A model generated the notes under the pieces. It saw only the letters and a list, made by a program, of their open reading frames with translations, searched no databases and was not told where the DNA came from. Shown in pieces: positions 1 to 64,000 of a DNA stretch of 64,000 bases. The position numbers were made by a program, and so were the translations under genes. Position 1 is the first letter of the stretch. Each line of letters begins with the position of its first letter. This DNA is from a virus, in the IMG/VR virus record IMGVR_UViG_3300026189_001009, positions 1-64,000 of that record; one strand, given 5' to 3'.

Positions 1-1056
1 ATGAACAAAAAATTCAGTGATAAATGGAAAGAAGAACGCGAAGCTAAAAGAGCCGCAAAAGCTGAGAAGCAAGGAAAACCTGCACCAGAGCAAAAAGAAA
101 TGAAGCCTGGCGATAATTTACAAAACGCAATGAGCGGACAAGTTAGAATTAATTTAGAGAAGTTTAAAGGAAGACACTTGTTTATAGCCACTCCGGCATA
201 CGGAGGAATGGTTGGTGAATCATATCTTAAAGCAATGGTAAGAGTTGGAATTTTATTTAAAACTCATAACTTAAACTTTACATTGGCCACGATAGCAAAT
301 GAAAGTTTGATTACAAGAGGTAGAAACACACTGACAGCAATGTTTATGAGTAATCCAGAGTATACTGAGATGATGTTTATTGATGCCGATATACATTTTG
401 AAGCTGAATCAATTATTAAAATGTGGGATAAACTAATTGATGGCGGAGACGATGTTGAAGTTGTCGTTGGAGCATATCCTAAAAAATCAATTAACTGGTC
501 TGGTATTATTAATGCAGTAAAAGATTTAGGTGATAAAGCAACAGAACAAGAAGTATTAAAACATCAAGCATCATATGTTCTTAATGTTAGATCAGATGGT
601 CAAGGACGTATTCCTTTAAAGAATGGTTTACTACCTGTGTATGATGGCGGAACAGGATTTATGATGTTCAGCAGAAAAGTAATACAAAGGATGTTTGACA
701 AATGGCCAGAGTTACATTACAAAAATGATTTAAACACAGATCCAAAACATGATCCATATATGTATGCACTATTCGATACAATAATTGATCCTGCAACTAG
801 GAGATACCTATCGGAAGATTATACTTTCTGTAGAAGATACCAAGAGCTAGGCGGTACAATTTGGATGGATCCTTCGATTGATTTAGATCATCAAGGAGCA
901 TACGTATTCAAAGGCAACATTGCAAATCAGTTTCATTATGGCGGACAAGCATCTAAAGAAGAAGCTGACAAAGTACAACAAGATATTAACAAAGGTGCAT
1001 TACCACCAACACCAAACGAACAAGTGATTGAAAGTGAATCAGATAGATCAGAATAA
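1..1056 (+). CDS. glycosyltransferase-like protein (GT-A fold, phage IATP-YGG family)
   Basis: FIATPAYGG N-terminal motif, NESLITRGRN, DxD motif FIDADI, LSEDYTFC; start lies at the window edge. Confidence 0.7.
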   Translation: MNKKFSDKWKEEREAKRAAKAEKQGKPAPEQKEMKPGDNLQNAMSGQVRINLEKFKGRHLFIATPAYGGMVGESYLKAMVRVGILFKTHNLNFTLATIANESLITRGRNTLTAMFMSNPEYTEMMFIDADIHFEAESIIKMWDKLIDGGDDVEVVVGAYPKKSINWSGIINAVKDLGDKATEQEVLKHQASYVLNVRSDGQGRIPLKNGLLPVYDGGTGFMMFSRKVIQRMFDKWPELHYKNDLNTDPKHDPYMYALFDTIIDPATRRYLSEDYTFCRRYQELGGTIWMDPSIDLDHQGAYVFKGNIANQFHYGGQASKEEADKVQQDINKGALPPTPNEQVIESESDRSE

Positions 1057-1240
1057 AAATTGGCCAACTTGGTCAGTACCTACTGGTATGTTGCCAGATT
1101 ATTTTTTTAAACTTATATTTGTTTTCTGGTTTATTCCAGCATTATTCGGTATGATGTTTACACCACTTGGATTCTTTCTTAATTTTTTAATAGTTGATTA
1201 TATCATCTATATAGGATACAAGATGAAAGGAAAGTTGTAA
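1028..1240 (+). CDS. small membrane protein
   Basis: Two hydrophobic stretches; TAATG coupling to next gene. Confidence 0.55.
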   Translation: MKVNQIDQNKNWPTWSVPTGMLPDYFFKLIFVFWFIPALFGMMFTPLGFFLNFLIVDYIIYIGYKMKGKL

Positions 1241-1608
1241 TGAGTGATATCCTATTGCACAATGTTATGGAATCTTTATGCGAGTTTGCAGAAACAAAAA
1301 TTTTCAAACAATATCCAGACGATATTGTTAAGTCGTTAGAATATCTTAAAGATAATACTAAAGACCTGAAATACGAATACCAAGAACTATACGCAGTATA
1401 CAAATGGTATAAGATTGATAGACCACAAAGAACTATCAAAAAAGACATAGGACTGAGTATAATGTATTACGAGCAAGATAGCAAAATGCTGTCAAGAGCA
1501 GTAGTTATTAGAAAGTTCAGCAATAAACTTTTCAAAGGAGGAGATTATGAACCTATCGAGTTTAATCACGCGACACAAAAATCTGTCAAGAAAGGTAATG
1601 GATCTTGA
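1240..1608 (+). CDS. hypothetical protein
   Basis: 122-aa ORF in a coupled run of genes. Confidence 0.6.
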   Translation: MSDILLHNVMESLCEFAETKIFKQYPDDIVKSLEYLKDNTKDLKYEYQELYAVYKWYKIDRPQRTIKKDIGLSIMYYEQDSKMLSRAVVIRKFSNKLFKGGDYEPIEFNHATQKSVKKGNGS

Positions 1609-1714
1609 GAATCAAAGATCTTATAAAAGGACGTTTGAACACAAATCAAAATTAATTGACTTGAAAAAAGAAAAGTTAAAAATAAAAGAGCAAATAGATA
1701 ACTGGAATGAATAA
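1547..1714 (+). CDS. YdcH/DUF465-like small coiled-coil protein (55 aa)
   Basis: Manual translation MNLSSLITRHKNLSRKVMDLE...LKKEKLKIKEQI; GGAGGAG SD just upstream; stop overlaps next ATG. Confidence 0.6.
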   Translation: MNLSSLITRHKNLSRKVMDLENQRSYKRTFEHKSKLIDLKKEKLKIKEQIDNWNE

Positions 1715-2139
1715 TGTACGAATATAATTGTAAAATACTAAAAGTTGTTGACGGAGATACTGTTGATGTTGACATTGATTTAGGATTTGGAGTATGGATG
1801 CACAAAGAACGTGTAAGAATAATGGGTATTGATACGCCAGAGTCTAGAACCAGAGATACAGAAGAAAAACGATTTGGTTTGGCAAGTAAAGAATTTGTTA
1901 AAACTAAAATGCCAATTGGATCAATGCAAGTGTTAAAAACAGAAATTGATAAATCAGGCAAAGACAAAAAAGGTAAGTTTGGTAGAGTGCTAGGCGACTT
2001 CATTATTGACGACAAACGTTTAACGGACACAATGATAGCAGAAGGTTATGCAGTGGCATACTTTGGTGGTTCAAAAGAAGAGATTCAAATGAAGCACATG
2101 GCCAACAGAGAAAAGTTATTAAGAGAAGGCAAAGTATAA
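1714..2139 (+). CDS. thermonuclease (SNase-like)
   Basis: KVVDGDTVDV, RVRIMGIDTPE, GKFGRVLG motifs. Confidence 0.9.
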   Translation: MYEYNCKILKVVDGDTVDVDIDLGFGVWMHKERVRIMGIDTPESRTRDTEEKRFGLASKEFVKTKMPIGSMQVLKTEIDKSGKDKKGKFGRVLGDFIIDDKRLTDTMIAEGYAVAYFGGSKEEIQMKHMANREKLLREGKV

Positions 2140-2154
2140 CAAAGGCTTCCTTAG

Positions 2155-2406
2155 ATGTCCAGATTAGACTTACATGGATTCACTGTATACGATGCTTGGA
2201 AGAGATTCACAGTTTGGGTGCATGATGCACAAAAAGACAAAAGTATTAAATCAGTCACAGTAGTCACAGGACAAGGAAAAATACACAAAGAACTTCCTAG
2301 ATGGTGCGATAATATGGACTTCATCAGAGACATACAACCACACTTTCACAATGGTGCTTACGAGATTTACTTTTACAAGAATAGGAGAGAGCTTTGGAAA
2401 GAATAG
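2155..2406 (+). CDS. stand-alone Smr/MutS2-type domain protein
   Basis: LDLHG and VVTGQG motifs, NGAY C-terminal motif. Confidence 0.85.
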   Translation: MSRLDLHGFTVYDAWKRFTVWVHDAQKDKSIKSVTVVTGQGKIHKELPRWCDNMDFIRDIQPHFHNGAYEIYFYKNRRELWKE

Positions 2407-3221
2407 ATAAGTTAGTTTTAGTCACAGGTGGGTTTGATCCATTACATTCAGGACATATAGATTATTTCAAAAGTGCCAAGCAACTTGGTGACAAATTAAT
2501 TGTTGGGTTGAATAGCGATGAATGGCTTACTCGTAAAAAAGGTAGACCATTTATGCCATTTAAAGAAAGAGCCGCAATAATAAAAGAGCTGAGTATGGTA
2601 GATGATATTATTGCTTTTGATGATGCTGATGATACATCCTGTGGTGCCATATACAAAACAATGGCCACACGTACTTACAATACACTAATATTTGCTAATG
2701 GCGGCGACAGACAACAAGGCAATGTACCTGAAGAATCTATATATGGTGACAAAGCACAATTTGTTTATGGCGTCGGTGGCACAAATAAAAAGAACAGTAG
2801 CAGTTGGATATTAGAAGATTGGAAAGCACCTAAAACAAGAAGAGTATGGGGCTGGTACAGAGTGCTAGATGATAACATAGGATACAAAGTTAAAGAGCTT
2901 GTTATAGCACCAAATTCAAGCCTTAGTATGCAGAGACATTTTTATAGGGCAGAACACTGGTACGTTCTTAAAGGGCACTGTGCGTTGCGTACAGAAGGAG
3001 TAGCCGGTGTACAAAAAGTGAAGTTATCAAGCAATCAAACTTATTCAATTGATGCAGAAGTCTGGCATCAAGCTATCAATGAAACAAACAAAGACTGCCA
3101 TATTTTAGAAGTACAGTATGGAAGTAAATGTATAGAAGATGACATTGAAAGAAAGTATGGCGGAAGCTATACCACAGAAGAGATTGTTCAAGCCACAAAA
3201 AACCTTCTCGATAATAAATAA
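2394..3221 (+). CDS. cytidylyl/adenylyltransferase (RfaE domain II-like) fused to mannose-6-phosphate isomerase-type cupin
   Basis: TGGFDPLHSGH (HxGH), GLNSD, FANGGDR, KNSSS; C-terminal RVWGWY...SLSMQRHFYRAEHWYV cupin. Confidence 0.85.
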   Translation: MERIDKLVLVTGGFDPLHSGHIDYFKSAKQLGDKLIVGLNSDEWLTRKKGRPFMPFKERAAIIKELSMVDDIIAFDDADDTSCGAIYKTMATRTYNTLIFANGGDRQQGNVPEESIYGDKAQFVYGVGGTNKKNSSSWILEDWKAPKTRRVWGWYRVLDDNIGYKVKELVIAPNSSLSMQRHFYRAEHWYVLKGHCALRTEGVAGVQKVKLSSNQTYSIDAEVWHQAINETNKDCHILEVQYGSKCIEDDIERKYGGSYTTEEIVQATKNLLDNK

Positions 3222-3321
3222 GATTGTGTTAATATTGCACATCTAACATACAATTTTAGCAATACAAATGTCGGTAAATCTGTCATAAATTAGTAGTGAC
3301 AGAATACCATAGGAAAGAAAT

Positions 3322-3492
3322 ATGAAAGCAATAATAGAATTAATAAGAGCTCTGACTGATATAACCCCTGTATCACAAAGAGTCGAAATAGATAAAAGTG
3401 ATCCACTTTGGCAATTGGCAGTTACTGAATATAGTAAAGATGCCGTTTACGCCTATAACCAGATAAAACAAGGAAAGAACCCAAATGCTTAA
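3322..3492 (+). CDS. small hypothetical protein (56 aa)
   Basis: Manual translation MKAIIELIRALTD...; AGGA SD upstream. Confidence 0.55.
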   Translation: MKAIIELIRALTDITPVSQRVEIDKSDPLWQLAVTEYSKDAVYAYNQIKQGKNPNA

Positions 3493-3655
3493 GAAACTAA
3501 TAAAACTAATTTTTGGACCTCATATATCAGCTGAAGAAAAATACCTTTCACAATCAGCTGATCATCAAGACTTAGAGAGACGTCAGCGTGAACTTCAGAG
3601 AAAACAATTTTCTGGCGGTGACTTTAAAAATTTATACAATAAATTTTATATCTAA
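3485..3655 (+). CDS. DUF3563-like small protein (56 aa)
   Basis: EEKYLSQSADHQDLERRQRELQR matches my recollection of the DUF3563 pattern. Confidence 0.6.
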   Translation: MLKKLIKLIFGPHISAEEKYLSQSADHQDLERRQRELQRKQFSGGDFKNLYNKFYI

Positions 3656-3761
3656 ATTTCACTCAAAACCGGTGTTTTAAGGCCCGTATGGTAAATATCC
3701 TTTGTAAGCGGAAATAACATTCTCAATACAATTTTTACAACAATTTAACAAAGGTTTTACT

Positions 3762-3920
3762 ATGAAAGTCACGCATAATCCAGTGGCCAGAGCATTAGTC
3801 AGATTACGTATGTTTTACGCAGATATTCGTGGACACCATGGAAAGAAATGGGACTACGAACCAAGTAAACATTACATGGGAATCCGCCACTCAAAAAAGT
3901 TTGGAAAAAAAGAGCTTTAG
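3762..3920 (+). CDS. small basic hypothetical protein (52 aa)
   Basis: Manual translation MKVTHNPVARALVRLRMFYADIRGHHGKKWDYEPS...; AAAGG upstream. Confidence 0.55.
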   Translation: MKVTHNPVARALVRLRMFYADIRGHHGKKWDYEPSKHYMGIRHSKKFGKKEL

Positions 3921-3923
3921 TTA

Positions 3924-3952
3924 TTGACATCTTGTACAAGTTATCATATAAT
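3924..3952 (+). promoter_or_regulatory. sigma70-type promoter, leaderless to queD
   Basis: TTGACA-N17-TATAAT, ATG 6 nt downstream, no SD. Confidence 0.75.
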
Positions 3953-3958
3953 GAGTAC

Positions 3959-4423
3959 ATGAATGATATTACAAAACATAAATTTTACAGTACAAAAACA
4001 TACGGTCACAACATTGGGTTGAGTGCAGTCTTTAGACAACCAAATGCAGACCATTCACATTGTCATTTATTACACGGATATAGTTTAGCATTTAAATTCA
4101 CGTTTGGTTGTGAAGGTTTAGATAACAAAAACTGGGCAGTAGATTTTGGAGGACTTAAACCTTTGAAGAAATGGCTTGAAGATCAGTTTGATCACAAAAC
4201 TTGCATTGATATAAACGATCCACATAAACAAGATTTTTATGACTTACAAGATAAAGACTTATGTGAAATAAGAGAATTTGATGGCGTCGGTGCAGAGAAG
4301 TTTGCCCAACACGCCTTTGAATACGCAGATGGACTTATAAGAGAAGCAACAAACAATCGTTGTTATGTTGTAAGTGTCGAATGCATGGAGCATGGCGCCA
4401 ATAGTGCAATTTATTCCCGGTAA
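3959..4423 (+). CDS. queD: 6-carboxytetrahydropterin synthase (QueD/PTPS family)
   Basis: HSHCHLLHGY, WAVDFGGLK, FDH, EHGANSA; ATG start chosen at 3959. Confidence 0.9.
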   Translation: MNDITKHKFYSTKTYGHNIGLSAVFRQPNADHSHCHLLHGYSLAFKFTFGCEGLDNKNWAVDFGGLKPLKKWLEDQFDHKTCIDINDPHKQDFYDLQDKDLCEIREFDGVGAEKFAQHAFEYADGLIREATNNRCYVVSVECMEHGANSAIYSR

Positions 4424-4426
4424 ATA
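4421..4426 (+). promoter_or_regulatory. T4-late-type promoter core TAAATA
   Basis: TAAATA 5 nt before ATG 4432; the same motif recurs before several genes. Confidence 0.5.
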
Positions 4427-4431
4427 ATAGC

Positions 4432-6072
4432 ATGATGATGGCTATCTTAACATTGCTATCAGCATTATCAATTAGTGCTGTAGCAATTTATTACTCAATT
4501 GCTGGCTTGGCGGCAATTTTTGCCGGTGCGGCTATACCTATAATGATTATGGGATCTGTGTTAGAAGTTGGTAAACTTGTAACAGCATCATGGTTATATC
4601 AGAACTGGAAAAACGCACCTCGCTTTTTAAAATACTATCTATCAATAGCAGTACTAGTTTTAATGTTTATTACTTCGATGGGTATCTTTGGATTTTTATC
4701 TAAAGCACACGTTGAGCAAACAGCACCGTCTAGTTTAATAGAACAAAAAATAGAACAAATTGATGATAGATTGTTGCGTGAAAATGCTAAAGTTGAGAGA
4801 TTTACTGTTGAGTTAGAAAGACTAAACACAGGAACAAATGTAAGAGTTGACACTTTAGTAGACACAGAACAAGAAAAATTAAATTCAATATATGAAAGAA
4901 TTGATAAAGAAATTGCTGACATCACAGCAATTGCTAATACAAGTATAGAAACGCAAAAACAAAGAATTTTACAAGCCAAAGAACGTGCTGATAGAGATAT
5001 TAAACAAGTACAAGAAAGAATGAAAGGTGCTTTTGGTAAGTCTAAGTTTGATAAAGAAATTGACCAAATTAGAAAAAATGAAGTGGCAGTAGCCGCCGCG
5101 GCACAAAAAGAAATACTATCAATACAAGAAAAATTAAACATTGATATACAAGCAATCAAAGACAAATATCAACCTAGTATAGATGCTCTTACTACTAATA
5201 TATCTAATTTTACAAGTCAAGCTGAAGCTACAACAGGTGAGATAGATACTAAAATTAACGAGATTGAAAGCAAAATAGCATCTTCATATACTATTATTGA
5301 TAGTTTAAATGAAGAAAAATTTACATTAAAAGGCGAAATAAAAGCAATTGAAGTAGAAGTAGGACCAATAAAGTATATTGCAGAATTTATATATGGTAGT
5401 GACCCAACTGTTAATGTATTAGAAGATGCAGTAAGATGGGTGATCATTATTATTATATTTGTATTTGATCCATTAGCTGTATTACTTTTAATTGCGGCCA
5501 ACTATAGTATAACAAAAAGATTTGGTAAAAGTATTGAAGATTTAGCAGAACATAAGTTTGCTAAAGCAAATGACAACACAGGAGTTGAACCAGACGAGTA
5601 TTGGAAAGAAAGATATCAAGACATGAAAGATCAGCTTGATAGATTTAACAAATACAAAGAAACAGAAGATGAACAACCAGATTCTAATCCTATAGTAGAT
5701 GGTTTTGATCCTGCTGAAGTTGAAGGTTATGAAGAGTTTAATAAAAAATACGATGAATCTAGCCCTATAGATGATATTAAAGATTTTGAAAGTGGTAATT
5801 CACATATTAGAGATTTACAAAAACAAATAGATGTTTTCAAACAAAGAGAAATTGATGAAAAGAAAGCACTTGAAGATTATGCCAAAAAAGCTAGAGAAGA
5901 AGATAATGATTGGCAAGAAGAAGTAGTACATGATATGGAATTAGAAAAAGATTTAAAAGAAGTTGAAGAAAAAGTCAAAGAAGATCAGCCCATATTAGAC
6001 GATCCGACCAAAGTCGAAGATATTCAAGTAAATGATTTATCCGATGATGAAGTAAAAAAAAAGACCGAATAA
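4432..6072 (+). CDS. membrane-anchored coiled-coil protein; possibly extended by -1 frameshift to 6296
   Basis: Three N-terminal TM segments, long coiled coil, EVGPIKYIAE...IFVFDPLAVLLLIAAN TM, acidic tail ending VKKKTE. Confidence 0.8.
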   Translation: MMMAILTLLSALSISAVAIYYSIAGLAAIFAGAAIPIMIMGSVLEVGKLVTASWLYQNWKNAPRFLKYYLSIAVLVLMFITSMGIFGFLSKAHVEQTAPSSLIEQKIEQIDDRLLRENAKVERFTVELERLNTGTNVRVDTLVDTEQEKLNSIYERIDKEIADITAIANTSIETQKQRILQAKERADRDIKQVQERMKGAFGKSKFDKEIDQIRKNEVAVAAAAQKEILSIQEKLNIDIQAIKDKYQPSIDALTTNISNFTSQAEATTGEIDTKINEIESKIASSYTIIDSLNEEKFTLKGEIKAIEVEVGPIKYIAEFIYGSDPTVNVLEDAVRWVIIIIIFVFDPLAVLLLIAANYSITKRFGKSIEDLAEHKFAKANDNTGVEPDEYWKERYQDMKDQLDRFNKYKETEDEQPDSNPIVDGFDPAEVEGYEEFNKKYDESSPIDDIKDFESGNSHIRDLQKQIDVFKQREIDEKKALEDYAKKAREEDNDWQEEVVHDMELEKDLKEVEEKVKEDQPILDDPTKVEDIQVNDLSDDEVKKKTE

Positions 6073-6288
6073 GTCCTGAAAAAATTAGTGAAGGTATTGG
6101 TAAAGATAAAAGAAAACTTGACATCCAGGAAGATGTTAATATAAAATTAAGTGAAGTACAAAAGAGTATAAACATGGAAGGCATACACAAAGCAACTAAA
6201 ATAACTTTAGAACATGGTGTAAATTTTACAAATACACATCAAAAAAATAAAGATTGGTTCAAAAATTGGTTAACAAAAAATAACAAAG

Positions 6289-7515
6289 ATGGGTAATAAA
6301 ATAGACATGAAGTGTTCTTTCTGCGATAAGACCAGATCTGATGCTGATAAATTAATTGCTGGACCAAACGAAACATTTATTTGCGATGAGTGTGTCGATT
6401 TATGTCATAATATACTAAAACAAAATAAACTACCAGATTCAGATTCATCAAAAATTAGTATTCCAAATCCAAAAGAATTAAAATCTTACTTGGATGAACA
6501 TATTATTGGACAAGCATCAGCTAAGAAAACAATTAGTGTTGCTGTATATAATCATTATAAAAGAATATCAAACAATTTTAAAGAAGGCAATGACGAAATA
6601 GACAAGTCTAATGTGTTAATGTTAGGTCCGTCTGGTGTTGGTAAAACATTACTTGCTAAAAAAGTTGCAAAGTATGTAGATGTTCCTTTTGCTATTGCAG
6701 ACGCAACTACATTAACTGAAAGCGGATATGTAGGTGATGATGTAGAAAATGTTATTACAAGATTACTTTCCAATGCAGATTTTGACGTTGAACGTGCTGA
6801 ACGAGGCATTATCTATATAGATGAGATAGATAAAAAATCACGTAAATCAGAAAACACTTCCATTACCAGAGACGTTTCAGGAGAAGGTGTACAACAAGCA
6901 TTATTAAAAATAATTGAAGGAACAACTGTCAGAGTTCCTCCACAAGGTGGTAGAAAACACCCAGGTGCTGAAATGATTGAAGTTAATACTGATAACATTT
7001 TGTTTATATGTGGTGGAGCATTTGTTGGTATTGAAAAAATGATGAAGCAAAGAAGTAATTCTTCATACATGGGCTTTGGTAGAAATATTGATGAAATAAA
7101 AACTAACTTTGATGATGTTGAGCCAGATGATTTAATCAAGTTTGGACTGATACCAGAAATAGTTGGTAGACTTCCTGTGCTAGTAGGCTGTCATGAATTA
7201 TCTAAAGATGACTTAAAAAAGATAATGACAGAAACAAAGAACAGTATTATAGATCAAACTAAAAGATTATTTTTAATGGAAAATATTGAATTAGAAATAA
7301 CAGAAGATGTAATTGATTGGGTAGTTGACAATGCTTATAAAAAGAAACTAGGTGCAAGAGGTATAAAAACTATTTTAGAAAAGCAACTATTAGATATTCA
7401 GTATGAATTACCTGCATATAGGACACAAGGTGTAACAAAAATAACACTTAACAAGCAGTCATTAGAAACTAAAGAACCATTCTTAACATACGAGAAAGAG
7501 CAATCAACTAGTTAA
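6289..7515 (+). CDS. clpX: ATP-dependent Clp protease ATP-binding subunit ClpX
   Basis: CSFC...CDEC zinc domain, GPSGVGKT Walker [33 protein letters not shown] loop. Confidence 0.97.
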
Positions 7516-8057
7516 TGAAACAAAGACAAACGCCACAGGAAATTGCCAAAAAGAAAGCACTAGTCAATTATAATATAAAAGCAAAAGAAGTTAGATTAAT
7601 TACAGATAATGGATCAGATATATTGTCAACACAACAAGCAATTGCAATAGCTAAAAGAGAAGAACTAGATTTAGTTTGTATTAACAGTAAGCCTAATCCC
7701 CCAATTTGTAAAATAATGGATTTTGGTAAATTTTTATACGAGCAAAAAAAGAAACAAAAAGAAAATGATAAAAGACAAAAAGCTAACGCAATTGAAGTTA
7801 AAGAAATACAATTTAGACCATCTATTGGCATAGGTGATATAATGGTTAAAGTTAAGAAAATCCAAGAAACTATTGATGGAGGAGATAAAGTGAAATTGGT
7901 AATGAAAATGAGAGGAAGAGAAATTGGAATGAAAGAATTCTGCAATGGCAAGTTCGAAGAATTTGTTGGAAAAGTGGAAAATTTTTCATATGAAACACCA
8001 CCAAAATGGCAGGGAAATAAAGTTCTTGCTATTTTAAAGAAATCTGCTATACTATAG
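7515..8057 (+). CDS. infC: translation initiation factor IF-3
   Basis: IKAKEVRLI, LDLVCI...PPICKIMDFGKF, VKEIQFRP, GDKVK...RGRE. Confidence 0.95.
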   Translation: MKQRQTPQEIAKKKALVNYNIKAKEVRLITDNGSDILSTQQAIAIAKREELDLVCINSKPNPPICKIMDFGKFLYEQKKKQKENDKRQKANAIEVKEIQFRPSIGIGDIMVKVKKIQETIDGGDKVKLVMKMRGREIGMKEFCNGKFEEFVGKVENFSYETPPKWQGNKVLAILKKSAIL

Positions 8058-8062
8058 GTACT

Positions 8063-8443
8063 ATGATGGAAAAAAATACAAAACCAAGAACAAAATATAA
8101 TCCAAAAAACTTTGATACAAAGTCAGGTTTTTCAGATAAGAAAAAGTTTGTTAAAAGACCACAGCCAAAAGGAATGGCAGTGAATGTATACGATGACGAT
8201 GTAATGAAAGCATGGAGAATTCTAAAGCGGAAAGTTACAAATGAAAACCTTATGGGTGAATTGCGTGATAGAAGATATTTCATGAAGCCAAGTGAAAAAC
8301 GTCAAGAAAGACTTAAAACGCAAAAGATCAACGAAAAGAAACGTATGCAAAAAGTTTGTGACAGATACGGTATGACTTGGAAGGATTACGATCCTACAAA
8401 AAACAATACTAGAAGAAAAAAGAAGCCAACCGGTCGTAGATAA
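8063..8443 (+). CDS. rpsU: ribosomal protein bS21 with basic N- and C-terminal extensions
   Basis: VNVYDDDVMKAWRILKRK...ELRDRRYFMKPSEKRQ core. Confidence 0.85.
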   Translation: MMEKNTKPRTKYNPKNFDTKSGFSDKKKFVKRPQPKGMAVNVYDDDVMKAWRILKRKVTNENLMGELRDRRYFMKPSEKRQERLKTQKINEKKRMQKVCDRYGMTWKDYDPTKNNTRRKKKPTGRR

Positions 8444-8463
8444 TTTAAACAGAAGAGGGTACA

Positions 8464-8643
8464 ATGCTTAAATTAACTGGAAAAGAATTAGTAGAACAAT
8501 TAGCTCGCCAATCAGAAGAAAGTAGAGAAGAGTTTGCAAAAACTTTAGTACAGAAATGGCCTGATATGGCAAACAACATAGTAAATATGATTGGCTATGA
8601 AATTCAAGATCAAGATTATACAGTAAATGATTCGGGCGATTAG
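8464..8643 (+). CDS. small hypothetical protein (59 aa), 3' end overlapping tRNA-Val
   Basis: Manual translation MLKLTGKELVEQLARQ...DSGD*; GAGGG SD upstream. Confidence 0.55.
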   Translation: MLKLTGKELVEQLARQSEESREEFAKTLVQKWPDMANNIVNMIGYEIQDQDYTVNDSGD

Positions 8644-8709
8644 CTCAGTTGGTAGAGCATCTCGTTTACACCGAGGGGGTCATTGGTTCGAGTCCAGTAT
8701 CGCCCACCA
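8634..8709 (+). tRNA. tRNA-Val (TAC)
   Basis: GGGCGAT/ATCGCCC acceptor stem, TAC anticodon, GGTTCGA T-loop, encoded CCA. Confidence 0.95.
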
Positions 8710-8710
8710 C

Positions 8711-8786
8711 GGAGCATTAGTGTAGCGGTTAACACGTCGCCCTGTCACGGCGAAGACCACGGGTTCGATTCCCGTATGCTCCGCCA
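8711..8786 (+). tRNA. tRNA-Asp (GTC)
   Basis: GGAGCAT/ATGCTCC stem, TCGCC-CTGTCAC-GGCGA anticodon arm, CCA. Confidence 0.95.
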
Positions 8787-8794
8787 GAAAATAT

Positions 8795-8870
8795 GGGGCG
8801 TTAGCTCAGCTGGGAGAGTGCTTCGCTGGCAGTGAAGAGGTCATCGGTTCGATCCCGATACGCTCCACCA
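8795..8870 (+). tRNA. tRNA-Ala (GGC)
   Basis: G3:U70 pair, CTTCG-CTGGCAG-TGAAG arm, CCA. Confidence 0.95.
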
Positions 8871-8891
8871 TATATAGAGTAAATACGTATT

Positions 8892-10100
8892 ATGTTAAAA
8901 ATTAGAAAACAATTTCCAATACTCAGCAAGAAGCTATCCAGTGGTAATAATTTAGTATATCTCGATAGTGCAAATTCTACACAAAAACCACAACGTGTAA
9001 TTGATAGAATGAGTAAATTTATGGCTGAAGAGTATTCAAGTATTGGAAGAAGTATACATGAACTATCAAATCATGCAACCATGCTTGTTGAAGATAGCAG
9101 AACAGCAGTTGCAAATTTTATTAATGCTAAAGAATCAGACGAAATAGTTTTTACTAAATCAGCTACAGAATCAATTAATATGGTAGCCAAATCTTTCGGT
9201 AGAACAATGCAACCAGGTGATGAAATTATCACAACAGAAGTAGAACATCATTCAAATTATATACCTTGGCATCTAGAAAGAAAGTTTAATGATTTTAAGA
9301 TTAAATTTTTAAAGCTAGATGAACAACATCAAATTAATATTGATGAACTAGAATCACTTATAACAGAACGTACAAAAATTATTGCCATTACGCATTTGTC
9401 AAATACAACAGGACAAGTTATAGATATTAAACGTGTTTGTGATATTGCACACAAACATAATATTGCAGTTGCAGTTGACGGTACACAAGGTGCACCACAC
9501 ATGAAAGTTGATGTACAAGATTTAGATTGTGATTTTTATTGTATGAGCGGTCACAAAATGTATGGACCAAGTGGAATTGGTATAATGTATGCCAAACGTA
9601 AATGGATAGATGAATTAGATCCAGCATTAGGCGGTGGCGGAATGATAACAACAGTTGATCATGACAATGTAAGTTATGCTGAAGGTTCTAAAAAATGGGA
9701 AGCAGGCACATTAGCAGTTACAGAAATTGTTGGTTTACATGAAGCAATAAAATTTTATAACGATAATGGTTTTGAAGAAATGCTTGACCATGAAGAAGAA
9801 GTTATAAATTATGCTTATAATGAAATGAAAAAAATTAGTGGTATAGAGTTTATAGGTACTAGTAATAGAAAAGCAGTAATATCATTTAATATAAAAAATA
9901 TACATCACACAGATCTAGCAGAATTACTTGATGCGTATGGTATTGCCACAAGGCCAGGACACCATTGTACACAGATGTTACATAGACAAATTGGTTGGAC
10001 AGGCTCTTGCAGAATATCTACAGGTGTGTATAATAGTAAACAAGAAATTGATTATTTGATTGAATGTTTAAAAAAAATAAGAAATAAATTTGGAGAATAA
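8892..10100 (+). CDS. sufS: SufS-family cysteine desulfurase
   Basis: YLDSANSTQKP, EHHSN, SGHKMYGPSGIG (PLP Lys), RPGHHC catalytic Cys. Confidence 0.95.
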   Translation: MLKIRKQFPILSKKLSSGNNLVYLDSANSTQKPQRVIDRMSKFMAEEYSSIGRSIHELSNHATMLVEDSRTAVANFINAKESDEIVFTKSATESINMVAKSFGRTMQPGDEIITTEVEHHSNYIPWHLERKFNDFKIKFLKLDEQHQINIDELESLITERTKIIAITHLSNTTGQVIDIKRVCDIAHKHNIAVAVDGTQGAPHMKVDVQDLDCDFYCMSGHKMYGPSGIGIMYAKRKWIDELDPALGGGGMITTVDHDNVSYAEGSKKWEAGTLAVTEIVGLHEAIKFYNDNGFEEMLDHEEEVINYAYNEMKKISGIEFIGTSNRKAVISFNIKNIHHTDLAELLDAYGIATRPGHHCTQMLHRQIGWTGSCRISTGVYNSKQEIDYLIECLKKIRNKFGE

Positions 10101-10499
10101 ATGACAGAAGAAACAAAAAGCAACGAGAACTCAAAACTACAAAAAATTGTAGATGAGCTTTCAACTTTGACCGTTATGGAAGCGGCCGACCTTGCTAAAA
10201 AACTTGAAGATGCATGGGGAGTATCGGCACAAGCGGCCATGGCAACAGCAACAGCACCTGCCGAAGCGGCAGAAGAAAAAACAGACTACTCGGTAATTTT
10301 AAAATCATATCCGGACAATAAAAAGATTCCGGCCATTAAAATTATAAGAGCAGAATGTGATTTAGGTTTAAAAGAAGCAAAAGATTTTGTAGAAGCGGCC
10401 CCTAAAGAAGTTAAAGGTGGACTTACAAAAGAAGAAGCTGACGAACTTAAAAAGAAAATTGTTGAAGCTTGTGAAGGTGCTGAAGTTGAAATTAAGTGA
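10101..10499 (+). CDS. rplL: ribosomal protein bL12 (L7/L12), full length
   Basis: [22 protein letters not shown]-terminal domain, Ala-rich hinge, [11 protein letters not shown]...KEEA C-terminal domain. Confidence 0.95.
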
Positions 10500-10713
10500 T
10501 TTAACTTTAAGACAACTACAAATTGAATCTAGTATTGCTTTACAAATACTGCAATCAGCTGATAACCTATCTTTGAGTAAGATAAATCAAAAAGTAAATC
10601 ATGACAGCACTTTGTTTTATACAAGTGTGTTGGAAGAATTTATTGAACAATATAACTGTTTACCAAGTGAAACAGAACAAGCTAAAGATATAAAGATAGT
10701 TTATCCTAACTAA
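10486..10713 (+). CDS. hypothetical protein
   Basis: ORF after rplL; probable TTG start at 10486. Confidence 0.5.
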
Positions 10714-10717
10714 ATTA

Positions 10718-10828
10718 ATGAAAGACCCATTAAGTTATAAAATTAAAAAAATAGTTGAATGGTTATTGATTCAACAAGTTCCAGCTATTCTGGTAATATT
10801 ATTCCTAATTTACTACTTTTTATTCTAA
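10718..10828 (+). CDS. 36-aa single-TM protein
   Basis: Manual translation MKDPLSYKIKKIVEWLLIQQVPAILVILFLIYYFLF. Confidence 0.45.
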   Translation: MKDPLSYKIKKIVEWLLIQQVPAILVILFLIYYFLF

Positions 10829-10962
10829 TCTTGTTTTTCAATATATTTTTTGTAATATATCGTTAAAGGATTGTTTGGTTGATAGCCATATGGTTCTTTT
10901 TTAGAATAGATAGTTTTACGTTTATTTTTTTTCTTGGCAATCTTCTTAGTAGGAGATGCCAT
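10825..10962 (-). CDS. 45-aa basic hypothetical protein
   Basis: Manual translation MASPTKKIAKKKNKRKTIYSKKEPYGYQPNNPL...; overlaps the end of the upstream minus-strand gene. Confidence 0.45.
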   Translation of the reverse strand: MASPTKKIAKKKNKRKTIYSKKEPYGYQPNNPLTIYYKKYIEKQD

Positions 10963-11695
10963 AATTCTCAGGCATCAAATTCTTTACCTGTTCTTCTTTA
11001 ACTTCAAGAGATTTATTAGGAACAATATCTTTATCCCAAAGATGTGGATTCTTTTCTCTAATTTCTTCTACAGTTTGATCAAACATGAAATGCATTATCA
11101 ATCTTCTTTCAGGTAATGCATCAGCTGAATGAAACTCTTTTCCATTCAACAAACAAGGACCCGAATACTGGTGATTTAATACTTCAACCCATTCTTCTTT
11201 CATTTTAGTTCCATCGTCATTAAACCTTTTTGAGTTAATATTACTAAAGTATCTAATAACAGGACAGCCGCCTATTAATGGAATCACTAGTCCAGTAATT
11301 CTCCAATCATAGTGTTTATGCATAGCCCATCCGGCATCGTGTTGAGCAAAGTCCCAATAATAAGGTCTTGTATCTGGATGAAATTGTTTAACCATTTTGT
11401 TTGGAATGTAATTATCATTATCGATTAAATGTTTCATCCTAGTTAGCTTGATTTCAGGCCATATATTATGTTGTCCATGTGCATCTTTATTCCATGCTTC
11501 TTCGTCCAAGTCGTGTCTGTAAAAAACATTAAGATCCATAGCATTACTACTAGACATTCTCCATATTTCAAGTAGCTTGTCTGTGTCATACTCAAGTTTT
11601 TGTAACTCGTGTATACAAGCTACATCTTCAGTTAATTCTTTATATAGATCTTCTTTCCATTCTTCGATGGTATGTTTTTCTGGATTAAAAGCCAT
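10946..11695 (-). CDS. putative Fe(II)/2OG-type (cupin) oxygenase-like protein
   Basis: HYD...GPCLLNGKEFHS...RR pattern, paralogous to 56766 and 57436; minus-strand ATAAATA (11725-11731) and AAGGAG SD. Confidence 0.6.
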   Translation of the reverse strand: MAFNPEKHTIEEWKEDLYKELTEDVACIHELQKLEYDTDKLLEIWRMSSSNAMDLNVFYRHDLDEEAWNKDAHGQHNIWPEIKLTRMKHLIDNDNYIPNKMVKQFHPDTRPYYWDFAQHDAGWAMHKHYDWRITGLVIPLIGGCPVIRYFSNINSKRFNDDGTKMKEEWVEVLNHQYSGPCLLNGKEFHSADALPERRLIMHFMFDQTVEEIREKNPHLWDKDIVPNKSLEVKEEQVKNLMPENYGISY

Positions 11696-11806
11696 TCTAA
11701 TATATACTCCTTATTATTTTAATGTATTTATTGTCGTTCTTTTTTTCCAACTGCTCTTGACTTTTTAAAAATAATGCTTATATTATATGTATACAGTAAA
11801 AAACTG

Positions 11807-11814
11807 TATAAATA
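11807..11814 (+). promoter_or_regulatory. T4-late consensus promoter TATAAATA upstream of hsp20
   Basis: Exact TATAAATA overlapping the 8-bp inverted repeat TATACAGT/ACTGTATA; a TTGACT...TATATT element lies upstream (11757-11784). Confidence 0.6.
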
Positions 11815-11816
11815 AC

Positions 11817-11880
11817 AATGTAGGTTGCTTTAGATAGGACTTACATTAAAACAATTAACTTGCTTAAAGGAGGAGTTATT
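11817..11880 (+). promoter_or_regulatory. ROSE-like RNA thermometer in hsp20 5' UTR
   Basis: 5' hairpin AATGTAGGT/ACTTACATT, then TAACTTGCTT-AAAG-GAGGAGTTA hairpin pairing UUGCU (bulged G) with the SD. Confidence 0.7.
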
Positions 11881-12318
11881 ATGACAAGAAATCTATCTAT
11901 TTTTAATCAACTAAGACCTTTTACAGTAGGATTCGATGATGTGTTCGACAACTTCGAAAGAATGTTTGACGGAGATGTATTGAATGTTCCATCTGTAAAC
12001 TATCCACCATACAACATAGTAAAGACTGGTGACAACACTTATGACGTTGAACTTGCACTTGCAGGGTTCGGTAAAGATGACATTAATGTTGAATATGCTG
12101 AAAACCAACTTACTATTAAGTCTGTAAAGAAAGAAGAAAAAGAAGAAAAAGACGGAGTTATCCACAAAGGTATTTCTAAAAGACACTTTGTGAGATCGTT
12201 TACTATCGCAGATGATGTGGAAGTGAAAGGTGCAGAGTTGAAAGATGGTTTGCTTACAGTAGCATTGGAAAGAATTATTCCAGATGCGAAGAAGCCTCGT
12301 ACTATTAAAATTAAATAG
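11881..12318 (+). CDS. hsp20: Hsp20/IbpA small heat-shock protein
   Basis: NYPPYNI, ELALAGF, HKGISKRHF, DGLL, RTIKIK; ATG after GGAGGAG. Confidence 0.95.
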   Translation: MTRNLSIFNQLRPFTVGFDDVFDNFERMFDGDVLNVPSVNYPPYNIVKTGDNTYDVELALAGFGKDDINVEYAENQLTIKSVKKEEKEEKDGVIHKGISKRHFVRSFTIADDVEVKGAELKDGLLTVALERIIPDAKKPRTIKIK

Positions 12319-12354
12319 TAAATCAAATAGTACTTAAACCGCTAACAACACCAC

Positions 12355-12390
12355 GGCAGAGGGGGTTACGGCTCCCTCTTCCCTTTTTTA
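12355..12390 (+). terminator. rho-independent terminator
   Basis: GGCAGAGGGGG...CTCCCTCTTCC hairpin followed by T6. Confidence 0.75.
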
Positions 12391-12402
12391 CTAAATAACT
12401 GT

Positions 12403-12939
12403 ATGAAACTTTTCTCTCAGTACAATATTTTTTTAGAGTGGTGGTGGTTCTTTTGTGCTATGATTTTAGCAGTATTCGTAGCCGGCACCTTTAACATTTT
12501 CGAGATAATTTGGATAGCAGATCAAACAAAAATTAGTTTTGCTATACTAACTTTGTTTACAGCCATGTCATTGCTTTGTGGCTATGAGTCTTGGAAACTT
12601 AATCAGATAAGAATTAAAAATTATGAATTGGATTCAGATCATCATAAAAGATATGAATCCGGTTGGTTCACATCTGAAATATGTTTGACATTAGGATTGA
12701 TTGGAACAGTGAGTGGATTTATTTTAATGCTTGTAGGAGCATTTGTAGATCTTAATATATCAGACCCAAACAGTGTATCAGAAAGTTTAAAAAAAATGAG
12801 CTTGGGTATGAGTACTGCTTTGTATACTACTCTCGTTGGTTTATTATGTAGTGTTGTATTAAAGGTACAATTTTTTAGACTTGAAATGCACTTTGATAAA
12901 TTTATAAAAGAGAGAAATAATGAAAAGAGAACGTTATAA
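12403..12939 (+). CDS. MotA/TolQ/ExbB proton-channel family protein
   Basis: LGLIGTVSGFI and GMSTALYTTLVGL signatures; TAAATA 5 nt before ATG. Confidence 0.9.
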   Translation: MKLFSQYNIFLEWWWFFCAMILAVFVAGTFNIFEIIWIADQTKISFAILTLFTAMSLLCGYESWKLNQIRIKNYELDSDHHKRYESGWFTSEICLTLGLIGTVSGFILMLVGAFVDLNISDPNSVSESLKKMSLGMSTALYTTLVGLLCSVVLKVQFFRLEMHFDKFIKERNNEKRTL

Positions 12940-13561
12940 GACATCGATAGCATTTATCGATCTTCTATTCAATATCACTATTGGTATAACAATGCTATTC
13001 ATTATAGCATTTTTATTAATTAATCCTATTGCTAAAAAAGGTGATATAATTATCAATGCAGAATTTGTAATAACAATGAGCTGGCCTCATACAAGTAAAG
13101 ATGATATAGATTTGTATGTACAAGATCCAGCAGGCAATATTGTATTTTTTAAAAACAAAGATGTCGGATTGATGAACTTGGATAGAGATGATCTAGGAGA
13201 TAGAAATGATGTTGTAACAAATAATGGTGTAACGTTTGTAAATCCATTAAATGAAGAACACGTTACTATAAGAGGAATTGTGCCAGGTGAATATATTGTG
13301 AATGCTCATTGGTATTCTAAAACTTCTAAAATATTAGATTCACAAGGTTCAGAATATGTTCCTACAAAATCACTACCGGTTACTATAAAAGTTGAGAAGT
13401 TGAATCCTTACTCTTTGATATATACTGGTCAAGAAGAAGTTACATTCCAAGGCGAAGAGATAACTTTCTTAAGATTCACAATTGATGAAGATGGCAAATT
13501 AGTGTCAGTAAATAAATTAAAGAAACGTCTAACAGGCGCAAAAGATTACGAAGGAAACTAA
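12920..13561 (+). CDS. single-TM partner with MotB/ExbD-like TM Asp and DxDL-type soluble domain
   Basis: AFIDLLF TM helix; WPHTSKDDIDLYV, LDRDDLG, PGEYIVN. Confidence 0.65.
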   Translation: MKRERYKTSIAFIDLLFNITIGITMLFIIAFLLINPIAKKGDIIINAEFVITMSWPHTSKDDIDLYVQDPAGNIVFFKNKDVGLMNLDRDDLGDRNDVVTNNGVTFVNPLNEEHVTIRGIVPGEYIVNAHWYSKTSKILDSQGSEYVPTKSLPVTIKVEKLNPYSLIYTGQEEVTFQGEEITFLRFTIDEDGKLVSVNKLKKRLTGAKDYEGN

Positions 13562-14070
13562 TGTTAACAGGATCAATACTTTTATTACTGGGTGCGTCAA
13601 TAGTTGCTACAATACTAATATTGGTGTTGATAGCATCAAAATTACATATCGCAGTTAAAGTTTCTACAACAGCAATGGTTGTCATAACAGTAATGATAAC
13701 TTACTTTTCTTTAACCATGTTAAATGGTTGGCCATACAAGTCAGAATTTCCAGAAGGCAGGTATAAATTAATTAGTTTTTACCCAGATGAGCAGAATGAA
13801 ATATTAACAATTTGGGTAATTAAAAATGAAAAAGATTTGAATTGGTTCACTTCCTTGTTGACAAATACCAAAAAACCTCGTAGTATAGAACTTGTATATA
13901 ATAAAGAAATGCACGAACAACTACAAAAAATCATGTCAATGGCAAGTGGTCAACCATCACCGGTTAAGTTCCAAGAAGTTGAAGGCAAAAAAGAACAAAA
14001 AAATTGGAATACTGATGATCAAGAAACACTACAATATGTGTTGCCAGACATACAAATAATGGAAAAATAA
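13561..14070 (+). CDS. membrane protein, third gene of the TolQ-like cassette
   Basis: Two N-terminal TMs followed by GWP motif; TAATG coupling. Confidence 0.65.
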   Translation: MLTGSILLLLGASIVATILILVLIASKLHIAVKVSTTAMVVITVMITYFSLTMLNGWPYKSEFPEGRYKLISFYPDEQNEILTIWVIKNEKDLNWFTSLLTNTKKPRSIELVYNKEMHEQLQKIMSMASGQPSPVKFQEVEGKKEQKNWNTDDQETLQYVLPDIQIMEK

Positions 14071-14372
14071 TGTCACAAGAAAAACACGAAAATCAAACAC
14101 AGACCAAGAACCAAGTAAAAGAACCAAGCAGGTTTCAGGTTATTTTTATCAATGACGATTACACTCCAATGGATTTTGTAATACAAGTACTAGTTGAGAT
14201 ATTTTATCACAACAGAGATACAGCACATGAGTTAACTAAACTTATTCATGATAAAGGAAAAGCAGTAGTTGGAACTTACGTGCATGAAATTGCTGAGCAG
14301 AAATCAATCGAAACAACAACAATGGCTAGAAGCAACGGCCATCCTTTACAAGTTGTAGTAGAAAAAGAATAA
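14070..14372 (+). CDS. clpS: Clp protease adaptor ClpS
   Basis: VIFINDDYTPMDFV, IHDKGKAVVG, HPL. Confidence 0.95.
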   Translation: MSQEKHENQTQTKNQVKEPSRFQVIFINDDYTPMDFVIQVLVEIFYHNRDTAHELTKLIHDKGKAVVGTYVHEIAEQKSIETTTMARSNGHPLQVVVEKE

Positions 14373-14374
14373 CA

Positions 14375-15340
14375 TTGTTTAAATTTTTTACAGAAAAAAA
14401 ATGGTTTTTATGGGCCTGGTTAGGTTCATTTATTATCCTCTCATCACTTTGGGTACAAGTTAAAATTGACGTAAAAATTAATGAATGGTTTGGTGTGTTT
14501 TATGACATGATCCAAAAAGCACTTGCTACTCCAAACGCAATCACACTGCAAGAATACTTCGCAAGTTTACTGTCATTTATTACACTGGCAGGTATGTACA
14601 TTGCTCTTTACGTTGCAATTAGTTTCTTTACAGCACACTTTTTGTTTAGATGGCGTACAGCTATGGTAGAATGGTATCACAGTGTATATGATAAAGCTCG
14701 TAAAATAGAAGGTGCATCACAAAGGGTGCAAGAAGATACGATCAAGTTTACAAGAATCATGGAAGGCTTGGGTACAAGTTTTATCGAATCAATAATGGTA
14801 CTAGTGCAATTTGTTCCTATACTGCTTGGATTGTCAATTGGTATACCAATATTCTTTTTTGGTGATTGGCAATATGGTTTGATTACAGGAGCCTTAGTTT
14901 GGACATTGGGCGGAACACTATTCCTAATTGGATTAGGTTGGATACTAAGGTTAGTTGGTGTTGAATATGATCTTCAAAAGAAGGAAGCCGCTTATAGAAA
15001 AATATTAGTTATAGCAGAAGATGATAATACTGTAAGACCAAAAACAATTAATGAACTGTTTGCAGATGTACGTTCTATCCATTTTTTAAGCTATGTGCGT
15101 TACCTATATTTCAATATAGGACGTATGGCATACCTACAAGCTAATGTATTGAGTGCTTATGTATTCCTAGCACCAGCCATTGTGGCAGGTGTTGTTACAC
15201 TTGGTGTCATGCAACAAATAATAAGAGCTTTTGGAAGAGTAGAAGGTTCAATGCAGTATCTATTAAAGGCCTGGCCAACTATTATAGAATTGGCTAGTGT
15301 TTATAAACGTTTAAGAGAATTTGAGAGCAAAATAAAGTAA
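14375..15340 (+). CDS. SbmA/BacA-family peptide transporter
   Basis: INEWFGVFYDMIQKAL, FRWRTAM, IEGASQRVQEDT, EAAYRK, WPTIIELASVYKRLREFE. Confidence 0.92.
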   Translation: MFKFFTEKKWFLWAWLGSFIILSSLWVQVKIDVKINEWFGVFYDMIQKALATPNAITLQEYFASLLSFITLAGMYIALYVAISFFTAHFLFRWRTAMVEWYHSVYDKARKIEGASQRVQEDTIKFTRIMEGLGTSFIESIMVLVQFVPILLGLSIGIPIFFFGDWQYGLITGALVWTLGGTLFLIGLGWILRLVGVEYDLQKKEAAYRKILVIAEDDNTVRPKTINELFADVRSIHFLSYVRYLYFNIGRMAYLQANVLSAYVFLAPAIVAGVVTLGVMQQIIRAFGRVEGSMQYLLKAWPTIIELASVYKRLREFESKIK

Positions 15341-15411
15341 TTCCAATACTAATTAAACTTGACAGAAGTTAAATAGATATTATATAATAACTTAATAATA
15401 AGGAATAGATA

Positions 15412-15975
15412 ATGTTTATACAATCGGAGGCAACTCCTAATCCAAATGCTTTAAAATTTTTACCTGGTCGTGAAATTATGGGTAGCGAAAAACCTAAATT
15501 TTATAGGAAAGATGGAGTAGGTAATCCAGCTGAACGTTCACCATTAGCTGAATCTTTATTTGAAGTTGAAGGTGTTGAAGAAGTATTCTTTGGTCAGGAT
15601 TTTATTACCGTTGGTAAAAAAGCAAGTATTGAATGGCCAATACTTAAAACACCAATACTATCTTCAATTAGTAATTTTTTTATGAGCGATGATAATGCTA
15701 CTGTAATAATTTCTAATGAAGAAAACGACAAAAGCAAAGATGACTTAGATGAAGTTACAAAACAAATTATAAATTTGCTCGACACAAGAGTCAGACCAGC
15801 CGTTGCAATGGATGGTGGAGATATTATATTTCATAGTTACACCGAAGGAGTAGTTTATTTAGAATTACATGGTGCCTGTTCAGGTTGTCCTAGCTCTACA
15901 GCTACATTAAAAATGGGAATAGAAAATATGCTTAAACATTACATTCCTGAAATAAGAAGAGTTGAGGCAATATAA
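15412..15975 (+). CDS. NfuA/NifU-family Fe-S carrier (alphaproteobacterial Nfu_N type)
   Basis: MFIQSEATPNPNALKF, VRPAVAMDGGDI, GACSGCPSS. Confidence 0.95.
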   Translation: MFIQSEATPNPNALKFLPGREIMGSEKPKFYRKDGVGNPAERSPLAESLFEVEGVEEVFFGQDFITVGKKASIEWPILKTPILSSISNFFMSDDNATVIISNEENDKSKDDLDEVTKQIINLLDTRVRPAVAMDGGDIIFHSYTEGVVYLELHGACSGCPSSTATLKMGIENMLKHYIPEIRRVEAI

Positions 15976-16283
15976 TGGAACTAGCAGAAATAAAAGAAAA
16001 GGTTATTGCAAATTTAAGACAAGTCCATGATCCAGAAATATCTATTAACATATATGACTTAGGATTAATATATGACATTGATTATGATACTTTTCCAAAA
16101 GTTACAGTAACACACACATTAACATCAGTATTTTGCCCGGCCGCTGATCAAATAATTGACGATATAAAGATGGCAGTAGAAACAGTTGAAGGAGTACAAG
16201 AGTGTATGATTATAACAACATTTGAACCTCCATTTGGTCCAGAGATGATGAGCGAAGAAGCAAGAATGATATTAAACCTATGA
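15975..16283 (+). CDS. SufT/DUF59 Fe-S assembly protein
   Basis: DPEISINIYDLGLIY, TLTSVFCP, MSEEAR. Confidence 0.92.
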   Translation: MELAEIKEKVIANLRQVHDPEISINIYDLGLIYDIDYDTFPKVTVTHTLTSVFCPAADQIIDDIKMAVETVEGVQECMIITTFEPPFGPEMMSEEARMILNL

Positions 16284-16293
16284 AAGGATAACA

Positions 16294-17901
16294 ATGGCAG
16301 ACACAAAACCAGCACCAAGAATGCCCGAAGGCAAGAAGTTTATAAACAAGTTTAACACAGTTATTGAGAAATACAATATAAAAGATTCTGTTTCACAATC
16401 AGGTGTAGAAGTAAGGACACCGATTAATGGCCAATTCTTAGGATGTTTTATTGAAGATGAGTCAGACCAGTTATCAGATAAAATTAAAAGTTTAAAAGAA
16501 GTTCAAAAAACTTGGAGAAATTATCCTGCTCCACAAAGAGGAGATTTAATTAGACAGTTTGGTAATGCTATAAGAGAAGCAAAAAATGATTTGTCTACAA
16601 TGATTACTTTAGAAAATGGAAAAATATATCAAGAGAGCTTAGGTGAAATACAAGAAGTAATAGACATTTGTGATTTTGCAGTTGGATTATCTAGACAGCT
16701 ATATGGATTAACAATGCCAAGCGAAAGACAAGATCATAGAATGCAGGAGATGTGGAACCCATATGGTATTGTCGGAGTAGTAACAGCATTTAATTTTCCA
16801 GCCGCAGTTTTTAGTTGGAACTTTGCAATAGCAAGTGTTGGTGGTAATGTTGTACTTTGGAAGCCATCACCAAAAACACCATTTATATCAATCTTACTTA
16901 AAGCTATTTGGGATAAAACTTGTAAGGAAGCTAACGTAGAATGGGCTAAAGATGTATTTCAAATGTATATGGGTGGCAATGTTCAAGCAGAAAATATATG
17001 CCACAACGAAGACATTAGAGTTGTTAGCTTAACAGGAAGTTCTGCAATGGGTAAAAAACTAGGTCCTATTGTACAAGAAAGATTTGGTAAACTAATAATG
17101 GAACTAGGTGGCAACAATGCAATGATAGTTACACCTAATGCAAATCAAAAACTAGCACTAAAAAGCATATTGTTTAGTGCAGTAGGCACAGCAGGTCAAA
17201 GATGTACAACACTTAGAAGACTAATTGTTCACAATAGTATTAAAGAAAGTTTTGTTAAAAAACTTGTAAGGTATTACTCTACAGTTACATCAGGTGATCC
17301 ATTTGAATCAGATAAGTTAATTGGTCCACTGATTAGTACAGAATCAGTTAGCAAGATGCAACAGGTTTTGGATCAATGTAGAAAAAATGGACACACAGTA
17401 CATGGTGGTGCAATGCTAACTTCACAATACTATATTATGAAGATGCAGTTCAATTTAGAAAACAAAGAACAAACTGTTGACGACATGGAAAAACAAAATC
17501 AATATGTAGCACCAGCAATTGTGGATTTATCTAGTAAAGATGACATAGTTAAAACTGAAACATTTGCTCCTATACTTTATGTCATGGGATATGATGATTT
17601 AGATGAAGCCATTGCTTTACAAAATGATGTGCCGCAAGGATTAAGCAGTTGTATATTCACTGATAACTTAAAAGAATCAGAAAGATTTATTGGTGCTAAC
17701 GGATCAGACTGTGGTATTGTTAATGTCAATATCGGACCGTCGGGTGCAGAAATAGGCGGAGCCTTTGGTGGAGAAAAAGAAACTGGTGGCGGAAGAGAAT
17801 CAGGTTCTGATGCATGGAAACAATATATGAAAAGATCAACAGTTACCATTAATTACGGAGACGATTTGCCTTTAGCACAAGGTGTGAGTTTTGATGTGTA
17901 A
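16294..17901 (+). CDS. aldehyde dehydrogenase family 7 (alpha-aminoadipate semialdehyde/piperideine-6-carboxylate dehydrogenase-like)
   Basis: AVGLSRQLYG, AFNFP, MELGGNNA, GTAGQRCTT, GAEIGGAFGGEKETGGGRESGSDAWKQYM. Confidence 0.92.
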   Translation: MADTKPAPRMPEGKKFINKFNTVIEKYNIKDSVSQSGVEVRTPINGQFLGCFIEDESDQLSDKIKSLKEVQKTWRNYPAPQRGDLIRQFGNAIREAKNDLSTMITLENGKIYQESLGEIQEVIDICDFAVGLSRQLYGLTMPSERQDHRMQEMWNPYGIVGVVTAFNFPAAVFSWNFAIASVGGNVVLWKPSPKTPFISILLKAIWDKTCKEANVEWAKDVFQMYMGGNVQAENICHNEDIRVVSLTGSSAMGKKLGPIVQERFGKLIMELGGNNAMIVTPNANQKLALKSILFSAVGTAGQRCTTLRRLIVHNSIKESFVKKLVRYYSTVTSGDPFESDKLIGPLISTESVSKMQQVLDQCRKNGHTVHGGAMLTSQYYIMKMQFNLENKEQTVDDMEKQNQYVAPAIVDLSSKDDIVKTETFAPILYVMGYDDLDEAIALQNDVPQGLSSCIFTDNLKESERFIGANGSDCGIVNVNIGPSGAEIGGAFGGEKETGGGRESGSDAWKQYMKRSTVTINYGDDLPLAQGVSFDV

Positions 17902-18989
17902 TGACATGGGTCAATAGATATAACGCTAAAGAAAATCTTCAAACAGTTACTGAAACAAAAGGACCTTGGATAAACGGAAAGTTTGATGCAAGAATGTCTG
18001 GCGGTTGTAACATTTTTGGTTATGATACTACCATATGGGAAAATGTTAAGAAGCAAGAGTTGTTTATGTTTAGCACAGCAGAATATAAAGCTGATCAATA
18101 TGAAGAACTAGCAAAACTATTAAAATACAAAAGCCTTAATGGAGTATACTATTCAGGATCATCAGGAAGTGATGCAGTTGAAACAGCAGTAAGAATAGCA
18201 TTTGATGTTAACAAGAAAAATAAAATTGTTTCAAGACAATCCACATGGCACGGCGGAACTATATTATCTAGTAGTTTAGGCAATCATAGATACTTTAAAA
18301 ATTATGAGTCCATGTATACAACTAATGTTGTACGTAAACCAATGCCTGACAATCCACCATACACTAACCTAAGTGAACTGGTAGCAAGTGATTTAGAGTT
18401 TTTAAAACAGCAAAAAGATGTTAGTGCATTTATTTGTGAACCACTACCAACTTGGAGTCATGGTCTCAAGTATAAATTTGATAGATCTGATTGTTATAAT
18501 GAATTACGAGAATATTGTGATAAGAATGAAATTGTTTTAATTTTTGATGAAGTAATGACAGGATTCAAAACAGGAAAAAGATACTTCACTGAATATCTAG
18601 ATATTGAACCTGACTTATTATGCTTGTCAAAAGGTATTACAGCAGGTGTAATACCGTTCAGCACAGTACTTGGAAGAACAGACTACTTAGAAAAGTTACA
18701 GCACGGACACACATGGTCCGGACATTATTTGGGCGTTGTAGCCGCAATTGAAACTGTAAAACAGGTTAACAAGTGGCAATCTAATATATTAGACATGAAT
18801 AAACAGTATGGACATTACTTTGACAACGTATTAGGGTGTTTTTTTAGCACAGATACTAAGAATGTAAGGTTTAGTGATAAAGTAATATATGTACATAAAA
18901 ATATTACAGGAGCAACAGTATTTACTTTGCCGCTAAATATACAAAAAGAAGACTTTGATTTTTTAGTAAAAGAAGTTATAATACAATAA
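17901..18989 (+). CDS. class III PLP aminotransferase (divergent)
   Basis: SGSDAVETA, WHGGT, IFDEVMTGF, DLLCLSKGITAG, HGHTWSG. Confidence 0.88.
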   Translation: MTWVNRYNAKENLQTVTETKGPWINGKFDARMSGGCNIFGYDTTIWENVKKQELFMFSTAEYKADQYEELAKLLKYKSLNGVYYSGSSGSDAVETAVRIAFDVNKKNKIVSRQSTWHGGTILSSSLGNHRYFKNYESMYTTNVVRKPMPDNPPYTNLSELVASDLEFLKQQKDVSAFICEPLPTWSHGLKYKFDRSDCYNELREYCDKNEIVLIFDEVMTGFKTGKRYFTEYLDIEPDLLCLSKGITAGVIPFSTVLGRTDYLEKLQHGHTWSGHYLGVVAAIETVKQVNKWQSNILDMNKQYGHYFDNVLGCFFSTDTKNVRFSDKVIYVHKNITGATVFTLPLNIQKEDFDFLVKEVIIQ

Positions 18990-19802
18990 ATGAATATGGA
19001 AAAAACAAACTATTTTAAATGGATGCTATTCTTCTCGCAGGTTATTGCACATCTGAGCATAATTCCTATGATTATGTACGGCACATGGATACATTGGACA
19101 ATAGCATTCTTTGTATATTTCATGACAGGCTGTTTTGGAATGACAATGACATTTCACAGATTGTTATCACATAAAAGTTGGAATGCTCCAAAATGGTTTT
19201 ACAAGTTTGGTACACTATGTGGGTTTTATGGACTTACAGGCTCAAGCATTGGTTGGGTAGCAGTACACAGAGAGCATCATCATCATACAGATAAAGAAGG
19301 TGATCCTCATTCGCCTAGACATCACGGATTTTTTAAAGTACAATGGTTGAGTATGTTTGAAACACCAAAACCAAAATATGCGATACATTTGATAAGAGAC
19401 AAGTTTCATATGTTTTTGCACAGATGGTATTTTCAGTTACATCTTTTAATAGCAGGAGTTTGGTTAATGATCGACCCAATGCTATTAGTGGCCGCTTATC
19501 TATTTCCTGCAATGGTGCTTTGGAATGCAGGCTCGTTTATTAATACTTTGACTCATATGTTTGGTTATAGAAATTATGATACAACAGATGATTCAACAAA
19601 TATACCTGTGTTGGGTATATTAATGTGGGGTGAAGGTTGGCACAACAACCACCATGCTAATCCTAATGATCCTAGTTTTAAAAGAAAGTGGTGGGAGTTT
19701 GATGCCGGAGGATTCTTTATTAAATTGCTTTCGCAAGATAAAGTAACAAATGAATTTAAACATAAGAACAATGCTACTGGTACAGGAGAAATAGTAAAAT
19801 GA
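18990..19802 (+). CDS. delta-9-type fatty acid desaturase
   Basis: His boxes FHRLLSH, HREHH..DPHSP, GEGWHNNHH. Confidence 0.93.
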   Translation: MNMEKTNYFKWMLFFSQVIAHLSIIPMIMYGTWIHWTIAFFVYFMTGCFGMTMTFHRLLSHKSWNAPKWFYKFGTLCGFYGLTGSSIGWVAVHREHHHHTDKEGDPHSPRHHGFFKVQWLSMFETPKPKYAIHLIRDKFHMFLHRWYFQLHLLIAGVWLMIDPMLLVAAYLFPAMVLWNAGSFINTLTHMFGYRNYDTTDDSTNIPVLGILMWGEGWHNNHHANPNDPSFKRKWWEFDAGGFFIKLLSQDKVTNEFKHKNNATGTGEIVK

Positions 19803-20536
19803 CAACAGTAAGAAGAAAATATCAGTTACCTAGTGTAGCACCTATTCCTGGAATTAAATTTGATATTGATAAGTTAAGAGAAGAAGTATCTAGATTAAAC
19901 AGTGAATGGGTAAATGTATTCCAAGCTAATAGAGGATTGTGTGCAACACATGAAGAACTAGCCAATGACAACTATCATCATTTTGATCAAGTCAATTTAA
20001 CTTACTATGAAAAATCTTTAACTGATGTACTAGACTTAACTGATCTTAAAAAAGAATGTAAAGTAAGAGCAAACAGTGACGACTTAGGAAAAACAAGAAT
20101 ACAAAAATACAGAACAAAAATTACAAGAGCAGAAAATTTGCCACCTGCTATGAATGAACATAACTGGTATCACCCTTTACCAATATACCAAGGTTCATAT
20201 TTAAAAGAGGCAATTGAAAATCAATTTAATGCAACACCAATTAGAGTTAGACTTACAAGAATACGTGCTGGAAAATACTTAACACCTCATATTGATTATG
20301 GACCAGAATATGCAATTAGAGTCATAGTACCAATACAAGGTACAAGTGGTGTTTATAATAAAGTTTGGCGTAAAGGCGTAGAAGAAGAATATGAAATGCC
20401 TGCAGATGGTTCAGCATACTTTTTAAATGTTGGATTAAAACATTCAGTTGAACACAGAGGAGATGAAGATAGAATTTCGTTGATGTTTTCTTTACCAACA
20501 CAAGAAGATATCGAAACACTAACCTATGAGGAGTAA
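19799..20536 (+). CDS. Asp/Asn beta-hydroxylase-like Fe(II)/2OG oxygenase
   Basis: RVRLTRI...LTPHIDY, ADGSAYFLN...HSVEH...DRISL. Confidence 0.7.
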   Translation: MTTVRRKYQLPSVAPIPGIKFDIDKLREEVSRLNSEWVNVFQANRGLCATHEELANDNYHHFDQVNLTYYEKSLTDVLDLTDLKKECKVRANSDDLGKTRIQKYRTKITRAENLPPAMNEHNWYHPLPIYQGSYLKEAIENQFNATPIRVRLTRIRAGKYLTPHIDYGPEYAIRVIVPIQGTSGVYNKVWRKGVEEEYEMPADGSAYFLNVGLKHSVEHRGDEDRISLMFSLPTQEDIETLTYEE

Positions 20537-20544
20537 TAATAAAA

Positions 20545-21357
20545 ATGATAGTACCGTTAAAGAGTACAGAACAAATACTAGAAGCAACACCAGATAAGTT
20601 AAAAGAAATAGCAACAGCAATTCACAAAGAAGGATGTGCTGTATTCTATGAACAAGAATTTAATGAATCGCAAATCATTGAAATGCAAAAACGGTTTGGT
20701 GAGTGTGAAGCACCCGGTCAGTTTATGAATCCAAAAGATTATCCAGAACTATTTCTAGTTACTGGTAAAAAAGTAGATGGTAAGAAAATTGGAATGTTTG
20801 GAGATACTGAATTAGGATGGCATTCGAATGGTAATTCTAGACACTTGATTGATAAAATTTTAATTAGTCTATATTGTATTACTGAAGATATTAACACAAC
20901 GTTAAGTGTGTGTCATACATCAAAACCATTTTATGATTTAAGTAAAGACGAACAAGAGTACTGGAAGTCAATTAAAATTAGATTGAAATTTCAAAACAAC
21001 ACAATCTATGACTTAGAAGAAGATGATCCAGAATTAGAATTTATGAGTAAGAACAAAGGTAGTATTAGGAATCTTGTCGATAAACACCCTCACACAGGAG
21101 AATACTATTTTTATTTTCCATACCATTTCATCATAAAAGCATGGGAAGGCAAAACATTAATTGATCATAAAGAAATGATTGAAAAACTAAAACCAATTAT
21201 TTTTAAATCAAAATATCAGTATCACCATATATTTAAAAAAGGTGACTTATTGATGATGGATCAGTTTACAAGTCTACATAGAAGAACACCTGTGCTAGAT
21301 AACAACAGATTGTTATGGAGACTAGCATCGGACTTTAAGAATATCTATAAGGACTAA
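20545..21357 (+). CDS. TauD/TfdA-family dioxygenase
   Basis: ELGWHSNG, LVDKHPHTG, GDLLMMDQFTSLHRR...RLLWR. Confidence 0.8.
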   Translation: MIVPLKSTEQILEATPDKLKEIATAIHKEGCAVFYEQEFNESQIIEMQKRFGECEAPGQFMNPKDYPELFLVTGKKVDGKKIGMFGDTELGWHSNGNSRHLIDKILISLYCITEDINTTLSVCHTSKPFYDLSKDEQEYWKSIKIRLKFQNNTIYDLEEDDPELEFMSKNKGSIRNLVDKHPHTGEYYFYFPYHFIIKAWEGKTLIDHKEMIEKLKPIIFKSKYQYHHIFKKGDLLMMDQFTSLHRRTPVLDNNRLLWRLASDFKNIYKD

Positions 21358-21359
21358 TC

Positions 21360-22016
21360 ATGAACGAAATACTATGGCCTAAGATCGATGGCAAGCCAGT
21401 AACTTGGAAAGTTAAAATGAAAAAAGAATATTTCATTGAAGATATGGGATATCTAGATTCTAAAGTTGCAAGACCAATTTTTGATAAACAAGCTGAAATC
21501 ATAATTGAAAACAAGTCAAAAGGCATAGTCGATATTGGTTGTAGAATGGGAATTGTAAATCCATTATTACATAAGCTAGGTTATACTGACTATAACTATA
21601 TGGGATTTGATACATCACCAATACCTATTGATCAAGCTAATAAAGATTGGAAAGATTATAAAAACATCGAGTACAGAGTTGGCACATGGGATGATGAAGA
21701 AGTTTTAAAAGTAAACTTTGATGTTGATACACTAATAATGAGTGGTGTATTAATTTATTGTCAACCATGTCATGAAGAATTTTATGCAGAGTCTGGACAT
21801 CATACAGATCTATTTGATAGATTAGTTAATTACTATAAGCCAAAAAATGTTATTATACAAGAAACACTCGCTGAACAAACAAATATACATGAAGATAATA
21901 AACATGAAACAATTGATTTATCTCATTATAGAAGTTTTGATCATAAGTTTTACGAGTTTGATTTAGATATGTGGCTAGGACATAGAGCAGTGATTGACGT
22001 AAGGATATCTAAATGA
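21360..22016 (+). CDS. class I SAM-dependent methyltransferase
   Basis: IVDIGCRMG, YMGFDTS, SGVLIY. Confidence 0.8.
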   Translation: MNEILWPKIDGKPVTWKVKMKKEYFIEDMGYLDSKVARPIFDKQAEIIIENKSKGIVDIGCRMGIVNPLLHKLGYTDYNYMGFDTSPIPIDQANKDWKDYKNIEYRVGTWDDEEVLKVNFDVDTLIMSGVLIYCQPCHEEFYAESGHHTDLFDRLVNYYKPKNVIIQETLAEQTNIHEDNKHETIDLSHYRSFDHKFYEFDLDMWLGHRAVIDVRISK

Positions 22017-22618
22017 AAACAATAGCATTAGGTTGTAGTGCATCACCTGACAGTATGAATCATAAAGGATTACAGATAATTGACAATTACTGTGAGTTTG
22101 ATAGCATTGATAGTTTAGCAAATTATAATATTCCTGTAATTAATACAAGTGCATCTGATGGAGTTGTACCAAATGAAGTTGATAGATTAATTACAAAATT
22201 ATTTGAATATGATAAGTTTGTATTTGCTGTACCAGAAATGACTGGACAAATGGGTGCGGCATTTAAAAACTTTTTAGATTGGCTGGTAGTAAAAGGATAC
22301 ATGAATTCAAATTTGGGTACAGCATACCCAATTAGTAAAAAAGATATTGTATTATTAACTTTTACTCCTGCAGGTAGTGAAGGTGGATCAAGACATTTCC
22401 CAAAAACAAAAGAAATTTTAATTAAATTAGGAGCAAATGTAGTTTATACGAAATGTTTTAATAATTGTTGGAAAGAATTACTGCCAGAAAATTATGAACA
22501 TTATAAAAAAGACGCAGAAATTATCAAACGATATTTGTCTTATACAAATAAAACAGGTAATGGTTGGCAAACAAAATATTTAGATTGGTTGAATAAATGG
22601 AATACTTTAAAGAATTAA
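22013..22618 (+). CDS. NAD(P)H-dependent FMN reductase
   Basis: FAVPEMTG...FKNFLDW, GG motif. Confidence 0.8.
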   Translation: MKTIALGCSASPDSMNHKGLQIIDNYCEFDSIDSLANYNIPVINTSASDGVVPNEVDRLITKLFEYDKFVFAVPEMTGQMGAAFKNFLDWLVVKGYMNSNLGTAYPISKKDIVLLTFTPAGSEGGSRHFPKTKEILIKLGANVVYTKCFNNCWKELLPENYEHYKKDAEIIKRYLSYTNKTGNGWQTKYLDWLNKWNTLKN

Positions 22619-23184
22619 ATTTAGATTTAGCAAAACAGTTTAATGAAGTATATGACTTCTTAGAATCTTCAAATGAAGAATTTAAAAATGTTAATTATTA
22701 TGGTGAGTTTGGTTATGGTGTTTTTACAAGTTTTTTTAAAGAAAACAACTTCAAAGAACTAGCAGAGTTTTCAGAAAATCATAAAGACTATTTGAGTAAT
22801 TATATGAGAATGTTAACAACAGCACCTGTAGACAGTGATAAAAGAAGTGGATATAGTATACATTTAGAAAAATGGACAGCACATTTAAACTGCTCTATGT
22901 TTGGTATGAATAAAGATGCAGTTAGTTGTTGGTATAAACCAAAAGATATTGAAGTCGTGAAAGAAAAACAAGTAGAAACAGATGAAGCATGGTATTGTCA
23001 AGACAGCAGTTTATTTGAATTGGTCGAAAGTCATGTTTTATTAGATAAGTCTATGTTATTTAGAGCCAATGCATATCACACAGTGCATAATAACAGCAAT
23101 GAAAAAAGATGTGTAGTTAGCTGGCCTTTTAAAGAATTAGACTGGGATAGGATAGTAGAGTATGCAGGAAAAAACTTTAATTAA
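22597..23184 (+). CDS. hypothetical cupin/2OG-like protein
   Basis: HLE...LFRANAYHTVHN...RCVVSW resembles the paralogous oxygenase family. Confidence 0.5.
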   Translation: MEYFKELNLDLAKQFNEVYDFLESSNEEFKNVNYYGEFGYGVFTSFFKENNFKELAEFSENHKDYLSNYMRMLTTAPVDSDKRSGYSIHLEKWTAHLNCSMFGMNKDAVSCWYKPKDIEVVKEKQVETDEAWYCQDSSLFELVESHVLLDKSMLFRANAYHTVHNNSNEKRCVVSWPFKELDWDRIVEYAGKNFN

Positions 23185-24136
23185 TTTAGACGACATCAGC
23201 AATGAAACATTTGGTGTGAGTAAAGCACTACACCCACCGATTGACTCTGTTGTTAAAAATGAGTTATCTTATAAAACTTATGGTGATTATATTGAAAGCA
23301 CCAACGAAAATTCTAAAACTTCATCGTCAAAAAGAAGAGATGATTGGGCTAATTGTCAACTAGAAGTACGTAATTATTTAAAGCCACTAGTTAATTTAGA
23401 AGAGTTTATCTTTTCATATCCTACAAATGGTATACATGAAAGTATTGATTGGATGTGCAATAAAGTAGAAGAGTATCAAGTTTTCAAAGGAGAGTATAGA
23501 TATTCTTCTTTTATTAAGAAGCCAGTTAATATTGCAACAACTGTAGAAGATGTGATGCCGGGTGTTCCTTTGTATATGAGCAATCCTTTTAGTGCTACAG
23601 GTAACTTTGATAAAAGATATGACGAAGTAGGAAAAAGAGGTGATGTACCAATATATTTAGATATGGCATTCGCAGGTACAACAGGAGAACATAATATTAT
23701 ATTGCATAGTAACGTAAGAGAAGTGTTTTGGAGTTGTTCTAAACCATATGGAGTAGGATTGTTGAGAGCAGGAATTAGATTTAGTAGAAAAGAAGAACCA
23801 ATACAGAGAGAACTACAAGGTGTGGGTTATTTTAATCATGCAATGATAGATGTGTTCAATGCAGTAACTTCTACCAGCAGTGTATTTGCAAAGAAAAAAG
23901 AATATAAAGAATTACAAGAGCAAGTATGTAAAAAATTTGATCTTACGCCAAGCGACTCTTATATTGTAGCAACATCAAGAGATGAACAATGGGACAGATT
24001 TAAAAGAGAAAATGGAATTAATAGAATATGTCTTACATCAGCATATGAAAAAATAGCAGACAGCTCAAACGATGAACCAAAAAATAGATTAGAACAAATG
24101 GAAATGCTTGGTGATGATATAGTGATGGGATGCTAA
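23162..24136 (+). CDS. PLP-dependent fold-type I enzyme (aminotransferase I/II-like)
   Basis: YMSNPFSATG, LDMAF, SCSKPYG...RAGIR. Confidence 0.7.
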   Translation: MQEKTLINLDDISNETFGVSKALHPPIDSVVKNELSYKTYGDYIESTNENSKTSSSKRRDDWANCQLEVRNYLKPLVNLEEFIFSYPTNGIHESIDWMCNKVEEYQVFKGEYRYSSFIKKPVNIATTVEDVMPGVPLYMSNPFSATGNFDKRYDEVGKRGDVPIYLDMAFAGTTGEHNIILHSNVREVFWSCSKPYGVGLLRAGIRFSRKEEPIQRELQGVGYFNHAMIDVFNAVTSTSSVFAKKKEYKELQEQVCKKFDLTPSDSYIVATSRDEQWDRFKRENGINRICLTSAYEKIADSSNDEPKNRLEQMEMLGDDIVMGC

Positions 24137-24705
24137 CTATGAATGATTATCCATTTTCAAAAAAATATTTTCAAAAGATTGATGGTATTGATATAGATCA
24201 TAAGAAATTAATTAGAACATATTATGATTTAGATATTGACGGAATACAAAAAAAGTGTGAGTATCAAGTACATATACATCATACAGGTATTGAAGATCCG
24301 GAAAAACAAGTTGCTGATTTTAAAGCCAGTAACGGTGCTCCGGCAATGTTTCAAGAGAATGATTTTATACACATTGCTGATATATTTAAAAATACCTACA
24401 TTGAAACAGTAATTGATAAAGTTTCAGAACATTTCAAAGATGAATTTTTAGTATGTAGAGGTAGATTTATTTCGATGGGACCACAGAAATGTTTATTATG
24501 GCATAACGATCAGTACCCAAGAGTACATATACCTATCTTTTCAAATCCAGGTGCAAGAATGATTATTAATGATGATGTATTTCATTTAGACGTAGGCAAT
24601 GTTTGGTTTACAGATACAAGACAACAACATTCAGCCTTTAATGCAAATATTGAAAGAAGAAGAATTCATGCAGTATTTGTTTTGTATCCAAAGGAGTCTA
24701 ATTAA
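24130..24705 (+). CDS. Asp/Asn beta-hydroxylase-like Fe(II)/2OG oxygenase
   Basis: WHND...RVHIPIFSNP...DTRQQHSAFN...RIH. Confidence 0.75.
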   Translation: MLTMNDYPFSKKYFQKIDGIDIDHKKLIRTYYDLDIDGIQKKCEYQVHIHHTGIEDPEKQVADFKASNGAPAMFQENDFIHIADIFKNTYIETVIDKVSEHFKDEFLVCRGRFISMGPQKCLLWHNDQYPRVHIPIFSNPGARMIINDDVFHLDVGNVWFTDTRQQHSAFNANIERRRIHAVFVLYPKESN

Positions 24706-25343
24706 TGACTGAGTTTAGAGTAGAAAGATATGCAAGACAACGATCTAAATTCAAACATTTGATTGAAGAATTTAGATTAGAAACTTTTAAAGAAGGAAAT
24801 GAGAGTTTATCATATGAGAAATATGATCCTGATTATGCTGACTTAGAAACTTGGATGGTGTTCGCTGACGATAAATTAATATCAATTAGTGCTGTAGAAT
24901 CATCTCACTATACAGGCGACTCACATATTGCGGCAAGAGTTTGTCGATATCATATTTTAAAACCATGGAGATTTACACACTGTGGATTGATGATGGCTGA
25001 CAGTCAAATTGAATGGGCTAGAAATGAAGGCTTCCAAATATTATATTGTACACATGATGTGGCAAATAAAGCCATTAATGCTTTGTATCAAAGAAAAAGA
25101 CAGATGACTGATCCTGCTTTTAAAAAGTGGACAAACACTGAATGGTATATAAACCTACAATTAGAAAAGAATTTTCTATTTAAAGTATCACCTAAAACTG
25201 ATTTCTTACAGTTTGTTTATAGTATTAATTTAAATGACAAAGAATTTAAGTGGAAACCTAAAAAAAACATAGTATGGTATGAACACGATGGTGAAAACAT
25301 CAATCCAGATCATGTTTTAGAAATTGGAAAAGTTGTACATTAA
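24705..25343 (+). CDS. GNAT-like acyltransferase (divergent)
   Basis: KLISISAV, ARVCRYHILKPWR..G, WARNEGF.ILY, N...ALYQ pattern. Confidence 0.5.
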   Translation: MTEFRVERYARQRSKFKHLIEEFRLETFKEGNESLSYEKYDPDYADLETWMVFADDKLISISAVESSHYTGDSHIAARVCRYHILKPWRFTHCGLMMADSQIEWARNEGFQILYCTHDVANKAINALYQRKRQMTDPAFKKWTNTEWYINLQLEKNFLFKVSPKTDFLQFVYSINLNDKEFKWKPKKNIVWYEHDGENINPDHVLEIGKVVH

Positions 25344-25344
25344 C

Positions 25345-25372
25345 TTGACTTTGTACATTTTTCTGTTATAAT
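25345..25372 (+). promoter_or_regulatory. sigma70-type promoter for clpP
   Basis: TTGACT-N16-TATAAT with extended TG. Confidence 0.65.
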
Positions 25373-25396
25373 AATGGAAAGAAGGATATAATAATT

Positions 25397-25987
25397 ATGA
25401 GCAATTTAATACCAATGGTTGTAGATCAAACCTCTAGAGGCGAAAGAAGCTATGACATTTATTCAAGACTATTAAAAGAAAGAATAGTTTTTGTAACAGG
25501 ACCAATAGATGATAATGTTTCTAGTGTAGTTTGTGCCCAATTACTATTTTTAGAATCACAAGATCAAAATAAAGAAATTTTTATGTACATTAATTCACCG
25601 GGCGGAGTTGTAAGCTCAGGATTAGCTATGTACGATACAATGCAGTATATTAAACCAGAAGTATCAACAGTATGTGTTGGGCAGGCCGCATCGGCTGGAT
25701 CATTACTATTAATGGCAGGTGCACCTGGTAAAAGAATATCATTGCCTCATTCAAAAATTATGATACACCAACCATCAGGTGGTTTCTCAGGACAAGCAAC
25801 TGATATACAAATTCATGCACAAGAAATACAAAGAACTAAAAAAACGTTAAACGATTTATATGTTAAACACTGTGGCAAAGATCTTAAAACAATCGAAGAT
25901 GCTATGGAAAGAGACAACTACATGAATCCAGAAGAAGCATTAAAATTTGGATTAATTGATAAAATTGAAACTTCACGTGATGTGTAA
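25397..25987 (+). CDS. clpP: ATP-dependent Clp protease proteolytic subunit
   Basis: [30 protein letters not shown] (Ser), IMIHQP (His), ERDNYM (Asp). Confidence 0.97.
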
Positions 25988-26685
25988 TGTCATACGATAT
26001 ATTTCATTTAAGCTACAAAGAAACCTATGCAGATGATACTTACTCGTCTTTAAAACAAAAGTTCCCATGGGCTAGAAGAGTCAAAGGAGTTAAAGGAATC
26101 TTCAATGCTCATCAGCAATGTTCAAGACAAGCATATACAGAAATGTTTTATGTAGTTGACGCTGATGCTGATTTAAATTCTAACTTTGATTTTTCTTATA
26201 AGCCAGACATATATGATCTAGATAAAATTCATGTATGGAGATGTCAAAATCCAGTTAATAATTTAGTATATGGATATGGTGGAGTAAAGTTATTTCCAAC
26301 AGCACCTTTAAAAAATGCAACAGATTGGCACATTGATTTTACAACATCTGTTGGTGGTAGTAACAAATTTAGGCCAATGCCAGCAGTTAGTAACACAACC
26401 AGGTTCAACACAGATCCTTTTAATACATGGAAAAGTGCATTTAGAGAATGTACTAAACTATCAAGCAAAATCATTGAAGGACAGAAAGATGATGAGACAG
26501 ATGCCCGACTAAATATTTGGTGTACTGAGGGAGAGAGCAAACCACACGGAAAGTACGCAATTCATGGAGCAAAAGAAGGCAGAGATTTCGGCTTGAAATA
26601 TAGGAACGATTCTGCTAAACTAAACTTAATAAACGATTTTGAGTGGTTAAAGGCTCAATTCGAGGAGAAATATAATGCTGACTAA
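25987..26685 (+). CDS. glycosyltransferase-like protein
   Basis: FYVVDADA DxD, NPVNNLVYGYGGVKLF, WKSAFREC. Confidence 0.6.
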   Translation: MSYDIFHLSYKETYADDTYSSLKQKFPWARRVKGVKGIFNAHQQCSRQAYTEMFYVVDADADLNSNFDFSYKPDIYDLDKIHVWRCQNPVNNLVYGYGGVKLFPTAPLKNATDWHIDFTTSVGGSNKFRPMPAVSNTTRFNTDPFNTWKSAFRECTKLSSKIIEGQKDDETDARLNIWCTEGESKPHGKYAIHGAKEGRDFGLKYRNDSAKLNLINDFEWLKAQFEEKYNAD

Positions 26686-27391
26686 TTACGATGAGTTTCA
26701 TGATTTTTTTGAAAGATCTGCAATATTATCTGGAACAGAGTATCATAATGATTATATGAAAACTATTAGGTTTTTTCCTGAAGCCAATTGGAAAGATGCG
26801 TTTAGTAGAGGACAGTTAAGAAGTAAACAATGGATAGTCGACACACTACAACATTTAAATAAACCGCTAGGTACTGTATACCTTTGTGCAGGTTGGTATG
26901 GTACTTTAGCATATATGCTTTTTCAAAGTAATATCAGTGTAGATAGAATTAGAAGTTTTGACATAGATGAGTCTTGTTGGAGAATTGCTGAAAGACTAAA
27001 CAAGAAGTATGTAGATCAGGGTTGGAGATTTAAAGCATCAACAGGTGATATACATGATATAACATATTCAAATCAATATGCAGGTAACAGACATTTTACT
27101 ACTATGAGAAACAATGGCACACCAGTAGCAACATGGGATCCAGGAGATCCAGATACGATTATCAACACTAGCTGTGAACACATTAGAAATTTTAATTCTT
27201 GGTATAATGCTATACCTCAAGGTAAACTTTTAATTTTACAAAGTAATAACTTTTTTAAAATTGAAGATCATGTTAATTGTTACAATAATGTACAAGAATT
27301 TATAACTGATTGTCCTATGTCTGAACTACAATTCGCTGATGAACTTGATTGCGGTGAATACAACAGGTTCATGATCATAGGACGAAAGTAA
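26675..27391 (+). CDS. class I SAM-dependent methyltransferase-like protein
   Basis: LCAGWYG, IRSFDID, IINTSCEH, LQSNN. Confidence 0.75.
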   Translation: MLTNYDEFHDFFERSAILSGTEYHNDYMKTIRFFPEANWKDAFSRGQLRSKQWIVDTLQHLNKPLGTVYLCAGWYGTLAYMLFQSNISVDRIRSFDIDESCWRIAERLNKKYVDQGWRFKASTGDIHDITYSNQYAGNRHFTTMRNNGTPVATWDPGDPDTIINTSCEHIRNFNSWYNAIPQGKLLILQSNNFFKIEDHVNCYNNVQEFITDCPMSELQFADELDCGEYNRFMIIGRK

Positions 27392-28470
27392 TGTACAATT
27401 ACGAAGACATTAGAACAATACATCTTGAAATAACTCAAAAGTGTCAAGCGGCTTGTCCTATGTGCGACCGTAATATGAACGGTAAAGGAATTAATCCTCA
27501 TATCAATCTTAATGAATTAAAATTAGATGATTGTAAAAAAATTTTTACTCCTAGTTTCGTATCTCAGTTGAAGAAGATGTATATGTGTGGTAACTTAGGA
27601 GATCCTATTGTTGCAGACGACACACTAGAAGTATTTGAATATTTCAGGCAACACAATCCAAACATATGGTTGAATATGCATACCAACGGTGGTGCTAAAA
27701 AACCTGACTGGTGGAAACAGTTAGCAAAAGTAATTGGTGAAAATGGCGATGTTACTTTTAGTGTAGATGGATTAAAAGATACTAATCATCTATATAGACA
27801 AAATGTCAATTGGGATATAGTTGATCAATCAATGAGAGCTTATATAGAAGGCGGCGGAAAAGTTAGATGGGACTACTTAATTTTTGATCATAATCAGCAT
27901 CAAGTCGAAGAAGCAAAACAATATGCAGAATCAATTGGAGTACATAAATTCCAAGCAAAAAAAACTGGAAGATTTATTTCAGCAAGTAGTGAAAAGAAAG
28001 ACCAACACCAAGCAGTTAGTAGAAAAGGTAAGGAAACAACGTTACTTAAAAAGCCAGATGAAAAATATCAAAATAAAGAATTATCAAAACAAGAATTACT
28101 AATACAAAAATATGGATCAATGGACAAGTATTATGATAAGGCATCAATATGGTGCAAAGTAAAAGATGAAGGTAGCTTGTATATTAGTGCAGAAGGATTA
28201 GCATTACCTTGTTGTTGGACAGCAGGTCGTATGTACAAGTGGTGGCATAAAGATCCTAAAGTAGAACAAATATGGAATTACATTGACTCAGTAGGTGGTA
28301 AGCAAAATTTAGATGCAACGCAAAATGGATTACAACAAGTTTTTAAATCAGGTATATTTGATCAAATTGAACAAAGTTGGAACATCGATGGTTGCAGTAA
28401 CGGTAAATTAAAAGTGTGTGCAATGAAGTGTGGAACAGGGTTTGATCCGTTCACATCTCAATTTGCATGA
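27391..28470 (+). CDS. radical SAM protein, C-terminal Twitch/SPASM-like
   Basis: CQAACPMC; C-terminal C...PCC...CAMKC. Confidence 0.9.
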   Translation: MYNYEDIRTIHLEITQKCQAACPMCDRNMNGKGINPHINLNELKLDDCKKIFTPSFVSQLKKMYMCGNLGDPIVADDTLEVFEYFRQHNPNIWLNMHTNGGAKKPDWWKQLAKVIGENGDVTFSVDGLKDTNHLYRQNVNWDIVDQSMRAYIEGGGKVRWDYLIFDHNQHQVEEAKQYAESIGVHKFQAKKTGRFISASSEKKDQHQAVSRKGKETTLLKKPDEKYQNKELSKQELLIQKYGSMDKYYDKASIWCKVKDEGSLYISAEGLALPCCWTAGRMYKWWHKDPKVEQIWNYIDSVGGKQNLDATQNGLQQVFKSGIFDQIEQSWNIDGCSNGKLKVCAMKCGTGFDPFTSQFA

Positions 28471-28495
28471 TTTAAAATAAGGTAAGTATAGTAAA

Positions 28496-29962
28496 ATGTC
28501 TAATAAATTACCATCAAAAACTTTTTGTGCTCTACCTTGGATGCACTTATCAACAAGACCAGACGGCAATATGCGAGTATGCTGTACAGCTAATGCAAGT
28601 AGTGTCGGAGCAACCAATGATAAAAAACATGGTGGACAAGTAGGTGTATTAAAGAAAGATGATGGTGTACCTGCAAACTTAAACAATTCAGATTTAATGT
28701 CATCGTGGAATAATGACTACATGAAGAATGTACGTTTACAAATGTTAAATGGTGAAAAGCCACCAGCTTGTTTAAAATGCTTTAAAGAAGAGGACGCAGG
28801 CCATAACTCAAAACGTATGTGGGAAACTGACTATTGGTTACATAGATACAGTATAGATGAAATTATAGGCGAAACAAAAGAAGATGGATCTATTCCACCT
28901 AAGATTAGATATATTGATTTACGTATGGGATCCAAATGTAATTTAAAATGTATCATGTGTTCGCCACACGATAGTTCACTTTGGGTAAAAGATTGGTTAG
29001 ATGTATATCCTACAATTGAAAATAAAAATTTAAAACAAACTATGGGGTGGGATAACAAAGGTAAAGTACATGGCGCCGCTTATAACTGGCACAAAGACAA
29101 TAAAGTATTTTGGGATCAGTTATATGATCAGATACCTCATATGTATCAACTATATTTCGCAGGTGGTGAGTCAACTATTATTGAAGAACACTACACACTA
29201 TTGGAAGAAGTTATCAAACGTGGTTATGCACACAAGATAGAATTACGTTATAACTCAAATGGTGTTGAGATGCCAGATAGATTATTTGAACTATGGAGTC
29301 ATTTTAAAAGAGTAAGGTTTCATTATAGTGTAGACTCAATTGAAGATATGAATCGTTATATTCGTTTCCCAGCAGATTGGGATAACACAGTTAAGCAGTT
29401 TCATTTATTAGATAATACAGATGATAAAGTAGAAGTAACAATAGCCTGTGCAGTACAGGCCTTGAATATACACTACATACCTGATTTTATCAAATGGAAG
29501 TGGAAACAAAATTTTAAGAAGATAAACATATGGCCATTTGGTGCCGGTATGTTAAACTATCACTTTGTTTATTGGCCAGGACAATTAAATGTTAAAGCAA
29601 TGCCACAATGGATGAAAAACAAAACAAAAGAAAAATATGAAGCATTTTATCCGTGGTTAGAAGAAAACTGGCACTTGTCGGGTGCACCGAGCAAAGAAGA
29701 ATTCATGAATGCCAGTTATGGTATAAAAAGATTAAAAGGCATGATTCAGTTTATGATGAGTGAAGATTGGTCTAGACGTATGCCTGAGTTTAGAGAATAT
29801 ATTACAAAGTTTGATAAACAACGTGGAACAGATTTTGCTAAAACTTTTCCAGATATGGCTGGAATGTTAGATGAATCATTAGACTATAGTGTTAAGCCAA
29901 TCACTGGTGAAAGTGTTGATCAAAAAACTGAGAAAGAATTGGAAGATGGCGACACTATATAG
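28496..29962 (+). CDS. radical SAM protein, N-terminal Twitch domain
   Basis: FCALPW...VCC...CLKC; CNLKCIMC; FAGGE. Confidence 0.9.
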   Translation: MSNKLPSKTFCALPWMHLSTRPDGNMRVCCTANASSVGATNDKKHGGQVGVLKKDDGVPANLNNSDLMSSWNNDYMKNVRLQMLNGEKPPACLKCFKEEDAGHNSKRMWETDYWLHRYSIDEIIGETKEDGSIPPKIRYIDLRMGSKCNLKCIMCSPHDSSLWVKDWLDVYPTIENKNLKQTMGWDNKGKVHGAAYNWHKDNKVFWDQLYDQIPHMYQLYFAGGESTIIEEHYTLLEEVIKRGYAHKIELRYNSNGVEMPDRLFELWSHFKRVRFHYSVDSIEDMNRYIRFPADWDNTVKQFHLLDNTDDKVEVTIACAVQALNIHYIPDFIKWKWKQNFKKINIWPFGAGMLNYHFVYWPGQLNVKAMPQWMKNKTKEKYEAFYPWLEENWHLSGAPSKEEFMNASYGIKRLKGMIQFMMSEDWSRRMPEFREYITKFDKQRGTDFAKTFPDMAGMLDESLDYSVKPITGESVDQKTEKELEDGDTI

Positions 29963-31238
29963 TAAAACATTTTGTCCTTTACCTTTTATGCACAGTCATC
30001 ATTCTGTGGCAGGAAAGTTCAAACCTTGCTGTAATGCCGAGTCACCTCCGCACAAAGGTAATCCTTATACCACCAAAGATCATTCATTGTTTTCTTGGTT
30101 TGACAGTGAACCAATGCAACAGCTACGAAAAGATTTATTAAACGGTGTACAAAATCCTATGTGTAGTGTCTGTTGGAAACAAGAAGCAACTGGAGGAAAA
30201 AGCTATAGGCATAGTTCTTTAATCAAAGTAAGTCAAGATAATGGTGCATTCAAACAATCACATTTAAAAGAACCAAAGATTACTTTTTTAGATTTAAAAT
30301 TTAGCAATGAATGTAACTTTGCTTGTAGAATGTGTGACTATACTAATTCTCATCAGATATTGAAAGACATGGTTGCCTTAGAAGATAGCAATGTAGAATT
30401 ACCAAATCACTGGAGAAGAAGTCCTACGCAAGAAAAATATGCTGATCCTAAAACAGGTATATTCAGCTCATTAACTATAGAAGATGTTTTACGAGCATTG
30501 CCAACAGTAAGAATATTAAAAGTGACTGGCGGCGAACCTATGATTAGCAAACCATTTTTAACACTACTTGACCATGCAATTGAAAAAGGTTACACAGATC
30601 AGATTAACTTATATATTACTACTAATGCAAGTAAGTTCAATGATAGAATCATGAAAAAGATTTTGAAGTTTCGTAAGGTATACTTTACTGTAAGTTGCGA
30701 TGGATATGGCACTACATATGACTATATCAGATATCCTTACACATGGAAGATGTTCAGCAAAAGAATAGTTGACTTTCTTGAAGCACATCAAAATAAGCAT
30801 GATACGATACGATTGGGATTTTCGACAGTACCACAAATTTACAATATAGAAAACATACACAAACTCACTCAATGGATAGCTGATTTAGATAAAAAGTATG
30901 GAGCCATGGACGGTGACGGGCAAAGCAAATGTTTTATATCACATCATATACAAACACATTTATGGCCTACAACTTCAGAGCTACAATATTATAATGCACC
31001 ATTAAGCATATTAAAAAATACACATGATGCCTTACAAAAACTTTTAGAGCAAGATACTAGCAGAGACTTTGAAAGTTTCTTGAATTCTTTAAAACACTCC
31101 ATTGACAATTACAGTGATGTATCATCTGAAACAAACAAAGATATTATAAAAACAACAGTTGACATCGATAAAGTTAGAAATCAAGATTACAGTAATCTAT
31201 TAGAAAAGGAAACAGTAAAATGGCTGAACACTCTTTAG
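29946..31238 (+). CDS. radical SAM protein, N-terminal Twitch domain
   Basis: FCPLPF...PCC...CSVC; CNFACRMC; TGGEP; ATG start at 29946. Confidence 0.9.
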   Translation: MATLYSKTFCPLPFMHSHHSVAGKFKPCCNAESPPHKGNPYTTKDHSLFSWFDSEPMQQLRKDLLNGVQNPMCSVCWKQEATGGKSYRHSSLIKVSQDNGAFKQSHLKEPKITFLDLKFSNECNFACRMCDYTNSHQILKDMVALEDSNVELPNHWRRSPTQEKYADPKTGIFSSLTIEDVLRALPTVRILKVTGGEPMISKPFLTLLDHAIEKGYTDQINLYITTNASKFNDRIMKKILKFRKVYFTVSCDGYGTTYDYIRYPYTWKMFSKRIVDFLEAHQNKHDTIRLGFSTVPQIYNIENIHKLTQWIADLDKKYGAMDGDGQSKCFISHHIQTHLWPTTSELQYYNAPLSILKNTHDALQKLLEQDTSRDFESFLNSLKHSIDNYSDVSSETNKDIIKTTVDIDKVRNQDYSNLLEKETVKWLNTL

Positions 31239-33367
31239 ATAAAACACTGTATCAAAACAAACATAGTTCTTTGTATGACTATGAGTTTCAAAAGCATTTA
31301 GCAAAAGCACCATGGAAAGAATGGTTAAGTGAGTCAGGATACTTTGAAGTCAAGACAGAATATCTTGAAGCTATACACAAATGGATTCATAGTACTGAAT
31401 TAAATGAAATAAAAGGTCTTGATCGCTTTAAACATAGAGATATGATTAGCGGAACAACTCAAGCATTTGATGAAGCATACTATAGATATTCAAGAAAACG
31501 ATTGAGAATTTTAAGAGGTGAATATGCTTATCATAAACGAGTTAACAAAGACTCTGTGAAAAATTTAAATATTGTTAATGACTTTGAGTTTCTTGATGAT
31601 GAACAAGGCAATTACATACCTGTAGAAGAAAACGATTGGGTCATTACAAGTTACCCTTTTTGTGGTAACGGTGGTATACCTCCTCATTGGGATACGTTGC
31701 AAGATGATTGTTTGCAAAAACAAGTACCTATTTTATTAGACTGTGCATGGTTTGGAACTTGTAGAGATATTAATCTTGATGTGAACCATTCGGCTATCAC
31801 GGAAGTATGTTTTAGTTTAACTAAAGGAATAGGATTAGGAAATATCAGATCTGGTATAAGATACTCAAATTATGATGACAAGCTACCAATTAGACAGCAG
31901 AATGAATACAATCATTTGCCACTTGGTGCGGCACAGATTGGTCTATGGCAAATGCAAAAGTTTAGCCCTGACTATGTTCAAAACAAATATCATAAAGTGT
32001 ATGAACACGTCTGTCAAATAAAAAGCATAAAGCCAACGAACTGTATTCATATCGGAGTGTTAGACAAATCACATCCTGAATATGAATATTATCTAACCGA
32101 CAGAGTTCATAGCAAAGTTGGTATGCGTAATGCAGTTAAAGATTTTTACAAAAGAAATCCAGATCCTGTTTTTTGTAAAGCACCATTTACTAGCATATAT
32201 TATAAAGGTGGACAAAATTCAGTAGGATTTTGTTGTGCTCAAGAAGAGACAGTTGAACTAAACAAAGAAAAGTCAGATAATTTGCGTGAATGGTGGAACA
32301 GTGATTACTCAAAAAACTTTAGACAACAGTTTATAGATGGCAAGTGGCCATATGAATGTAGAATATGTGAGTGGCAAGAAAATAATGATATAGATAGTGA
32401 TAGGTCTGGTTTCGATCATATAGATATTGAATATATAGACAACGTAACTGGCAACGATCTAAACAAACCTATATACATAGATTACAGACCAGATAACTTA
32501 TGTAATCTAATGTGTACTATGTGTTCGCCTAGTAACAGTAATCTTATTGAAAAAATTTACAAAGCCAACCCTGAAGTATTTGGAGAACAACAAGACTACA
32601 GCTTTCAACAAGAAACACAAGACAAGATTCTTAAAGACAACATGATTGATAGCGATACAGCATTATTAAAAGTGCTAGGTGGGGAACCAACTATCAATAA
32701 AAAAGTTCATCAAGTATTTGACTACTGTATACAAAATGATTATGCAAAAAACATAGATTTAAAAATGACAACCAATTTTACTAACTTGAACAATACATAT
32801 CAAGCAATAGAAAATTTTAAATCTATAAAAATTCAAGCCAGTTGCGATGGTACTGGTCCTACATATGAGTACATTAGAAAACCAGCTCGTTGGAAAAAAA
32901 TTAAAGAGAATATATTAGAATTTTCTGAAAGATATAAAGATGACAAGAGATTTAGATTTGGAATGAACTGTGTGTTCCAGCCAGTTAATGCATTTACAGT
33001 CAAAGACTGGTTACCGGAACTGTTGACTTTGTATTATGATCAAATGAAAGTGCCAATGGGTAATATGAGCATATTAGCAATTACAGGTCCGGATGGAATG
33101 ACATTTGAATCAATACCACCAAAGTTTAGAGAAATAATTATTGCTGACTTACAAGATGTGCAACAACAATTTAAAAATCATTCGAATGAACTTTTAAAAA
33201 AGAATATCACAAGCATGATTTCGTATGTCAATGATTTTCATAGCTACAAGCCTAGAAAGTTAGAAAGATTTAAAATAAAAACCAAAACATTTGATATTGC
33301 AAAGAAAACGGACATCACAACTTTGCATCCATTGTTTACCGAACTACTTAATTACAATGAAAAATAA
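31220..33367 (+). CDS. fusion: PLP fold-type I domain + Twitch + radical SAM
   Basis: LLDCAW, FSLTKGIG...RSGIR; FCKAPF...FCC...CRIC; CNLMCTMC; LGGEP. Confidence 0.85.
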   Translation: MAEHSLDKTLYQNKHSSLYDYEFQKHLAKAPWKEWLSESGYFEVKTEYLEAIHKWIHSTELNEIKGLDRFKHRDMISGTTQAFDEAYYRYSRKRLRILRGEYAYHKRVNKDSVKNLNIVNDFEFLDDEQGNYIPVEENDWVITSYPFCGNGGIPPHWDTLQDDCLQKQVPILLDCAWFGTCRDINLDVNHSAITEVCFSLTKGIGLGNIRSGIRYSNYDDKLPIRQQNEYNHLPLGAAQIGLWQMQKFSPDYVQNKYHKVYEHVCQIKSIKPTNCIHIGVLDKSHPEYEYYLTDRVHSKVGMRNAVKDFYKRNPDPVFCKAPFTSIYYKGGQNSVGFCCAQEETVELNKEKSDNLREWWNSDYSKNFRQQFIDGKWPYECRICEWQENNDIDSDRSGFDHIDIEYIDNVTGNDLNKPIYIDYRPDNLCNLMCTMCSPSNSNLIEKIYKANPEVFGEQQDYSFQQETQDKILKDNMIDSDTALLKVLGGEPTINKKVHQVFDYCIQNDYAKNIDLKMTTNFTNLNNTYQAIENFKSIKIQASCDGTGPTYEYIRKPARWKKIKENILEFSERYKDDKRFRFGMNCVFQPVNAFTVKDWLPELLTLYYDQMKVPMGNMSILAITGPDGMTFESIPPKFREIIIADLQDVQQQFKNHSNELLKKNITSMISYVNDFHSYKPRKLERFKIKTKTFDIAKKTDITTLHPLFTELLNYNEK

Positions 33368-34643
33368 TTTTTGCATATTACCGTTTATTCATTTAAGCAC
33401 TAGAACAAATGGTGCAATGCAATTGTGCTGTCATGCAAATAGTGGCAGTGGACCTGACTACAGAAAGATTGGATGTAATAGAAAAGACACAGGAGAATTA
33501 GTTTATGTTGATCAAGACAAACCATCAGAATACTGGAATACTGAATACTATAAAAATATTCGTAAAAAGTTTTTGGAAGGCAAAGCCCCTAAAGAGTGTA
33601 GGGCTTGTTATAAAGAAGAAGCGTCAGGCTACAGATCAAAAAGACAATGGGAAAATGAAGAGTGGGCAGAAAAGCTATCATTCGATGAAGTACTTGCAGG
33701 AGTAGAATCAGATGGCACGGCACCTTTTGATATCAAGTATGTAGATATGAAACTTGGTAACAAATGTGATCTAGCCTGTTTGATGTGCAATCCAGGTGAC
33801 AGCAGTTTATGGATACCAGATTACAAAAAGCTAATGGAGTCTGATATTAGCGATGAAAGTAAGAAAGTACTAGAATGGAACAAAACAGATGGAAAACTTA
33901 ATTGGTATAAATCAGATAGTGTATTTTGGGAAGATATTAAAAGTAGATTGGATACTATAAAGAACTTTTATATAATAGGAGGAGAACCAACTATCAATAA
34001 AGAGTTCAAATCATTCTTGGAAATGTGCGTCAAATCCGGCTATAGCGACCATATAAACCTCCGTTTTAATACGAACGGGCTAACGGTGTCAGATGAACTT
34101 GCAGGGCTATACAGCCGCTTTAAAACGTGTTTAATCCACCTTTCTTTAGACGGGATAGCAGAGCATTATAACTTGATTCGTTATCCAAGTAATTGGGAAG
34201 ATATGAAAGAGAAATTAAATCATTGGGATAAAGTTTCAGCTAATATTAAAGTTACAATTGATGCAACTGTAAGTGTGCTAAATGTCATGCACATTGACGA
34301 ATTGATAAGATGGAAAGTAATGCAACGATATGACAAAATCAACTGCTATCCAACTAACAATGGATTAATTGGTATGCACTTTTTACATAGCCCTAATTTT
34401 TTAAATATAACAGTATTACCTAAAGAACTTAAAAAAGAAGTTGAACAAAAAATAAGACATTTAAAAAATTGGATTGATGTAATTGGCGGCGAAGGTTATG
34501 CTAAACTTGATGCCTTGGTTAATTTTATGAACAGTAAAGACAACAGTGATCTTTGGCCACAAACTGTAAAGTATTTAGACAACATGGACAAGATAAGAAA
34601 TACTAATTGGAGATCGGTATTAACAGAATATGAAAACTATTAA
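33357..34643 (+). CDS. radical SAM protein, N-terminal Twitch domain
   Basis: FCILPF...LCC...CRAC; CDLACLMC; IGGEP; ATG start at 33357. Confidence 0.9.
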   Translation: MKNNFCILPFIHLSTRTNGAMQLCCHANSGSGPDYRKIGCNRKDTGELVYVDQDKPSEYWNTEYYKNIRKKFLEGKAPKECRACYKEEASGYRSKRQWENEEWAEKLSFDEVLAGVESDGTAPFDIKYVDMKLGNKCDLACLMCNPGDSSLWIPDYKKLMESDISDESKKVLEWNKTDGKLNWYKSDSVFWEDIKSRLDTIKNFYIIGGEPTINKEFKSFLEMCVKSGYSDHINLRFNTNGLTVSDELAGLYSRFKTCLIHLSLDGIAEHYNLIRYPSNWEDMKEKLNHWDKVSANIKVTIDATVSVLNVMHIDELIRWKVMQRYDKINCYPTNNGLIGMHFLHSPNFLNITVLPKELKKEVEQKIRHLKNWIDVIGGEGYAKLDALVNFMNSKDNSDLWPQTVKYLDNMDKIRNTNWRSVLTEYENY

Positions 34644-36129
34644 GGAAAGACACAAATACAAACCAGAAGATTTATACTATCAAAATCTTTCTGAAAAGAA
34701 TGATTCATGGTGTCCACTACCTTGGGCTCAAGTGGCTGTTCATAATTCAGGAGAATACAGAAGTTGTATACAAGCAAGAACTTGTAAAAAAACAAAAGGT
34801 ATTTTGAAAGATGATAATGACAATGTTATGAGAGCAGATACGCATTCAATTGATGATGTAAGAAATGCTCCTTTACTAAAAGATGTTAGGAAGTCTATGC
34901 TTGACGGTGAACGTCATAGTATGTGTGTTCGTTGTAACGATGAAGATGATGCTAAGATGGCCTCGAGAAGAAGAAATGCTATTAGAGAATACTATAACAA
35001 ATATAACTATGATTATTGGAAAGCTGAATCAAGCACAATGCCTGATGGTACTTTAGTTATAGATAAAGCACCTGTCTTAGAATGGGATATTAGATTAGGA
35101 AACCTTTGCAATATAAAATGTAGAATGTGCCATCCTAGTGAAAGTACACAGTGGTACAATGAATGGTTTGACACAATGTTTCAAGGATTTAAAACTGATT
35201 TTACAAGAGTAGAACTGTTCAAAGACAAAAACAAAGTTAAACTAAAAAATGACATATACCAATGGAATGACATACCTTATTTCTTTGATCAATTTGACGG
35301 TTCAGCTTCGGGTACAAAAAAAATATACTTTTCCGGAGGAGAGCCAACACTAGTAGAAAATATGTATACTATGTTACAAAAATTAATTGATGCCGGCATA
35401 TCAAAAGATATGGAACTAGAGTATAACATCAATCTAACCAACATACCCAGAAAAGCAATTGAGCTATGGCACGAATTCAAAAGTGTACAAATTGGTGGAA
35501 GTATTGATGGCATTGGTGAAACTAACGATTTTATTAGATATCCTGCAAAATGGAAAAAGATTCAAGAGAATATAGAATGGCTTGATGTTAATACCAAACC
35601 GAATATTAATATGTTTAATACATTTACATGGCAAATATTAAATGCAACTCAAGTATTTGATCTAGTTAAGTGGCAAATAGAAAACAATTTTGTTAAGTTT
35701 AATAGAACTGTTAACAGTGTTTTCTTTAGTATGCATTTTTTACACTCTCCATCATACTTAAATGTTAAAGCATTACCAAAAGAATTAAAAGAACACGTAC
35801 AACAAGAGTTTGAAAAGTTTGATAACGAATGGTTTAAACCTTGGATAGCAAAAGCTGGCAAGAATTATAGGTTGAAAAATCAATCATATCAGTTTAGTAT
35901 TGATGAATGGAACAAAGGACAGTTATGGGATGATGATCCACATGAATACTATTTAAAATTTAAAGACAAAATGGAATCTATGTTAAAGTTTATGTGGAGT
36001 GAAGATTTATCACATGATTTTAACACATTTATTGAGATAACAACTAAACAAAACGAGTATAGAAAACAAACAGCAATGTTTGAACGATTATATCCGGAAA
36101 TAAGTACATATATAAGAAGGAACAAATAA
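34630..36129 (+). CDS. radical SAM protein, N-terminal Twitch domain
   Basis: WCPLPW...SCI...CVRC; CNIKCRMC; SGGEP. Confidence 0.9.
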   Translation: MKTIKERHKYKPEDLYYQNLSEKNDSWCPLPWAQVAVHNSGEYRSCIQARTCKKTKGILKDDNDNVMRADTHSIDDVRNAPLLKDVRKSMLDGERHSMCVRCNDEDDAKMASRRRNAIREYYNKYNYDYWKAESSTMPDGTLVIDKAPVLEWDIRLGNLCNIKCRMCHPSESTQWYNEWFDTMFQGFKTDFTRVELFKDKNKVKLKNDIYQWNDIPYFFDQFDGSASGTKKIYFSGGEPTLVENMYTMLQKLIDAGISKDMELEYNINLTNIPRKAIELWHEFKSVQIGGSIDGIGETNDFIRYPAKWKKIQENIEWLDVNTKPNINMFNTFTWQILNATQVFDLVKWQIENNFVKFNRTVNSVFFSMHFLHSPSYLNVKALPKELKEHVQQEFEKFDNEWFKPWIAKAGKNYRLKNQSYQFSIDEWNKGQLWDDDPHEYYLKFKDKMESMLKFMWSEDLSHDFNTFIEITTKQNEYRKQTAMFERLYPEISTYIRRNK

Positions 36130-36130
36130 T

Positions 36131-37876
36131 ATGCAACCAAATGATTTATACGATTGGGTACCAGATAAAGGCGATAGAGCACCAAATCATAAAGATATAC
36201 AGCTTTGGAGAGACGAAAAAGGTCGCACTATGTTTGAGTATGGCAGAGTTGATAGACTAGAACTAGAATTTAACAACACTTGCTTTTTATATTGTGGAGG
36301 ATGTGGTAGAACATTCAATCCAAAGATTGAAGCGGCAGGAAAACGAATTATTTCGTTAGAAGATATTAAAAGATTCTTTCCACCGGAGTTTTGTAAACAG
36401 CTAAGATGGTTTTTAAGTTGTGGTAACTACGGAGAACCAGCCGCACACCCAGAAGCATTAGAAATTCTTAGATGGTTTAGAGACAACGGAACTAAAAATG
36501 TTTCATTTAGTTCAAATGGTAGTTCTAGAGATCCTGCATTTTGGAAAGAAGCCGCTGAAATTATTAATGGACCGGGCGGATCTAGAGATAATATTCAAAA
36601 CTACTATGGCGGTAGAGTTACTTTTAGTATTGATGGCTTAGAAGACACTAATCATTTATATCGTATTGGTGCAAAATGGGATAAGTTAATGGCAAATACA
36701 GAAGCATTTATCAATGCTGGCGGTAGAGCAAGATGGCAGTTTATTACATTCAATCATAACTCACATCAATTGCAAAAAGCTAAAGACATGGCTAAAGAAC
36801 TTGGGTTCAGTGAGTTTATTGAGAAGATGAGTTTTAGATTTATACCAGTACGTTTAGGTAAACGTCATGCAGAGCAATTGGCCGACGAGGCGGAAATGGC
36901 AATGATCAAAGAAAAAGAAGCCAGAGTAAGAGCTGAAAAAAATGATCTGCTTGATCCTAGTTCTGGTAGAGTTAAACACAAACAAGAAGAATTAGAAACT
37001 GAACACAAAATGGTTAAAAAAATGGGTGGCGTAACTGAACACGTAATCAACATTGATGAAGAAAGAAAGAACAGACATCCTGACAGAGAAATGTTAGCGG
37101 CACAAAGAGCTAAAGGTACCAAAGGTGTAAAAGGTGTTGACCATTTTTCACAAAAGCATAAAATTGTTTGTCAAAATAGAACAGAACCAAGAATTTATGT
37201 TAGCTTTGATGGTAAGGTTTGGCCTTGCAACTGGTTAGGTGGTATAGAATACTATGAAAGAGATAAAAATCCTTACAAGCAACACTGGCCAATACCTAGT
37301 ATGGTACACCATGGTCCTGAAAACGGTGTGCCTATGGACTTCAATAGTTTGTATGCACAAGATCCAAATGATCCAAGTCCAGTTAAAACAATATTAGAAA
37401 GTCCATGGTACAGTCATTTACTTGAAGAAGACTGGCAAAGATCAGATGATCCTAACGGATCTTTACAACCAGCCAAGTGCAAACAGATGTGTCATACAGA
37501 ATTAGGTACAGGTATATTTGAAAAGATGCGTAGAAACGAACAAAATTTAAAGACTGGCGAGTATAGTGATGTAGCTAAAACACATGGACTGACACCACCA
37601 CAAGGTGGATCAGGATTTGGTCCAGGCTCAGCTATGGAAGTTGATGAAAGCAAAATGTTTAAAGTTGAGGACATTGTTGCAAATGAAAATTATGATACAA
37701 ACGAAGAAGGTAAAATTATTGATGAAGATGATGTTAGATTTTACAAATATTATAAAGAAGTAGCGCCTGGAAAGTTTGTTACAACTAGGGTTGATGATGA
37801 AAGAGGCTATAAAAATTTTGAGAAACATACTCTAGAGAATCACGAGCACAGGCATGATCACGACAAAGATGACTAA
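36131..37876 (+). CDS. radical SAM protein, C-terminal Twitch-like, with insertions and His-rich tail
   Basis: CFLYCGGC; CGNYGEP; VC...WPC...CKQMC; HEHRHDHD tail. Confidence 0.88.
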   Translation: MQPNDLYDWVPDKGDRAPNHKDIQLWRDEKGRTMFEYGRVDRLELEFNNTCFLYCGGCGRTFNPKIEAAGKRIISLEDIKRFFPPEFCKQLRWFLSCGNYGEPAAHPEALEILRWFRDNGTKNVSFSSNGSSRDPAFWKEAAEIINGPGGSRDNIQNYYGGRVTFSIDGLEDTNHLYRIGAKWDKLMANTEAFINAGGRARWQFITFNHNSHQLQKAKDMAKELGFSEFIEKMSFRFIPVRLGKRHAEQLADEAEMAMIKEKEARVRAEKNDLLDPSSGRVKHKQEELETEHKMVKKMGGVTEHVINIDEERKNRHPDREMLAAQRAKGTKGVKGVDHFSQKHKIVCQNRTEPRIYVSFDGKVWPCNWLGGIEYYERDKNPYKQHWPIPSMVHHGPENGVPMDFNSLYAQDPNDPSPVKTILESPWYSHLLEEDWQRSDDPNGSLQPAKCKQMCHTELGTGIFEKMRRNEQNLKTGEYSDVAKTHGLTPPQGGSGFGPGSAMEVDESKMFKVEDIVANENYDTNEEGKIIDEDDVRFYKYYKEVAPGKFVTTRVDDERGYKNFEKHTLENHEHRHDHDKDD

Positions 37877-38964
37877 TGAAGAAAGACAGAATCATATATC
37901 CAAAGTGCATGGACAAGACAAAACCCAAGGCAACGTATATTACACATGATGGTTATGTAAGGCCTTGTTGTTTTTTACATAGGCACAATGCCGTTGAAGG
38001 CGATGAAAGATGGCTTAATGATGATAAGCACAACTTACATTCCGGAAAGTCTATGAAAGAAATATTTGAAACAGAAGAATATATAGATTTTTTTGAAAGA
38101 TTGCGAACTGGTAAAAATATTCCAGAAAGATGTATTGATGTATGTAAGAATTCTAAAAGAAGCTTTAATGTTGTAGGTGGTTCAAACGATACACGTAAAG
38201 AAAGAAAAATTGAAGGACTAGAACAGTATCAAGCATTTCATGATACAAGTGACCACTATGAAGATGAATATAGTGTAAAACATAAAATACAAATCGATGC
38301 TACTCATAGGTGTAGTTTATCGTGTTCAAAATGCAACAGATTTATTAAAGACTTTAAAGATCACTATACTGGTAAGAAACATAAATTGGGTCATCATGTT
38401 CTTTTAAAAGATGAAGTTTCAGTTGAACACTTTACAATGATTATAAAAGAAGTAAGAGCAGTTGCTGACCGTATAGGAAAGCATATACCTGATGTAGATT
38501 TTTGTGGTACTTGGAGTGACGCCATTTATCACCCAGACTTTATTGAGCTTGTCGAGGTAGCAAAGAAACATGACTTCGCAGTTTCGATTGCAACGAACGG
38601 TTCTCGGAAAAAAGACAGTTGGTGGGACAAACTATATTCATTGCTTGATCCTAAGTATGACAGTGTTGTATTTGGAATGGATGGCCTTAAAGACACAGCA
38701 CACATATATCGTAAAAATATTAAATTCGATGATGTTGTATATGCAATGGGCAAAGGTGGCGAACTTGGATTTAGTAAAAACAAATGGCAGTTTATAGTTT
38801 TTAACTTCAATGAGCATCAAGTCAATGAAGCGATACAATTATCAAAACAGCTTGGAATAAAATTTGAAACAATTAAGTCAGCGAGATGGTCAGGACCTGA
38901 CGATCCTTTAATGCCGTCGAAAGCATGGTTACCACAAAGTGTAATAGAGGAATATAATTTGTAA
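37876..38964 (+). CDS. radical SAM protein with permuted (N-terminal) Twitch-like domain
   Basis: PKC...RPCC...CIDVC precede CSLSCSKC; CGTWSD, FGMDG, WQFIVFNFNEHQV. Confidence 0.88.
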   Translation: MKKDRIIYPKCMDKTKPKATYITHDGYVRPCCFLHRHNAVEGDERWLNDDKHNLHSGKSMKEIFETEEYIDFFERLRTGKNIPERCIDVCKNSKRSFNVVGGSNDTRKERKIEGLEQYQAFHDTSDHYEDEYSVKHKIQIDATHRCSLSCSKCNRFIKDFKDHYTGKKHKLGHHVLLKDEVSVEHFTMIIKEVRAVADRIGKHIPDVDFCGTWSDAIYHPDFIELVEVAKKHDFAVSIATNGSRKKDSWWDKLYSLLDPKYDSVVFGMDGLKDTAHIYRKNIKFDDVVYAMGKGGELGFSKNKWQFIVFNFNEHQVNEAIQLSKQLGIKFETIKSARWSGPDDPLMPSKAWLPQSVIEEYNL

Positions 38965-40052
38965 TGTTTAAAACACAAGACATCGATGAAATTATGATTG
39001 AGATTACAAGTAATTGTAATGCTATGTGTTTGGACTGTGGCAGAAACCTTGACGGAGTAAAATTAAATCCAAATTTAAAATTTGGCCATGCAGGTAATAT
39101 GAAACTAGAAGCATTTAAAAAAGTATTTGATCCAGCAGTTTTGCCTAAACTTGGCAAAATACATTTTGATGGAAACTTTGGTGATAGCATGATACACCCT
39201 CAAAGCATGGAGTTCATCAAACACATGGCAGAAAACTTTCCTGGAATAGAATTAGAAATTAATACCAATGGTGGTTATCATAGTACTGATTGGTGGAAAG
39301 AACTCGGCGAAGTAACATCTAAAGCATTTAATGAAGAAACTGAAATTAAGTTTGGTATTGATGGTATTGATAATGAAACACATGACAAGTATAGAAGAAA
39401 TGTTAAGTTTGATAAGATTATAGAAAATGCCAAAGCATTTATTGACGCAGGCGGAAAAGCATCATGGAAATTTTTGGAATTCGATCATAATCATCATCAA
39501 CGTGATGAGGCAGAAAAACTTGCTAAAAAATTAGGCTTTAATAAATTTCGTGTTAAAAAAACGAGATGGAGAGAAAAAGCCATAAGAAAAGCAACTGGCG
39601 AAGAACAATTTATATTTGGTAATGCTAGTAAAAAACATAGCAAAGAAAAATATGGTGGTATTCCAGATACACAACAAGCATACGTAGATAAAGTCAAAGA
39701 GCAGTTAAAACAGTTTAAAGATTTTACAAATGAATGTAAAATAGAATGTCCATGGTTACAAAGACTAAGATTGCAAATTGAATATGATGGTAGGGTATGG
39801 CAATGCTGTCATTTAAGTGGTAGATATGGTAGTGGTACAGGTTTTGCTAACGAGCAGTATCAGTATTATATTGATAAGCATGGAACTGAATGGAACAATA
39901 TTAATAACAACGATCTTGAAACTATACTAAATCATCCATATTGGGATGACCTACATAATAGTTTTGACAACAAAACAACAGATAAAAACAATCCAAGAAT
40001 AGTTAGATGTGCTGAAAAGTGCGGTCAAGGATTAGAAGAGTTAACAAATTAA
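38964..40052 (+). CDS. radical SAM protein, C-terminal Twitch-like
   Basis: CNAMCLDC; GNFGD; C...WQCC...CAEKC. Confidence 0.9.
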   Translation: MFKTQDIDEIMIEITSNCNAMCLDCGRNLDGVKLNPNLKFGHAGNMKLEAFKKVFDPAVLPKLGKIHFDGNFGDSMIHPQSMEFIKHMAENFPGIELEINTNGGYHSTDWWKELGEVTSKAFNEETEIKFGIDGIDNETHDKYRRNVKFDKIIENAKAFIDAGGKASWKFLEFDHNHHQRDEAEKLAKKLGFNKFRVKKTRWREKAIRKATGEEQFIFGNASKKHSKEKYGGIPDTQQAYVDKVKEQLKQFKDFTNECKIECPWLQRLRLQIEYDGRVWQCCHLSGRYGSGTGFANEQYQYYIDKHGTEWNNINNNDLETILNHPYWDDLHNSFDNKTTDKNNPRIVRCAEKCGQGLEELTN

Positions 40053-40053
40053 T

Positions 40054-41364
40054 ATGTCAGATACATTTTGCCCAATACCTTGGATATTTCAAGCAGTAAG
40101 AAACAATGGTGACGTTCGTATATGCTGTCAAGCAAACGTAACTAAGAACCAAGGTGTAGTCAGACACCCAGATGGAACTTCTTACAATGCTGGTAAAGAT
40201 AACATGGCAGATGCCAGAACAGCAGATTTTATGAATGTTGTACGTAAGAATATGTTAGAAGGTCGTTGGAGTGAAGAATGTGGTAGATGTAAAAGTGAAG
40301 AAGACTCAGGGCTAACAAGTAGAAGACAATATGAACAGCACTGGAACTTTAAACTAGAAGATGCAATTAAAGTTACTAACACTGATGGATCGATTAACAC
40401 TAATGACGTACCTTTGGTATATTACGATTTACGTTTTGGTAATCTTTGTAACTTAAAATGTAGAATGTGTGGTCCAACTGACAGTCACAGTTGGTATGAA
40501 GATTGGTTGCAACTGTATGGTGGTGATGGATTTAAAGACACACACGGTTACGTTAAATTACAAAAAAATAAAAAAGGTAGATTAAGCACTACTGATTACG
40601 ACTGGCATACCAGTGAAAAGTTTTGGGATCATATTGAATCAAATATTCCTAGCATGGAACACGTTTATATGGCAGGCGGCGAACCACTTATGATTGAAAG
40701 ACATTATGACTTTTTACAAAAGTGTGTTGATATGGGTCAAGCAGAAAAGATGAGTATCGAATATAATACTAACATGACAACTTTACAACCTAGGGTAATA
40801 GAATTATGGAAACATTTTAAATCAGTTATAATAGGTGCAAGTGTTGATGGTTATGGTCCTGTTGTAGAATATCAAAGATACCCAGCGAAGTGGTCGATGA
40901 TTAATAAAAATTTACAACAGATCGATGAGCTAGGACCAAATATTAGAGCTTGGTTGGCTTGTACAGTTACTACTTTAAATGTATTTCATATACCAGAATT
41001 CATGAAATGGAAACTACAAGAAAGCAACTTTAAAAAAATAAACTCAAGTAAAAAGAATCCTATTCTAACAATACACGTTGCACACTCACCAGCAACAGCC
41101 TGTATACAATCAATGCCTTTGGAAATGAAACAATTAGTTAAAGAAAAATATGATGACTTTAAAGATTGGTTAATCAACGAAGACTTGCCTGAACACGTAG
41201 TACAATCAGGTCTAAAAATAATCAATGATATAGTTACTTTTATGATGAAAGAGGATCGTTCAGAAAAGTGGGATTGGTTTTGTGAGTACACTAGACAGAT
41301 AGATAAGTTAAGAAATCAAAATATATTAGATGTAGTTCCAGAATATAAAAAATATTTTGATTGA
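40054..41364 (+). CDS. radical SAM protein, N-terminal Twitch domain
   Basis: FCPIPW...ICC...CGRC; CNLKCRMC; AGGEP. Confidence 0.9.
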   Translation: MSDTFCPIPWIFQAVRNNGDVRICCQANVTKNQGVVRHPDGTSYNAGKDNMADARTADFMNVVRKNMLEGRWSEECGRCKSEEDSGLTSRRQYEQHWNFKLEDAIKVTNTDGSINTNDVPLVYYDLRFGNLCNLKCRMCGPTDSHSWYEDWLQLYGGDGFKDTHGYVKLQKNKKGRLSTTDYDWHTSEKFWDHIESNIPSMEHVYMAGGEPLMIERHYDFLQKCVDMGQAEKMSIEYNTNMTTLQPRVIELWKHFKSVIIGASVDGYGPVVEYQRYPAKWSMINKNLQQIDELGPNIRAWLACTVTTLNVFHIPEFMKWKLQESNFKKINSSKKNPILTIHVAHSPATACIQSMPLEMKQLVKEKYDDFKDWLINEDLPEHVVQSGLKIINDIVTFMMKEDRSEKWDWFCEYTRQIDKLRNQNILDVVPEYKKYFD

Positions 41365-41388
41365 TTTATTTAAAAAAGTGTGTATAAT
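41361..41388 (+). promoter_or_regulatory. sigma70-type promoter upstream of tRNA-Glu/mtnN/fpr
   Basis: TTGATT-N16-TATAAT. Confidence 0.55.
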
Positions 41389-41397
41389 AAAAACTGT

Positions 41398-41472
41398 GGT
41401 CCCTTCGTCTATCGGTTAGGACAGCGGTTTTTCATACCGCAAAGAGGAGTTCGATTCTCCTAGGGACTACCA
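41398..41472 (+). tRNA. tRNA-Glu (TTC)
   Basis: GGTCCCT/AGGGACT acceptor stem, GCGGT-TTTTCAT-ACCGC arm, GTTCGA, CCA. Confidence 0.93.
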
Positions 41473-41502
41473 AATTTGAAACAGAACTCAGGAGGAAAAT
41501 GA

Positions 41503-42078
41503 GTGTACAACAAAATTGCAGTATTAGTGGCTTTGCCAGAAGAACTAAAAGGGATAGCAAATACTTTCTATACAAATGTAGGCAAAGTAAATGCAACAAT
41601 GAAAACCTTACAAGTAATAAACGAATTTAACCCAGATATGATAATTAACTATGGAACAGCAGGCACAGTAAACAACAAGCATAGTGGACTAGTTGAAGTT
41701 GATGTGATCGTACAACGTGATATGATAACAGAACCACAAGCACCGAGAGGTGTTACTCCATTTGAAAAAGACAATACTGCCGGACCTATAATGTTAAACA
41801 CAGGAACAAATATTACACTTGGAACGGGAGATAGCTTTGTACAAGAACATGATCCATGGTTTGAATATGCTAATATTGACATAGTTGATATGGAAGCATA
41901 TGGAATAGCTAAGGTTTGTCAATTGAACAACACGCCTTTCAAATGTTTCAAATATGTTACAGACTTTGCAGATAAGAATGCAATGGAAAATTGGACAGAA
42001 AATGTTAGTAACGGCCAACAAGCATTTACTGAAAAGTTTAATCAGTATGATGCTCAAATGGAATTATTTGAGTTATAA
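41503..42078 (+). CDS. mtnN: MTA/SAH nucleosidase family protein
   Basis: ALPEE, VGKVNA, INYGTAG, TGDSFV, VDMEAY, KYVTDFAD. Confidence 0.88.
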   Translation: MYNKIAVLVALPEELKGIANTFYTNVGKVNATMKTLQVINEFNPDMIINYGTAGTVNNKHSGLVEVDVIVQRDMITEPQAPRGVTPFEKDNTAGPIMLNTGTNITLGTGDSFVQEHDPWFEYANIDIVDMEAYGIAKVCQLNNTPFKCFKYVTDFADKNAMENWTENVSNGQQAFTEKFNQYDAQMELFEL

Positions 42079-42090
42079 CGAAAGAGAGAT

Positions 42091-42852
42091 ATGGCTATAA
42101 ACAAAGAAACAGTAACAGAAGTCAAGCACTGGTGTGATAAAACTTTTAGTTTTAAAACTACTAGAGATCCTGGCTTTAGATTTAACAATGGTGAATTCGC
42201 AATGATGGGATTAGAACATGAAGGTAAAAAAATACTTAGAGCTTACAGTGTTGCATCAGCTAACCATGAAGAACATTTAGAATGGCTATCAATTAAAGTC
42301 GAAAATGGTGAACTAACATCTAAATTACAAAATTTAAAAGTTGGTGATACAGTATTAGTGAATAGTAAAACAACTGGCACTTTAGTTATTGATTATCTAT
42401 TACCGGGACGTAATTTATATCTAATAGCAACAGGAACAGGACTTGCTCCTTACATGAGTATTATCAAAGATCCTGCAACTTATGATAGATTTGAAAAAGT
42501 AATACTAACGCATACTGTACAACATCCTGAAGAACTTGCATACCATGAAGAGCTTAACTGGTTCAATGAAGAATGGAAAGAAGTAACACAAGGAAAATTT
42601 AGATACTTCAATACATTAACACAACAAGATTGGCCCCGTACAGGTAGAATCACTGAATGGATAAAAAATGGTAGATTGTTTTCAGATACAGCAGGACAGA
42701 GCTTAGATGTAGAAAATGATAGATTTATGGTATGTGGTTCGATGGGACTTAATACAGATTTAATGGAACATTTTAAATCATTAGGAATGAAAGAAGGTAG
42801 CACTTCAACACCGGGTTTTTTTGTAGTAGAAAAAGCCTTTGTAGAAAAATAG
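42091..42852 (+). CDS. fpr: ferredoxin/flavodoxin-NADP+ reductase
   Basis: FSFKTTRD, RAYSVAS, ATGTGLAPY, MVCGS, VVEKAFVEK. Confidence 0.95.
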   Translation: MAINKETVTEVKHWCDKTFSFKTTRDPGFRFNNGEFAMMGLEHEGKKILRAYSVASANHEEHLEWLSIKVENGELTSKLQNLKVGDTVLVNSKTTGTLVIDYLLPGRNLYLIATGTGLAPYMSIIKDPATYDRFEKVILTHTVQHPEELAYHEELNWFNEEWKEVTQGKFRYFNTLTQQDWPRTGRITEWIKNGRLFSDTAGQSLDVENDRFMVCGSMGLNTDLMEHFKSLGMKEGSTSTPGFFVVEKAFVEK

Positions 42853-42860
42853 GAAAAAAC

Positions 42861-43412
42861 ATGAAAATTTTATTGACTGATATTGACGGAGTACTACTCG
42901 ACTGGTCCGGACACTTTAACAAATATTTAAAAACTTATCATCCGGAGTTAGGATTAATGAATCCAACAGAGTTTAATCAACATTCAGATATTGCAAAAGT
43001 AATGCAAAACTTTAATCGATCTGCCTGGCTTGGTTATCTAAAACCTCATAAAGATGCGGCAGAATTATTACCGGAATTTAAAAAAGCAGGGTATGACATT
43101 ATTTGTTGTACTGCTATGGGGCATGATCCTTATTCATATTCTTTAAGAAAACAAAATTTAGAAAATGTATTCCCAGGATTAATCAGTAGAATGGATGTTA
43201 CTGGTTTTGGAGAATCAAAAGCTGAGTGGTTATCTCAATACAAAGGAAGTGGAGCAATTTGGGTAGAAGATAAATGGGCCAATGCTAAAGCAGGAGCCGA
43301 TACGGGGTTAAATACATATTTAATGAGGCATGAATATAATGCCAGCCAGGATTACACTGGTGTAAAGAAAGTTGATAATTGGGTACAAATATATAATGAG
43401 AATGCTATTTGA
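42861..43412 (+). CDS. HAD-family phosphatase/5'-nucleotidase-like (T4 30.2-like)
   Basis: LTDIDGVLLDW, WVEDK. Confidence 0.8.
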   Translation: MKILLTDIDGVLLDWSGHFNKYLKTYHPELGLMNPTEFNQHSDIAKVMQNFNRSAWLGYLKPHKDAAELLPEFKKAGYDIICCTAMGHDPYSYSLRKQNLENVFPGLISRMDVTGFGESKAEWLSQYKGSGAIWVEDKWANAKAGADTGLNTYLMRHEYNASQDYTGVKKVDNWVQIYNENAI

Positions 43413-44301
43413 AAGACAGTTTAAACGATTAAAGCATAACCTTGACATACGATTCTATAAAGGATACTGTGCATATTGTAAAGAACACAAAAAAGGACCA
43501 GTCGATGTTACTGATCGTCATGCAATGATTGTGCCTTTCTTTTCTTCAAATGAGTTGTCAGACTTAACAAGAAAAGATATAGTCAAGTGGATTAGTAGGC
43601 ATAAATTTACTCGTATTGATGCTACTGTAAACAATATAGTGGTATCATGTTTATTTTACAAAGATACATCTACAAATACATATCATATGATTGATCCTAT
43701 TAGAGCAAAAGTAGATGGTTTACGATATTCATTGTATCGTTATTTTCAAGCAACATTAATTTTATTTTTAGCCTCAAAATTAAAAACTAAAGAAAAGAAA
43801 AAAGAGTTTGTAGAATCAATATCTAAAGATTTATCTTCTAATTTCATAGAAACATATTTTGATAAAGATTATCAACTAATTGATGATTGGGATGAGATAT
43901 TAGAAAATGCTGAAAACGGTATTTTGCATAAATGGTTGAGAGAAGAATATAAACTAAATGCACAAGGAAAGTATCAATATAAAAATAAAGTAGTAGACTC
44001 AGAAGCATCAGATAAATCATGGAAATTATTTAAAGATGGACTAATGCCACCGGCTCTAGAAAATCTTAAATTGACAATATCAGATGAAGTGGATTTGCAT
44101 GAAATTTGTAACACAGATCTTTCAACTATAGATTTAAACACTGTAGGTCCTCTTGTGATGGAAAAATTTGAACAATGGTACAATGGACAAGCAAAAGATA
44201 CTGTGATGTGTAATCTATGCTACAATAAAAAAGAAGTAAGAAAATGGGCTAGAAATAGTTTTCTTTTTGCTACTAAAAAAGGTAAAACTCCTAAAAAATA
44301 A
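43402..44301 (+). CDS. hypothetical protein with distant CxxC pairs
   Basis: CAYC near N-terminus, CNLC near C-terminus; start 43396 or 43402. Confidence 0.65.
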   Translation: MLFERQFKRLKHNLDIRFYKGYCAYCKEHKKGPVDVTDRHAMIVPFFSSNELSDLTRKDIVKWISRHKFTRIDATVNNIVVSCLFYKDTSTNTYHMIDPIRAKVDGLRYSLYRYFQATLILFLASKLKTKEKKKEFVESISKDLSSNFIETYFDKDYQLIDDWDEILENAENGILHKWLREEYKLNAQGKYQYKNKVVDSEASDKSWKLFKDGLMPPALENLKLTISDEVDLHEICNTDLSTIDLNTVGPLVMEKFEQWYNGQAKDTVMCNLCYNKKEVRKWARNSFLFATKKGKTPKK

Positions 44302-44314
44302 TCAAAAAACCGAC

Positions 44315-44342
44315 TTGACAAGATTGCTTTTTGTGTTAATAT
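44315..44342 (+). promoter_or_regulatory. sigma70-type promoter, leaderless
   Basis: TTGACA-N16 with extended TG, TAATAT; ATG 6 nt downstream. Confidence 0.6.
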
Positions 44343-44348
44343 TATAAT

Positions 44349-45017
44349 ATGAGCAAAAGCAAAATACATGAATGGAATTTACTTGATGCTATTACTATTG
44401 CCATTGATGTCTTTAAGGCACAAGGGTATTTAAAATGGGCGGAAGATAATAAAATATCCAATAAAGAAGAAGTTAAAAAGAAGTTAGAATTACTATCTGA
44501 CTCTAAATATTGGTTGCCAGATTACTCATCTGACATTGAGTACATATTTGAATTAAAAAAAGAACTAGTTTTTAAAAAATTAAGTGGCACAATTACTGAT
44601 TATGAAGTCAATGTACTAGGAATACTAGAAAAAGCAACAGTTGATGTTAGACATATTGGGCTAGTATCTAGTTTACCGCTTATGGCACAAAATATTCAGA
44701 AGAAAGAAAAGAGAAAACAAAGATTTGAACACTATCAAGAACACAGTAAGTTTCTTGGTATGATAGGTTCTATGTGGAAAGGAACTGCAACAGTATTAGA
44801 GAAGACTGTAAAAACAAGCAAATGGGGTCAGTTCTGGATAGTAGTATTTGACAACGAAGGTAAAAATATTGTTAAATGGTTAACCAACAAAGAACCACAA
44901 TGCGATATTGATGATCAAATAACTTTATCTGGAGTGGTAAAGCAACACACTCAAACTGATTGGTATGGTAGCGAAACAATATTAAAAAACTGTAGGATAT
45001 CTAAATGCACAAAATAA
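44349..45017 (+). CDS. hypothetical protein, C-terminal OB-fold-like
   Basis: SKFLG...ITLSGVVKQH...ETIL pattern. Confidence 0.6.
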   Translation: MSKSKIHEWNLLDAITIAIDVFKAQGYLKWAEDNKISNKEEVKKKLELLSDSKYWLPDYSSDIEYIFELKKELVFKKLSGTITDYEVNVLGILEKATVDVRHIGLVSSLPLMAQNIQKKEKRKQRFEHYQEHSKFLGMIGSMWKGTATVLEKTVKTSKWGQFWIVVFDNEGKNIVKWLTNKEPQCDIDDQITLSGVVKQHTQTDWYGSETILKNCRISKCTK

Positions 45018-46285
45018 TTCAAGAACTAGAAGCAGACAACAGTCGTTTAAAGAAGGAAGCAATCATTAGAAGAGAATCAGATGCTGACAATATTAGATTC
45101 TTTAACGGTGTTGGAATGGCATTAGATGGATTTAGAACATTTGGTATACAGAAAGTTCCTGTATCTAAAGCAGATGGGCCTGGTATCACACAAACAGAGT
45201 TTGATGATATCGTTAGACGTTTAGAAGATAGAACACTCACAGGTAATGAAATGCGAGATGTCATACAAGACTTATGCGATAGATCCAAAATGGAAGAATG
45301 GAATGATTGGTATAGAAGAATATTAATTAAAGATTTAAGATGTGGTGTTACACATAAAACTATTAACAAGCATTCTACAATGAAGGTTCCTGTATTTGAA
45401 TGTATGTTAGCAGATGACAGCAAAAAACATGAAAAGAAAATGACAGGTGAAGTTATTGTAGAGCCTAAACTAGATGGTGTTAGAGTAGTAGTCATTTGTG
45501 ATATAGATAAAGACGAAGTTAAGTTGTTTAGTAGAAATGGTAAAGAGTTATCAAACTTTCCAGAAATTAACAAACAGTTTGATGATATGATGGATCAAAT
45601 GGCAGGCAGTATGGTATTTGATGGTGAAGTAATGAGTGATGACTTTCAAACTCTTATGAGAGAAATACATAGGAAAGCAGGAGCAAAAACACAAGATGCT
45701 ATTTTAAATCTTTTTGATTGTATGCCTTTAGAAGATTTTAAAGAAGGCCAATGCCATCAACCAATCTTAAACAGAAAGCAAATGCTAGAAGGTTTTAAGT
45801 ATGGTCCTAACATACGTCTAGTAGAATATGTTAAAATGAATTTAAGTGATGATGAAGGACAAAAGGAGTTTGCAGACTATAATAAAATTTGTATTGATAA
45901 AGGTTACGAAGGAATAATGGTGAAACCTGTCAAAGGTGTTTATGAATGTAAAAGAAGTTCGTTATGGTTAAAAGTAAAACCATTTATTGAAGTTTCTCTA
46001 ACTGTGAAAGCAGTTGAAGAAGGCACAGGTCGTAATGTGGGTAAACTTGGTGCTCTCATAGTTGAAGGTACTGATGACGGCAAACTTATCAAAACCAATG
46101 TTGGATCAGGATTAACTGATAGCAACAGAGAAGAGTTTTGGAAATTTAAAGATAAACTAATTGGTCAAGTGGTAGAAGTAAGAGCTGATGCTATTACACA
46201 AAATCAAGACACTAAAGATGAATGGAGTTTAAGGTTTCCAAGGTTTCTTCGATTTAGAGGATTTAATCCAGGAGAAAAAATGTAA
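45005..46285 (+). CDS. lig: ATP-dependent DNA ligase
   Basis: EPKLDGVR adenylation motif, FDGE, GYEGIMVK, WLKVK, VGSG, SLRFPRF. Confidence 0.95.
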   Translation: MHKIIQELEADNSRLKKEAIIRRESDADNIRFFNGVGMALDGFRTFGIQKVPVSKADGPGITQTEFDDIVRRLEDRTLTGNEMRDVIQDLCDRSKMEEWNDWYRRILIKDLRCGVTHKTINKHSTMKVPVFECMLADDSKKHEKKMTGEVIVEPKLDGVRVVVICDIDKDEVKLFSRNGKELSNFPEINKQFDDMMDQMAGSMVFDGEVMSDDFQTLMREIHRKAGAKTQDAILNLFDCMPLEDFKEGQCHQPILNRKQMLEGFKYGPNIRLVEYVKMNLSDDEGQKEFADYNKICIDKGYEGIMVKPVKGVYECKRSSLWLKVKPFIEVSLTVKAVEEGTGRNVGKLGALIVEGTDDGKLIKTNVGSGLTDSNREEFWKFKDKLIGQVVEVRADAITQNQDTKDEWSLRFPRFLRFRGFNPGEKM

Positions 46286-46546
46286 ATGGGTAAGCACTTA
46301 AAAACTTCAATGGACGAAAAAATAATAGATTATCTTTCAATTGAACTTCATAGACTTGATCCAGATAATAAAATTTTAAACAAGTTCAAGCAAATGAAAA
46401 ACCATGAAGGTCAAACTATTGCTAAAACAATTAGTGAATTTAAAAAAACTAAAAAGTTTCCAGAACACTATAATACTGATTCTGGCGTTGTTAAATTTAA
46501 TGATTTTATAAAGGAGAACAAATATAATGAAGGACTGGATGATTAG
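46286..46546 (+). CDS. hypothetical protein
   Basis: Coupled ORF. Confidence 0.6.
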   Translation: MGKHLKTSMDEKIIDYLSIELHRLDPDNKILNKFKQMKNHEGQTIAKTISEFKKTKKFPEHYNTDSGVVKFNDFIKENKYNEGLDD

Positions 46547-46901
46547 AACGGCGACCATTCTTTTTGATGATTCAAAGAATGACCTTCGAGCATTACCAAA
46601 AACAGTTAGATTACAACTTTTAACAGTATTAAGTTTTGTTTGGTCTACTGCCTTTACACTTTATATTTGGGGAATACTGAGACCAGATATCTGGACAGGA
46701 TTAGTATTAGGACACATGGCAATTATATTTGCATCTTATTACACATTTAAACAATTCCATAATATTAAAGAACGAAAATATGATTTCGGTGGCTATCATT
46801 CATATGGTCGTGGAAGAGATTACGTTATTCTTAGAGATAAGAAAGGAAACCCTTTTAAATTTAAACTACCAAAATCAGACCCAGGAGGAGAACATGAGTA
46901 A
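46527..46901 (+). CDS. small membrane protein
   Basis: Two TM segments; AAGGAG SD. Confidence 0.65.
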   Translation: MKDWMIRTATILFDDSKNDLRALPKTVRLQLLTVLSFVWSTAFTLYIWGILRPDIWTGLVLGHMAIIFASYYTFKQFHNIKERKYDFGGYHSYGRGRDYVILRDKKGNPFKFKLPKSDPGGEHE

Positions 46902-47022
46902 ATGGATTGATCCAAAAAATCCCCATACTGTAGGTAAGAGTTTTCTAAATTTAGGAAACCATGTTTTACTTGCAGGTTTTGTAGGAGCAATCATATTTGT
47001 GGTTGTAGCAAGTTACGGTTAA
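46894..47022 (+). CDS. 42-aa membrane peptide
   Basis: MSKWIDPKNP...LLAGFVGAIIFVVVASYG; AGGAGGAG SD. Confidence 0.55.
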   Translation: MSKWIDPKNPHTVGKSFLNLGNHVLLAGFVGAIIFVVVASYG

Positions 47023-47048
47023 AACAATAACAACATCATAGGAGAAAG

Positions 47049-47240
47049 ATGAATAAAAAGAAAGCAAGATGGGATATATTTCCTGAAGAATTATTTCAAG
47101 GGCTAAGAACAATACTGCTCATAACATTTGGAGGAATCGCACTATTTTTTGGAGGTTGGAAATTTCCCTATCCAACTGCAATAGTAGTAATGGTCGTTAG
47201 TGTTGGATTTCTAATATGGGCAAGAAAGTGGTTTGAATGA
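47049..47240 (+). CDS. small membrane protein
   Basis: Two TMs; AGGAG SD. Confidence 0.6.
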   Translation: MNKKKARWDIFPEELFQGLRTILLITFGGIALFFGGWKFPYPTAIVVMVVSVGFLIWARKWFE

Positions 47241-47353
47241 TTAAGAAAATGAAAACATTCGCTAAAGAAATTTTAAAAGAGCCGTGGATAATCACAAGCT
47301 GGATAATAATGATAGGTGGCTTGGTTGCTTATGTATGGGGGTCAACACAATGA
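47237..47353 (+). CDS. 38-aa single-TM protein
   Basis: Manual translation; ATGA overlaps at both ends. Confidence 0.5.
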   Translation: MIKKMKTFAKEILKEPWIITSWIIMIGGLVAYVWGSTQ

Positions 47354-47592
47354 ATAATTTGTTTAAAACAATTCTAATTTATGAATTACTTGCATTCGCA
47401 ATATGGAATATAATGGTAAGAACACAATCAGATTATGAAATGTGGTTATTTGAAAATATACATACAACCATTTATACTATTTTAGCATCTTTATTATTAA
47501 TAGCAACAATTGTTTATGTTGCAAAGAAAGTTGGACATAGAATAAAACAGCCAGAAATTTTAGTAAAAGATCCAAGGAGGCCTAATGCATAG
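47350..47592 (+). CDS. small membrane protein
   Basis: Start MNNLFK at 47350; two TMs. Confidence 0.55.
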   Translation: MNNLFKTILIYELLAFAIWNIMVRTQSDYEMWLFENIHTTIYTILASLLLIATIVYVAKKVGHRIKQPEILVKDPRRPNA

Positions 47593-47797
47593 ATACCAAA
47601 TTTGGTACATACCAAGAATACAAGATGAGTTGGCAATAGCTCATTTTGAAGTTGAAGATAAAGCCCATGATGCCATGAATTATCTTAAACACAACAGACC
47701 AAAAGCATATCCACATCATTATATTTGGGACAGTAAAACCAAAAAGAAAATAGAAGTAAAAGAACACTGGGACGAATTTGGATGGTGGGGGAGTTGA
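47585..47797 (+). CDS. hypothetical protein
   Basis: AAGGAGG SD upstream. Confidence 0.6.
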   Translation: MHRYQIWYIPRIQDELAIAHFEVEDKAHDAMNYLKHNRPKAYPHHYIWDSKTKKKIEVKEHWDEFGWWGS

Positions 47798-47822
47798 CAG
47801 ATTACGAAAAGTATAATATAAT
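47794..47822 (+). promoter_or_regulatory. sigma70 consensus promoter
   Basis: TTGACA-N17-TATAAT. Confidence 0.75.
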
Positions 47823-47853
47823 AAAAGAAAAAATAAAATAACCAAGGAGGGTT

Positions 47854-48054
47854 ATGACAAGTGTTGACGATTATGATCACGACAAAACATACGAAAATGA
47901 ACAAAGCATGGTAACTATTCCATTAAAGGAATATGATAAGTTAAGAGAAAAACAAAAATATATTACTGACAAAGATATGATTGCAGTAGTAGATAAAATT
48001 GAAGAACTTGTTAGAGCATTAAGAAAACACATTGTTAGATCGGATTTTGACTAA
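47854..48054 (+). CDS. hypothetical protein
   Basis: AAGGAGG SD; VTIPLKEYDKL coiled motif. Confidence 0.65.
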   Translation: MTSVDDYDHDKTYENEQSMVTIPLKEYDKLREKQKYITDKDMIAVVDKIEELVRALRKHIVRSDFD

Positions 48055-48197
48055 TGAACAAACAACATTGGGATAAGGTAGAAGAAGACAACAAAGATAT
48101 AATGAAAAGAATGCACCCAGCTACACTAATACCAGGATACTTAATTGGTTTGATGGTAATTGTTGGCTGTCTTTTTAAAGGATACATGGGGTGGTAA
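48054..48197 (+). CDS. 47-aa single-TM protein
   Basis: Manual translation MNKQHWDK...LFKGYMGW; coupled on both sides. Confidence 0.5.
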   Translation: MNKQHWDKVEEDNKDIMKRMHPATLIPGYLIGLMVIVGCLFKGYMGW

Positions 48198-48509
48198 ATG
48201 TATAGACCTTTGCCAGATGGGTTAACTATCAAAGAATCTAAAGTACAAGGCTTGGGCTTGTTTGCTACACAAGATTTTGACGCTGATGTAGTGTTAGGTA
48301 TTGTACATATACTAGATAAAAACTTTCCACACGGTGCTATTAGAACTGCCTTAGGAGCATTTTATAATCACCACGAAGATCCTAATTGTAAAAACATAAA
48401 AGGATTTTGGCATCAGAAACCAGTTTGTTATCTTGTAACAATTAGACCAATCAAAGCTGGAGAAGAATTAACTGCGAAATATACATTGTACAATGACTTT
48501 AACGATTAA
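48198..48509 (+). CDS. SET-domain protein
   Basis: GLGLFAT, FYNH..DPNC, RPIKAGEELTAKY. Confidence 0.85.
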   Translation: MYRPLPDGLTIKESKVQGLGLFATQDFDADVVLGIVHILDKNFPHGAIRTALGAFYNHHEDPNCKNIKGFWHQKPVCYLVTIRPIKAGEELTAKYTLYNDFND

Positions 48510-48999
48510 TACAACAGTAAAAGAAGTTTTGAAAGGAAAGCCCAAAGGCACCTTTGTTTATAAAATAATGTATGATGAAAACATTCCTTTTTATGTAGGC
48601 ATGAGCCTAAAAGGAATACAAGCTAGGTTCAAAACACATATGGCAAAATTTTATGGAGAAAAGAAATATCCTGGAAGACCAAATTGCCAAGAGATCATTT
48701 GTGAACACAAAGATTTAAATTTTAAATGTGTTGGAAGACAAACACACGGATATAGAACTATTCGTGAAATATTTAAAAAGAACAAAATAAAATTTGATTT
48801 GTATAATGCAAATGTAAAGTTACAAAGATATTATGAGGAGCCGTTGTCAGAATATGGTACTGAGTTAAGTATAGGAAAAAAATGGCCTTTGACAAATAAG
48901 TTTGTAATCGAACAAGCAGAAAGCCAATTAATAGAAAAAGAAATACCATTAGCAAATGATGAAACAATTCATTTAGCTGAAGAAAGACTAAGGAGATAA
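48493..48999 (+). CDS. GIY-YIG-like nuclease
   Basis: FVYKI...FYVGMS...ARFKTH...AESQLI...PLAN. Confidence 0.65.
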   Translation: MTLTINTTVKEVLKGKPKGTFVYKIMYDENIPFYVGMSLKGIQARFKTHMAKFYGEKKYPGRPNCQEIICEHKDLNFKCVGRQTHGYRTIREIFKKNKIKFDLYNANVKLQRYYEEPLSEYGTELSIGKKWPLTNKFVIEQAESQLIEKEIPLANDETIHLAEERLRR

Positions 49000-49000
49000 A

Positions 49001-50488
49001 ATGAAAATAGACTTTACATCTAATATAAACGAACTAACATCAAGTTGTGAAATTCACTTTTTGTATAAAAGTGGCGATGACTTTCATCTTACAGAATCTG
49101 CAAAGCAAGTAGATGAAAAAACAAACGGATTAATTACTAAAACCATTACTAAAAATAATTATAAAGGTAAGTTCGGTACAGGTTTTTTTATTACAACAGA
49201 TACTTTACAAAGTGACGAAGCATTAATTGTTAGTATAGATGATAAAGATAAATTTAATCAACTTAAAGCAAAAAAAGTAGGCTCAGCAATTTACACTATG
49301 TTACAAGACAGAGGCACAACAGGTAATGTTGTAGTTCATGCTGATGACACTATTGAAAAAAATATGGCTTCTCAAATTGGTTTCGGTTTGTTGTTAAAGC
49401 AATATAGCTTCAACAAATATTTTACTGGTAAAAAAATACCTAAAGTAAATGATTTTGACGTCTATATCAAAGATGACAATGGTCAGTTATTAACCTTTCA
49501 GGCATTATCAAACATGGCTGACAGTATTGCATTTACAAAGGACTTAATATCTGAACCATCAAACATATTATATCCAGAGTCTTATGCTGATAGAATTAAA
49601 GAGCTAGAAAAAATAGGACTAAAGGTTACAGTTTATGGAGAAAGAGAATTAGAAAAACTTGGATTAACTGCTTTGCTATCTGTAGGACAAGGTAGTGCTA
49701 GAGAATCTAAAATGGTTGTAATGGAATGGAACGGTGCACAAGATAATACTCAGCCACTTGCACTAGTCGGTAAAGGTGTCACATTTGATACAGGAGGTTA
49801 TTCAATCAAACCTTCTAAAGGAATGGGCGACATGAAATATGACATGGGTGGATCAGCAGTTGTTGTTGGCACTATGATGTCATTAGCATTAAGAAAAACA
49901 CCAAAGAACGTAGTTGGCGTTGTTGGGTTAGTAGAAAATATGGTATCTAGTACAGCATACAAGCCAGGTGATGTAATTAATTCATTAAGTGGACAAACAA
50001 TTGAAATTGATAACACAGATGCTGAAGGCAGAGTTGTATTAGCAGACTGTTTATATTATACGCAAAGAGAATTTAAACCATCTGCAATGGTTAACTTGGC
50101 AACATTAACAGGAGCAATATCAGTAGCACTAGGAGATCAAATTGCTGGATTGTTTTCCAACAACGACAAGTTAAGCAATGAACTTTTAAAAGCAGGTGAA
50201 ACAACAGGAGAAGATCTTTGGAGATTACCTTGTGATCCAATTGGTGAGAGATATGACACCTATGTAGATTCTTCAGTTGCAGATATGCACAATGTAGGTA
50301 AAGGTTATGAAGCAAGTTCAACAACAGCGGCACAATTTTTACAAAGATTCGTAAATGATACACCATGGGCACACTTAGATATTGCAGGTGTTACATGGAA
50401 TGACAAAGGTTCAATGACAGCATCCGGTGGTGCAACAGGCTGGGGTGTTGAGTTATTAAACAAATGGATAGACAACAAAATTGAATAG
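49001..50488 (+). CDS. pepA: leucyl aminopeptidase (M17)
   Basis: VGKGVTFDTGG, MKYDMGG, NTDAEGR, WAHLDIAG. Confidence 0.95.
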   Translation: MKIDFTSNINELTSSCEIHFLYKSGDDFHLTESAKQVDEKTNGLITKTITKNNYKGKFGTGFFITTDTLQSDEALIVSIDDKDKFNQLKAKKVGSAIYTMLQDRGTTGNVVVHADDTIEKNMASQIGFGLLLKQYSFNKYFTGKKIPKVNDFDVYIKDDNGQLLTFQALSNMADSIAFTKDLISEPSNILYPESYADRIKELEKIGLKVTVYGERELEKLGLTALLSVGQGSARESKMVVMEWNGAQDNTQPLALVGKGVTFDTGGYSIKPSKGMGDMKYDMGGSAVVVGTMMSLALRKTPKNVVGVVGLVENMVSSTAYKPGDVINSLSGQTIEIDNTDAEGRVVLADCLYYTQREFKPSAMVNLATLTGAISVALGDQIAGLFSNNDKLSNELLKAGETTGEDLWRLPCDPIGERYDTYVDSSVADMHNVGKGYEASSTTAAQFLQRFVNDTPWAHLDIAGVTWNDKGSMTASGGATGWGVELLNKWIDNKIE

Positions 50489-50807
50489 AAATATGGTAAA
50501 TGAATATAAAGAAAAACTAGACGATAAGATTAAAGCACTTAACTCTAGTCGTGTCTACAAAAAGATTACACCCAAAGGTGATTTATCTTGGTATGTAAAA
50601 TGGATATCGAGTTTCTTTATTCTCACAGCAGTAGCGGCCAGAAGTGTTGGCACTATACCACTAGCAGATCTTTGGTTAAGTTTATTTGGTACACTAGGTT
50701 GGTTATGGGTAGGATTACTATGGCATGATAGAGCTCTTACTATGTTAAACGGATCATTAGCAACTATACTGTTAGCAGGATTATTTAATTATTACTTTGG
50801 TGTTTAA
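50481..50807 (+). CDS. small multi-TM membrane protein
   Basis: WYVKW...WLWVGLLWHDRAL...NG. Confidence 0.65.
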   Translation: MNRNMVNEYKEKLDDKIKALNSSRVYKKITPKGDLSWYVKWISSFFILTAVAARSVGTIPLADLWLSLFGTLGWLWVGLLWHDRALTMLNGSLATILLAGLFNYYFGV

Positions 50808-50808
50808 T

Positions 50809-51138
50809 ATGACAGATATAGTAGACTTTGAAAAATTTAGAAACAAGAAACTAAAAACAGATAAAAAGAATATTAGAAAAGTTCATCAACTTATACTAGA
50901 AGACTTAATACGATCAATGATAGACAATGGCATTGAAATTAATGAAAGAGTAGAAAAAAGTTTGGTACCAATGATTAAAATTATAGAAAGTATTTTATAT
51001 GAGCAAAACGGTTTATCACATCCACACAGCCAAGACGTTGATAAGTTTATTGAAATGGCGTTTGCAAGAGGTCCTAACGAAGATTATTCAGAAGAGAATA
51101 ATGTTGTTAAGCCAATAAACGATAACGACAATGACTAA
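50809..51138 (+). CDS. hypothetical protein
   Basis: MTDIVDFEKFR start. Confidence 0.6.
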   Translation: MTDIVDFEKFRNKKLKTDKKNIRKVHQLILEDLIRSMIDNGIEINERVEKSLVPMIKIIESILYEQNGLSHPHSQDVDKFIEMAFARGPNEDYSEENNVVKPINDNDND

Positions 51139-51361
51139 AACTTATATACACGTCAATCAACATAAAATTAGGAGTAATAAGAAAAATGGGACTAATGAAC
51201 CTGTTATCACTGTTAAACGTGGAAGTAGGAATGACTATTGTCATGCCGTTAAAATATTGGGTGATAGTGTTGTGCGTTATGGCGGCAATGGTAAGCCTAT
51301 CCTTAGTTGCGGTGCTAGAGTTGTTATAGAAACCGAAGCGGAGGTTCAAATTGTTGAGTAA
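51131..51361 (+). CDS. conserved phage hypothetical protein
   Basis: IHVNQHKIRSN...PILSCGARVVIET. Confidence 0.65.
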   Translation: MTKTYIHVNQHKIRSNKKNGTNEPVITVKRGSRNDYCHAVKILGDSVVRYGGNGKPILSCGARVVIETEAEVQIVE

Positions 51362-51918
51362 TGTTTGAAATTCCAATAATCAAAAAAACTATAGAATTTG
51401 ATAAGAATCGTATTGTAAATTCTATTAGAGATCACGTCCCGGGTTTGAAAATGCCTAATCCATGGTCAAAGCAATCTGATGTAATAACATCAATTGCCGC
51501 CGGGGCTGATGACGCCTGGCAAGATCAAGAACTTTTTCAATCAATGTATCCTGTAATCAAAGAATATATTCAAGAAACAATTGGACAAAACGTAAAAACT
51601 AATTGTCATATGTGGTATAATGTTTATAATACAGGATTTCATCAAGAACAACACAATCATAATGCTATTGGAACACTGGCATCTGGAATAGTGTATATAC
51701 AACTGCCAGAAAAATCAACAGGCACAACTTTCATAAATCCTTTAAAATCACTTTTCAATGCCTGCGAGTATAAACAAGAACTAACAATGATGACACCAAA
51801 GGTAAAAGAAGGTGATTGCATTATTTTTCCTCCATGGTTAGAACACAGAGTTGACAAACAGTATGAAATAGGTGGAACTCGCATAACTGTGGCGTTCAAC
51901 ATCAGCAATAATCCGTAG
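51361..51918 (+). CDS. putative 2OG-Fe(II) oxygenase (TIGR02466-like)
   Basis: WYNVY...QEQHNH, SGIVY, EGDCIIFPPWLEHRV, RITVAFNI. Confidence 0.85.
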   Translation: MFEIPIIKKTIEFDKNRIVNSIRDHVPGLKMPNPWSKQSDVITSIAAGADDAWQDQELFQSMYPVIKEYIQETIGQNVKTNCHMWYNVYNTGFHQEQHNHNAIGTLASGIVYIQLPEKSTGTTFINPLKSLFNACEYKQELTMMTPKVKEGDCIIFPPWLEHRVDKQYEIGGTRITVAFNISNNP

Positions 51919-51960
51919 GTTTAGTAACAATTAAGTAGGTATATTATAAATAAGTGTGTA

Positions 51961-52200
51961 ATGGAACACACTTGTATAGTAATAGACATCAAACACTTAA
52001 TTGAGCAAAACAAAATCAAACGTTATATACGTCAGCAAATACTCGATTTAGGTGTAGATCATCACATAGCAGAAGACTGCACTGTAAATTTTGTTGCTGG
52101 AAAGCCTAACTATACAGGATATCTAGTAGATATTGAAAGTGGTACCTTAATTAAATTAGACCCTGAATACTCTGTTGTAAAAGCTCTGGTTAATCTCTAA
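51961..52200 (+). CDS. hypothetical protein (late)
   Basis: Preceded by TATAAATA at 51945-51952. Confidence 0.55.
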   Translation: MEHTCIVIDIKHLIEQNKIKRYIRQQILDLGVDHHIAEDCTVNFVAGKPNYTGYLVDIESGTLIKLDPEYSVVKALVNL

Positions 52201-52203
52201 AGA

Positions 52204-52211
52204 TATAAATA
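52204..52211 (+). promoter_or_regulatory. T4-late consensus promoter
   Basis: Exact TATAAATA upstream of a virion-type gene. Confidence 0.65.
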
Positions 52212-52281
52212 GTTTTAATAGAATGTACACTCAAGACTATGATTTATCATAGACTGTAGTAATACAGCACTTGGAGAAAAG

Positions 52282-53319
52282 ATGGCAGTAACTTATAACA
52301 TCAAGGGGACTACGAACTCCTCTTTTAAAGTTGGAAAACAGGGTACCGGCACGGTATATGCTGGTTCGGTAGAAGCTAACGACTTACAAGCTACAGGAAA
52401 TTTAACTGTTACAGGTAATTTACTTGTAAGTGGTACAACTACAACAGTATCATCTACTACAATTGATGTAAAAAATTCTTTTAGATTTGAAGGTGCAACT
52501 ACTGACGCACATGAAACAATACTGACAGTTGAAGATCCAACAGCAGATAGAACAGTTACTATACCAGATGCTACAACAACATTGGTAGGTACAGATACTA
52601 CACAAACACTCACAAACAAAACAATAACTGACGCCGCAAGTATATCTATTGCAAATACATCAACAGATGATAGTTTGTTATTAACAACTACAGAAGATTC
52701 AAGTACAGCAGGACCAGTTCTTACACTAAAAAGAAATAGTGCAAGTCCAGATGATGCTGACTACTTAGGACAAATTAAATTCAAAGGTGAGAATGATGCT
52801 GACCAAGAAACAGTATATTCAAAAATCACAGGTAAAATATTAGATGCCACAGACGGATCAGAAGATGGTCTATTAGAATTTGCATTTATTAAAGCTGGCT
52901 CACAAAACATATCTGGTAGGTTTAGAAGTGATCAGTTCCAATTATTAAATGGTACAAGTTTATATGTTGGTGCAGGTGGAGATCTTAAGTTTGAAGGTTC
53001 CACTTCAAATGCATATGAAACAACAATAGCAATTACTGACCCAACAGCAGATAGAACAATTACACTACCTGATGACACTGGAATAATTGTAACAAAAGAT
53101 AGTGCAACTGGTATGATGAACTTACCTGTTGGTACAACAGCACAAAGACCTGGAAGTCCTGTTACAGGCTCGATGAGATTTAATTCAACAACAAAAAGGT
53201 TCGAAGGGTACAATGGAATTCAATGGGTAGCAATGTCACCATATCCAGATGATATCACTACACCACGTGATGGTGATCCAGTACAGCTTGAGCCAGGTGA
53301 TTTAGGATCACTTACATAA
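52282..53319 (+). CDS. virion structural/fibre-like protein
   Basis: Thr/Gly-rich; duplicated FEG....ET...DPTADRT.T.PD repeat; LPVGTTAQRP...MRFNS..FEGY.G.W motif. Confidence 0.75.
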   Translation: MAVTYNIKGTTNSSFKVGKQGTGTVYAGSVEANDLQATGNLTVTGNLLVSGTTTTVSSTTIDVKNSFRFEGATTDAHETILTVEDPTADRTVTIPDATTTLVGTDTTQTLTNKTITDAASISIANTSTDDSLLLTTTEDSSTAGPVLTLKRNSASPDDADYLGQIKFKGENDADQETVYSKITGKILDATDGSEDGLLEFAFIKAGSQNISGRFRSDQFQLLNGTSLYVGAGGDLKFEGSTSNAYETTIAITDPTADRTITLPDDTGIIVTKDSATGMMNLPVGTTAQRPGSPVTGSMRFNSTTKRFEGYNGIQWVAMSPYPDDITTPRDGDPVQLEPGDLGSLT

Positions 53320-53338
53320 AATTAGGAGAAATTAAATT

Positions 53339-53602
53339 ATGTGGAATAAAATAAAATATGACATACCTGAAATGTTAGACAACTGGAGATTAATTCCAAG
53401 ATTGTTAATTTTCATGTATGCAATAGTATTTTACCAAACAATGAATTGGTTTATGCTATTAGAAAACCCAAACAATGCACAGGCAGGTTTTGTTTCTGTG
53501 ATAGTTGGTGCGGGTGCGGCCTGGTTTGGTTTATACGTAAACTCAGGTTCAGGTAAAAAAGTAAGAATCGAAACAACAGGTTCAGGAAGTAAAACTAGCT
53601 AA
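53339..53602 (+). CDS. two-TM holin-like membrane protein
   Basis: DNWRLIPRLL, WFM, AGAAWFGLY; AGGAG SD. Confidence 0.55.
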   Translation: MWNKIKYDIPEMLDNWRLIPRLLIFMYAIVFYQTMNWFMLLENPNNAQAGFVSVIVGAGAAWFGLYVNSGSGKKVRIETTGSGSKTS

Positions 53603-54033
53603 TGACCCCAGACCTTAATACACTGTCAATGGATTTATCAAATATGCTATTGCCATGGATAGGAGTATTGATATCTCTTGTGGTAGCTATTTGGTTCAAA
53701 GACTTTGCTACAGGATTAGCAAAAGGATTGAAGTTTAAATTTGATCCTGCTTTTAATGAAGGTGATGAAGTTTTGCTGGATGGTGAACTAGCAATGATTG
53801 TCAAAATTGGTGCTAGACAAACTGTATTTGGTGTATATTCTGAAAGAGGATACACTTGGAGATATGTTCCAAATGAGAGAATACCTTACTTGAAATTAGA
53901 AAAAGTTATTAAGAAAGATCTTCATGTTGACACAGAAGAAGAAAAAGCTGAAAAAATGAAGACATTGATCGACAAGGCACAAGACAAGCAGATAGCAAAA
54001 AACAAAGAAGCAATTGACAAGCTACAGAAGTAA
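53602..54033 (+). CDS. truncated MscS-like (TM + beta-domain) protein
   Basis: KDFATG...FNEGDEVLLDG...VKIG...VPN. Confidence 0.55.
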   Translation: MTPDLNTLSMDLSNMLLPWIGVLISLVVAIWFKDFATGLAKGLKFKFDPAFNEGDEVLLDGELAMIVKIGARQTVFGVYSERGYTWRYVPNERIPYLKLEKVIKKDLHVDTEEEKAEKMKTLIDKAQDKQIAKNKEAIDKLQK

Positions 54034-54047
54034 CGATAAATATTTGT

Positions 54048-54407
54048 ATGAATAATATTACTCTTAAATTTGAATCATCACTTGATGAAAGTTTGCTAGA
54101 AAATCTTTTTGAAGTAATGGCCGCTGTTTTGCCACACGATGTTTACACTGAAAATAAGATTGTAAATGGCGATGGCGTTGTTACTGATTACAATATAGTA
54201 TATCATGAAACTATGGGATACCATTGTTATGAAATGCCTTGTACAAGACCATTAACAATTGAAGAAGGCAAAGCATTATATTATGTGGTTGACAATGCTA
54301 TTGATGGCAATTACTATTTAGAAATGACAGCAAATGCAAAAGAGTTACAAAATAGATATAAGTTTAATAGTTTTGAAGGGACAATACAGGAGGGAGAAAT
54401 CCAGTAG
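54048..54407 (+). CDS. hypothetical protein (late)
   Basis: TAAATA 5 nt before ATG. Confidence 0.6.
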   Translation: MNNITLKFESSLDESLLENLFEVMAAVLPHDVYTENKIVNGDGVVTDYNIVYHETMGYHCYEMPCTRPLTIEEGKALYYVVDNAIDGNYYLEMTANAKELQNRYKFNSFEGTIQEGEIQ

Positions 54408-55132
54408 TGTTCAAACCAAAGACGGTGCTTGAAAAAAGCGATGACTTTATTGCTCATCATACCAAATTAGAAAAAATAATACAAACAATATTTAATTGGC
54501 AAGATCCACCTTGTGTAGATTATGGAAGAGATCCATATGCAGGAGGTTCGTTATATTATCATCAGTGGAATATTTTATTTAGAATATTACAACCAAAGAA
54601 AATTTTAATATCTGGTGGTTACAGTAATATGGATCTTTTTACTGCTTGTTATGGACTCAACCTAAACTGTGAAGTTAAGATGTATGATCCTTTAGCCCAA
54701 ACAGATAGATGGGCAGGAAATAGTTTAGAGTGGACAAGAAATCAACATGAGAAGCTGAAAGAAATATGTGAGTTTACAGATAGCTATGAACATATTCATG
54801 ATGTTATTCCACAAGGTGGAATATCTGGATACACACCTGATTTAATTTGGCTAGGTTGGGATATTGAAGAGTTTTTAGGAACAAACTACGAAGCTATTAA
54901 TATGATAGCACTACATTCTGGAAAACCAAGAGAAATGTTCAAGAGTCTTTATCAAATAGATAAAGTTTGTAATATGCAAGTTTTCACAGATAGATGGAGT
55001 TTCCATTCCAACAACGACTATGATTATTCTATAATGTCTACTAGGACATTCAGATTTAGAAATTACCTAATTGAAAACGCCAAAGAAAAAGACGTAATCT
55101 GGGCAAGACAAGATATATACCATTCCGAATAG
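54407..55132 (+). CDS. hypothetical protein, possibly degenerate methyltransferase fold
   Basis: ILQPKKILISGG...YDP. Confidence 0.5.
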   Translation: MFKPKTVLEKSDDFIAHHTKLEKIIQTIFNWQDPPCVDYGRDPYAGGSLYYHQWNILFRILQPKKILISGGYSNMDLFTACYGLNLNCEVKMYDPLAQTDRWAGNSLEWTRNQHEKLKEICEFTDSYEHIHDVIPQGGISGYTPDLIWLGWDIEEFLGTNYEAINMIALHSGKPREMFKSLYQIDKVCNMQVFTDRWSFHSNNDYDYSIMSTRTFRFRNYLIENAKEKDVIWARQDIYHSE

Positions 55133-55138
55133 TAAGAC

Positions 55139-55166
55139 TTGACAATTTTTATCAATGTGTTATACT
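55139..55166 (+). promoter_or_regulatory. sigma70-type promoter, leaderless
   Basis: TTGACA-N16 with extended TG, TATACT; ATG 6 nt downstream. Confidence 0.7.
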
Positions 55167-55172
55167 ACTAGT

Positions 55173-55721
55173 ATGAATCAACATATCATGATAGATTTGG
55201 AAACCCTAGCCACTACAATTGACGCCAATGTCTTGACAATTGGTGCATTGAAGTTTGATCCAAGACAAGACTACACTGATTGGAAATGGGGAGACTTTCC
55301 TATTGATCAAGTATTTTATCGTAGGATTAATCCTGAAACTGGCACAGCAATTGGATTAAAAAATGATGATGAAACAATTGGTTGGTGGGCAAAGCAAAGC
55401 GATGAAGTAAAAGCTGAAGCATTTTCCGACGAACATAGATATTCAATTGATGAAGTATTTAGAGATTTTTACAAATTTTGTCTTACTGGAAAGTATTTTT
55501 GGGCTCAAGGTGTTGCATTTGATACTGTGATATGTGAGCAAGTATTTAAAAAACTAAACCGCGGTGCTCCATGGATGTTCTATAACCTGAGAGATACAAG
55601 AACATTATTTGATCTTGTAGATCCGCAAATGCCTAAAGCATTACATCACCATGCATTATTTGATTGCTGGAGGCAAACTATTGGAGTACAAAATGTCTAC
55701 AGAAAATTACAAATCAGTTAA
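55173..55721 (+). CDS. DEDD 3'-5' exonuclease (DexA-like)
   Basis: MIDLETL, WAQGVAFD, RDTRTL, HHALFD. Confidence 0.9.
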   Translation: MNQHIMIDLETLATTIDANVLTIGALKFDPRQDYTDWKWGDFPIDQVFYRRINPETGTAIGLKNDDETIGWWAKQSDEVKAEAFSDEHRYSIDEVFRDFYKFCLTGKYFWAQGVAFDTVICEQVFKKLNRGAPWMFYNLRDTRTLFDLVDPQMPKALHHHALFDCWRQTIGVQNVYRKLQIS

Positions 55722-56769
55722 ACGTATAGGTTTTTGTTGCAAATGGATTAACGACATATCTGAATCTCAAGGTATGAAGATTAATGCTAAAGACAGAGAT
55801 CTAAATGGAAGGTCAACTACTATGCGTTGGCTACGAGAACATAAAGAAGAAGCTGAACAAAGACAATGGGACATTATGAATCATAATGCCACAGCCGCTC
55901 GTAAGATGATTGAACGTGTTGGAACATTACCACTTGAACGAAGAATGGTTAGGTTAGGTAGTGAAATGCTACAAGGTTATACTGAAAAAGATTGGATTGA
56001 TTGGTGGCAACAAAAAGAAGTACAAGATCATTTAGAAAAAATATTTGCACCTGTTGGCGAAGCTTCTAGAAAGCATAATGTAAAAATTAGTTTTCATCCT
56101 GGACAATTTTGTGTACTTGCTAGTGCTACACCTGACATAGTTGAAAGAAGTATACTAGAATTTGAATACCATGCAGATATGGCTCGTTGGATGGGCTTTG
56201 GTAAAAGTTTCCAAGATGGTTGCAAACTTAATGTACATATATCTGGTAAACAAGGCCCAGATGGTATTAAAAAAGCATTGCCTAGACTATCACAAGAAGC
56301 GAGAAATCTTATTACTATTGAAAATGATGAAATGGGGCATGGCTTAGAAAAAAGTTTAGAACTAGAAAAAGACTTGGCTCTAGTATTAGATATACATCAT
56401 CATTGGATACGTGATGAAGAATATATTGAACCTAATGATGATAGAGTTAAAAGAGTAATAGATTCATGGCGTGGACAAAGACCCACTTTGCATTATTCTT
56501 ATTCTAGAGATGAAGCTCTTGCACCTGCACAATTAGGAGATAAGATGCATACAGAAATGCACAATATTAAAGACTTGATAGCTAAAGGTTGCAAGAAACA
56601 AAAGCTGAGAGCACATTCAGATTTATATCCAAACGATAAAGTAAATGATTGGGCGTTGAGCTTCAATGAAAATTTTGATATACAAACAGAATCCAAAGCA
56701 AAAAATTTAAGTGCTGAACAATTATATAATAAATATCTTAGTAATAAAAAAGTAAAAGAAACAGCATGA
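55693..56769 (+). CDS. uvsE: UV damage endonuclease (UvsE/UVDE)
   Basis: RIGFCCK, SFHPGQF, NVHISG, TIENDE, LDIHHH, HYS, RAHSD. Confidence 0.9.
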   Translation: MSTENYKSVKRIGFCCKWINDISESQGMKINAKDRDLNGRSTTMRWLREHKEEAEQRQWDIMNHNATAARKMIERVGTLPLERRMVRLGSEMLQGYTEKDWIDWWQQKEVQDHLEKIFAPVGEASRKHNVKISFHPGQFCVLASATPDIVERSILEFEYHADMARWMGFGKSFQDGCKLNVHISGKQGPDGIKKALPRLSQEARNLITIENDEMGHGLEKSLELEKDLALVLDIHHHWIRDEEYIEPNDDRVKRVIDSWRGQRPTLHYSYSRDEALAPAQLGDKMHTEMHNIKDLIAKGCKKQKLRAHSDLYPNDKVNDWALSFNENFDIQTESKAKNLSAEQLYNKYLSNKKVKETA

Positions 56770-57443
56770 CAGATCAAATTATAAACGATTACATTTTAGA
56801 AGTACCAGAATTAAAAGAGCTTTGTAGCCAAGAAAAACTTCTTAACTTATGGGATAACTTAAAAACTTTTCCATTTGAAAAAGATAGTATTGGTAAAGGA
56901 GCTTGGGATTCAGATTGGGATGGACAAGAATTTATTAGAGTAGAACCAACAATGTTTGATACATTAACTTCTGATAACAAGCAGAACATGGAAAAGTTAT
57001 TTGGCACAATTAATAATGATGTTATGTTTGATAAGCCAGACGGATGGATGGTAATCAAGTATAAACATAAATGGATGAGACCTCATTTGGATCATGAAAG
57101 AAATGCAGTATTAATAATGCCAATAGTACCAGAAGAATATCCAATAACTTACGTAGAAAATAAAGATACTGGTATTAAACAAGCAGACACTGAACAATTA
57201 GAAGATCAACTTGATGGAGGTAAGTGGGGAAATATTTTATATGAACACACTTATACTATGCCTACAATTATTAATGGTAAGATACCTCACACAGTTTTTG
57301 ATTACAAGCAATTAGAAAGAAGATTTTTTCAAATATCATTGTTCTTTAATAGCAGTGATTGGAGCATCAAAGAAGACAAAGGTCCAAACTTTTGGAATGA
57401 ATTAGTTGATTGCTATAAGAAAGGTAACTTGATTAATGTCTAA
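56766..57443 (+). CDS. putative Fe(II)/2OG-type oxygenase-like protein
   Basis: MRPHLD..RNAV, PTIINGKIPHTV, RRFFQISL. Confidence 0.6.
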   Translation: MTDQIINDYILEVPELKELCSQEKLLNLWDNLKTFPFEKDSIGKGAWDSDWDGQEFIRVEPTMFDTLTSDNKQNMEKLFGTINNDVMFDKPDGWMVIKYKHKWMRPHLDHERNAVLIMPIVPEEYPITYVENKDTGIKQADTEQLEDQLDGGKWGNILYEHTYTMPTIINGKIPHTVFDYKQLERRFFQISLFFNSSDWSIKEDKGPNFWNELVDCYKKGNLINV

Positions 57444-58527
57444 TACTAAAGAAGAACATATCAGATATAGACACATCAAAACAAAAGAATATAAAGCTGA
57501 TGATCTAATACTTGATATGCCAGACTTTCACAAAGAATTTCCATTTGATGATTGTCTTAAAATGTTTGATGATGTTTATGCAAACATAGATTTTTCAGTA
57601 TCGTATGATTCAACAGAATATTTGTGTTTAGATTCACATCACGATAATCCTTTACTAACACCTGAAAGCAGAGACCTTATAAGAAGGTTAAAAAATTATA
57701 TAAATTATAATCTATGCTATGGAAAGCCAGAAGTATATGTTCAGTTTTTACCGAAGACGTCATATATGAGAGCACACTTAGACAACGGCAGAAATGCAGT
57801 TGTAAATGTTCCTTTAGTTCCTTTGAACTATGATATAATCTATCATGAGATAATACCAAATACAATGGTCAATCTTCCTACGCCGGAACAAGTAGAAAAC
57901 GAATATCATAATTTAGATCTAGGAGAAGTGTATCATGAACACACTTATACCGGACCATGTATTATTAACGGAAGAGTCCCTCATAAGGTTTGTGACTATG
58001 GGTTAGACAGAAAGCTACTACAAATCAGTCTTCCATTTAAAACAGATACATTTGATCCAGGTTCACAAGAAGGAGAATTTTGGCCACAGTTAAAAGAAGC
58101 ACATGAATCAAAAAAATTATACGATAATGCTTTAAATCATCAAGTTGCTTTTGAAAAAGAAATTGTTATAGATCCAAACTTTAAAGGTGAAACATATGAC
58201 GCTGATTATTTTTACAAACACGTTTGGCAAAGAAAACTTGATGGTGAAGAACCATGGTTTGAAGATTATGCAACAATAGTATTCAAGAGTACTACAACTG
58301 CACTCGAACCTTCTTATACTATATTTGAATTTTTTCCAAAGACAGAACAACTGTCTCCAGGACAAAAGATTTATAGAAAACTATCTTTATGTTTAGAAAA
58401 AGCTGTTAGGTACATTGAAAATAATACAGGACCGGACACTGAGGTTCATTTAAAAACAATAATTAATAATTCTGGAAGAAAAGATTATTACCCACACATA
58501 CTATTAGAGATTAGAAATGACGACTAA
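57436..58527 (+). CDS. paralogous oxygenase-like protein with C-terminal extension
   Basis: MRAHLD..RNAV, PCIINGRVPHKV, RKLLQISL. Confidence 0.6.
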   Translation: MSNTKEEHIRYRHIKTKEYKADDLILDMPDFHKEFPFDDCLKMFDDVYANIDFSVSYDSTEYLCLDSHHDNPLLTPESRDLIRRLKNYINYNLCYGKPEVYVQFLPKTSYMRAHLDNGRNAVVNVPLVPLNYDIIYHEIIPNTMVNLPTPEQVENEYHNLDLGEVYHEHTYTGPCIINGRVPHKVCDYGLDRKLLQISLPFKTDTFDPGSQEGEFWPQLKEAHESKKLYDNALNHQVAFEKEIVIDPNFKGETYDADYFYKHVWQRKLDGEEPWFEDYATIVFKSTTTALEPSYTIFEFFPKTEQLSPGQKIYRKLSLCLEKAVRYIENNTGPDTEVHLKTIINNSGRKDYYPHILLEIRNDD

Positions 58528-59326
58528 TACTAAATTGATTAATGGTATAGAACATACGGAAGTCAGTGAAGGAAATTGGTTACCTACAGAAGGATTAGCA
58601 AGACGTGTTAGAAGAATTGATGATAATGGTAATCCGATAACAATACTACCTGACACATATGATCCACCAGTTGATAGAAAAGAAAAATGGATTGATGCTA
58701 AAAATCATACTAGAACTTATATCAATTCTGAGAAAGCAATTAATGTTACAAGCAGATCTCAAAGAAACTTTACCGACGAAGTTCCTGCAGAAAAAGATAT
58801 AGAAAACTTAATTGAACTAGCAACAAATTCGCCAAGCAGACAAAGAGCATATGATTTAATTGTATCAAAAGATAAAGATTTTGGAAGAACATTATGGGAC
58901 AATATTAATGATGCTGAAGATATTGAACCAGGTGAAGATGAACATCGTCATAGTTTTTCTGGTGCTAGGGCACCTTTGGTATTTGTTTGGACATATAAGA
59001 ATAGCAAACAATTTACACCTTCAGCAATATTTGAATTAGGATTATCTTTAGGAATTACTGCCCATACAGCCACAATGATGGGATATAACGTTGGTATGTG
59101 TTATAGAGCAAGTATAAATCACAAAACAATACTGGGTGAATTAAAGAATAAACACAATATTGATACACAAATAGTGGGTGCAGTGCTTGGAATTGGCAAA
59201 GCTATACCAGGAAAAATGTGGAATAATGACATTTATATACACGAGTTATACCCAGAGTTTAATGAAAACTATCATTACGGTCAGTATCCTATAAGAGAGA
59301 GCCAAGTTATCAGACTTGGTTTTTAA
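58517..59326 (+). CDS. nitroreductase-family protein
   Basis: RSQRNFTD...ATNSPSRQ, APLVFV, MGYNVGMC, LGIG. Confidence 0.7.
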   Translation: MTTNTKLINGIEHTEVSEGNWLPTEGLARRVRRIDDNGNPITILPDTYDPPVDRKEKWIDAKNHTRTYINSEKAINVTSRSQRNFTDEVPAEKDIENLIELATNSPSRQRAYDLIVSKDKDFGRTLWDNINDAEDIEPGEDEHRHSFSGARAPLVFVWTYKNSKQFTPSAIFELGLSLGITAHTATMMGYNVGMCYRASINHKTILGELKNKHNIDTQIVGAVLGIGKAIPGKMWNNDIYIHELYPEFNENYHYGQYPIRESQVIRLGF

Positions 59327-59370
59327 TATACTAATAAATACTTGTTACAACAAACCCTTAAGGAGTAGTT

Positions 59371-59508
59371 ATGGCTGGTATGATAAAAAAAGAGGCACGT
59401 GAAGTCCATAAGAAGGGCACTTCTATTGGTAACGGACGAACTAAAAAAGCTAGTATGAATAAGCATAAAAAACGTAGTTACAAGAAGTATAACGGACAAG
59501 GTAGATAA
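59371..59508 (+). CDS. 45-aa basic phage protein
   Basis: Manual translation ...TSIG...SMNKHKKRSYKKYNGQGR; TAAATA at 59335 and AAGGAG SD. Confidence 0.7.
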   Translation: MAGMIKKEAREVHKKGTSIGNGRTKKASMNKHKKRSYKKYNGQGR

Positions 59509-61668
59509 ATGAAAGCAACAGATTTAAATACGGCCGTTTTTGCCTTTGGTAGACTCAATCCTCCAACAATTGGACACGGCAGACTGGTTGAAATGCTTAA
59601 AAGTCAACCAGGAAAGCCCTATCTATTCATAACACATACTCAAAATCCTAAGAAAGATCCTCTATCATACACACAGAAGGTCAAATATGCAAAAGCAAGT
59701 TTTAATGGTATAAACATAGGTGATCCCAACGTAAAGACCCTTATACAGGCGTTACAGAAGCTGGAATCACTAGGTTTTGCACATATTATCATGGTTGCAG
59801 GCTCGGATAGACAAGCTCAATTTGAGGAGTTTTTACCCAAATATAACGGCAAAGATTACAAATTTGACACTATAAAAGTGGTAAGTTCCGGTGAAAGAGA
59901 CCCAGATTCAGAGGGTGTTGAAGGTATGTCAGCCAGCAAAATGAGAACTCATGCACAGAACAATGACTTTGATAGCTTCAAAGACGGTGTATTAGATCCT
60001 AGCATTGCAAAAGATATGTTTAATGATGTAAGAGCAGGCATGGGGCTAACAGAATATGGTGGTATGGGGTTTGCAACAGTTACTCCAAAGAGACATACAA
60101 TTACACGTAAGGTTAAACCAGAAGATAAAGTAGATACTAGATCAATGCAACAAAAAATTGCAGACAGAAGAAAAGAATTACAGAAAAAATATAGCAGTGA
60201 ACCACGTGACTGGAAAAGTATGAAATGGGTCGAAGGTGTAAAAAAAGAAATAGATGAAGCAATATCAGACTTACCTCTTGTATATGTTGATATGGACGGT
60301 GTAATTGCTGACTTCTTTTCAGCATTAGCAAAATTTAGAGGTGTAGATCATTGGAAAGACGGTGGTGATGATAGTGTACAAGATTCAATTAAAGCAATTG
60401 CAGGTACAAATTTCTTTTCAACACTACCAGTATTTCCAACAGCAAAGCAATTAATTACAATTGTGACAGCATTTACAGGTGGAGCATGGAATATTAATAG
60501 CTCTCCTTTAAGAAACGATCATGAGAATTCTAAAAAACATAAACTTGATTGGTTAAAAGATAATGGCTTTTCTCCTAACGAAATTATTATTACAGGAAGA
60601 AAAGAAAGTTATGCAAACAGAACAGGTAAACCTAATATACTAATCGATGACAAACCAAGCAACATCGAAAGATGGACAGCTAAAAATGGTATTGGTATTA
60701 GATACCAAGCTAACAAAGATTCGTTATCAAAAGTTAGTAATGCATTTAATATAATCAAACAATATATGCAAAGCAATGATGCATGGACACCTGAATTGAT
60801 ACAAAAAGTTAATACAGCAATAGCTACTGGTAAAATAAATGAAGGTGAACTAATACCGTTTCCTGAAAACTCGTTAGTAATAGATGTAGATAGTAAAAGT
60901 GACTTTTATGAACTAACAAAAGACATATCAGATCTGAGTCAAGCAGATGCAAACAAATATGGCACTAAAGGTAAAGCTGATGTAGTTATTACTTTTCAAA
61001 GTCCAGAAGTCAAAGACATGGTAGCAAAACGTATTAAAAAATACACAGGTATGAAATCAAAAGACGCGACAACAAATAATCTTTATCACTATAATAGTAG
61101 CAAAAAGAAAAAGAAAAAAGTTAATGAGCATGGTGGCAGAGTAGTAAAAGGAATCAATACAACACCAGACGTAGGTGTTGATGCAATTAAAAAACAATCA
61201 GGTAAACTAGGATTTAAAGTCAGTAATGATGGTGTACCACCAAAACTTAGAGAAGACGAAAAGTTTAAAAACCAAGATGGCCAGATGAGTTTCATTGGTT
61301 CTAATCCAGGAACAAAAAAATGGAACAAAGCAAAGAAAACATCAGAACCAGGAACAGATGATTGGTTTAAAACTTGGAGAACATTATCTTATCTAACCAA
61401 AGGTAGAAAAAATCATTATATGTTACCTATCAAAGAAAAACTAGAAGTACTATTAAAGGAATATTATAAAATGAAAATAAACGAAGTGGAACAAAAGTTA
61501 AAACCGATAACTGAAGCTGAGTTTGATCAGTTAGCTGAAAAACAAGATGCTTGTTATCATAAAGTAAAATCAAGATATAAAGTTTGGCCTAGTGCGTATG
61601 CCTCTGGTGCCTTAGTAAAATGCAGAAAAGTCGGTGCAAAGAATTGGGGTAATAAGAGTAAAAAGTAA
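59509..61668 (+). CDS. multidomain protein: phage cytidyltransferase-like + HAD 5'-nucleotidase + small basic modules
   Basis: FGRLNPPTIGH, VAGSDR, MSASKMR; YVDMDGVIADF...LIDD; C-terminal DACYHKVK...WPSAYASGALVKCRK. Confidence 0.8.
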   Translation: MKATDLNTAVFAFGRLNPPTIGHGRLVEMLKSQPGKPYLFITHTQNPKKDPLSYTQKVKYAKASFNGINIGDPNVKTLIQALQKLESLGFAHIIMVAGSDRQAQFEEFLPKYNGKDYKFDTIKVVSSGERDPDSEGVEGMSASKMRTHAQNNDFDSFKDGVLDPSIAKDMFNDVRAGMGLTEYGGMGFATVTPKRHTITRKVKPEDKVDTRSMQQKIADRRKELQKKYSSEPRDWKSMKWVEGVKKEIDEAISDLPLVYVDMDGVIADFFSALAKFRGVDHWKDGGDDSVQDSIKAIAGTNFFSTLPVFPTAKQLITIVTAFTGGAWNINSSPLRNDHENSKKHKLDWLKDNGFSPNEIIITGRKESYANRTGKPNILIDDKPSNIERWTAKNGIGIRYQANKDSLSKVSNAFNIIKQYMQSNDAWTPELIQKVNTAIATGKINEGELIPFPENSLVIDVDSKSDFYELTKDISDLSQADANKYGTKGKADVVITFQSPEVKDMVAKRIKKYTGMKSKDATTNNLYHYNSSKKKKKKVNEHGGRVVKGINTTPDVGVDAIKKQSGKLGFKVSNDGVPPKLREDEKFKNQDGQMSFIGSNPGTKKWNKAKKTSEPGTDDWFKTWRTLSYLTKGRKNHYMLPIKEKLEVLLKEYYKMKINEVEQKLKPITEAEFDQLAEKQDACYHKVKSRYKVWPSAYASGALVKCRKVGAKNWGNKSKK

Positions 61669-62285
61669 TGAAAGTAAACGAAGTAATTGGTCCTGACGCA
61701 GAAGATTTATATTGGAGAAGTCCAAAATCTGATGACTTATGGGCGTTAGACAAATTAATACTTTCAAAAAAGTTAGGCTACACTTGTGGTCCTGCAGGAA
61801 TTGATGTGCCAAAGCCAGATTATTATATTGTAAGACCTTGTGTAAATGTTTATGGATTAGGACTAGGTGCAAAGAAAATGTATATTAAAGAAACCACAAC
61901 ACATATTAAGCCTGGCTATTTTTGGTGCGAATGGTTTGAAGGTAGACACCTAACAGTGGATTACGAAAAAGGAAAACAAATTAGATGTGTAGAAGGATTC
62001 AAACCCGAAGACACATTGATTAAATGGGACGCTTGGAAAGTTACTGAAGATGAAATGCCGATGCCTGATTTAATTAAAAAAGAATTTGGTGACAAACCAA
62101 AAGTTAATATTGAATTTATTGGTAATAAAGTTATTGAAATGCATTTTAGACACAATGTAGACTTTGAAGGCGATAGAAAAGAATACTTGCCAGTGTGGAA
62201 AGGTCAAAGTACTGAAGCACCAGAAGGATACAAATACATAGATCATCCAGATGTACATGGAAGAATTGGAGCATTTGTTAAATGA
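61668..62285 (+). CDS. ATP-grasp-like hypothetical protein
   Basis: IVRP...GLGLGA, CEWFEGRHLTVD, NIEF...IEMHFR. Confidence 0.55.
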   Translation: MKVNEVIGPDAEDLYWRSPKSDDLWALDKLILSKKLGYTCGPAGIDVPKPDYYIVRPCVNVYGLGLGAKKMYIKETTTHIKPGYFWCEWFEGRHLTVDYEKGKQIRCVEGFKPEDTLIKWDAWKVTEDEMPMPDLIKKEFGDKPKVNIEFIGNKVIEMHFRHNVDFEGDRKEYLPVWKGQSTEAPEGYKYIDHPDVHGRIGAFVK

Positions 62286-62584
62286 GAATCAACGAAGTTA
62301 TAAACGAAGACCTAAGAGCCTGGTTTGGCAAAGGCAAAAAAGGTGGAGCCGGTGGCGGCGGTTGGGATCGTTACAATACTAAAGGAGAACGTATTGGTAA
62401 ATGCGGTGATTCAAAACCTGGAGAAGGTAAACCTAAATGCTTATCAAAATCAAGAGCGGCAAGTTTAAGAGCTAAAGGCGGCAAGAAAGCAATAGCTCAA
62501 GCAGTAAACAGAAAACGTAGAAAAGATTCAAACCCTGATAGAAAAGGAAAAGCTAAAAACGTTAGCAATAAGTATAAGAAATGA
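62282..62584 (+). CDS. small basic protein with INE leader (internal-head-protein-like)
   Basis: MRINEVINEDLRAWF, CG...KPKC, K/R-rich. Confidence 0.65.
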   Translation: MRINEVINEDLRAWFGKGKKGGAGGGGWDRYNTKGERIGKCGDSKPGEGKPKCLSKSRAASLRAKGGKKAIAQAVNRKRRKDSNPDRKGKAKNVSNKYKK

Positions 62585-63186
62585 AATTAAAAATCTTTAA
62601 CGCAAGTCTGTCACCTACAAAAGAATCCAATACTCAAGCACTAGTGGATTTAGTGACTCAAACTATGAGTGGGCTTGGAGTTACTATTGATGTAGTATAC
62701 TTAAAAGATTTAAAATTTGAACATACAATTAAAAATGTAAAAGATGATCTTACACCACACTTAATTGATATTGTAAAAAATTGCGACATGGTTGCAATAG
62801 CAACACCAATTTGGTGGGGAACACAAAGTTCTTTAGCACAAGGCTTGATCGAAAGATTTGACCCAATTGACACTTGGGGGCAAGATAATGATTATTATGC
62901 TTTATATAATAAAGTGTTTGGATCAATTGTATCTGGTGGCGGAGATGGCTTCCAGCACATTCATGGTAACTTGTTTAACATGGCTACCAATATGGGATTT
63001 ACAGTACCACCTACTTGTAATTTAGAAATTGCAACACAAGGTAGAGAAGAAATAATGAAAGACCAAGATGCAAAAAAATGGGTTAACATATGGTGCAGAA
63101 ATATGGTAACATGGGCAACTATTCTAAAAAAAGCTAACCCGAGCAAATACGTTCAAGAGAATACAGATAGACCAAAGTATATTTAA
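62581..63186 (+). CDS. flavodoxin-fold NAD(P)H-dependent oxidoreductase
   Basis: NASL...SNT, IATPIWWG, IERFD, YNKVFG. Confidence 0.85.
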   Translation: MKLKIFNASLSPTKESNTQALVDLVTQTMSGLGVTIDVVYLKDLKFEHTIKNVKDDLTPHLIDIVKNCDMVAIATPIWWGTQSSLAQGLIERFDPIDTWGQDNDYYALYNKVFGSIVSGGGDGFQHIHGNLFNMATNMGFTVPPTCNLEIATQGREEIMKDQDAKKWVNIWCRNMVTWATILKKANPSKYVQENTDRPKYI

Positions 63187-63187
63187 A

Positions 63188-63844
63188 ATGAGATATGCAG
63201 AACTAACAGAAGAGTGGAGCAAAAAATATAAAAGCTCAATTAATTGTAATAACCCAAAAGGGTTTTCACAAAAAGCTCACTGTGCCGGCAAGAAAAAAAA
63301 TGAATCAGTAGAAGGAACAATTACAGATCAAGATTTACAACAACTTGAAACTTATGCTGATAGGTTGTTTGCTTCACTAGGCATTGATGTAGAATTTTCA
63401 AAACATTTTAAAGACAGAGTAAATGATCCGAGAAATACAAAGCCAATCACAATGGCAGAGCTAACAAGATTATTCAAACAAATATATAAACAACACGGCA
63501 AACCAATTGCACAATTAGGTCCGGACGCAGAAGCAGTGATGAAAGATATGCGAACAGATGTAAACATTCCTTTCGCTCTGCAATGGGATGGTAAAGAATT
63601 AGATCTTGTTGCAAAAACAATTATGCGTAAACCAAATTTCTCAACACCTAACCAGGAGTTTGCAGTAGAAAACTTTGCTGATGGTAAAGTTAAAGGTAAG
63701 TCACGTCCTGGTAGAGTAAAACGTGCAGGTGCAAGTTGTAAAGGATCAGTAACAAGTTTAAGAGCAAAAGCAAAAAAGGCATCAGGTGAGAAAGCAAAAA
63801 TGTATCACTGGTGTGCTAATATGAAGGGTGGCAAGAAGAAATAA
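63188..63844 (+). CDS. modular basic protein (internal-head-protein-like)
   Basis: MRYAELTEE leader; INCNNPKGFSQKAHC; EFSKHFKDRVND.RN...KTIMRK; NFADG...HWCANMK. Confidence 0.7.
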   Translation: MRYAELTEEWSKKYKSSINCNNPKGFSQKAHCAGKKKNESVEGTITDQDLQQLETYADRLFASLGIDVEFSKHFKDRVNDPRNTKPITMAELTRLFKQIYKQHGKPIAQLGPDAEAVMKDMRTDVNIPFALQWDGKELDLVAKTIMRKPNFSTPNQEFAVENFADGKVKGKSRPGRVKRAGASCKGSVTSLRAKAKKASGEKAKMYHWCANMKGGKKK

Positions 63845-63852
63845 ATAATATT

Positions 63853-64000
63853 ATGAAATTAGATGACTTATTAGCACAATCAAACAAATCAATTGAAATC
63901 ACATTAGAAGATGATCAAGACTTCCATGAAGAGTTTGGTTATTTAGGATATCCAGAAGAAGAAATATGGGAAGCTGAATATCAAGGTAGAAAAGTTCCAT
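63853..64000 (+). CDS. partial CDS running off the window (EAEYQGRKV-type phage protein)
   Basis: MKLDDLL...WEAEYQGRKVP; TAAATA 5 nt before ATG. Confidence 0.6.
   Translation, partial: MKLDDLLAQSNKSIEITLEDDQDFHEEFGYLGYPEEEIWEAEYQGRKVP

Follow-up and report, generated by a model that had tools for sequence, protein, structure and literature searches.

Does a phage that encodes many radical SAM (rSAM) enzymes also encode the functions that keep these enzymes working? The question is raised by a locus of a large, uncultured marine T4-like phage. The window analysed here (the whole stretch of 64,000 nucleotides) belongs to this phage and is part of a 123.6-kb source record, which represents approximately 23% of the genome according to the CheckV estimate. 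Many rSAM enzymes are encoded in a biosynthetic island of the phage, and twelve rSAM genes were found in the record, eleven of them with PF04055 matches. A preliminary description of the window had proposed that a nucleosidase gene (mtnN) and a reductase gene (fpr) located behind an array of these genes, together with Fe-S assembly genes elsewhere in the window, supply the array with inhibitor removal, electrons and clusters.

The locus behind the radical SAM array

The features at the end of the array and downstream of it are the following.

27391..41364, plus strand: ten tightly packed rSAM genes of the N-terminal twitch and SPASM types, the proposed clients (PF04055 and/or SPASM in 9 of the 10 ORFs)
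41361..41388, plus strand: sigma-70-like promoter match in the sole intergenic gap, just 5' of the tRNA (TTGATT-16-TATAAT, 10/12 match)
41398..41472, plus strand: tRNA-Glu, anticodon UUC (ttc), found by ARAGORN
41503..42078, plus strand: compact (191 aa) MTA/SAH/5'-deoxyadenosine nucleosidase-family protein, MtnN/Pfs-like (PF01048 PNP_UDP_1, 58.9 bits, cut-off 25.1)
42091..42852, plus strand: bacterial subclass-I ferredoxin/flavodoxin-NADP+ reductase, Fpr (FAD_binding_6 PF00970 and NAD_binding_1 PF00175)
42861..43412, plus strand: HAD-like hydrolase directly 3' of fpr (weak HAD matches; phrog_420, function unknown, 117 bits)

The ARAGORN and Pfam results confirmed the order described before: the tenth rSAM gene ends at 41364 and is followed by the nucleosidase gene and fpr, with only the tRNA-Glu between the array and the two genes. 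The array ORF 36131-37876 gave no Pfam match and aligns with rSAM homologues from relatives, and the ORF 40054-41364 matched the N_Twi_rSAM profile NF033640 with 392 bits (cut-off 170). The nucleosidase gene had also been credited with a sigma70-like promoter of its own. The match is there, but 92 sigma-70-like sites were found in this AT-rich region and 97.1 ± 9.9 in its shuffled versions, which is chance frequency, and the promoter was dropped as support. It is doubtful that the HAD-like hydrolase is a member of any module, as no homologue of it adjoined mtnN or fpr in the fetched loci of relatives.

No near-identical DNA was found in deposited phages by megablast (10 kb). The listed contigs of the DNA runs X4 and X5 end within the tRNA and thus do not independently bridge the join between the rSAM gene and mtnN. 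The sole RNA-library run, X20, gave 15 short contigs on an 18-kb stretch, some of them on array genes and none at 40.8-43.2 kb, although contigs of this kind are no proof of absence and may stem from DNA carry-over.

Identity of the nucleosidase, the reductase and the flavodoxin

The nucleosidase ORF begins with a GTG codon and has the sequence AGGAGG 7 nt upstream. Its matches among solved structures were only MTA/SAH nucleosidases (40 matches), and the family profile recovered MTANs in 41 of 41 PDB matches, the best being 4pr3 (E 1e-21). The AlphaFold2 model of the protein had a pLDDT of 86.6, and among the Foldseek matches listed all were MTANs or futalosine hydrolases with a TM-score on the query of 0.62-0.79. 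The residues E14, E131 and D154 are invariant across 24 phage homologues and line up with their counterparts in 4pr3, 3eei and 3bl6. We take them to be the equivalents of E. coli MTAN E12 (the N-terminal Glu), E174 (ribose-binding, in M-E-A) and D197 (catalytic, in S/T-D). The phage protein thus has the fold and family of the bacterial MTA/SAH nucleosidases (MtnN/Pfs; 4pr3, 3eei, 3bl6, 1jys) and keeps their catalytic Glu/Glu/Asp set in the P-E-E, D-M-E-A and S/T-D motifs. It differs from them in length (191 aa versus ~230 aa), and the alignments begin near residue 36-49 of the solved chains. These results agree with the first identification of the gene as mtnN, and indicate that it encodes a shortened MTAN-type nucleosidase that is predicted to be active.

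The protein stayed below every NCBIfam equivalog cut-off (PRK05634, 90.3 versus 129 bits; PRK07164, 83.8 versus 161; PRK05584, 63 versus 169) and matched no PHROG family. In deposited phages the matches were few and mostly dubious (5 records, the best being Phage C48C1 with 41.7%); two contigs named 'Acinetobacter phage MD-2021a' were set aside as they look cellular.

The product of fpr could also be identified. It has the two-domain architecture of the family and matched 4f7d, 6rr3, 1a8p, 2bgi and 2qdx over its full length with E 1e-70 to 1e-79; the best solved match, 4f7d, covers residues 5-252 of the query (E 4.5e-79). In an alignment of 12 sequences, R50, A51, Y52 and S53 as well as G115 to P120 (G-T-G-L-A-P) are invariant. 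They presumably represent the R-x-Y-S motif for FAD and the G-T-G-x-A-P motif for NADP of the FNR family. The full-length similarity is to the subclass-I bacterial FNRs of Azotobacter (1a8p), Rhodobacter (2bgi), Pseudomonas (2qdx) and Burkholderia (4f7d), from which the phage copy differs in being virus-encoded. It is more distant from the E. coli type, as the equivalog PRK10926 gave 137 bits versus the 390 required and the E. coli structure 1fdr matched only with E 1e-30. No PHROG family matched. Ten records of deposited phages did, none of them a convincing phage gene except perhaps that of Pseudomonas phage Y12. The closest sequences in the genome scan were those of Ca. Thioglobus (65-67% identity) and of marine alphaproteobacterial single-cell genomes (58-62%). 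In the tree, all eight phage Fprs form one clade (support 100/99), and Ca. Thioglobus is nested within the clade of phage and metagenome sequences.

Two genes of the window had been listed as flavodoxin-fold genes. Both turned out to be members of the FMN reductase family:

22013..22618, plus strand: NADPH-dependent FMN reductase family protein, not a flavodoxin (PF03358 FMN_red, 51.9 bits)
62581..63186, plus strand: second NADPH-dependent FMN reductase family protein (PF03358 FMN_red, 57.7 bits)

The true flavodoxin gene lies outside the window, at 70361-70810 of the genome and directly after another rSAM gene, and contains the sole Flavodoxin_1 match in the record (70379-70759). Its product is short and MioC/CysJ-like, and it stayed under all flavodoxin and MioC equivalog cut-offs. 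No ferredoxin (PF00111, PF13187, PF00037) was found in the 123-kb record; as this is about 23% of the genome, the missing ferredoxin means little.

In E. coli, the Fpr-flavodoxin/MioC system reduces rSAM enzymes, that is, Fpr and flavodoxin are their reductant. The phage likewise encodes a short flavodoxin, and a partnership of the phage proteins with the rSAM enzymes is predicted. MTAN-type enzymes cleave adenine from 5'-deoxyadenosine, which is formed by rSAM enzymes, from SAH, which is formed by methyltransferases, and from MTA. 5'-Deoxyadenosine is known to inhibit rSAM enzymes (PMC8102628). We favour, with moderate confidence, the explanation that a general-purpose mtnN, the Fpr-flavodoxin pair and the Fe-S genes help the rSAM enzymes of the phage and do not form a dedicated module. 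The twelve rSAM genes would be the largest encoded source of SAM by-products in this phage, and for this reason the nucleosidase probably relieves the product inhibition of these enzymes and feeds adenine back into the nucleotide pool. By means of the NADPH-dependent Fpr and the phage flavodoxin, electrons of NADPH would travel via FAD and FMN to the [4Fe-4S] clusters of the rSAM enzymes. The desaturase-like di-iron enzymes encoded in the biosynthetic island may also be supplied in this way.

Distribution of the nucleosidase and the reductase among related phages

Co-occurrence was examined in 45 related viral records, mostly fragments, which weakens the absences. The presence of mtnN had been expected to follow the rSAM copy number. 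This was not observed: the pooled rSAM density was 5.2 per 100 kb in the 19 records with mtnN and 5.7 per 100 kb in the 26 records without it (MWU p 0.82). A complete genome of 210 kb has mtnN and one rSAM match, and two complete or near-complete genomes of 328 kb and 323 kb have 22 and 19 rSAM matches without mtnN. The nucleosidase was found in 0 of the 23 relatives chosen by PolB. A rSAM gene of the window type was present in the fetched flank of 8 of the 80 nucleosidase loci and within 3 kb in 5 of them, as counted with a local profile that derives from the paralogues of the window and may miss other rSAM families.

The usual neighbours of the nucleosidase gene at these 80 loci were PolB (28), RegA (21), clamp-loader subunit A (21), a Dam-type methylase (12) and a phosphoribosyltransferase (11). 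The gene usually occupies this replication module, directly after the methylase or the phosphoribosyltransferase and before PolB at the loci that have these neighbours. Thus, mtnN is a general-purpose replication-module gene of marine T4-like phages and not a dedicated partner of the array, to which it happens to be adjacent here.

The same neighbourhoods bear on the explanation that neither gene is related to the array and that both are general AMGs for host takeover. The nucleosidase would then support DNA methylation and replication through adenine salvage and the removal of SAH, and Fpr would serve NADPH/redox balance, oxidative-stress defence, iron release or Fe-S assembly. We consider this explanation improbable. 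Besides the replication-module position of the nucleosidase, it is favoured by the listing of mtnN as a SAM-cycle AMG in published viromes (PMC7678222, PMC9356048) and by two arrangements of fpr: in G027 it adjoins a peroxiredoxin gene and a GMP-reductase-like gene, and in L085 and L086 its start is overlapped by a gene for an A-type Fe-S carrier. Against it, neither a Dam-type methylase nor MetK was found in the 123 kb, absences that mean little in a record covering about 23% of the genome, and Fpr was found only in rSAM-rich records. The phosphoribosyltransferase encoded at 94211-94801 of the genome is not of the nucleosidase-neighbour type (24% identity over 83 residues). In addition, the nucleosidase gene of one relative (L020, 9738-10274) is translationally coupled to rSAM genes: it overlaps the stop of the preceding rSAM gene, which is 66% identical to the window gene 28496, and ends 2 nt before the next one. 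On the nucleosidase tree, the rSAM-adjacent copies are found in at least three clades, and their clustering does not differ from that of shuffled labels (174 of 500 shuffles were as low).

Meanwhile, fpr showed a different distribution. It was present in 6 of the 45 records, and at least five rSAM matches were found in 6/6 Fpr-positive versus 10/39 Fpr-negative records (Fisher p 0.001). Flavodoxin_1 was present in 5/6 Fpr-positive versus 0/39 Fpr-negative records, the complete genome G021 being the one with Fpr and without Flavodoxin_1. In L083 and L172 the gene directly 5' of fpr is an rSAM gene; in L173 the distance to one is a single gene. The flavodoxin gene has an rSAM gene as its immediate neighbour in G000 and L173, and in L082 and L172 a pair of rSAM genes is located two genes from it. 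The expected link between fpr and rSAM genes was seen in the counts. However, judged by PolB identity or conserved gene order, the Fpr-positive records are closely related, and their Fprs fall in one clade, so that the counts are not independent events. Genes of the following kind were tracked equally well.

18990..19802, plus strand: FA_desaturase-family di-iron enzyme, an alternative client of Fpr (PF00487, 63 bits)

FA_desaturase was found in 5/6 Fpr-positive versus 4/39 Fpr-negative records, and Fpr tracks the genes of this family as well as it tracks rSAM richness. Fpr and flavodoxin might thus mainly feed di-iron oxygenases of the FA_desaturase family and further oxygen-dependent tailoring enzymes of the biosynthetic island, the position behind the array being incidental. 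Membrane desaturases require an external electron chain, and a desaturase homologue lies two genes 3' of fpr in L081, L082 and L083. In spite of this, we give the explanation a low probability. The desaturase gene of the window is 22 kb away from fpr; in G027, Fpr and flavodoxin adjoin rSAM genes and no desaturase was found in its 74 kb; and a desaturase is present without Fpr in G030, G012, G015 and G039. FA_desaturase-family enzymes usually receive electrons from ferredoxin or cytochrome b5, and the search of the 123-kb record for a ferredoxin was negative.

Fe-S assembly genes and the helper genes as a whole

Three genes of the window had been assigned to Fe-S cluster assembly.

8892..10100, plus strand: SufS-family cysteine desulfurase (TIGR01979, 494 bits, cut-off 475.1; PF00266, 430 bits)
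15412..15975, plus strand: Nfu-type Fe-S carrier with Nfu_N and NifU domains (PF08712, 94 bits; PF01106, 97 bits)
15975..16283, plus strand: DUF59/SufT/PaaD-like Fe-S assembly protein (PF01883 FeS_assembly_P, 58 bits; TIGR02945, 108 bits, cut-off 143.4)

The gene at 8892 is above the cut-off of the SufS subfamily model, and its name stands. The gene at 15412 encodes an Fe-S carrier as stated, but not NfuA, whose equivalog TIGR03341 gave 39 versus 269 bits; as its N-terminal domain is Nfu_N, its product is predicted to be a carrier of the NFU1 type. The protein encoded at 15975 is SufT-like by its DUF59 match and misses the SufT cut-off. According to the favoured explanation, SufS, an A-type carrier, Nfu and the SufT-like protein would supply the clusters of the rSAM enzymes. 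Their distribution is patchy: among the 45 records, NifU was associated with rSAM density, but SufS and the A-type carrier were not.

The same records bear on the explanation that a dedicated rSAM support module, made up of mtnN, fpr and the Fe-S genes, has been co-selected and scales with rSAM copy number. The source record is the only one of the 45 with all seven helper categories, a six-gene kit score correlated with rSAM density (Spearman 0.43, p 0.003; 0.53 among the 22 records of at least 60 kb), and the mtnN of L020 is embedded in an rSAM array. Meanwhile, all seven helper genes are missing from 5 of the 16 rSAM-rich records (at least five rSAM matches), most records being fragments, and Fe-S helper genes are still present in 6 of the 24 rSAM-poor records. 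G043 (323 kb, 90% complete, 19 rSAM matches) has only the SufT-like gene; MtnN, Fpr, flavodoxin, NifU, the A-type carrier and a strong SufS are all missing from it. In the source record itself, the helper genes are spread over more than 70 kb and do not form one operon. A co-selected module is therefore decidedly unlikely, and for mtnN, which showed no correlation, it is largely contradicted. Of the original proposal that the phage supplies its own array, the gene identities and the biochemically sensible helper roles remain. The helper genes are best described as a loose, lineage-specific collection of plausible helpers rather than a fixed module. The rSAM arrays do well without any of them, which suggests that the host supply normally suffices.

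A further-reaching possibility, which we hold only tentatively, is that this phage clade has a nearly self-sufficient life-support chain for oxygen-sensitive rSAM chemistry in a host of the oxic ocean. SufS would build the clusters through the A-type carrier, Nfu and the SufT-like protein; NADPH, Fpr and the MioC-like flavodoxin would reduce them; the MTAN would remove 5'-deoxyadenosine; and peroxiredoxin and glutaredoxin would protect the clusters. Such a virus would bring cofactor-maturation and redox infrastructure along with its biosynthetic pathway.

Parts of this picture have been published. Nishimura et al. (2017) described a marine T4-like phage of 183 kb with 12 rSAM genes together with an A-type carrier, PaaD (DUF59), glutaredoxin and ClpP, and proposed that viruses assemble Fe-S clusters for Fe-S proteins that they encode themselves (PMC5332604). 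These classes are also present in our record; SufS, Nfu, Fpr, flavodoxin and MTA/SAH nucleosidase do not appear in the passages of that paper on these gene sets, and its supplementary tables might list them. A phage MTA/SAH nucleosidase has been reported with methyltransferases and rSAM proteins from the Lake Baikal population VP_139 (PMC7678222) and from Mariana Trench viromes (PMC9356048). There it was framed as SAM-cycle support with MetK, which was not found in our record, and the passages on these genes discuss no reductase or flavodoxin. Thus, the idea of phage Fe-S assembly for phage rSAM enzymes had already been published and viral mtnN already reported as an AMG, and the Fpr-flavodoxin pair appears to be new for phages. 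If the favoured explanation is true, a virus carries the electron supply, the cluster supply and the by-product disposal for its own enzymes, and the pair would give biochemists a natural, matched source of electrons for the twitch-domain rSAM enzymes, a large family that is uncharacterised and otherwise hard to activate in vitro.

The radical SAM array and the two genes behind it

The first 64,000 bases of the 123,631-bp IMG/VR virus record (G000), whose completeness was estimated at 23% by CheckV, make up the window. The phage DNA has a GC content of 33.7%, and 157 of its 180 ORFs, called with a simple script, lie on the plus strand. Because it contains genes for a family-B DNA polymerase (PolB) and a gp44-type clamp loader, and because RegA, clamp-loader subunit A and UvsX-type genes occur in its relatives, we conclude that the record comes from a large T4-like phage. 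Marine or seawater metagenomes contain near-identical DNA: 20 rows cover some part of it and stem from 11 studies, two of these studies possibly being its source. It should be noted that this T4-like record bears the label "provirus" in IMG/VR, and that its last 5 kb (~118.9-123.2 kb) switch to short minus-strand ORFs, four of which were scanned and gave no Pfam match.

The genes considered first are the following:

27391-41364, + strand: array of ten tightly packed radical SAM genes
41398-41472, + strand: tRNA-Glu(ttc), after a 33-nt gap behind the array
41503-42078, + strand: nucleosidase ORF (mtnN), GTG start, AGGAGG 7 nt before it
42091-42852, + strand: Fpr ORF (fpr), FAD_binding_6 and NAD_binding_1 domains

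The described position of mtnN and fpr, right after the last radical SAM gene with only tRNA-Glu between, is thus real. That last array gene encodes an N-terminal-twitch radical SAM protein (NF033640, 392 bits; cut-off 170). The whole record contains 11 PF04055 matches, two of them beyond the window (69161-70144 and 87438-88760).

The nucleosidase ORF matches PF01048. Searched against the PDB as a single sequence it found 40 entries, MTA/SAH nucleosidases (MTANs) only, and a profile of 24 phage homologues found 41, again all MTA/SAH nucleosidases (best 4pr3, E 1e-21). An AlphaFold2 model built on the alignment of these 24 homologues reached a pLDDT of 86.6, and all Foldseek matches listed for it were MTANs or the related futalosine hydrolase. 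Residues E14, E131 (in D-M-E-A) and D154 (in S/T-D) are invariant in 24/24 phage sequences and coincide, in the alignment, with the catalytic positions of MTANs of known structure (E12, E174 and D197 in the E. coli enzyme). Compared with classical MTANs, the phage protein lacks ~40 residues. It stays under every NCBIfam equivalog cut-off (best 90.3 bits against 129), and neither it nor Fpr matched a PHROG family. We take the product to belong to a compact subfamily of MTANs and to be probably active, and the name mtnN is right. Inhibition of BioB and LipA is relieved by MTAN. The inhibition of radical SAM enzymes by 5'-deoxyadenosine is described in PMC8102628.

The name fpr is equally justified: over its full length, the protein can be aligned with bacterial ferredoxin-NADP+ reductases of subclass I whose structures are solved (E 1e-70 to 1e-79), whereas E. 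coli Fpr is far more distant (1fdr, E 1e-30; PRK10926, 137 bits vs. 390). All eight phage Fprs fall into one clade of the tree (support 100/99), which also contains metagenomic proteins and Candidatus Thioglobus Fpr. The latter (loci L175 and L176) is 65-67% identical and nested within the phage and metagenomic sequences, which hints at a possible transfer, in either direction, between these phages and SUP05/Arctic96BD-19-type bacteria.

Distribution of the nucleosidase gene

Nucleosidase relatives were collected by a scan of IMG/VR, the best 80 of 87 were kept (34-57% identity), and the neighbours within 4 kb were clustered for these 80 loci. PolB lies just downstream of the nucleosidase at 28 loci; RegA and clamp-loader subunit A each occur within 4 kb at 21, Hsp20 at 14 and gp44 at 13. 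Directly upstream, a D12-class N6-adenine DNA methyltransferase was found at 12 loci and a phosphoribosyltransferase at 11. Radical SAM genes, counted by a profile of the window's own paralogues plus the CxxxCxxC motif, were present anywhere in the fetched flank at 8/80 loci, within 3 kb at five and within 1 kb at three. Where at least 3 kb was available on both sides, 3/27 loci had one within 3 kb.

For the comparison at the genome level, we used 45 records: our own, 18 chosen by nucleosidase (about 30 kb or longer), three chosen by Fpr, and 23 chosen by PolB (57-76% PolB identity, about 30 kb or longer, picked from 80 loci kept). The 19 nucleosidase-bearing records contain 70 radical SAM matches in 1.35 Mb (5.2 per 100 kb), and the 26 nucleosidase-free records 139 in 2.43 Mb (5.7 per 100 kb); the densities do not differ across the 45 records (Mann-Whitney p 0.82). 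In G011, a complete genome of 210 kb, the nucleosidase is accompanied by a single radical SAM match, while the gene is missing from G021 (terminal repeats, 22 matches in 328 kb) and G043 (90% complete, 19 matches in 323 kb), as it is from all 23 PolB-chosen relatives. The equal densities and these single genomes therefore speak against the preliminary description, which had itself listed missing co-occurrence across related phages as refuting its idea: for mtnN, at the genome level, no such co-occurrence was found.

The local evidence points the other way. On L020, a 79-kb related viral contig, the nucleosidase (9738-10274) is tightly flanked by radical SAM genes on both sides (8317-11529); it overlaps the stop codon of the upstream one, which is 66% identical to the window gene 28496-29962, and leaves 2 nt between its end and the downstream one. 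Loci L039/L041, L043 and L001 have a radical SAM gene 0.9-2.8 kb away. In the nucleosidase tree, such copies are spread over three clades or more and cluster no better than shuffled labels. Our reading is that the nucleosidase is a general SAM-by-product/adenine-salvage enzyme of marine T4-like phages that repeatedly landed beside radical SAM genes. Here, its main encoded substrate sources would be the twelve radical SAM genes and a SAM methyltransferase gene at 21360.

Fpr, flavodoxin and the iron-sulfur genes

PF00175 was detected in six of the 45 records (G000, G019, G020, G021, G024 and G027), each with 5-22 radical SAM matches. At least five such matches were thus present in 6/6 records with Fpr vs. 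10/39 without it (Fisher p 0.001), and radical SAM density differed accordingly (Mann-Whitney p 0.0015). In E. coli, Fpr together with flavodoxin or MioC reduces radical SAM enzymes. The genes at 22013 and 62581, labelled flavodoxin-fold, were rejected as flavodoxins, both belonging to the PF03358 NADPH-dependent FMN reductase family. A genuine short-chain flavodoxin (PF00258, 113 bits) lies beyond the window at genome 70361-70810 (L088:7361-7810), with the radical SAM gene 69161-70144 as its immediate upstream neighbour; its best NCBIfam matches, all under cut-off, are the CysJ FMN domain, flavodoxin PRK08105 and MioC. Flavodoxin_1 was found in 5/6 Fpr-positive and 0/39 other records (Fisher p 5e-6), at 1.7 kb (G027) to 47 kb (G019) from fpr.

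Which genes adjoin fpr varies from contig to contig. A 460-aa twitch radical SAM gene stands directly upstream of fpr in L083 and L172, and an A-type Fe-S carrier gene (PF01521) with a homologue in our record (81805-82134) overlaps the fpr start in L085 (5513-6669) and L086 (101-1257). The order in L173, part of G027, is peroxiredoxin, GMP-reductase-like gene, fpr, RpiB, radical SAM, flavodoxin. The peroxiredoxin of this stretch (L173:13161-15526) is 81% identical to genome 92589-93170, and the GMP-reductase/IMPDH-family gene 78% identical to 93184-94299. The genes that precede fpr in L081, the contig whose domains were scanned, are a carbamoyltransferase and a UDP-glucose-dehydrogenase-like gene; the upstream ORFs of L082 and L084 equal them in length. 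The stretch L081:7306-12166 places fpr amid the carbamoyltransferase, the UDP-glucose/GDP-mannose-dehydrogenase-like gene, a 221-aa gene of no known function and a desaturase-like gene, which suggests an island that tailors a sugar or sugar nucleotide.

The Fpr counts are not independent events, since the positive records are close relatives: G019, G024 and G027 share 65-69% PolB identity with our phage, G020 and G021 have the gene order around fpr in common with them, and the phage Fprs form a single clade. Moreover, FA_desaturase-family genes occur in 5/6 Fpr-positive vs. 4/39 Fpr-negative records, two genes downstream of fpr in L081-L083. As they track Fpr as well as radical SAM genes do, Fpr may serve the whole redox-enzyme island and not radical SAM enzymes alone.

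The remaining helper genes of the record are these:

8892, + strand: SufS (TIGR01979, above cut-off)
15412: NFU1-type carrier
15975, + strand: DUF59/SufT/PaaD-like gene
Genome 81805-82134: A-type Fe-S carrier (TIGR00049, 100 bits vs. 58.8)
Genome 100022-100240: glutaredoxin

SufS was named correctly; "NfuA" is imprecise for 15412, as its Nfu_N and NifU domains indicate an NFU1-type carrier. Lipoyl synthase is served by Nfu-type carriers. The whole 123,631-bp record yielded neither a ferredoxin nor MetK nor a Dam-type methylase, weak absences because it is itself a fragment.

NifU-domain genes (7/45 records) were associated with radical SAM density (p 0.007) and SufT-like genes (9/45) borderline so (p 0.055), while the A-type carrier (10/45) and strong SufS (5/45) showed no association. 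A score of six helpers, mtnN left out, correlated with density when kinship was ignored (Spearman rho 0.43, p 0.003, 45 records; 0.40 without our record; 0.53 for the 22 records of at least 60 kb). Five of the 16 records with at least five radical SAM matches have none of the seven helpers, 6/24 radical SAM-poor records have at least one, and only our record has all seven. The proposal of a helper kit for phage radical SAM enzymes is reasonable and partly published. A dedicated module, present in proportion to radical SAM number, is not supported and appears improbable. What the evidence does support, as somewhat probable, is a loose, lineage-specific accumulation of helper genes.

A T4-like viral genome of 183 kb from the sea, with 12 radical SAM genes, A-type carrier, PaaD, glutaredoxin and Cas4, was presented by Nishimura et al. 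2017 (PMC5332604), who suggested that Fe-S assembly proteins of viruses support the Fe-S proteins which the viruses themselves encode. Radical SAM cassettes in the host-recognition cluster of pelagimyophages (PMC7029224), a Lake Baikal viral MTA/SAH nucleosidase alongside MetK, methyltransferases and radical SAM proteins (PMC7678222), mtnN among abundant AMGs of Mariana Trench viromes (PMC9356048) and viral nifU and sufE (PMC8940887) have also been reported. Judged by titles and abstract openings, no publication seemed to deal with a phage-encoded ferredoxin/flavodoxin-NADP+ reductase or flavodoxin linked to radical SAM enzymes, which does not prove that there is none. Apparently new are the pairing of Fpr with flavodoxin, the presence of SufS and Nfu, and nucleosidase genes that have now and then been inserted into radical SAM arrays.

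Promoter, expression and other genes of the record

The reported sigma70-like promoter corresponds to a good match in the right place before tRNA-Glu (41361-41388), but shuffled sequence yields matches of this kind no less often. One RNA-library run gave short contigs on several array genes and at 43.2-44.4 kb, some with just 1-2 differences; none fell in the mtnN-fpr bins, although contig data cannot show absence. At 40823-41423, contig depth jumps to 955 and 684 in two seawater runs, whose listed contigs break within the tRNA-Glu gene, a pattern to be expected should other abundant genomes share this tRNA sequence.

A tRNA-Val, tRNA-Asp and tRNA-Ala cluster (8634-8870) immediately precedes SufS, and a full ribosomal protein L7/L12 gene (10101-10499, both Pfam domains), with a homologue in G027, directly follows it. 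Just upstream of the Nfu gene lies a full-length SbmA/BacA-family inner-membrane transporter (14375-15340; PF05992, 447 bits). The stretch 2394-4423 contains a gene that joins a cytidylyltransferase to the C-terminal cupin of a mannose-6-phosphate isomerase (2394-3221), and also a PTPS/QueD-like gene (3932-4423), which hints at 7-deazaguanine or pterin chemistry. The phage also encodes ClpX (6289-7515), ClpP (25397-25987), a ClpA/ClpB-like two-ATPase chaperone (genome 104619-106850), an M17 leucyl aminopeptidase (49001-50488) and a UvdE UV-damage endonuclease (55651-56769).
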